Origin: Saccharolobus solfataricus
GTDB lineage: Archaea; Thermoproteota; Thermoprotei_A; Sulfolobales; Sulfolobaceae
NCBI RefSeq assembly: GCF_900079115.1
Contig: NZ_LT549890.1
Span: forward strand, 1,410,001-1,442,000
Length of the DNA: 32,000 nucleotides
Direction of reading: 5' to 3'
A program made the translations under genes and the position numbers. Below are positions 1-32,000 of the stretch, piece by piece; within the stretch, counting starts at the first letter, position 1; each line of letters starts with the position of its first letter. The notes under the pieces were generated by a model. The model made no database searches, had not been told where the DNA came from, and was given only the letters and a program-made list of their open reading frames with translations.

Positions 1-37
1 CCTAGCGGAATGTATAGATACCCTATAAGGTATTTGC

Positions 38-172
38 AATTATGAAGATCACTGTTGAGTAACTTAATTTATTGAGATGAAATACTTGTATTACCTTCCT
101 TTCAATTAACCTTAGAGTGTTCAATTTTAGGTTTCTAATACCTCTTTGTGAGAGTTCAACACAAGATAAGAG
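38..172 (-). mobile_element. Diverged copy of the ~130-bp MITE family (TGCTT...AAGCA ends) found elsewhere in the window
   Basis: The core ttaccttcctttcaattaacc...aattttagg...gttcaacacaag aligns by eye to the reverse complement of the 9373-9503 copy. The ends are degraded and no TSD is seen. Confidence 0.3.
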
Positions 173-276
173 GCCTATAAATATAAAGATATGTCGGACG
201 ACTATTATAGAAACTTTTTTATAAAATTTGGTCAACACAAGTATAATATGGAAAAGAAAAAGAGGTGTAATAGTGA

Positions 277-2772
277 TTGAAAAGATATAATTACCTCATA
301 ATAGCTGTATTAGGGATTTTATTAGTTATTCTTTCCACCTTTACAACATCCCTATCAATTTTAAATCCATTTCTCGGAATTTGGTACTCTTCTGGTAACG
401 TTAAAATTTTAAACGAAATCGTTTCAATCCCTGGCTTAATCGGCAACGTAAATATATGCATAGATAGCAATGGAATAGCTCACATTTACGCAACCAATCC
501 CGGCGACCTCTTTGTAGCTGAAGGCTATTACGAGGCTAGCCAGAGGTTGTTCGAAATGGAGCTACTTGGTCTTCTGTCCATGGGAAATTTAAGCTCTTGG
601 GTTGGTTCTAAAGCCTTATCTTCAGACATCGCTATGCATTTAATAGGAATACCTCAGAACGCAATAATGAGCTCACAATACTTAGAACAGAATTATCCAA
701 CAATTTACTTTTATCTGGAAGCCTTTTCTCAAGGTGTTAACGATTACATAAATACTCTAAACTATAGGAATTTGCCTTTAGAGTTCAAGTTATTAAACGT
801 TAAGCCTTATTATTGGTCTCCCGTATACTCGTTAGCCATCGGTGAATACATGGCGTGGAGCTTAACTTCCGGCTTTAGCGAAGAACTTGAATCCGGGCTT
901 CTTTACGCTTACTTTAACTACACTGAAATTAATGAAATTAACCCATATTATCCTCATTTCATAGATGGGAACCTCACTGTGGTCCCAGGTGATGGTACAG
1001 TTAACGGTTATAATTTAACCGATCAAGGGATTTCACCTCAGTATCTGTGGTCGCTAAACTGGTATCAGCCATGGGCTACTGGTATTAGTAAAGATCAGTT
1101 AAAAGAGTTAGTACCCCTAATGAAGTATGCCCTACTCAACATTTCGGATCCCTTTATCCCATTTCCGAAATTCGCAAGCAACTCATGGGTCATAACTTCC
1201 AACTTTTCCACTCAAGGTCCAATACTGGCTAATGACCCACATTTACCTTTATTCTCACCCTCATTGTGGATCCCATTACAGCTTATAGCAGCAATGTTTA
1301 ATGTGACTGGTTGGTCATTAGTTGGTATACCCGGAGTACTAATTGGGCACACACCTTACACTGCATGGGGATTGACTACACCCGAAGGAAGCTCCTCAAA
1401 CGCCTATCTGGAAATACTGAGAGAGAACGGACTTGAATACTACTATAACGGCAAATGGTATTTAACAGGTGTGTATTATTATACATTAATGGGGAAAACA
1501 TACACTGTCTACTATACGAATAATGGACCGCTAGTAGCTAGGTATAAGAATTACGGAATAAGCTTGTATTGGTCTGCATGGAAGGAGCCTATTCTTACAG
1601 TAGTTTCCATAATTCTTTTAGACAGTTCAACGTCCTTTAGCGATCTAATAAACGCAGCAAGGTATTGGGTAATTCCTCCACAGAACTTGGCAATCGTAAG
1701 TAGGCACCACGCAGGGATAATCGTAGCTGGGCTATATCCGCTCATAAATGAGACCTTACCTAACGGAAAAAGCGTGTTGGTAGTAGGTGCAAGAATGCCA
1801 TTAAACGGTACTACTGCGAAATACGAACCAATTGGTTACATACCCTTCAAATACCTACCGCAGACGTTTGATCCCTTAAGGGGTTTCGCTTTCGCACCTA
1901 ATCAGCCTACTGTTTGGATAAATTATCCATTCCCGTTCATTGGCGGATTCTGGAGCTCTGGTGGTAGGGCTGAGGACATTTATCATTATTTAGAGTATCA
2001 GCGATATGTTAACGTTAGCGATATGATGAAATTACAATCTAATGTAACCGATTATTGGGCATCACTACTTACTCCCCTTATAATAAAGGCTATAAACAAT
2101 AACGTGAACGGCAGTATCCAAGAAGCTGCGTTAAACTATTTACGTAATTGGAACTTCACGTTTTACCAAAACGAGGTCGCGCCAACAATATATACTTATA
2201 TAGTAGCTGAAATGGTGAACAATAGTATTGCGAAAATACTTAATAACACGGGTTTAGACATATTAGATATAGCTAGTATACCTTATATTGTACCTGACTT
2301 CATATACATTGCACAAAACGATCCAACATCAACTTGGGTCAATGGGAACTTCACTAACTTAGTTAGGCAGTCTTTTATTAAAGCAATCTCGTTATTAGAA
2401 GAGAATTTAGGAGACAATATAAGTCAATGGTATTGGGGAAGAGTACATTTCTTAGAAATTTACAACCCATTGGGATTAAAGGCACTTTCCGTTGGACCTA
2501 TTCCAATATTTGGTGATCCTCATACGCTTGCAGTTGGTTCAACTCCCTATATTCCCACAGTTCCTTTACCTTACGTAACAGTAGGTTCATCGCTCAGGTT
2601 TATAGCTTCACCATACTCTTCACAATTCTACGGGATATTTCCGGGAGGTCCCTCAGAGAGTCTAGTTAGTGAGTTTAGGGAGAATCAATTACCCTTATGG
2701 CTATCCTTCAAATACGTCTCCTATTCTGGGTATAATTACACTACAATAGCGAAAATATCATTAGAGCCGTGA
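277..2772 (+). CDS. Penicillin/AHL acylase family protein (Ntn hydrolase, peptidase S45-like), membrane-anchored or secreted
   Basis: 831-codon ORF with a TTG start and an N-terminal hydrophobic segment. The internal ASNSWVITS motif is the Ser nucleophile that opens the beta chain, and it is followed by ANDPHLPL. There are many N-x-S/T sequons, and the size is typical of the family. Confidence 0.85.
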   Translation: MKRYNYLIIAVLGILLVILSTFTTSLSILNPFLGIWYSSGNVKILNEIVSIPGLIGNVNICIDSNGIAHIYATNPGDLFVAEGYYEASQRLFEMELLGLLSMGNLSSWVGSKALSSDIAMHLIGIPQNAIMSSQYLEQNYPTIYFYLEAFSQGVNDYINTLNYRNLPLEFKLLNVKPYYWSPVYSLAIGEYMAWSLTSGFSEELESGLLYAYFNYTEINEINPYYPHFIDGNLTVVPGDGTVNGYNLTDQGISPQYLWSLNWYQPWATGISKDQLKELVPLMKYALLNISDPFIPFPKFASNSWVITSNFSTQGPILANDPHLPLFSPSLWIPLQLIAAMFNVTGWSLVGIPGVLIGHTPYTAWGLTTPEGSSSNAYLEILRENGLEYYYNGKWYLTGVYYYTLMGKTYTVYYTNNGPLVARYKNYGISLYWSAWKEPILTVVSIILLDSSTSFSDLINAARYWVIPPQNLAIVSRHHAGIIVAGLYPLINETLPNGKSVLVVGARMPLNGTTAKYEPIGYIPFKYLPQTFDPLRGFAFAPNQPTVWINYPFPFIGGFWSSGGRAEDIYHYLEYQRYVNVSDMMKLQSNVTDYWASLLTPLIIKAINNNVNGSIQEAALNYLRNWNFTFYQNEVAPTIYTYIVAEMVNNSIAKILNNTGLDILDIASIPYIVPDFIYIAQNDPTSTWVNGNFTNLVRQSFIKAISLLEENLGDNISQWYWGRVHFLEIYNPLGLKALSVGPIPIFGDPHTLAVGSTPYIPTVPLPYVTVGSSLRFIASPYSSQFYGIFPGGPSESLVSEFRENQLPLWLSFKYVSYSGYNYTTIAKISLEP

Positions 2773-3119
2773 TAGTGATGAAAGTTTCAAATATGATTTA
2801 CATTATCATTTCAATTGTACTAGCGTATATAATGCAAATCTTTGTATTGTATCCATTTACAGCCATAGTTGTAGGAGTACCATTAGGATTATTAAGCAGG
2901 AAATATTCAATGATAGGAAGTTTTCTCATAGGGTTCTTGTCCTCGCTTTCCCTTTACCTAATTTACCCTATTGACGGCGTTAGTAGGATGGCAGAAATAA
3001 TTGGACGATTAATTAACGCTAACCCATTTCTAGCTATACTTCTTTACCCACTAATTTATGGTACAATATCATTAATTAGTGCGCTATTATTCTATTATAT
3101 AATTAGAGTAAGTAAATAA
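2769..3119 (+). CDS. Small polytopic membrane protein, translationally coupled to the acylase gene
   Basis: 116 aa with about 4 hydrophobic helices. Its start overlaps the acylase stop by 4 bp. I recognise no family. Confidence 0.5.
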   Translation: MIVMKVSNMIYIIISIVLAYIMQIFVLYPFTAIVVGVPLGLLSRKYSMIGSFLIGFLSSLSLYLIYPIDGVSRMAEIIGRLINANPFLAILLYPLIYGTISLISALLFYYIIRVSK

Positions 3120-3284
3120 ATAATGTACTCTTGTTGGCTTTACGATAATCGTTTCTTTTTGTCTTATTTGGTGTTGTAGTAGTATTTTCTTACATAACCT
3201 ATCTGTTATTCTCGTAATTTCTCACCTCTCCTTATCCCAAGGATGTGAAGAGGGAAGACTTTTACTCGTCCTTTTATTTATAAC

Positions 3285-3375
3285 ATTAATATCAGAGGAT
3301 AATTCTATTAAAATAGAGAAAACGCTTAATAATATTACTGATTTATTTTCAAAAGGATGATTTTGGGTCTACCAG
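3285..3375 (+). mobile_element. Solo right-end remnant of the ISC1225-type element
   Basis: tgattttgggtctacc(a)g at 3358-3375 matches the right terminus at 22272-22289. About 70 bp further inward shows looser similarity (gataattctatta, ttattttcaaaagg). No matching left end lies nearby. Confidence 0.45.
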
Positions 3376-3449
3376 TGAGGGCGGAGTAGTTCACTAATAT
3401 TGAGTACAATCAGATCAACGAACATATAATTAAGGGATTACGCTGAGAA

Positions 3450-3773
3450 ATGCCTAAAGCTAGTTTGCCTTACTATTCCGAAGTGTTGATAGGAGTTAGG
3501 AAATGTATGAACGTTTTAGTTACCAAGAGTTTGGTAGAGGTTAGAGAAACTGAAGACTACTCACTACTTTTCTTCCTAGGTGCATTCTTCGGAGCTTTCC
3601 TAGTATTGTTTGAAGCTAGAATTGCAAATTGCTGTACGTTTGGTCACATACTGTCCGGAAACCTACAGATGGTGATTTCGAGTTTCGCATTCCTAATTGC
3701 AGTAATGTTAGGAGTGTGGATAACTTTAAGCTTAGTGTTGAGACTGAGAATTAACAGCATAGGATATAGGTGA
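3450..3773 (+). CDS. Membrane protein, possibly a 5'-truncated YeeE/YedE-like (sulfur-transport family) fragment
   Basis: 107 aa with hydrophobic helices and a CCTFGHILSG motif that resembles the conserved Cys-containing loop of YeeE/YedE proteins. IS debris lies directly upstream, so the N-terminus is doubtful. Confidence 0.35.
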   Translation: MPKASLPYYSEVLIGVRKCMNVLVTKSLVEVRETEDYSLLFFLGAFFGAFLVLFEARIANCCTFGHILSGNLQMVISSFAFLIAVMLGVWITLSLVLRLRINSIGYR

Positions 3774-3845
3774 ACTACTATATAGATGATAAGGGATACT
3801 TTCTCTCTTTATGGAAATATATATATAGCAATATCTTTTTTCCTT

Positions 3846-5099
3846 TCACTTTTTCCTATTCTCATGTGCTTTCACTTCCCTTAACGTTTCATACACTAAA
3901 ATTCCTATAAATAGCGTAACAACACCTATTTCCAAAGAGTTTAAGCCGAGTGAAATCATGAATAGTGCTGAAAGTATTATTGCGAAAACTTGGATTACTG
4001 GAAAAGCGGGAGATCTGAAACTTCCCCTTAGACCTTTCCTTCTGACAATTATGACTTCCAGACCAGTAAGCATATAGGAAAATATGATCCCGAAATTACT
4101 GGCTAACGCTATTGCCTCCACGTTCCCTAATAGTAGCGATGCTAACATTATCCCACCTACAACTAATAGCTCGTGTTTTACTGGTAATTGGAAATCCCTT
4201 GACAATTGCCTTAAAGTCCTTTCACTGGCAACAATGATGGATAAGGTTACGCTAATAGTTGCTAGGATTGCTGATATTGAAGTAATTAGGAACAACCATG
4301 TGGGAGCGTGAATTTGGGATAGGGCTAAGGAGAGAGGGGCTGAAGTTTGACCGTAATAGTACCAAGGCATTGCGTCAACCATGGAGAATATAACTGAGAT
4401 ATAGATTATTGAGGTTATTATTAACGACATCACAATCGCCCTTGGGATTACCTTTTCACCGTTTTTAGTTGATGGCGTTAGTGTGACAATTGTGTTAAAG
4501 CCGGAATAGGAGAAAAAGGCCAAATTCGACGTTGTCAATACTCCTTGTATTCCATGGGGAAACAACGGTACGAAATTATGTACTTTTATCCCTACTATAA
4601 TGGGGATTGTTAATGAGAAGAGTATTAGACTTGAAATGTTTATTATCACAAATATCGTATCGACTTCAGCAACTGTCCCTATCCCGAAATAGTCCAAAAC
4701 CAGTAAGATTACGATGAGTATCACAGCTAAAGTGTAGTAAAGCGTTTTGGGTAGACCAAATAGTAGGAGATAGCCCGAAAAGCCTAGAGCAGTTGCAGCT
4801 CCGCCAATTACATATGATATTACCCTAAACCAACCCACTAGGAATCCGGACATTTCCCCTAAGGTCTTTAAGGTAAAACTGTAAACTCCTCCTTCAACGT
4901 CAGTGAAAATCGAGGATAATTCTGCACTATTTAATCCAATTGACATTGCGAAAATTGCAGTAAATATAAAGGCTATTATTGCTCCAGGCCCAGCGACGCT
5001 TATCGTCGAACCCGCCATAACGAATATACCAGCTCCTATTATGTTTCCTAAACCAATGAATAAAGCTTGCCAAAAGGTCAGTAGTTTCTTTTCACTCAT
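3846..5099 (-). CDS. Amino acid permease (APC superfamily)
   Basis: 417 aa with about 12 TM helices. The N-terminal GNIIGAGIFV motif is typical of APC transporters. Confidence 0.85.
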   Translation of the reverse strand: MSEKKLLTFWQALFIGLGNIIGAGIFVMAGSTISVAGPGAIIAFIFTAIFAMSIGLNSAELSSIFTDVEGGVYSFTLKTLGEMSGFLVGWFRVISYVIGGAATALGFSGYLLLFGLPKTLYYTLAVILIVILLVLDYFGIGTVAEVDTIFVIINISSLILFSLTIPIIVGIKVHNFVPLFPHGIQGVLTTSNLAFFSYSGFNTIVTLTPSTKNGEKVIPRAIVMSLIITSIIYISVIFSMVDAMPWYYYGQTSAPLSLALSQIHAPTWLFLITSISAILATISVTLSIIVASERTLRQLSRDFQLPVKHELLVVGGIMLASLLLGNVEAIALASNFGIIFSYMLTGLEVIIVRRKGLRGSFRSPAFPVIQVFAIILSALFMISLGLNSLEIGVVTLFIGILVYETLREVKAHENRKK

Positions 5100-5204
5100 T
5101 GGTTTAACTAGTTTTCTCCAGTTTTAAATATCCATCTTTCAATTTTATATTAGATTTGGGAAAAAGCTTAAAAAAGGGAAATATCTTCCTTTAAATCGAT
5201 AAAA

Positions 5205-6767
5205 ATGAATAAATATATTTTAGTTTCTGTATTATTAATCTTGGTAACTGTAAGTGGAGTTATAGGTTACCTAGTGGGAAGTACAAACCACGAAACTACG
5301 CAAACTATAGTACAAGGGCAAAAGATAATAGTATATCCACAGAGTGATCCTGCGAATTTAGGAAATGGTGAAGACTACCTAATAAACCCAGTATTTCCAT
5401 ATCACACGATAGCTGCACAATATGCCTATGTTACTCCAGGTGAAGGTTTAGTATTTATAGGAAATCCCTACATTTCTGGTAATGGCTATTTAGCAGGTGC
5501 TAAAGGGGCTGCAGTAGTTTCCTCAATGTTAGCCTACCAACCCTTAACTAGCTATAACTATTATCTGTATATTAATTCTCCGAGTTGCATTAACGTGGGT
5601 GGTGCAGTAAAGACTGATTCCGCTACAGTTATGTATTTAGCATCAATGCTAAATGAACAATCTTCATTAAATAAGTCGTTATACTTCTTAGGGGATGTTG
5701 GCTTAGAAGGTTACATGTACTCAACTGGTGTTGTATACCAAAGGATTGTACAATTGTATGAGGGAGGAATTTATTACTTGGTAGTTCCTCAAATGATGGC
5801 TCTGGCTGAGGGTCAAAATTACCAAATGGCATTACAATTCGCTAAAGAGCATGGAGAAGTTTTGTATACAGTCTCATCAATACCACAAATTTATCAAATA
5901 GTAACACAATCACAATTACCCCAACAAAAAGGTTACATTGATTTCCCAATCAATTTCAGTGCTGGTTTTCAGTACTTAAGCCAAATTTACAGTACGTTGT
6001 ACAATGGAAGTATTAATGCTACTGCAAAGGCTATGGCTCAAAAGTATTGGAGTGAAGCTGAGAGTTTAGCAAAGAGTGGAAATTATACCACCTTTTACTT
6101 CTTACCGAACCCCGCAGTTAACGCAATTGAATTACTTTATCAGAACAATTATAATTTATCAGCTGAAGTTGATAAGGCAATTTTAGAAGCAAGTAATTTG
6201 AGCAATTTGTGGAAGATCGAAACTGCTAGCGAAGCTGCATATTTATTTACCGGTAATTTATCAGATAAGATATTGGCTAACGCTTGGGCTTCCTTGAGTT
6301 TGTCCATAAATGTAGGATCGTCCATTACACCCTATGGTTTCTATCGGGGATTGTATAATGCGTTTATAATTGATTTATACGCAGCTGAGTATGTTGATAG
6401 TGTTACCAACTCTCAATATGGTAACATTTCGCTACTATTACAAACGTATAGAAATCCTAACGTGATATATGACTTTGGTTTCTTCTCCAACTACTACGCT
6501 AAGATGAGTATAAAGTTTAGAGATTACTTCTTAAAGCAGTTGAACACTACGGATCAACAAGTAGTGTTGAATTCAATTTACTCATATATGGCAAACGAGA
6601 CTCAAATACTTGAGAACGCAGCAGCCTATTACGATGGACCTTCAGTTGTCGGCTATTTAATGATGAGTCATGGAATGCAGACTCACAATTTGGCTCTACT
6701 TTACTATTCAATGCCCTTCACGAGGTTTGTCATGAATATGGAGGAGCTAACTTGGCAACTAGGATAA
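5205..6767 (+). CDS. N-terminally anchored extracellular protein with a weak Lon-protease-like (S16) segment
   Basis: 520 aa with a single N-terminal TM helix and many sequons. Residues ~125-200 ([18 protein letters not shown]...[34 protein letters not shown]) align by eye to the Lon proteolytic domain around its DGPSAG serine. Confidence 0.7.
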
Positions 6768-7394
6768 GGTAAGATTCTCTTTTTTATTTTTATTTGTTAA
6801 TATAAATTCTATTGATAACTTTATTCCCCTTATCATAGTATCTAAACTCATGGATGGAATAGATCGTTGTATTCTCGCGGCATATGACTCGTGTAAGGGA
6901 ACGTGAATGAAACCACCTAAGCTATTGTACTTTCTAGCTTCCCTAATTATGATGTACATTGCGTTATTACAAAGATAGCTACCAGCACTTAAGCTTAATT
7001 CAGCTGGTATTCCGTTTTCATTTAATAAGTCTACAAGGTCCTCTACTGGTATATTCGTAAAGATACCGTCTTGCCCTAAGGGGTCAATCTTCTCTCCCCT
7101 ATACTTCTTTCCAGCGTTATCTCCTTCCCTTGAATACCTATAGTTTATGGCTATCTTCTCTGGAGTTATCTTCGCTCTACCCGGGGCTAAACCAATTCCC
7201 AAAGTTAATATTGGTTTCGTCTCCCTAATTTTCGTAACTATCACATCCTCTATCTTCTTATACTCAACTGGCAGTATCACACCTTTGACCTCTTCCTTTA
7301 ATATGGTACTTCTATTTAAGGCTTCAACAATTAACTGAGATGGATTTTCCTTGTATTCCAAAAAGGGTTCAAAACCAAACAAGAGAACTGTCAT
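6759..7394 (-). CDS. pcp: Pyrrolidone-carboxylate (pyroglutamyl) peptidase I
   Basis: 211 aa. It has the [12 protein letters not shown]-terminus, the GSYLCNN Cys nucleophile motif and the IHVP His motif of peptidase family C15. Confidence 0.9.
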
Positions 7395-7490
7395 ACTAAT
7401 CTCTTTAACGCTCAGACTATTAACTTTATTTTTTTTTCTTTTCTCTCTCCTCTTACGAAGGTTGGGGAGAGTTTAGAAAAGACCTTTCTC

Positions 7491-7570
7491 TAGCATTTTG
7501 GAAAAGTTCTTAGACTATGATCTAGTGGTATATCCTTTGCCTATAAGCCATAAACTTTCTGAAAGCACTA
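7491..7570. mobile_element. 80-bp MITE (size class of Sulfolobus SM1) flanked by a TC dinucleotide duplication
   Basis: It is near-identical to the 79-bp copy at 13750-13828. The ends are imperfectly inverted (TAGCATTTTGGAAAAG / CTTTCTGAAAGCACTA), and TC occurs at 7489-7490 and 7571-7572. Confidence 0.6.
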
Positions 7571-7619
7571 TCGTTAAGCCGGAACATTCAGCAATTGCAG
7601 TTGCAAGTAGAAGTGTTAA

Positions 7620-9058
7620 CAGTGGTGTTTCACCAAATTATTTCATTTGAAAGATATAATATTAGTCCTTTCAAAAAGAGATTGATATAGAGAAAAACAA
7701 TAAAATTATTATGAAACATAACATGTTAAGGTAATTTGCAAAAAATATAGCGTACAATTCTAATAATAAGAGGAGAATTCTGAATTTTTCTCACGTGGTG
7801 AAAACGACGTGCATAGTCTCCTCTGAACACCGAGAAAGTTAGAGAAGCTTGACGAATGAATCGAAGGACAAAACCTTCTTACACGTGGACTTGAAGTTAA
7901 AGAGAAGATGATTCACTAGATTCCACGCAGAATCCAGAACCGTGTAATAGAGGAACAAGAAGATCTTGTTACTCAACTTCCTAACATACCTTATCCTTGC
8001 CTTCCTAACCTTAAAACCCTCCTCAACCTGCCACCTCAACCTATAGAGTTCAGCCAGTTCATAGGGATCTCCCTCGAAGTTCGTCACGAACATAAAGTGC
8101 CTCGGCTTTCCCTTAACGTAAACCACATCGTAATAATAAAGCCCTTCAAATTTCAAGACCCTATACGCAACGTAAACCTTGTCCTTAACCTCGTATCTCT
8201 TCTCAACTAATGGAACGTTAGATAGTTCCTTGAATCCCTTCAAGTTCGACTTTCCTCTCACAATGGTCTTCACGGGCATTTCCTTGATGACCCCTAGGTT
8301 CAAGAATCCGGCGTCAGCTACAACGTAATCTATTTCCATGTATTGGCTTACTTCCCTCACGCTCCTGAGTAGGAACTGTGATGGACTGTCGCTTCTCAAA
8401 TCTGCTACCTCCACTAGGAGGGGTAACCTTAAGGGATATACGAGGTCCAAGGATCTCATCTTTACTCCTTTTCTCTTCCAGTTGTAGAGTAGAAAGCCCT
8501 CTGCTTTTTCTTGTTCCTTTTCTCCCACGGTTAATCCGGTCTCATCTACAGCGACTACGTTGATCTCTCCCTTTACTTCTCTGTAGATTGGGTAGAACTT
8601 GAAGGTTCTCTGACCTTTACTAATTACTTTCTCGCCTCGTCTTACTACCTTCAAGTAGTATTTTCCTCTGTTTCCGGTTAGCAAGGATGGTGCTGCTTTC
8701 ACTATTTCCGGGTCTAGATCTTGAGAGATAACGTTAATATTGTTTGTTGCTAAATTTATAGCGAGGGACTTCAGCTCCGTTTTGGATACTTGTATGGTTT
8801 GCATAACGGAGTTATGGAGTCCCTCGCTTTAACCTTTTCTTGTTCATCTCGTCCTTCCACCTACTTTCCTCTATTGATAATACTAGACAAATGGTATTAC
8901 TCTTTATATATAAACTCGTTTTCTGTTAGTTTCTTCAACAAATATGAAAATTTTTTGCTTCTTGTGTTGAAATAAGCCGATTTTTCTAACTCCGCTCTGA
9001 TATTTTTCTCTTCCATAGAAATTGTATCATTTTGAGTAAAATTGGTGAAACACCACTG
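7620..9058 (-). mobile_element. ISC1439 copy 1 (exactly 1439 bp)
   Basis: Terminal inverted repeats are CAGTGGTGTTTCACCAA and its complement. The 9-bp TSD AAGTGTTAA sits at 7611-7619 and 9059-9067. It is ~99% identical to the copy at 15004-16442. Confidence 0.9.
7839..8804 (-). CDS. ISC1439 transposase (DDE type)
   Basis: 321-aa ORF fills the element. It is identical to the other copy except at codons 4-7 and codon 17. Confidence 0.85.
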   Translation of the reverse strand: MQTIQVSKTELKSLAINLATNNINVISQDLDPEIVKAAPSLLTGNRGKYYLKVVRRGEKVISKGQRTFKFYPIYREVKGEINVVAVDETGLTVGEKEQEKAEGFLLYNWKRKGVKMRSLDLVYPLRLPLLVEVADLRSDSPSQFLLRSVREVSQYMEIDYVVADAGFLNLGVIKEMPVKTIVRGKSNLKGFKELSNVPLVEKRYEVKDKVYVAYRVLKFEGLYYYDVVYVKGKPRHFMFVTNFEGDPYELAELYRLRWQVEEGFKVRKARIRYVRKLSNKIFLFLYYTVLDSAWNLVNHLLFNFKSTCKKVLSFDSFVKLL

Positions 9059-9372
9059 AAGTGTTAACGTTTTATCAACTCCCATGATGATTGTCTTTAT
9101 GGAAAACGTCTTCATGGAGTTGGTACAAAAATATTTAAAAAAGGGGAAGACAGCTGTAGGCTATCGCGTAGACGTTAAGCACTTAATGTCAGTTGGTATT
9201 GGTAAGGAAATAAGAGTGAAAGCAACGCTAAAAGAGGTTAATGGTAGAAGGTTTAAGTTCGAGGTTGAAGCCTTTTACGAAGACAAGAAAATTGGTGAGG
9301 GATTTCATGAGAGGGTAATAATTTATGAGGTTGAATTCATGAAGAGGGTTTTATAATATTTCTCAGAACCTC

Positions 9373-9503
9373 TGCTTTGTGGACTTGTTGAATTTTTAGC
9401 AAACGTTTAAGATATCTTACAGGCCTAAATTGTAGACCTTGAGATTAATTGAAAGGAAGATAATAGCGGTTTAGTTAGAAATATTCAACAGATCAACTAA
9501 GCA
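9373..9503 (+). mobile_element. 131-bp MITE (size class of Sulfolobus SM3) with a 9-bp TSD
   Basis: Ends are TGCTTTGTGGAC... and ...ATCAACTAAGCA, which are imperfect inverted repeats. A perfect direct repeat CAGAACCTC sits at 9364-9372 and 9504-9512. Confidence 0.75.
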
Positions 9504-9706
9504 CAGAACCTCTAAAACTTATGTGTAATTATATTTAGTATCTGACGTTTCAACGTTTACTGTTAGTAAATCCTCAGTATTATAACTGATCTTAGCTACG
9601 TCTTTTCTCTCAAGTTCTAAGTATAAGTCTTTCCTAATTCCCTTATTGAAACTGTGTTAGGGGTAATAGCTTAAGCAATGTAAGAAATCACCAATATCGT
9701 ATTGTT

Positions 9707-9737
9707 GGGAGTGTTCTCATGCAGTCATCTTATTCGA
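9707..9737 (+). repeat. Solo copy of the terminal repeat of the 433-bp element at 11703-12135
   Basis: 31 nt (gggagtgttctcatgcagtcatcttattcga) are identical to 11704-11734. No partner end lies nearby. Confidence 0.5.
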
Positions 9738-9929
9738 ACGGATTTCTATTATTTATTACGAGGCTTTATGTCCTAACCCATTTCTTTCGTCTCTTTATTA
9801 AGTAGCTTAATGAAGATATTAGTCCACAATCTTTACTAAAAGTATCTAACGGATCTTACAAAAATTACTCGAACTTAATCATAGTCGTAGAGATCAACAT
9901 CTTCTTTTAACTCGGTAGGTTAATAGGAA

Positions 9930-11162
9930 TCATTCAAGAAGGAACCTGTATAGCGGTAGTACTTCTATATTAACTCCTTCTACTTGGATTTTCTCCTCTA
10001 GATCCCAAGTGATTATTAGTAATTTTTTAGCCTTAGTTAGTCTATAACCTTCAATGAGCCCTCTAATTTCCCTATTTTCAATTTTATCACTAGTATAAGT
10101 TACTTGTATTAACCTAGAGTTCTTTTCGTCATAAAAGTCAACCTCATAATTATTCCTCATATAATATAATTTCTCCTCACCTTGTAATTCCCTCAAGAGT
10201 TTTATAGCTACTAGATTCTCTATTATCCTTCCTTTATCCTTCCCTTTTATTGCTAAGTTTGAAACTATCCCAACATCAACCACATAAACTTTCTTGTTAT
10301 AAGTAAGTCTTTGCTTCAATTTTTCACCGTATCTAGGTATAAAAAAGGTCAAGTATGCTTCTCTTAACCCGCTCGCCCATTTCTCTACAGTCCTCTTATT
10401 TAATCCTAATATCTTTGCGATACTCGAAAGTGAAATCTCATTAGAGTAATAAGAGATTACAGTCCTCGCAAACTCTCTGAACTTCTCTATCTCCCTAATT
10501 TTATACCTACTTACAATATCTTTAAAGAGGATGTCATTGTAAATTACATTCACTTGTTCTTTCCCCAACATTAATGCTTCTGGAAAACCTCCAACTTCTG
10601 TGTATTTTTCCAATTCATTTTTTAACGTCGAAATAACCCTAGTTGAAAAGTATTCTACTTTCACCTCTTTATACTTTAAATATTCCTGAAAAGAAAAAGG
10701 GAAAAGGATATAATCGCTATGCCTACCAGTTAAATACGTAGCTAATTCTCCAGAAAGCATTTTAGAATTACTCCCAGTAATTATAAGCTTTTTAACATCC
10801 CTTAACCTTGAGACAAAAAGCTCCCATCCTTTTACGTTATGAATCTCGTCTAAAACTATATAATCTACATCAACACCATAAAGTTCGTAAATTGCTTGTA
10901 AAACCTTATTAAGATCGCCGATGTTAAGGTTATAAAATCTCTCATCGTCAAAGTTTACATAAGCGAATTTCTTTCTCTTGAGAAGAAGTAGGGAAAGTGT
11001 CGATTTCCCGGATCTTCTTACACCTAAGATTGCTAAAGCGTTTGGCACTTCTAAATACTTTAATAAGTTCGGTACGTCTCTTTCAACTAACTTCCTACTC
11101 ATTTTCTCTTCTAAGACATCCCTCTGGTCACTAAGAACTCTCTTTATTTCTTCAATATACAT
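9930..11162 (-). CDS. AAA-type ATPase of the COG1373 kind (AAA_14 plus DUF4143-like C-terminal domain)
   Basis: 410 aa. Walker A is GVRRSGKST and Walker B is YIVLDEIH. The C-terminal half looks like the winged-helix/DUF4143 architecture common in archaeal accessory regions. Confidence 0.8.
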   Translation of the reverse strand: MYIEEIKRVLSDQRDVLEEKMSRKLVERDVPNLLKYLEVPNALAILGVRRSGKSTLSLLLLKRKKFAYVNFDDERFYNLNIGDLNKVLQAIYELYGVDVDYIVLDEIHNVKGWELFVSRLRDVKKLIITGSNSKMLSGELATYLTGRHSDYILFPFSFQEYLKYKEVKVEYFSTRVISTLKNELEKYTEVGGFPEALMLGKEQVNVIYNDILFKDIVSRYKIREIEKFREFARTVISYYSNEISLSSIAKILGLNKRTVEKWASGLREAYLTFFIPRYGEKLKQRLTYNKKVYVVDVGIVSNLAIKGKDKGRIIENLVAIKLLRELQGEEKLYYMRNNYEVDFYDEKNSRLIQVTYTSDKIENREIRGLIEGYRLTKAKKLLIITWDLEEKIQVEGVNIEVLPLYRFLLE

Positions 11163-11183
11163 GGTATATTATACTGCACCAAG

Positions 11184-11390
11184 TTATTTAAAAGTTGGTA
11201 TATTATACTGCACCAAATTACCTCTTCCTACCAGTAGGAAGATTATGATAATAATTCCCATAGCCATGCCTATAATTGATCCTACAACCACGTAGTTAAT
11301 ACTTTCCACTAATGTTTCTTGAATAAGTTGATTAACAATTACAAATATCCAGAGCCAATTCAAAAGTATGGTAATATGGAAAGTATCCAT
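11184..11390 (-). CDS. Possible small two-helix membrane protein
   Basis: 68-aa hydrophobic ORF between the ATPase gene and an HD-domain gene fragment. There is no other support. Confidence 0.2.
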   Translation of the reverse strand: MDTFHITILLNWLWIFVIVNQLIQETLVESINYVVVGSIIGMAMGIIIIIFLLVGRGNLVQYNIPTFK

Positions 11391-11396
11391 ATTATG

Positions 11397-11663
11397 TTAT
11401 AATGGCAATTTTTTAATATTATCATCAAAGTTATTATCAGATTCTATCTTGTTCTTATCAATTTTATCAAAAATTTTAGATGCTATATAGTAAGTTCCTA
11501 AGGAATGTTCAAATCTTGTATGCCTTATGGATGGAAATACCATGTATGCCATTCCATTCTGAATTATATGCCTTAACCTCTGAAAATAAGGATTGTCACC
11601 TCACTTAGACTCAATTTTTATATTCCCATGTATAGGATCATTAATATACTTATACTTCTCCAT
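11397..11663 (-). pseudogene. N-terminal fragment of an HD-domain phosphohydrolase (dGTPase/SAMHD1-like) with an in-frame TGA
   Basis: My translation is [64 protein letters not shown]... It has the family signature DPIHG...FQRLR...HTRFEHSLG. The stop codon is at 11601-11603, and the ORF ends after ~88 codons against ~400 expected. Confidence 0.6.
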
Positions 11664-11702
11664 ATTCTTACCTTATAGATATATTAATTTTTAAATTAGG
11701 TA

Positions 11703-12135
11703 GGGGAGTGTTCTCATGCAGTCATCTTATTCGAGAAGTATTAGTAAAATTATATCATGCTAGAAACTTTTCACAATTAGTCGTTTCGATCGAGATGCAG
11801 CCAATGAATTAGAACATGAAAACAGCCTCTGAAAAAGGTTTATTTGCGAGGGTTATGAGATCTTTTGCAGTAGTATTAGAATGGATCTCTAAAACCCTTG
11901 CACATAAGTTTTTCTAAAATATACTTGCTTATAGTCTGAAGGGCAACAACATTTCTAAAACTACACAAGACCTTTCCGTATGATAGGAATAGAGTCTTGC
12001 CCTTTAAAGTCTCAGAAAGTATAATGTCTTTGTTCAGATTTCTATATCTTAAACGTTAAACGAGCGTTTTTCCATACTACTCCAATATTTTTACAAACAT
12101 TTTTTGAATCTCATGACTGTTTGAGAACACTCCCC
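11703..12135. mobile_element. 433-bp non-coding element bounded by 23-bp inverted repeats (non-autonomous IS derivative)
   Basis: GGGGAGTGTTCTCATGCAGTCAT at 11703-11725 pairs with ATGACTGTTTGAGAACACTCCCC at 12113-12135 (21/23 complementary). There is no ORF inside, and a third solo end lies at 9707. Confidence 0.5.
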
Positions 12136-12386
12136 CAATACTTTATATCATAAACCTCGAGGGAAGGAAGGATAACAACAAGAAGCTTAACTAAAAAGAG
12201 ATTATAACTTAATGAATAGATGCCATAATTTTTTATGGTAACGGAACATAAATTTCTTCATAGAATTATACTAAGCTAGACAATATTACGATTGACAGAA
12301 GATACTTAAATCCCCTCTTTACACCAAGTTACGCTGTTTATTCTTCACTTCTTCAAAAAAAGTTTCGTAGAAGAGGAAAAGCATAA

Positions 12387-13253
12387 CTACTTGATCACAT
12401 GAGAAGCTATAACTTCTACCCCTTCCTCTTCAAGTTTCTTCTTCACTTTCTCATCCACAAAGTTCGCCACAACAAATATCTTTATCTTCTTATTCTTATA
12501 CTTTGCAGAGAATAGCTTTTTTCTAACAATGATTTGATCATATGTCCCCTTATCCGCAAAATTCTTTATCTCAAACACATAAACATACTCATTCGTTTCA
12601 TAAAAGTCTACCTCAAACACTTTACCCTTCTCTATTACTCCCTCATCATCAACTATCTTACCGTGAGCCACCTTCTTAGGGTCAACACTATGAAGTTCTA
12701 AAGATTTTCTATAAAGCTTTAGCATGGCCTTCTCCATGCCCTTTCCTGCCCTATTAGTAAAACTACCCAACTCTATCGAAAGTTTCTTAACTTCCCGACC
12801 CAATCTAAGCACAGCCTTTTGTAATGCTTCAATGGCTTCTCCCTGCTTTTTGACCGCCTCTTGTAAGGACTGAATAGCCTCGGTATGCTTATTCACAGTC
12901 TCTTGTAAGGATTGAGTAACTTGCTGTAGTGCTTGAATAGCCTTCCCTTGTTCTTTGACCGCCTCTTGTAAGGACTGAATAGCCTCGGTATGCTTATTCA
13001 CAGTCTCTTGTAAGGATTGAGTAACTTGCTGTAGTGCTTGAATAGCCTTCCCTTGTTCTTTGACCGCCTCTTGTAAGGACTGAATAGCCTCGGTATGCTT
13101 ATTCACAGTCTCTTGTAAAGCCCTTATAGCTTCACTGTTTTCTTCTAATTTCTTTATCACAATTTCGTCTTTAAGCCTGCCGTAAATTTTTTCAGCTAAT
13201 ACTGAAAGCAACTGAGGATTATTAAGTAACTCGTCAATAATTTTCTCACTCAT
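12387..13253 (-). CDS. Coiled-coil protein with a C-terminal PD-(D/E)XK-like domain (DUF3782/DUF1626-like architecture)
   Basis: 288 aa. The 35-aa unit QETVNKHTEAIQSLQEAVKEQGKAIQALQQVTQSL occurs twice exactly and a third time diverged. The C-terminal FEVDFYE...VFEIKNF fits a D...E-x-K nuclease-fold motif. Confidence 0.8.
   Translation of the reverse strand: MSEKIIDELLNNPQLLSVLAEKIYGRLKDEIVIKKLEENSEAIRALQETVNKHTEAIQSLQEAVKEQGKAIQALQQVTQSLQETVNKHTEAIQSLQEAVKEQGKAIQALQQVTQSLQETVNKHTEAIQSLQEAVKKQGEAIEALQKAVLRLGREVKKLSIELGSFTNRAGKGMEKAMLKLYRKSLELHSVDPKKVAHGKIVDDEGVIEKGKVFEVDFYETNEYVYVFEIKNFADKGTYDQIIVRKKLFSAKYKNKKIKIFVVANFVDEKVKKKLEEEGVEVIASHVIK
12851..13118. repeat. 105-bp tandem repeat, about 2.5 units, inside the coiled-coil gene
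   Basis: tgaccgcctcttgtaaggactg recurs at 12851, 12956 and 13061 (period 105 = 35 codons). Units 2 and 3 are identical at the protein level. Confidence 0.95.
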
Positions 13254-13299
13254 ATTTGATTACTTTAAAAATGAGGATTATAAACCATTCGGAGCAATC

Positions 13300-13657
13300 A
13301 GAGGATTATTCTCTGTCAAGCTTTTAGACGACAAGATATTCCCTTTAGGTCTCATATTAGCTTAGAGAGGCAGTAGACTTGCATTTAGACTGGGTTGAGG
13401 TTGATACTGTTGATTCATTTCAAGGTGGGGAAAAAAATTTAGTAATGTTTTAGTGTTACTGCTACTAATCCTTAAATTCACTACAAATAAGCGTGTAGAT
13501 TAAGCGTAGCTTTCACACGACCAAAGTACAAACTAATTGTTCTGGGAAATGAGGAGTATATACTAAATTTAAAGGACGATAATTTAATCAAAACGTTTGT
13601 TAAGTATGCTTATAGTGAAAACAACGTATGGAGTTTTGATAAGGATTTTATACGTAA
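13300..13657 (+). pseudogene. Degraded C-terminal fragment of an SF1 (Dna2/Upf1-like) helicase
   Basis: VEVDTVDSFQGGEKNLVMF* is followed, after frame breaks, by RLSVAFTRPKYKLIVLGNEE...WSFDKDFIR. These resemble helicase motifs V and VI. The last codon and the stop (AAA TAA) lie beyond a MITE, at 13877-13882. Confidence 0.55.
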
Positions 13658-13867
13658 TGCTTTGTTGAATACTTCAATTTTCTAAGAGGTTAAGCTCATC
13701 AATTTTTCTTAAATTCGAAATCAAGCGTTGATTTAAAAGTAAACTCCACTAGTATTTTGGAAAAGTTCTTAGACTATAATCTAGTGGTATATCCTTTGCC
13801 TAAAGCTATAAACTTTCTGAAAGCACTAACGTTATCTCAGATAAAAATTGAAGAGATCCACAAAGCA
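13658..13867 (+). mobile_element. ~129-bp MITE (TGCTTTGT...ACAAAGCA ends) carrying a nested 79-bp MITE, with a 9-bp TSD
   Basis: TATACGTAA occurs at 13649-13657 and 13868-13876. The copy at 26550-26679 is its uninterrupted paralogue. Confidence 0.75.
13750..13828. mobile_element. 79-bp MITE (SM1 size) nested inside the 13658-13867 MITE
   Basis: It is absent from the paralogous position in the 26550-26679 copy (aaaatccac|gttaactc). AC flanks it at 13748-13749 and 13829-13830. It is near-identical to 7491-7570. Confidence 0.65.
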
Positions 13868-13917
13868 TATACGTAAATAACGTTTAAAGTATCAACCCTT
13901 TCTTGTCTTGATTTAAC

Positions 13918-14343
13918 TTATTTAATTTCGTTATACAGTTTGAGTGATAACTCATATACGTACTTTGCTGATTCTAATGCTTTTCTGCAATAACTTTCAG
14001 TATAAAGCTCTGTAGGAGGTATTCCTTCAACTTCGTCACCGTACATTGATGGTTCTCTCTCAGCCCTTAACCATCGTGAGATATAAGCTATATTTTCAGC
14101 TTCCTTTTTTAACCATGATGGTAATCTATCCATATTTTCAACTAATATCTTACCCGGATCGTGGATCTTTCCATACTCAATTCCCAATAAGCGTAAAATT
14201 GCTTTTATAGACAATTCAACTATTTCTTGTGAAGCTCTAACACAAAAAGCGTAATCCTTATCCTCATTAAGGCTAAGTTCCGCATACTTAATCCTTATTT
14301 TAGCTTCTCTTAAATAACCTTCAGCAATTTCCTTACTATTCAT
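13918..14343 (-). CDS. HEPN-domain protein (partner of the adjacent nucleotidyltransferase)
   Basis: 141 aa and all-helical. It has the AEGYLREA...A...LRLLGIEYGKIHD pattern of archaeal HEPN (PF05168-like) proteins. It overlaps the upstream MNT gene by 8 bp. Confidence 0.8.
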   Translation of the reverse strand: MNSKEIAEGYLREAKIRIKYAELSLNEDKDYAFCVRASQEIVELSIKAILRLLGIEYGKIHDPGKILVENMDRLPSWLKKEAENIAYISRWLRAEREPSMYGDEVEGIPPTELYTESYCRKALESAKYVYELSLKLYNEIK

Positions 14344-14803
14344 ACTTTATAACCTCTCCAGGTTTTACCTTAGTTAGTATCACATAATATATTCTCCCTT
14401 TCTTCTTCCTCACTGCACCTAGCTCCTCAAGTCTTTTTCTAACTCTCTCAAAAGTGTTTTTCATAACATCGTTTTTATCATAAAGTATCTTAGCATCAAA
14501 CACTATGTCAATGTATAGTGGTCTAAACTTAGTAGCTTTTTCAACATCAAGGAAAATTGGCGAAACGTAGGGATTATAACCCTTTTGCCTTAACTCCTTA
14601 TATACAGTGAGATCTAGGATCTTTTCTACTTCAAAGAATTTTTTGAATACTTCATATCTATCTTCAATTTTATCAAGAACTATAAGCAAATCAATGTCAC
14701 TATCTTTCCTCTGATCCCCTCTAGCATAAGATCCAAAAAGGACGATGGAGACTAAGTTGTCACCGTAAACTTTCAGAAATGCTTCAACAATCTCTTTTTC
14801 CAT
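14336..14803 (-). CDS. Minimal nucleotidyltransferase (MNT) of a HEPN-MNT pair
   Basis: 155 aa with the GSYARGDQRKDSDIDLLIV motif (G-S-x9-12-D-x-D of the pol-beta NTase fold). Confidence 0.9.
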   Translation of the reverse strand: MEKEIVEAFLKVYGDNLVSIVLFGSYARGDQRKDSDIDLLIVLDKIEDRYEVFKKFFEVEKILDLTVYKELRQKGYNPYVSPIFLDVEKATKFRPLYIDIVFDAKILYDKNDVMKNTFERVRKRLEELGAVRKKKGRIYYVILTKVKPGEVIKYE

Positions 14804-14855
14804 AGTAAAAGAGTACTGATCTACTAATTTTATTTTTATTGCCTTTGTAGTAGTT

Positions 14856-15003
14856 GAGTGCGATTCATGTGTCTTCTGCGAATTGTAATTTGTAAATAAT
14901 ACGTTGTAAAAATGTTAACATTTGGTAAGCATGTTTCTCTACTAATTAGTTATCTTCGTTTAGTTAATTTCGTAGCTTCTTTGAAATAAAGTGAGTTCGC
15001 AAT
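14856..15003 (-). mobile_element. Larger part of a ~165-bp MITE (SM4 size class) split by ISC1439 copy 2
   Basis: It aligns in reverse complement to 26047-26183. The rest of the element is at 16443-16468. Confidence 0.55.
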
Positions 15004-16442
15004 CAGTGGTGTTTCACCAATTTTACTCAAAATGATACAATTTCTATGGAAGAGAAAAATATCAGAGCGGAGTTAGAAAAATCGGCTTATTTCAACACAA
15101 GAAGCAAAAAATTTTCATATTTGTTGAAGAAACTAACAGAAAACGAGTTTATATATAAAGAGTAATACCATTTGTCTAGTATTATCAATAGAGGAAAGTA
15201 GGTGGAAGGACGAGATGAACAAGAAAAGGTTAAAGCGAGGGACTCCATAACTCCGTTATGCAAACCATGATATTACCCAAAACGGAGCTGAAGTCCCTCG
15301 CTATAACTTTAGCAACAAACAATATTAACGTTATCTCTCAAGATCTAGACCCGGAAATAGTGAAAGCAGCACCATCCTTGCTAACCGGAAACAGAGGAAA
15401 ATACTACTTGAAGGTAGTAAGACGAGGCGAGAAAGTAATTAGTAAAGGTCAGAGAACCTTCAAGTTCTACCCAATCTACAGAGAAGTAAAGGGAGAGATC
15501 AACGTAGTCGCTGTAGATGAGACCGGATTAACCGTGGGAGAAAAGGAACAAGAAAAAGCAGAGGGCTTTCTACTCTACAACTGGAAGAGAAAAGGAGTAA
15601 AGATGAGATCCTTGGACCTCGTATATCCCTTAAGGTTACCCCTCCTAGTGGAGGTAGCAGATTTGAGAAGCGACAGTCCATCACAGTTCCTACTCAGGAG
15701 CGTGAGGGAAGTAAGCCAATACATGGAAATAGATTACGTTGTAGCTGACGCCGGATTCTTGAACCTAGGGGTCATCAAGGAAATGCCCGTGAAGACCATT
15801 GTGAGAGGAAAGTCGAACTTGAAGGGATTCAAGGAACTATCTAACGTTCCATTAGTTGAGAAGAGATACGAGGTTAAGGACAAGGTTTACGTTGCGTATA
15901 GGGTCTTGAAATTTGAAGGGCTTTATTATTACGATGTGGTTTACGTTAAGGGAAAGCCGAGGCACTTTATGTTCGTGACGAACTTCGAGGGAGATCCCTA
16001 TGAACTGGCTGAACTCTATAGGTTGAGGTGGCAGGTTGAGGAGGGTTTCAAGGTTAGGAAGGCAAGGATAAGGTATGTTAGGAAGTTGAGTAATAAGATC
16101 TTCTTGTTCCTCTATTACACGGTTCTGGATTCTGCGTGGAATCTAGTGAATCATCTTCTCTTTAACTTCAAGTCCACGTGTAAGAAGGTTTTGTCCTTCG
16201 ATTCATTCGTCAAGCTTCTCTAACTTTCTCGGTGTTCAGAGGAGACTATGCACGTCGTTTTCACCACGTGAGAAAAATTCAGAATTCTCCTCTTATTATT
16301 AGAATTGTACGCTATATTTTTTGCAAATTACCTTAACATGTTATGTTTCATAATAATTTTATTGTTTTTCTCTATATCAATCTCTTTTTGAAAGGACTAA
16401 TATTATATCTTTCAAATGAAATAATTTGGTGAAACACCACTG
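15004..16442 (+). mobile_element. ISC1439 copy 2 (exactly 1439 bp), inverted relative to copy 1
   Basis: It has the same terminal repeats as copy 1. The 9-bp TSD GTTCGCAAT sits at 14995-15003 and 16443-16451. Confidence 0.9.
15258..16223 (+). CDS. ISC1439 transposase
   Basis: 321 aa. See copy 1. Confidence 0.85.
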   Translation: MQTMILPKTELKSLAITLATNNINVISQDLDPEIVKAAPSLLTGNRGKYYLKVVRRGEKVISKGQRTFKFYPIYREVKGEINVVAVDETGLTVGEKEQEKAEGFLLYNWKRKGVKMRSLDLVYPLRLPLLVEVADLRSDSPSQFLLRSVREVSQYMEIDYVVADAGFLNLGVIKEMPVKTIVRGKSNLKGFKELSNVPLVEKRYEVKDKVYVAYRVLKFEGLYYYDVVYVKGKPRHFMFVTNFEGDPYELAELYRLRWQVEEGFKVRKARIRYVRKLSNKIFLFLYYTVLDSAWNLVNHLLFNFKSTCKKVLSFDSFVKLL

Positions 16443-16468
16443 GTTCGCAATGGATATCTGAATCTCCC
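16443..16468 (-). mobile_element. Smaller part of the ISC1439-split MITE
   Basis: gttcgcaatggatatctgaatctccc is the reverse complement match of 26021-26046 (ggggaattcagataccaattgtgaac). Confidence 0.5.
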
Positions 16469-16511
16469 TCATTAACACTTCAGAAAAAAGTAAGATTCAA
16501 TTACCCATTAA

Positions 16512-16880
16512 TTAGATACTCCTCTCAACGTCTCTATACATATCTATAATCTGAATTAGCTGGTCCTTAGTAATTAGTCCTTTGTAATACATATCTATCG
16601 CATCTGCTATCTTAATTGATACACTTCTTATTCTCCGTCCTCTAGTTGCAAAATAAATTGGAACAAAGAATCCCCACCCTAAGACCATACCCCTGCTATT
16701 ATGTAACCATAGATGTCGGAGATGCTTGCAATTCCAGTTACCACTAGTTTACCCTCTACGAAAGAAAAATATAGATCCACTATTAGCGTCCCTACTAACC
16801 CTGCTATTAGTATAGTAATAAGTATTAGAATAATCCTAATTAACGGGTCTTTGATGAACTCTTTTGATAAAGGAAAGGCA
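16512..16880 (-). pseudogene. Remnant of a small membrane-protein gene that lacks a start and is frame-shifted, abutting the IS200/IS605 left end
   Basis: My minus-strand translation is ...KDPLIRIILILITILIAGLVGTLIVDLYFSFVEGKLVVTGIASISDIYGYIIAGVWS*. A shifted frame then gives MVLGWGFFVPIYFATRGRRIRSVSIKIADAIDMYYKGLITKDQLIQIIDMYRDVERSI* (58 aa, 16512-16688). Confidence 0.3.
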
Positions 16881-16939
16881 AGCCTCGCCTCTTCTAGGGG
16901 CGGGGTAAAGCTTTTAAACTCAGAATACTTTAAAGTGTT

Positions 16940-17341
16940 GTGGAACTAAAATCTACAAGACATACAAAGTACCTATGCAACTACCATTTCGTATGGATAC
17001 CAAAACATCGTAGAAACACATTAGTCAACGAAATCGCCGAGTACACTAAAGAGGTACTGAAGTCCATTGCAGAAGAACTCGGTTGCGAAATAATAGCCCT
17101 TGAAGTAATGCCAGATCACATACACCTCTTCGTAAACTGCCCACCAAGATACGCACCATCATATCTAGCAAACTACTTCAAGGGGAAATCGGCAAGACTT
17201 ATCTTAAAGAAATTCCCACAACTGAATAAAGGGAAATTATGGACTAGAAGCTATTTCGTGGCAACAGCCGGTAACGTATCCAGTGAAGTTATCAAGAAGT
17301 ACATAGAGGAACAGTGGAGGAAAGAAGGTGAAGAGGAGTAA
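16940..17341 (+). CDS. tnpA: IS200-type Y1 (HUH) transposase TnpA
   Basis: 133 aa. HFVWIPKHRR, MPDHIHLF (the HUH motif) and TRSYFVATAG (the catalytic Tyr) are present. Confidence 0.9.
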   Translation: MELKSTRHTKYLCNYHFVWIPKHRRNTLVNEIAEYTKEVLKSIAEELGCEIIALEVMPDHIHLFVNCPPRYAPSYLANYFKGKSARLILKKFPQLNKGKLWTRSYFVATAGNVSSEVIKKYIEEQWRKEGEEE

Positions 17342-18674
17342 CACTGTTAGGCTAGTAGTATCTAAAGAGCAACATGAAGTGTTAAAGAGGCTTGGTATAG
17401 CTACGGCTAAGTGTTGGAATGAGGTTAATTGGTTAAGGATGAAACAGTACAAGGAAGGAAAGAGAGTAGATTTTGGAATTACAGAGAAGGCAGTGTATGA
17501 AAAGTATAAGAGTGTGCTGAGGGTTAATGCGCAACAAGTAGCTAGGAAGAACGCCGAAGATTGGAGGAGCTTCTTCTCATTAACCCGTGAGAAGAAAGAG
17601 GGAAAACTACCCAGTTGGTTTAAACCGAGACCACCGGGTTATTGGAAAGATGGAAGATTAATCGTAATTATCAGAAATGATAGGTACACTGTGGATGAAA
17701 GGAATAGGGTGGTTTATCTTAAGGATTTTAATCTCTCATTGAAGTTTAAGGGTAGGTTAAAGTGGCATGGGAAACAGGGTAGGCTGGAAATAATTTACGA
17801 CGAGGCGAGAAAGATCTGGTACGCACATATACCAGTTGAAGTTGAAACTGAGAAAGTTAAGGAAGGAATAAAGGCATCTATTGATTTAGGTATTGTGAAC
17901 CTAGCCACGGTTTATGTTGAGGACGGCTCGTGGTACTTATTCAAAGGTGGATCTGCTTTATCTCATTACGAGAACTACAGTAAGAGAATTACTATAGTTC
18001 AGAAGACTTTGCATAGACATAGGCAGAGGAGGAGTAGAAGGCTTAAGTTGCTTCACGAGAAGAGGAGTAGGTTCCTCAAACACGCCTTGAACAGTATGGT
18101 GAGGAGGATAATGGAAATACTGAGGGAGAAAAACGTTGGTGAGGTGGTTGTAGGTTATCCTAAAGAAATAGCTAAACATCATGGGAATAAGCTGACTGTT
18201 AACTTCTGGAATTATTCGTATATAATAAAGAGGCTTGAGGATATTGGTGAGGAGTTGGGGATAAAAGTAATAACAGTGGACGAGGCATATACTTCTAAAA
18301 CGTGTTCCTTGTGTGGGGAAGCCCATGAGGATGGACGTGTGAAAAGGGGATTATTTGTGTGTCCCCGCACAAGGAAGGCAATAAATGCGGACTTAAACGG
18401 AGCAATAAATATTCTACATATCCCCGAGTCCCGAGGAAGCGAGGGCAACTTCCACAGAGGGATAGGGGTAATTGGGCTGAAGACCCAGCCCGTGACGTTG
18501 TCCGATTTGAGCAAAATTAAAAACCATTATAATTACAGCATTTCTGATTATACTATTCTTCATTATATTCAGCCATAAAGAATAATATAATATGTATTAA
18601 TAAGGGAAAATACAGATAATTGTACAATCTTGCAATAAAATTTGCCATAACAATAAGTAAACACGTAAACGAAC

Positions 18675-18690
18675 CTCGTTAATTAACGAG
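18675..18690. repeat. Perfect 16-bp palindrome CTCGTTAATTAACGAG over the ISC1212 transposase stop codon
   Basis: Read directly from the sequence. Its function is unknown (terminator or binding site). Confidence 0.9.
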
Positions 18691-19634
18691 TACCTTCGTC
18701 CTAATCCTCGTCGAAAGAATTTCGAGATCACGATAGAAGTTAAGGAAGAATACCTCCATAACCACTCCCCTTAAAGTTGTAGACGAAGCCTTACCTTCCC
18801 TAATCTCAACACCACTACCCTCAACCGGAAGTCCAGCACTACCAACACCCTTAACTAAGACGTCCTCCCTAAAAATCCAAGCCCTATCAGCCATTAACTT
18901 AACGTTATCAAATGAAAAGGCTAGATCACTTAAATTGGCCAATCCAACCTTGAAGTCCCTAACGAAATTAGTCCTCCTTTCCACAAGATTACAGACCTTA
19001 AACCCGAAGTAGGACTTACCGTGCTTCCTACCCCAACTACCCTTATACTTCCTAAAGGCTGTGAAGTTCTTGAGCTTGGAAGTAGTATAACCCATGAGGA
19101 GAAAAACGTCATTGAACCCCATCTCCTTAAGGTCAAGTGAGATCTTCTCAAGACCGTTTTGAAGACTCCTCTTTCCGGGGTAGGCCTCACGGAAGAATGT
19201 GTCAATTATGTGGTAGTCCTCGAACCTATCGTTTTTTCTCTCCCAACTTCAAGTTCAAAGCCCTTTTCCCTATACTCGCTGATCACCTTGTCCAAAGCCT
19301 TGTTTAACTCATCCATCAGTGTTGTTCTCATCGTCTCGCCCTCTTGAATAACTGTTTGTTGAAGTTTCTTGTAGAAGAAGAATACTGTGCTCTTTGGTGG
19401 AACTTTCCCGCCCAAGAAGTCCATAAACCTCTTACTGTCCCTAATTTCTCCCTCCAAGTTATTCCAAGAGATGTCGAAAACGAACTTGATTAGGAGGACT
19501 TTGAGGAGTAAGATGACGTCCCACTTGGGCTTCTTGGAGTAAAGGGACTTAAGCTTACTCCTAAACGTTTCCCAAGGGAAGGATTTATCCACCTTGAGTA
19601 AGAGGTCCTTTTCAGTTGAAATTGCCTTTACCAT
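18679..19634 (-). CDS. IS5-family DDE transposase in two frames joined at an A6 run (frameshift, either programmed or inactivating)
   Basis: The upstream frame ends ...ELEVGREKTIGSRTTT*. The -1 frame continues ...NDRFEDYHIIDTFFREA...WGRKHGKSYFGFKV...LMADRAWI (DDE_Tnp_1-like). The switch point is the T6 run at 19232-19237 on the plus strand. Confidence 0.7.
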
Positions 19635-20742
19635 AATATTATCTCATCCTAATTTCTTATTAATATTACTCATGAATTGCCATTTTAATCAACTTGGATA
19701 ACGTCCCGTGGTCTACCGCTGGACGAACAGAGTGGGGTGGGTGTCGAAAGCACTCACTAGCTATGAAGTGATGAGAATGAAGGCGGTAAACCGCAAACCT
19801 ATGAACCGCTCTAAGGGAACCATTGCCCTTTACGGTAGACCCAAAATCACCTCCATAAAAATAAATCTATAGTATTAATAAGTGTTTCCTCAAGATTAAA
19901 TATAAAATCCTTTAGATCAGATAAATCGTCTAGAAAGCAGAGGATGAGCAGCAATCTAAACTCCTCTCTTGTCATGACGTTCTTAAACACGGTGTAAAGC
20001 GAGTAGAAGATCATGGCCAGCACGAAGATCAACTCGCGGAAGATGAACTTGGTGGAGCTCGTGAAGGGAAGGAAGGCCTTGATGTTCCTGTAAGACGTCT
20101 CAATGGGACTCCTAACCTTGTTGTACAACTTCAGCACTTCCCTCTTGGGTAGGTCGAGGTTGGTCGCCCTCGCGAAGTACACCACGGTCTTCTTCCTCTT
20201 CTTAACGATTTCCTTACCATACACCAGGAGTCTGAACTTGACCTGCTCTTCCTTCTTATACCTCTTACTGTTTGTCGTGTACTCTCCGTCGAACTCCTCG
20301 TAGATCTTCACGTCCCCCACAGGGACTCCTATCACGAACTTGAACTGCGATATGAACTTGAGGACTTCCACGGTGTAGAATCCCGCGTCCAAGGTTACGA
20401 GCCCCACCTTGAGGCCCATTCCCACAATTTGCTCCATGAGAAGCTTCACGATCTCATCCTTGCTCATCCCGTTAACTTGGGGAACGAAAGCTAGGAGGAG
20501 CACCATATTCTGATACTTCGTGATCGCGGTAGCGTAGTTCCACGAGTTCCCCTTGGCTGAACTACCCAGTCCCTCCACCGGCTTACCATACCACGTCTTG
20601 GTTGTCCAGTCTATGGAGATGTCGACTTCCTTCACTCCCTTGAGTATCTCCATGGAAATCCTCCTCATGGACTCTAATAGCTTCTCGATCACCTCAGTTC
20701 CCTGCTCCTCCACGTAGTTCCTCACGGTCTGTGGTGACACGT

Positions 20743-21970
20743 GAGAGTGTCCGGAATGTAATTATCTGAACGAATAGATAAACAGAATGATAAATATTAA
20801 TATTGCCAGAAGGGTAGGACCTGGATCACCGAGAAAAACTTTATAATGGAAAAATATCAAGACGAGAGGATTTACCTATCGCGCATAGCGTTGCTTGATC
20901 GCGAGGAGGCGCGTCTCAGAGCTGAACGGCTCTACGTCCTGGAGGAGTCCTCCGTTGGATCGCGAGGAACATCTTGATGTTGTAGATCACTCCCAGGACG
21001 TGAAGGAAGACGTCGTTCCTCCAGGTCGTGGTCCCGTAGGGCCTCCAGAACGCGTTCAGGTAGGTGCCGAAGAACTCCACGTGGGCCCTCAGGGTAGTGA
21101 AGGGCTTCTCCCGCGCTATGAGCTGTGTCGGGGAGGGAGAGAATCCCCTGTCCGCGATCTTAATCCCCTTGAGCGGTGACTTGAACCTCTTGTCCGAGAA
21201 GTTGGCCGGCTTCACCGTGATGGACCTCACGAAGAGGGAGACGGAGATCACGGCTATGGCCTTGAGCCCGTAGTGCGAGACCCCTCTCTTCTTGGTCCAC
21301 CTTCCCTCGAACCTCCTCTTGGTTCTCCCCAGGGAGAGCAGCTTCCTGGCCCTCTCCAGGTTACCTTCCCTCCTCTCCAGCTCCGCCTTCTCCCGAAAGG
21401 TCTCCACGCTCCTCTTCCCAGGAGGTAAGTCCAGTAGGAAGGAGTCCACTAGCCACGCCATGAAGTCCACGAGATGCGCGCTCGCAGGGAGGTAACTGGG
21501 TAGGCACTTCTCCTCAAGCTTGAAGGAAATCTCCAACAACTTCTTCCTCACCCCGTACAACCTGCCCACGAAGTCGTGCAGCGTGCTCTTCCCCACCTTC
21601 CTCCCCACGAACCAGGCCACGACCACGTTCACGTTAACCATTTTCACCGCGTCCCTATAGGAGCAAGAGTAGAGCACCATGACGATTAACAACTTCAAGT
21701 AAACCAGCGCGCCCTCGCCCAGAACCCTCTCCAAATCCATGGCGTCCAGCACGGGCTTGATCTCCGTTAACCATTTTTCCCTCCACGGCATATCCTCTAT
21801 TGGGGGAAGAGGGTAGTACATCAGGTTTGGTATGTGTCTTAATGTTCTTGCCATGGTACTACCCTCTACTCCCATAACTTAAGTGTTACTCCAATTTAAT
21901 CCAAGATAATGCTAAAAACCAATTTATTCTTGCCAATAAAAATTCAATTTTTTACATTCCGGACACTCTC
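20743..21970 (-). mobile_element. GC-rich 1228-bp IS5-type element (ISC1234 size class) nested in the ISC1225-type transposase gene
   Basis: It has 19-bp perfect inverted termini GAGAGTGTCCGGAATGTAA. ACGT occurs at 20739-20742 and 21971-21974. GC content is visibly above 50%, against the mid-30s around it. Confidence 0.8.
20916..21875 (-). CDS. IS5-family DDE transposase, apparently intact
   Basis: 319 aa with RWTKKRGVSHYGLKAI...VKPANFSD...IADRGF (DDE_Tnp_1-like pattern). Confidence 0.8.
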   Translation of the reverse strand: MGVEGSTMARTLRHIPNLMYYPLPPIEDMPWREKWLTEIKPVLDAMDLERVLGEGALVYLKLLIVMVLYSCSYRDAVKMVNVNVVVAWFVGRKVGKSTLHDFVGRLYGVRKKLLEISFKLEEKCLPSYLPASAHLVDFMAWLVDSFLLDLPPGKRSVETFREKAELERREGNLERARKLLSLGRTKRRFEGRWTKKRGVSHYGLKAIAVISVSLFVRSITVKPANFSDKRFKSPLKGIKIADRGFSPSPTQLIAREKPFTTLRAHVEFFGTYLNAFWRPYGTTTWRNDVFLHVLGVIYNIKMFLAIQRRTPPGRRAVQL

Positions 21971-22302
21971 ACGTTATACCCTTTGGACTTGCTTTCCACG
22001 GAGTCGTTCCACAAGCACGCGGAGACCAGAACTCTCGATACCTCCTCAGCCTTTCTTCCCTTGAAGCTCAACATGGAAAGTAATTTATACCCTACTTGTT
22101 GTATATTATTTTGGTGGGGAAGACCAGGTGTTATCACCTTGTCTTCACCACGTGATAATACCGGCTTCCTCACCTTAAATCTTTCTTCAATTAGTTGCGT
22201 TCTTGTTAAAGCTATAAATTCTATTATTTTTCAGAATCTGATATTACCCAACCAAAATTATTTTTTGTAAAATGATTTTGGGTCTACCGTTTAGGGCGGT
22301 GA

Positions 22303-22408
22303 GGAGGTCAGATTATGACCATTATATATTCTATATTCACAAACATATAAGCACAGGAGGTCAGATTATGACCATTATATATTCTATATTCACAAACATA
22401 TAAGCACA
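22303..22408 (+). repeat. Perfect 53-bp tandem duplication (2 units)
   Basis: The unit ggaggtcagattatgaccattatatattctatattcacaaacatataagcaca occurs at 22303-22355 and 22356-22408 with no mismatch. Confidence 0.95.
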
Positions 22409-22601
22409 AAGGAAAGTTCAATTTCTGAACCGTATTAAATAACGTAACGGCAGTTATCTTATTTTTCCTTAGTAATAATGGAAAAACGTCAATATCTAGA
22501 AAGCTTTTTGATGCAATTCTGGAGCGATATATATCAAGATCTCTGACCCTGCATCATAACTACTAGAAAGATTTATATATTACTTACACCTAAAATTTAC
22601 T

Positions 22602-22835
22602 ATGGAAAGAATGATATCTAAGGTCACCAGGAACTTTCAAGTCACAATTCCTTATGAGATTAGAAAAGTGCTAGGAATAAAAGAGGGAGACTATATTGAG
22701 TTCGCAATAGAAAACGGTAAGGTCATGATAAAACCTGTTAGAAAAGTTTGGTCAACTATTAGACTTGGAAGAGAAGTTACAGTGGAGGAGATTGAGGAAA
22801 TCGCAAGTAAGGCCTTTAAAGATGATAGTAGTTGA
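22602..22835 (+). CDS. vapB: AbrB/SpoVT-fold antitoxin (VapB-like)
   Basis: 77 aa. The sequence VTRNFQVTIPYEIRKVLGIKEGDYIEF is a swapped-hairpin AbrB motif. It overlaps the downstream PIN gene. Confidence 0.85.
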   Translation: MERMISKVTRNFQVTIPYEIRKVLGIKEGDYIEFAIENGKVMIKPVRKVWSTIRLGREVTVEEIEEIASKAFKDDSS

Positions 22836-23211
22836 TACGAATGTCCTAATTTACGCCACTCTTGAAGACAGCGAATTTCATACTCAAAGTCTAGAGATAA
22901 TTGAGGGATCAGACATAATAGTTCCCCAAATTGTAGTCTTCGAATACATAAAGGTACTATCTGAAATTGTACAGAACTTAGATTTCATAAAAACAAAAAT
23001 CTCAGAGTTAAACAATTTTGTCGTTGTTTGCGAAGACCTTAATACTATAGCACTAGCGTTGAGACTATTAGCAGAGTTAAAACTTTCACTGAAAGACATT
23101 AACGATATGATAATCTTAACCGCAGCAATTAAGACAAACAGCTCCATAGCCACATTTGATCAGAAGCTTAGAAAGATTGCAGACAAGAAGGGAGTTAAAG
23201 TTTTGCCTTGA
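22822..23211 (+). CDS. vapC: PIN-domain toxin (VapC-like)
   Basis: I prefer the ATG at 22822 (MIVVDTNVLIYA...), a 14-bp overlap with vapB. The track's 22765 start would add 19 residues read through vapB. The conserved acidic residues (VDTN, FEY, ILTAA, TFD) fit a PIN domain. Confidence 0.85.
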   Translation: MIVVDTNVLIYATLEDSEFHTQSLEIIEGSDIIVPQIVVFEYIKVLSEIVQNLDFIKTKISELNNFVVVCEDLNTIALALRLLAELKLSLKDINDMIILTAAIKTNSSIATFDQKLRKIADKKGVKVLP

Positions 23212-23237
23212 TTATTTTTTAAAGTAACAGTCATTAA

Positions 23238-23364
23238 GCTTTGTGGGATTGTTGAATATTCATAAAGGGTTATGAGATGTCAATCTGAATTGTGCATCTT
23301 ATCATTAATTGAAAGGAAGATAATAGTGGTTTAGTGTAAAAATATTCAACAGATCAACTAAGCA
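23238..23364 (+). mobile_element. ~127-bp MITE, same family as 9373-9503
   Basis: gctttgtgggattgttgaat...attaattgaaaggaagataatagtggtttag...caacagatcaactaagca aligns along its whole length with the 9373 copy. No TSD is detectable. Confidence 0.7.
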
Positions 23365-23372
23365 CAAGGATC

Positions 23373-24414
23373 GAGTCTGGGACAAATTAGTATAATGGGT
23401 TTCCAAATTTATATAGCATTTCGGGATTTTTAATCTAGCGCTTTAGACCACAGTAGATCGTGAATCGCGACCCTCGCTAAGACCGTCAAGTGGATCCTCT
23501 CTTCCCTGACCTTATTTATGATCCACCCTGTCCTCCTTTTAATGAAGATCAGAGCCTCTCACGCTTAAAATACTCCTCCAAATACTCCAGTGGGTTCTTC
23601 ATGAACTTCAATATCATCTCCCTCCACCTTTTCCCTCCCTTGATCGTAGCGTTAGGGTATCAAGTTCTCAGAATCAGGGAAGTCATCCAGTATAGACTTG
23701 CTATAGTACTTGTCAGCCCTCAAGGAGTCAACCTTTACACCAAGATCCCTCAGGACCTCGAGGACCATCTCATAAGCCTCCCTCTCACTCTTAAGCGAAT
23801 AACCGTAAGCGACAATCAAGTTACTACCCAAGTCAAAGATGAAGAAGGAGTACGCGAACTCCTTCCTTCACATCTTCCCCAGACTTCTCCCTTTCACTCC
23901 TTTAATGCTTGGTTACTACTAGGGAATAACCTGTCCTGTCCATGACCACCTTGAGGCCACTAGCGGTCTTTGAGAGTAGGTTGTAGAGGATGACGAAGAT
24001 GTGGGGTGGGAGTATAGTCTCTCTACTGTCTTGTGGCTTATCTCCTCCTTCGTTAGGTTCAGTAGTAATGCTAGTTCTGCGGTTTCCCTGTTGGATAAGC
24101 CTAGATATTCCTTGATTATCAGTATGTATGCCTTCTCTTGTGGGGTTAGTTTGCTTTTTCTCCCTTGTTCTTTCTTGATCTTGACGAACTTTGCCTCCTC
24201 TAAGTCTTAACTCTCGACCGAATCTTCTTAATCTGGCTAACCTCTCTTCTTCGCTCTCCTTATTGTTCTCTATCTTACTGAGCCTACTTTCCTTGTGCAA
24301 CTTGATCAAGTCCTCTATTGACTCCTTGAAATTGTCGAAGTCTTTCTGAGTTAACTTCTTATTCATGTGTTCATGATACAAAATAAGGGGTATCTAAAGT
24401 TTTTGTCCCAGAGT
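23373..24414 (-). mobile_element. Degenerate ~1.04-kb IS (size class of ISC1048/ISC1058)
   Basis: Inverted termini are GAGTCTGGGACAAA and TTTGTCCCAGAGT. Near-identical 10-bp direct repeats flank it: CACAAGGATC (23363-23372) and CACAGGGATC (24415-24424). Confidence 0.65.
23490..24381 (-). pseudogene. Transposase gene broken by several frameshifts and stops
   Basis: Three segments lie in different frames. They are MNKKLTQKDFDNF..., KLTPQEKAYILIIKEYLGLSNRETAELALLLNLTKEEISHKTVERL (HTH-like), and VVMDRTGYSL...FAYSFFIFDLGSNLIVAYGY...LRADKYYS... Confidence 0.65.
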
Positions 24415-24505
24415 CACAGGGATCAAAAAACTTTTTATAAAAATGACATGCTGTTGCTAATAACAAATTTATAGAGGAATACGGAATTAATTATATTCAA
24501 AAGAA

Positions 24506-25771
24506 TTAGCTTCTCCTTATGAGCAGTATAACCAAACCTGCTAGGAAAGAGAATAGTGCCATCATGTAGACTCCATCTATAAAAGATCCAGTGAATGACT
24601 TCAGAAATCCCACTACTATAGGTCCCACAATTCCTCCTAAGTTACCTACTGCATTTATAAGACCTATTGCTGCTGCAGCTGCATCACCATGTAAAAACTT
24701 CTGTGGAACTGCCCAAAATGTAGCTATAAAACTGTATATTCCAATTGCAGCTATTGCGAAGAAGATAAACGATAGAACAAATATATTCTGCGTTAATGCA
24801 CTTAAACCCAAGCCGACACCAGCAATTATAAATACTATGGAGGTAATAGATCTGTGCCTTTGGGTTCGATCAGCTAAATGCGCTATAAATATTAGTGAAA
24901 TTGAAGCTATTACATATGGTATTACCGATAAGAAGCTTGCAACAGTCGCGTTAACTTTTCCAAATGAACTTATAATAGATGGAAGCCAAATAGAATAACC
25001 ATAAAGACTTGTTACTCCTAGAAAATATACAATAGCAAGGATTATTACATCCCTATTAGTTAACGCCTTGGTCCATTTAACGTTTACCTTTTCCGTTTCT
25101 TCCTCTTTAAACGCATTTTGAATAGCAATTTTTTCCTCATTACTTAACCATTTTGCATCTTTAGGAAAGTCAGTTAGAATAAAATATGCTAATATCCCAC
25201 CAATAATTGCTAATATACCTTCATATATGAAAAGGTACCTCCAACCAGGGTAATCGCCATATGTTGCAAATATGGCACCAGCTATTAGTCCACCAAATAT
25301 TCCAGAAACGGGAATTGCTGCAGTGAAAAAACTATTAGCTGTAGCTCTCTCCGGCTTTAAAAACCACAGACTAAGATAAAACATAACGCCAGCAAAGAAA
25401 GGTCCTTCAGCTATTCCAAGTAAAAATCTTAATACGTAAACTTGTGATACCGAGGAAACAAATCCTGTCAATATGGTAATTATTCCCCAGACCGTAAATG
25501 CTGCTAGAAATATTTTTCTAACACCATACCTATTGATACCCAAGTTAGAGAAAATTTGAGGAATGAAATACCCTATAAAGAATAGGGATGATGCGAGAGA
25601 AGCAATTATACCAACTTGTCTAGTTGGGACACCTAAATATTGGAACATATGAGCATCTATTGCATATGAAATATTTACTCTGTCTAGGAAGTTTACAATA
25701 TACAGGAAAAAGAGAATTGGAAGGATCCTAAGATATCTTTTATGTCTGGAACTCTCAACAAGGGACTTCAT
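24506..25771 (-). CDS. MFS transporter (anion:cation symporter / phthalate-permease-like)
   Basis: 421 aa with 12 predicted TM helices. LDRVNISYA follows TM1, which is typical of the ACS subfamily. Confidence 0.85.
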
Positions 25772-26020
25772 ATTTTAAAGATTGTTAAAACTGGTTAATA
25801 ATCTTTATGATAGATATAAGTGCTATTCTTAAGTTTAAATTAATATTCTGCTCAAAAGATTTAATTATTTAGAATCTTTTCATGATAATTGCAAAGAGGA
25901 CCATGAGTACTAGAAATTTTTGTAATATTGGTTTAATTGTGAATAATAAATTCTAGTTTCCATAATATTGCTTATATATTCTCTGTTATTTCTAAGTAAA
26001 GCATTGCTTTTCTTGCATCG

Positions 26021-26183
26021 GGGGAATTCAGATACCAATTGTGAACTCACTTTATTTCAAAGAAGCTACTAAATTAACTAAATGAAGACAACTAACTATC
26101 AGAGATGCATGATTACCAATATTAACATTTTTACAGAAAAGTTATTTACAAATTACAATCCATAAAGAAGACTTGAATCACCC
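26021..26183 (+). mobile_element. Intact 163-bp MITE (SM4 size class), paralogue of the copy split by ISC1439
   Basis: It aligns in reverse complement to 14856-15003 plus 16443-16468. The ends are imperfectly inverted (GGGGAATTCAGAT / reverse complement GGGTGATTCAAGT). Confidence 0.55.
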
Positions 26184-26254
26184 TTACCAATTCTAAGGGA
26201 GGAGATTAATAAATATGAAAGATAATTTTTACAAAAATGAAAAGCCTTTAGAGC

Positions 26255-26392
26255 GAGGTCAGTTGTTGAGCCTTTTCCCACTTAACTGTTACGTACTCTC
26301 ATTATCAATTAACCTCAAGGTGTACAGTTTACGTTTGTAATGATCCTTAGATGCTCTCAATAACCCAATAAATCGTCAAACTGTATAAAGAA
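26255..26392 (-). mobile_element. Diverged copy of the ~130-bp MITE family
   Basis: The reverse complement contains ...ttacaaacgtaaactgtacaccttgaggttaattga..., which matches the core of the 9373 copy. The ends are eroded. Confidence 0.35.
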
Positions 26393-26549
26393 TAAAAATA
26401 ATTTTCTCGGTCACTTTTGAATAAGATAGAAATTGCAAACGTTCAATGAGGTTTACGCAGATTAGTAAGATAGTCATTCTCGGTATCAGACACGCTTTGT
26501 CTTTATAGCGGAAATCATAATTATTTACTCTTAAAAAAAGGAATGTAGG

Positions 26550-26679
26550 TGCTTTGTTGAATACTTCAATTTTTTAAGATGCTAAGCTCATCAATTTTTC
26601 TTAAATTCGAAATCAAGCGTTAATTTAAAAGTAAAATCCACGTTAACTCAGATAAAGATTGAAGAGATCCATAAAGCAA
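26550..26679 (+). mobile_element. 130-bp MITE (TGCTTTGT... ...ATAAAGCA), uninterrupted paralogue of 13658-13867, with a 9-bp TSD
   Basis: GAATGTAGG occurs at 26541-26549 and 26680-26688. Confidence 0.7.
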
Positions 26680-26817
26680 GAATGTAGGAGTTTTCTCGTT
26701 ATATTATACTTAACTACCTTATAACAGACGGGGGTTCAAAGGGAGCGGAAAACTTCTCTTTGAGGCGGATCCCTTTGTAGAAAAGTTAAAAATAGGAAAA
26801 TAACGAAATACACATCA

Positions 26818-27993
26818 ATGCCCACCTTAGGGTTTCGCTTCCGTGCATACACTGACGAACAAACCCTTAGGGCGTTAAAGGCCCAGTTGAAGTCAGCGTG
26901 CAAAATCTACAACACCTTAAGGTGGGCAGACATATACTTTTACCAAAGGGATGGGAAAGGACTAACACGAACTGAGTTAAGACAGTTGGCTCTAGATCTG
27001 AGAAAACAAGATGATGAGTATAAGCAACTCTACTCGCAAGTAGTTCAACAAGTAGCTGACCGTTACTACGAAGCTAAGAAGAGGTTCTTTGAAGGTTTAG
27101 CACATTTCCCGAAAGAAAAGAAACCTCACAAGCACTACTCCCTAGTCTATCCCCAGTACGGTTGGAAAATACTTCAAGTTAGAGAAATAAGAAAAGGAAG
27201 CAAGAAGAAACTAATAACGCTTAAACTATCAAATCTTGGTACGTTCAAGGTAATAGTTCACCGAGACTTTCCCCTTGACAAAGTAAAGAGAGTGGTAGTG
27301 AAGCTAACAAGATCTGAGAGGATTTACATCACTTTCGTAGTTGATCACGAATTCCCCAAGTTACCTAACACGGGTAAGGTAGTGGCGATAGATGTTGGTG
27401 TAGAAAAGTTGATCGTAACGTCAGATGGTGAGTATTTTCCTAATTTGAGACCTTACGAGAAAGCGTTATGGAAAGTGAAGCATCTACACAGAGAACTTTC
27501 AAGGAAGAAATTCCTCTCTCATAACTGGTTTAAGGCTAAGGTTAAGCTTGCTAGGGCTTATGAGTATTTGAAGAATCTAAGAACGGATCTTTACATGAAG
27601 TTGGGTAAGTGGTTTGCTGAGCATTATGACGTTGTAGTCATGGAGGGTATTCATGTTAAGCAGTTGATAGGTAAGTCATTAAGGTCTCTGAGGAGGAGAT
27701 TGAGTGACGTCGCGTTCAGCGAGCTTAGAGATTTGATTAAGTATCAGTTGGAAAAATACGGAAAGAAACTCATCCTGGTCAACCCAGCATACACTTCCAA
27801 AACTTGTGCTAAGTGCGGGTACGTAAAAGAAGATCTATCACTTTCTGATCGTGTTTTCGTTTGTCCCAACTGTGGTTGGATTGCAGATCGTGACTATAAT
27901 GCTTCTCTTAACATCTTACGTGGATCGGGGTCGGAGCGACCCTTAGTGTGGAGCTCCGCCCTCTACCAGTACTCTGGCATGGCAGAGCTGTGA
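26818..27993 (+). CDS. tnpB: TnpB (OrfB), apparently intact
   Basis: 391 aa. It has [10 protein letters not shown] (RuvC I), VVVMEGIHV (RuvC II), CAKCG...CPNCG (zinc finger) and [11 protein letters not shown] (RuvC III). Confidence 0.9.
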
Positions 27994-28000
27994 AGCAGGA

Positions 28001-28027
28001 AGCTCCCTCATTTATGAGGGGGTAGCT
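28001..28027 (+). other. Right-end hairpin of the tnpB element (likely part of the omega/reRNA scaffold or a TnpA-type recognition structure)
   Basis: In AGCTCCCTCA-TTTA-TGAGGGGGTAGCT, the inner 6 bp and the outer 4 bp pair, leaving a 3-nt bulge. It lies 8 nt after the tnpB stop. Confidence 0.5.
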
Positions 28028-28030
28028 CAC

Positions 28031-28564
28031 CTATCCTTCGTGAATCTTAACTTTATCAGGGAATAGTTTCATAAATTTTTTTACTTTAGGGCTTATAACT
28101 AATCTACAGTAAGGATTGTACTTATGTTTGTCATAGAAATCGTGATGATAATCCTCTGCCTCGTAAAATACTTCGAAAGGCTTTAGTTCAGTCACAACTT
28201 TCTTTCCTATCCTTTTCTCAACCTCTCTTATCATTTCCTCAGCTATTTTCCTCTGCTCTTCATTATGGTACAATATTATGGACCTATATTGTGTTCCAAC
28301 ATCGTTTCCCTGCCTATTAAGCGTAGTAGGATCGTGAATCTCGAAGAAGATTTCCAGAATTTCCCTATATGAAATAATAGAGGAATCAAAGGTTATCTGA
28401 ACTACCTCCGCATGTCCAGTTGTATCTGTGCACACATCCTCATATGTAGGATTAGGTACGTGACCACCAGAATAGCCTGGCTTAACACTTATCACTCCCT
28501 TAACTCTCTTATATACTGCTTCTGTGCACCAAAAGCAACCTCCTCCTAATGTGGCAACTTCCAT
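28031..28564 (-). CDS. msrA: Peptide methionine-S-sulfoxide reductase
   Basis: 177 aa with the GGGCFWC active-site motif near the N-terminus and family-typical GHAEVV and QGND(V)GTQYRS motifs. Confidence 0.92.
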
Positions 28565-29005
28565 AATAATACTAACGAAAACTAACCTTTTAACTTATGT
28601 TAAAAAAATCTAATGTGGCAGTTCTTCTTCTTTCACCATTGAAAAAGGAAGAGAGGGTTAGAAGGAAAAACGCTACCATACCGACATTTTCTGAAGATAA
28701 GATAAATTATAAAATATTCAAGCAGATTCGGTGTAAGATATATAATATTTAGATTATACATTCTTTAATATTTATAACTAGCGTAGTCTAGTGGAGGAGA
28801 ATTTACGTAAATATTTAAGGCTTAAGGAATTTAATGAAAATCACGTAAAGTGTTACAGCATTTCAGACAAAAGATCAGAAGTTCTTCCTCATATGCATTA
28901 GTAATGAGATATACTTATTGTTGAAACTGTTGAGGTTTAAGCTTTATAGGAATGTTTACATAAAGTCTTACTATTGACAAGAACATGAACAAAATTAATA
29001 AAGTA

Positions 29006-29132
29006 TGCTTAGTTGATATATTGGATATTTTTAAACTGGACCTATGTTATTTTCCTTTCAAAAATCTCAAGGAGTTAATTTCCGTTTACAAATCTCTTAA
29101 ACCGTTGTGAAAACTCAAGAACTCACAAAGCA
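29006..29132 (-). mobile_element. 127-bp MITE, same family as 9373-9503
   Basis: tgcttagttgatatattggatattt...ttcctttcaaaaatctcaagg...actcacaaagca aligns end to end with the reverse complement of the 9373 copy. No TSD is detectable. Confidence 0.65.
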
Positions 29133-29461
29133 TCTCCGACAATACGATATTGATACTTGATGAGGCACAGAATCTTAAGCAAGGGACAATTCACCTACTC
29201 TCAGTCTTTTACGAAAACTCTTAAACTATTACTCTACACTTCTCAATTTCTTAAATTAAATTATAGGACTCCAGTGAATTTGATGGATAGTAATGTGATA
29301 ATAAATGCAAGCATTTCAAATGGACGATAATGTTATCAGTGTTTATGACCATACCCTAATACGTAAATTCTGTTTAAGAGAGCTTACTTATGAGAAGTAA
29401 TTCCCCTACTATTATTAATTTCACTATTAGATAAGACTGAATTAGAACGCTGGTGGAACGA

Positions 29462-30145
29462 CTACGATTTTTCTTCTTCTTTTTCCTTCCCCACTAACAA
29501 TTTTATGATCAAGTTTAGATCATTCTTTAGCTCATTGAATTTTGAATCCATATCTGAACGTAAGTCGTTAAACCTGGTATCCACGTGCTCAAATTGCTTA
29601 TCTACGTACTCTTTAAACTTAACAAATTGAACATCAGTGTAAGCCCTTGACTCTTCGAATTTCTTGTCTGTATATGTTCTTAGTTCTTGAAACTTAGTGT
29701 CAACGTAGTTTCTAAGGTCTTCAACTTTCTTATTAGTTTCCTCGAATTTCTTGTCTGTGTAGACTCTAGTTTCCTCGAATTTGTTATCGACATAGTGTCT
29801 GAGATCCTCAACTTTCTTATTAGTTTCCTCGAATTTCTTGTCTGTGTACGCTCTCGACTCGTCAAACTTCCTCTCCGTATAGTCTCTAAGGCCTTTTATG
29901 TCTTCCTTGACACTTATGATTTCAGCCTTAGTATCATCAAATCTCTTATCAACGTAACTCTTGAGGTCGTCAAACTTCTTATTCATATCTTGCCTTAAGT
30001 CATCAGTTCTTTTACTGTTCAAGTACATCATTAGAAATAGGTAATCTTGCTCAGATAACTTCTTACCCTGCTTTGATTTCTCCACTAAACTCTTAGCGTA
30101 CTCAGTAACAGCGTCACTAAGCATTTGTATGAAAACGTCAGCCAT
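29462..30145 (-). CDS. Coiled-coil protein built from Y-x-D-x-K-F-E-E repeats (11- and 18-residue spacing)
   Basis: 227 aa. Phe positions in the repeat region are spaced 11, 18, 11, 18, 11, 11, 11, 7 and 11 residues apart. The 29-aa super-repeat TDKKFEETNKKVEDLR(H/N)YVD(N/T)KF(E/Q)E(T/L)R(V/T)Y occurs twice in tandem. Confidence 0.75.
   Translation of the reverse strand: MADVFIQMLSDAVTEYAKSLVEKSKQGKKLSEQDYLFLMMYLNSKRTDDLRQDMNKKFDDLKSYVDKRFDDTKAEIISVKEDIKGLRDYTERKFDESRAYTDKKFEETNKKVEDLRHYVDNKFEETRVYTDKKFEETNKKVEDLRNYVDTKFQELRTYTDKKFEESRAYTDVQFVKFKEYVDKQFEHVDTRFNDLRSDMDSKFNELKNDLNLIIKLLVGKEKEEEKS
29701..29874. repeat. 87-bp tandem repeat (2 units) inside the coiled-coil gene
   Basis: A 41-nt stretch (tcaactttcttattagtttcctcgaatttcttgtctgtgta) is identical at 29721 and 29808. 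Confidence 0.9.
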
Positions 30146-30395
30146 GAATATAAGTTCGAAAAACTGCTATATAAGTATAGAGATCAGCGAAAGTAACAAC
30201 TTTAGGGGGTTCGCGTTGAGGCTATTCCTTATAGAGGTTTGAATTTCAAATGAATTCGATACCAGTTCATAAAATGTGGATAACACTGAAATATAAACGT
30301 TTATGGAGAAATTATACATCGTTGAGTTGAATCAAAGAACATTCTAGGATTCCAACAGTTATAGTTAAAATCTATTTTTGACACTTTATTATAAC

Positions 30396-32000
30396 ATGAG
30401 GGAAATTCTCAAAGTCAGTGAGATCAGAAGATTGATTAGGAGAAATAAGGCATTGATTGGAGGTCTCCCCTTTAGTGGTAAGACTACGATGATAAAAAAG
30501 GCTTGTGAGGGTTATTGCGAAGAGAACGGAATACAATTTATCGAACTACCTAAGAAGTTTGTCAGTATTGAGGAGTTAAACCAATGGAAGGAAAAGGTTA
30601 AAGGAGTGGAAAAGGCTATTATAGAAGGGAGAAGTTATGTAATAGAACTTTTATTAGGTAAGGTTTCTATAGCTGATACGCCATCCCTTCAGTCCTTGAA
30701 CTTGGATTTAACGGGAAAGGTAGTTAGCATGAAAAGTTTAGATGCAATTAAAAAGATATATAATAGCGGTATAAGGGACGATAAAGCTGTTTCAAAAATT
30801 TTGATGTATTCCACTGTTGCCGTGCCTAATTATTATACTGTTATACCCAAGCTAGTTAACGAGGGCATTGAGCTATATAACCAAGGTAAGCTGGACAAAA
30901 CACTGGAGTTTGTCTTAGGGTTAAAGAGGTTGTATTATTCTTTTCCTAAGGGAGATGTAAGCGGGGAGGATAGTGTTATATTTGCCTTGCAACAAGTTGT
31001 ACCGAGGGATATAGATTTTAAGACTGCGTGGGATGAGTTAAGCGAAACTTGGAAGGAGTTGGTATATTACAGACTCGATTCTGTTCTCAAGCTTTTGCCT
31101 GGTTCTGCAGAGAGAATGATTAATCAGAAAGAGATAAAACCCATGGGAGATAAGGTAAACATTTCTGATATAGACCCCTTTTTCGTTGGCTTAGCTGAAG
31201 AAGGAGTGTCAATACTCCTTAGCGGAGAGAATCTTTGTATTGTTGGTCCTATACGATCTGGTAAGTCTACTTTAGCAAACTACGTTTACTCGATGGCTAA
31301 TTTAGGGAATATTGAGGTTGTAGACTATAATAATTATGACTTACTTGGACTGAAGCAGAAACTATCTTCGGAAAGTAAAAGGTTTATTGCAGTCCTAACA
31401 GAAGATATTTACATTTCCCTACCTTTAACCTGTAAAGTAATAAACTTAAATACTTATATTAATGACTTCATCAAGTATCAATATTTAAAGGAAAACAAAT
31501 ATATAAGGGTCGGCACCTATGAGATACCTCGTTATTACTATAGTCTCTATAAATTAAAGTACAATATGAGTGATGACCAAATTATTGATGAATATAAGTC
31601 AGATATGACTAAATATATTATAAACACAATTTTCGGAAACAATAAAGAACTGATAGATAATTACCTCCCTCTTCTAGTTCTAGGCAAGAGATATTTGCCT
31701 TTTCCTCCAAGGGTAAGTGAGATAATACTTAAGTACTTTAATAGGCAAATAGACGAGACCTTTGTTAAATGGTTCTCTGCATTCGATTTTATGGGTTATA
31801 AAATAGAGGAAAACAAGGAAATAAAAGCTAAGGAGAATGAGGTTCTTCGAAAAGTTAGGGATGAGCTCATCAAAGAGGTTAAGGAGAAGAAGCTCGAAGA
31901 TGACTTATTGAAAGTATTTTTTCACAATCTAATGGCCTTTAAGGTCGCTATCGCCAATTTAAATGGTTTTATAGCTACTGCACAAGGTAGATATTCTCCT
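30396..32000 (+). CDS. Large uncharacterised protein with two tandem P-loop modules. It is 3'-partial (open at the window edge) and absent from the supplied ORF track
   Basis: I translated from the ATG at 30396 and found no stop through 32000 (535 codons). Walker A motifs are GGLPFSGKT (residues 22-30) and GPIRSGKST (284-292), with a Walker-B-like IAVLTED at 331-337. Motifs recur in both halves. Confidence 0.75.
   Translation, partial: MREILKVSEIRRLIRRNKALIGGLPFSGKTTMIKKACEGYCEENGIQFIELPKKFVSIEELNQWKEKVKGVEKAIIEGRSYVIELLLGKVSIADTPSLQSLNLDLTGKVVSMKSLDAIKKIYNSGIRDDKAVSKILMYSTVAVPNYYTVIPKLVNEGIELYNQGKLDKTLEFVLGLKRLYYSFPKGDVSGEDSVIFALQQVVPRDIDFKTAWDELSETWKELVYYRLDSVLKLLPGSAERMINQKEIKPMGDKVNISDIDPFFVGLAEEGVSILLSGENLCIVGPIRSGKSTLANYVYSMANLGNIEVVDYNNYDLLGLKQKLSSESKRFIAVLTEDIYISLPLTCKVINLNTYINDFIKYQYLKENKYIRVGTYEIPRYYYSLYKLKYNMSDDQIIDEYKSDMTKYIINTIFGNNKELIDNYLPLLVLGKRYLPFPPRVSEIILKYFNRQIDETFVKWFSAFDFMGYKIEENKEIKAKENEVLRKVRDELIKEVKEKKLEDDLLKVFFHNLMAFKVAIANLNGFIATAQGRYSP

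Follow-up and report, generated by a model that had tools for sequence, protein, structure and literature searches.

The 3' end of the window (the whole stretch of 32,000 nucleotides of Saccharolobus solfataricus DNA that was analysed) contains two divergent genes. One encodes a 227-aa coiled-coil protein on the reverse strand; 250 bp away, a forward frame opens at ATG 30396 and runs stop-free through 535 codons to position 32000. The locus is organized as follows:

29462–30145, reverse strand: ORF for the 227-aa coiled-coil repeat protein, not a conserved partner of its neighbour
30146–30395, no strand: divergent intergenic region of 250 bp, as read directly from the sequence
30396–32000, forward strand: first 535 codons of SSO1500, a protein of 1033 aa in full

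The long frame is a real ORF, as the first-pass annotation had proposed, and it is absent from the ORF track solely because it overruns the window end. The view that the gene is unannotated had to be corrected: it is listed in strain P2 as SSO1500 (AAK41724, Q97Y47), a hypothetical protein, of which we found no mention in the searchable literature. Extension beyond the window, which had been suggested as a check, was carried out in an S. solfataricus genome (CP160827.2; locus L007) that is identical to the window over positions 22396–32000. The gene there comprises 3102 nt; the ORF continues intact to 1033 aa and ends at window-equivalent position 33497. The 535 residues encoded in the window are identical to the first 535 of this protein (P0040). 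A pseudogene in the source strain was rejected, the ORF being intact over 1033 aa. In P2 the annotated start is TTG 30378; the N-termini of homologues (MREI, MRKI or MRRI) align at ATG 30396, and the length of 1033 aa is counted from this conserved ATG.

The intergenic region carries an A/T-rich element, TTAAAATC, at approximately 30366–30373, centred near −27 from the SSO1500 ATG. From its sequence and position, TTAAAATC would fit a leaderless archaeal promoter of SSO1500, and we regard it as a putative assignment. The earlier description of the DNA as AT-rich agrees with a GC content of 30–44% in 500-nt bins, but locally there is nothing unusual. Dispersed short repeats and IS copies occur in the window. 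The coiled-coil ORF itself holds three 87-nt tandem repeats.

Predicted domains and nucleotide sites

The structure of SSO1500 was predicted with AF2 from a 19-sequence family alignment, giving a pLDDT of 87.2 and a pTM of 0.71 (a four-sequence alignment reached a pLDDT of only 48). The predicted order is P-loop domain 1 (NBD1), helical domain A, P-loop domain 2 (NBD2), helical domain B, a poorly ordered linker and an alpha-solenoid. The solenoid is all-alpha, comprises about 430 residues (approximately 600–1033, outside the window) and has pLDDT values mostly of 80–95. The features within the window, all on the forward strand, are:

30396–30728, forward strand: NBD1, residues 1–111 (AF2, pLDDT 83–93)
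30459–30485, forward strand: Walker A motif 1, GGLPFSGKT, residues 22–30 (motif match)
30609–30632, forward strand: Walker B strand 1, EKAIIEGR, residues 72–79, with acidic E77 (AF2 strand 74–77)
30729–31145, forward strand: helical domain A, residues 112–250 (AF2 and family alignment)
31176–31511, forward strand: NBD2, residues 261–372 (AF2)
31245–31271, forward strand: Walker A motif 2, GPIRSGKST, residues 284–292 (motif match)
31323–31328, forward strand: D310-Y311, without variation in the family (motif VDY[HN]) and closing beta2 of NBD2 (family alignment)
31380–31406, forward strand: Walker B strand 2, RFIAVLTED, residues 329–337 (AF2 strand 329–334)
31512–31940, forward strand: helical domain B, residues 373–515 (AF2 and family alignment)

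Both P-loops are located where the first-pass annotation had placed them, and they are the only two matches to [AG]xxxxGK[ST] in the full 1033-aa protein. Their GxxxxGK[ST] patterns (residues 23–30 and 284–291) follow predicted strands at 18–22 and 280–283, and each domain has an acidic residue at its Walker B strand: E77 as the last residue of strand 74–77, and D/E at position 337 after strand 329–334. The two domains share the predicted elements alpha0, beta1, P-loop, alpha1, beta2, alpha2, beta3 (Walker B), alpha3 and beta4, to which NBD2 adds alpha4.

The two sites are conserved to a different extent. Fifteen of the 19 family members keep Walker A motif 1, the exceptions being P0029, P0031, P0032 and P0033, and exactly these four have V or I in place of E77. 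The joint loss of GKT and E77 indicates that they form one functional site. Both motifs of NBD1 are intact in SSO1500; the adjacent G78 is invariant and R79 is present in 18 of 19 members. In NBD2, all 19 sequences have G284 and K290, while G289 is Ala in five members (Saccharolobus, Stygiolobus and close relatives) and Arg in one. The second Walker B strand follows the consensus hhhLTx[DE], in which L334 does not vary, T335 hardly does, and position 337 is acidic (D or E) in 19 of 19 sequences. Residues 341–380, past this strand, have the lowest conservation in the N-terminal half, which is why the 19-member alignment shows no conserved candidate for sensor-1 or the arginine finger there; nor does any conserved polar or Arg position come after Walker B of NBD2. 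Likewise, no conserved residue was seen after beta4 of NBD2 in these 19 members.

Helical domain A, which contains a predicted beta-hairpin at 140–149, is the best-conserved region of the family (mean pairwise identity 0.40); Y138, I150-P151, L153, E156, L166, W212, L215, Y225, D228 and L234-P235-G236 are conserved. In helical domain B, conservation is found at Y423-x-P425-L426, Y433, P437 and W459-F460. The IP(150–151)xL and Y-x-P(425)-L motifs lie 73 and 88 residues past the respective Walker B acids, a spacing that may be GxP-like. In STAND NTPases the NBD is succeeded by a helical and a winged-helix domain (together the NOD module), with a conserved sensor-1 Arg and GxP-type motifs.

Similarity of the two P-loop modules

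The first-pass annotation had interpreted the N-terminal half as a tandem duplication of an NTPase module of about 260–270 residues; the two halves, helical parts included, would then be homologous over their entire length. Several observations are in line with such a duplication. In the AF2 model the two halves share one overall order of elements (alpha0-beta1-P-loop-alpha1-beta2-alpha2-Walker-B strand, followed by an all-alpha domain), and Pfam nSTAND3 is the best match of each P-loop domain, in different members. Profiles of the 19 family sequences, compared by hhalign, align the two cores with E-values of 2e-6 to 1e-7 and a probability of 89–94%, the best and longest match of NBD1 among the controls. 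However, this match extends over about 65 columns only, which begin at beta1, take in the P-loop and stop at the Walker-B strand. Beyond it, Y138/Y423 and P151/P437 pair weakly in register at an E-value of only 0.31, and the predicted structure between the paired residues differs, being a beta-hairpin in module 1 and a helix in module 2. Helical domains A and B gave an hhalign probability of 0.2%. Against the core of module 2, an unrelated ABC ATPase scored just as high (45).

Direct comparison of the halves points the same way. BLASTP of residues 1–262 against 263–535 yielded an E-value of 5; the Smith-Waterman score was 45, against 38 ± 6.7 in shuffles (70 of 500 shuffles reached 45). A collinear alignment anchored at the P-loops had a z-score of 1.2. 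Three pairs of recurring motifs had been put forward as evidence for the duplication. The first (KAIIEGR and RFIAVLTED) stands: it represents the two Walker-B strands, in register within about three residues by profile–profile comparison. The other two are without conservation in the family; IPRYYYSLYKL of pair 2 (378–388) sits in an indel-rich stretch missing from several members, and the module-1 side of pair 3 is not conserved except for K177. Judged from the family alignment, pairs 2 and 3 are chance resemblances. Duplication of the whole module is thus unlikely, the similarity being confined to the P-loop core of about 65 residues; the two cores may share one ancestral core.

Family distribution and gene surroundings

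An exhaustive HMMER search among 1.84e9 representatives recovered only 12 clusters at 50% identity, and nearly all members are 940–1150 aa long. All named sources belong to the Sulfolobaceae (Saccharolobus, Sulfurisphaera, Stygiolobus, Sulfolobus, Acidianus and Metallosphaera). Going by these sequence searches, the family is small, rare and restricted to this group. Only eight loci were found in a metagenome search; tblastn gave no copies on plasmids or phages, and there were no relatives among the IMG/VR viral contigs. A scan of genome contigs with the 535-aa window peptide gave no match; with the family alignment it gave two loci, an undercount because a single pattern was used.

Between genera, identity falls to 22–30%. 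The dN/dS ratios of 0.09–0.27 indicate purifying selection, with dN about three times higher in the C-terminal part. The C-terminus varies fastest, with a mean identity of 0.18–0.27 compared with 0.38–0.40 in the N-terminal part. Disrupted alleles recur: the gene is a split pseudogene in Sulfurisphaera ohwakuensis (629 + 394 aa) and in S. solfataricus HFC64 (375 + 587 aa), and many S. islandicus strains contain remnants of 303–314 aa, while other alleles of the species are intact (HVE10/4 type, 1017 aa).

Across the 17 loci for which the gene context was read, there is no conserved neighbour. The surroundings are rich in IS/TnpB elements, PIN-MazE and HEPN-NT toxin–antitoxin pairs, PaREP1 and AAA_14-DUF4143 genes, and in S. 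tengchongensis the gene lies among genes for Cas6, Csx1 and Csa3. The SSO1500-family gene is a stand-alone gene in variable islands, a context that is weak evidence, given how abundant IS and toxin–antitoxin genes are throughout Sulfolobales genomes. A partner role was rejected for the 258-aa ORFs beside three distant homologues, as these ORFs are mutually unrelated.

The 250-bp spacing in all S. solfataricus strains examined, with the divergent 227-aa repeat protein always adjacent, might suggest a two-gene system whose members share a bidirectional promoter and act together, and the first-pass annotation had named co-occurrence as the test. The neighbour was found in S. solfataricus only. 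By tblastn (E ≤ 0.01) the 227-aa protein matches four S. solfataricus loci (L006–L009) and has no homologue in the flanks of the 21 loci from other lineages, which represent at least nine other species or lineages (flanks of 6–10 kb, shorter at contig ends). A coiled-coil/PD-(D/E)XK-type gene directly downstream of the family gene in Acidianus brierleyi is different and not homologous to it, and the neighbours of the family gene change with every genus. As far as the genome sequences go, the missing co-occurrence effectively refutes the two-gene reading, the probability of which we consider negligible. Decaying cargo of mobile elements, devoid of a current host function, would be another explanation. 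SSO1500 is located between TnpB genes, one about 2.4 kb upstream (26818–27993) and one immediately downstream; DDE transposases adjoin the family gene in S. shibatae, Sulfolobus sp. E11-6 and S. ohwakuensis, and truncated alleles are frequent. Yet intact ORFs of 940–1150 aa are maintained in six genera at the dN/dS ratios given above, no two loci have flanking element genes in common, and the searches of plasmids, phages and viral contigs found no copies. This explanation is therefore very unlikely.

Comparison with known P-loop proteins and possible function

The statement of the first-pass annotation that the protein belongs to no named family holds true: all matches in Pfam, NCBIfam, PADLOC and PDB sequences are below threshold and limited to the P-loop. 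PDB sequence searches with a 16-sequence profile for each module retrieved RecA concatemers, NSF and ABC proteins, by the P-loop only. Among the Pfam families, nSTAND3 matches most often and most strongly, in 12 of 19 members and in either P-loop domain (best E-value 1.5e-8). For SSO1500, residues 12–63 score 22.6 bits (full-length protein, 22.0), below the cut-off of 27.2; five of eight scanned relatives pass 27.2 bits as whole-protein sums and no single domain passes. In NBD2 of relatives the match covers profile positions 9–83 of 155, approximately the first half. AAA_18 and AAA_14 matched residues 279–322 below threshold, and AAA, AAA_14, AAA_18 and AAA_22 are all under their cut-offs for SSO1500, so that it does not qualify as an AAA+ protein by these models. 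An ABC ATPase was rejected, as the motif [LIVMFY]SGG[QERK] does not occur in the 1033 residues; ABC_tran scores 14.6 bits (cut-off 25) and NCBIfam ABC models 11–15 bits (cut-offs above 250). A helicase was also rejected: both domains have a Walker A motif and no helicase motifs were found. In PADLOC-DB 2.0, the sole match is to mad8 (in 10 of the 19 members; best E-value 1.7e-9), over profile positions 25–86 of 314, which is the P-loop region, and there are no partner genes. No effector domain (nuclease, SIR2, protease, TIR and others) was detected in the 19 members with Pfam, PADLOC and NCBIfam.

Foldseek comparison of the whole chain with the PDB gave dynein motor domains (E = 4e-5) and importin-beta family solenoids as top matches; transportin and TPR-type solenoids and the SIR2-STAND protein EfAvs5 (E = 4e-3, probability 0.80) were also listed. 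Nothing significant was found in BFVD. The TM-scores of 0.09–0.15 are very low, so the resemblance to STAND and AAA+ proteins is only local and architectural. In Avs5 defence proteins, nSTAND3 is flanked by an effector on one side and by helical repeats at the C-terminus on the other (bioRxiv 10.1101/2025.07.08.663546). SSO1500 resembles these proteins (nSTAND3, PF20720; EfAvs5, 9jap) in the best Pfam match of its P-loop core, in being a large single polypeptide with NTPase and then helical domains and C-terminal all-alpha repeats (a C-terminal solenoid, as in STAND NTPases, is predicted by AF2 and matched by Foldseek), in its stand-alone gene in variable regions and in a C-terminus that is the most variable part; 9jap_A is in the Foldseek list with a probability of 0.80. 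It differs in its two serial P-loop domains, which are atypical of STAND proteins generally, the N-terminal one standing where a STAND/Avs effector would be expected, and in lacking SIR2 or another known effector. The nSTAND3 match of SSO1500 is subthreshold and takes up only about half of the profile, the TM-score to 9jap is 0.13, and the family occurs only in archaea of the Sulfolobaceae.

The tandem AAA+ proteins (dynein, NSF/Sec18 D1-D2) share with SSO1500 serial alpha/beta P-loop domains, each with alpha0 before and a helical subdomain after, and one conserved nucleotide site beside one that is degenerate in part of the family; they also are the top Foldseek matches. Unlike these, SSO1500 has only two modules and no ring evidence, its cores have four to five strands without a visible conserved sensor-1 or arginine finger, the TM-score is about 0.10, and all AAA Pfam models stay below threshold. 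SAMD9/SAMD9L, human antiviral STAND-like proteins (9zjs; E = 4.7e-3, probability 0.66, TM-score 0.14), are likewise large multidomain P-loop NTPases followed by helical repeats; SSO1500, however, lacks SAM, AlbA, SIR2 and OB domains, and sequence similarity is undetectable. Archaeal ATPases of the Sulfolobales (ATPase_2, PF01637; AAA_14-DUF4143) have a P-loop, occur in the same organisms and are often island neighbours. They are about 400–460 aa long with one P-loop and a winged-helix or DUF4143 tail; the matches of SSO1500 are all subthreshold, and hhalign scores of NBD1 or NBD2 against them are lower than those of NBD1 against NBD2.

Taken as a whole, SSO1500 bears its closest resemblance to a STAND/NLR-type sensor switch. 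We tentatively propose, with a probability of about 0.45, that it is a STAND/AAA+-like molecular switch, a single-gene sensor NTPase that is probably conflict-related. The idea of a conflict system had been raised in the first-pass annotation; it was a reasonable guess and its circumstantial support has improved (architecture, islands, pseudogenes, variable C-terminus), but it is still something that we infer. In the proposed mechanism, the fast-evolving C-terminal solenoid would bind a ligand, for which a viral protein or one from another mobile element is the most plausible choice, and binding would release auto-inhibition. NBD2, with its universally conserved site, would then bind or hydrolyse NTP, leading to a conformational change or oligomerization. 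NBD1 and helical domain A might serve as the output or as a second regulatory site, NBD1 presumably being catalytically competent in the SSO1500 lineage and degenerate in one clade.

The main competing explanation is a cellular, non-defence function as an ATP-driven scaffold or remodeller, in which the solenoid would hold host cargo in the manner of importin or HEAT proteins and the NBDs would act as a tandem AAA-like engine (dynein, midasin or NSF type). The leading Foldseek matches, dynein motor domains (E = 4e-5) and solenoids of the importin-beta family, fit this picture, as do the NSF/Sec18 D1 P-loops among the PDB sequence matches of NBD2, the purifying selection and the lack of a detected effector domain. 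A patchy distribution with repeated within-species pseudogenization is not what such a function would lead one to expect, nor are the extreme divergence between genera (22–30% identity) and the missing conserved position or partner; in addition, TM-scores to dynein are about 0.1 and there are only two NBDs with no indication of a ring. We consider a scaffold or remodeller somewhat unlikely.

The switch reading could also be taken further, to a novel, Sulfolobaceae-specific class of NLR/STAND-like immune sensors in which an N-terminal P-loop module with its helical domain replaces the nuclease, SIR2 or TIR effector. To this we give little credence at present. If true, it would represent an NTPase-as-effector or dual-switch logic of which no case is known among the Avs proteins of bacteria or the NLR proteins of eukaryotes. 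If SSO1500 is not defence-related, it would be an uncharacterised lineage-specific ATPase without a Pfam model, worth curating and of limited general interest.

The Sulfolobales are the main model for archaeal virology. To our knowledge, little has been established experimentally about their non-CRISPR innate defence, and we know of no characterised STAND/NLR-type sensor in these organisms. With two nucleotide sites, one universal and one lost in a clade, and a fast-evolving solenoid, the SSO1500 family is therefore a concrete and testable candidate. It is compact and can be modelled with confidence, its hosts S. islandicus and S. solfataricus are genetically tractable, and natural intact and truncated alleles exist for comparison.

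Gene identity and start

The frame from ATG 30396 to the window end (30396–32000, + strand) holds 535 stop-free codons on translation of the window. The first-pass annotation had recognized it as a real ORF missing from the ORF track, and the lister indeed leaves it out solely because it runs off the end of the source sequence. A profile search retrieved P0040, a 1033-residue S. solfataricus protein whose residues 1–535 are identical to the window translation. Its 90% cluster includes AAK41724.1, 'hypothetical protein SSO1500' (UniProt Q97Y47). The neighbouring proteins are exact S. solfataricus matches: MsrA (AAK41726), ISC1316 TnpB (AAK41727) and an MFS transporter (AAK41728). Positions 22396–32000 are base-for-base identical to the S. 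solfataricus locus L007 (CP160827.2), in which the gene measures 3102 nt; this places the ORF end at window-equivalent position 33497. In the P2 annotation SSO1500 has 1039 residues and starts at TTG 30378, six codons upstream of ATG 30396. As homologues begin at the ATG (MREI/MRKI/MRRI...), we regard it as the conserved start. The gene is already annotated and uncharacterised, and a literature search found no mention of SSO1500 in searchable papers. GC content around the locus is 30–44% in 500-nt bins, with nothing unusual locally.

Domain architecture and the two P-loop cores

SSO1500 is securely described as a Sulfolobaceae-specific protein of about 1000 residues with two P-loop NTPase domains (NBD1 and NBD2) and, C-terminally, an alpha-solenoid; the window covers the first 535 residues of the protein. 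The full-length AlphaFold model based on the 19-member family alignment reached a pLDDT of 87.2 and a pTM of 0.71 (pLDDT 48 with four close homologues only).

Domains of SSO1500 in the AlphaFold model
1–111: NBD1 (alpha0, beta1, P-loop, alpha1, beta2, alpha2, beta3, alpha3, beta4)
112–250: helical domain A, all-alpha plus a beta-hairpin at 140–149
261–372: NBD2, element order as in NBD1
373–515: helical domain B, all-alpha
about 516–600: linker, lower confidence
about 600–1033: solenoid, all-alpha

Both Walker A motifs, GGLPFSGKT (residues 22–30) and GPIRSGKST (284–292), lie where they had been reported, and they are the only [AG]xxxxGK[ST] matches in the full protein. In NBD2, G284, K290, D310-Y311, L334 and an acid at 337 occur in all family members and T335 in nearly all; G289 of the second Walker A is replaced by Ala in Saccharolobus and Stygiolobus relatives. 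Four family proteins (P0029, P0031, P0032 and P0033) lack both the GKT of NBD1 and the Walker-B acid of that domain, E77 (IIEGR), indicating that the pair constitutes one site. The alignment marks this site as presumably active in some lineages, including S. solfataricus, and dead in another. Of all regions, helical domain A is the most conserved (mean pairwise identity 0.40), with invariant Y138, I150-P151, L153, E156, L166, W212, L215, Y225, D228 and L234-P235-G236, and the solenoid the least (0.18–0.27). The hydrophobic C-terminal tail (about residues 1021–1033 of P0040, outside the window), ...[KR]x[FY][IVL]ASLIL[FY][IVL], is conserved in most members and modelled with high confidence as the last solenoid helix; in the clade without the first Walker A it reads LIPFIxxWHxxG in place of the ASLIL type.

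A tandem duplication of a module of about 260–270 residues had been proposed. The P-loop cores are similar, but similarity of whole modules was supported neither by BLASTP nor by shuffles nor by hhalign. Comparison of the halves of the window translation gave a non-significant E of 5 in BLASTP, a Smith–Waterman score of 45 versus 38 ± 6.7 for shuffles (70 of 500 reached 45), and z = 1.2 in a P-loop-anchored collinear alignment. With family profiles, hhalign yielded E = 2e-6 (cores alone 1e-7) over only about 65 columns, from alpha0/beta1 via the P-loop to the Walker-B strand, and 28 columns in another run; helical domains A and B matched with a probability of 0.2%. Among the comparisons, NBD1 had its best and longest match in NBD2; in a control, an unrelated ABC ATPase encoded at one of the fetched loci matched NBD2 with a score of 45, equal to that of NBD1 with NBD2. 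Of the motif pairs offered for the duplication, the strands ending in acidic residues are correctly paired as the two Walker-B strands. In VPNYYTVIPKL/IPRYYYSLYKL, the second sequence falls within an indel-rich segment missing in several proteins, and the module-1 side of LGLKRLYYSFP/LGKRYLPFPP lacks conservation. The two cores are of the same general type, possibly derived from an ancient core duplication, and the helical domains that follow look unrelated to each other.

Family distribution and genomic surroundings

HMMER, run exhaustively against 1.84 billion representatives, returned only 12 clusters, almost all of 940–1150 residues. Named members come from Sulfolobaceae only: S. solfataricus, S. 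shibatae, S. caldissimus, S. islandicus, Sulfolobus tengchongensis, Sulfolobus sp. E11-6, Sulfurisphaera ohwakuensis, Stygiolobus caldivivus, Acidianus brierleyi, Metallosphaera javensis and an uncultured Sulfolobaceae archaeon. Only eight family loci were present among 241 million metagenome records, and none was found in IMG/VR, phage and plasmid collections. Judging from codon-level comparison (dN/dS 0.09–0.27), the family gene is under purifying selection; dN rises about threefold towards the C-terminal half. Truncated alleles occur in the S. ohwakuensis type strain (629 + 394 residues; intact with 1028 in another strain), in S. solfataricus HFC64 (375 + 587) and in many S. islandicus strains (remnants of 303–314 residues versus 1017 in HVE10/4-type genomes).

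Features near SSO1500
29462–30145, − strand: coiled-coil ORF of 227 aa, divergent, 250 bp upstream of SSO1500, with repeats of about 29 aa
29652–29912: three 87-nt tandem DNA repeats of this ORF
26818–27993, + strand: TnpB, identical to AAK41727
29006–29061: dispersed-repeat copy between msrA and the coiled-coil gene

The 227-residue protein came close to the DUF5382 cut-off (24.5 versus 25 bits), and its matches to apolipoprotein-like repeats and to the sll1863 family of stress proteins were likewise borderline. Its exact sequence is absent from the protein collection, yet a 227-aa gene is called there in the S. solfataricus loci L006–L009. Conserved linkage with SSO1500 had been suggested; tblastn found the protein in S. 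solfataricus loci only and in none of 21 other fetched loci, which essentially refutes a two-gene system. The coiled-coil gene beside the Acidianus homologue encodes a different protein, and no neighbour is conserved across the loci examined. The factual observations of the first-pass annotation were mostly right; the duplication was overstated and the linkage wrong.

Family loci are surrounded by TnpB and IS elements, PIN-MazE and HEPN-NT toxin–antitoxin pairs, PaREP1 and AAA_14-DUF4143 ATPases, DEAD helicases, Cas6, Csx1 and Csa3 genes (S. tengchongensis) and, in some genomes, plain metabolic genes. TnpB/ISC1316 (IS200/IS605 OrfB) flanks the msrA–coiled-coil–SSO1500 segment at 26818–27993 (+) and at 13130–14386 of L007, just past the window end.

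Further repeats in the window
7620–9059 and 15003–16442: 1440-nt copies, 99% identical, inverted, each with a 321-aa ORF (7839–8804, −; 15258–16223, +), flanking about 5.9 kb and resembling a composite transposon
12820–13134: three 105-nt tandem repeats (100, 91 and 82% identity to the first) within ORF 12387–13253 (−); 35-aa protein repeat
22302–22407: perfect 53-nt tandem duplication (2 copies, 100% identical), intergenic
13658–13802, 26550–26641, 7490–7543, 9425–9475, 23285–23364 and 29006–29061: dispersed intergenic repeats of 51–92 nt, 82–96% identical, direct or inverted

The 1440-nt copies look like IS copies, as the corresponding gene of 321 aa at the related locus L006 has a DDE_Tnp_1 match. 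The dispersed repeats are consistent with the MITE-like elements reported earlier.

Possible relationship to STAND-type NTPases

No Pfam, NCBIfam or PADLOC model extends beyond the P-loop of any of the 19 members, and these searches recognised no effector domain in them. The commonest and best Pfam match is nSTAND3 (PF20720), an NTPase domain of the STAND class, in 12 of the 19 (best E 1.5e-8); it falls on NBD1 or NBD2 depending on the member, covers about profile positions 9–83 of 155 and is below cut-off for SSO1500. Avs5 defence proteins have an nSTAND3 NTPase in an effector–NTPase–helical-repeat layout (bioRxiv 10.1101/2025.07.08.663546). Both they and the SSO1500 family are large P-loop NTPases with helical repeats. 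Whole-chain Foldseek matches in the PDB were dynein motor domains (tandem AAA+; E 4e-5), EfAvs5 SIR2-STAND (E 4e-3, probability 0.80), SAMD9 and importin-beta-type solenoids; with TM-scores of 0.09–0.22 for all of these, the likenesses of the model are architectural, not global. BFVD gave no match below 1e-3.

About 3 kb downstream of the S. ohwakuensis homologue (15116–17001 of locus L001), a 170-aa ORF and a 458-aa ORF overlap at the start of the latter, which encodes a P-loop protein with an nSTAND3 score at cut-off level (29.8 bits) and a weak match to ATPase_2. This STAND-like pair, separate but in the same island, adjoins CcdA-like, HEPN/NT and PIN/MazE genes.

We tentatively favour a STAND/AAA+-like switch as the mechanism of SSO1500 (probability about 0.45). 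Ligand sensing would fall to the solenoid and nucleotide-dependent switching to the conserved NBD2; the N-terminal module, likewise conserved, might serve as output or second regulator. The role would probably lie in virus or mobile-element conflict, given that the gene is stand-alone, patchy in distribution, often pseudogenised and island-associated, and its C-terminus evolves fast. The main rival, a cellular ATPase or scaffold outside defence, we consider less likely. The SSO1500 family is uncurated and may represent an unusual form of STAND-type NTPase found in archaea.
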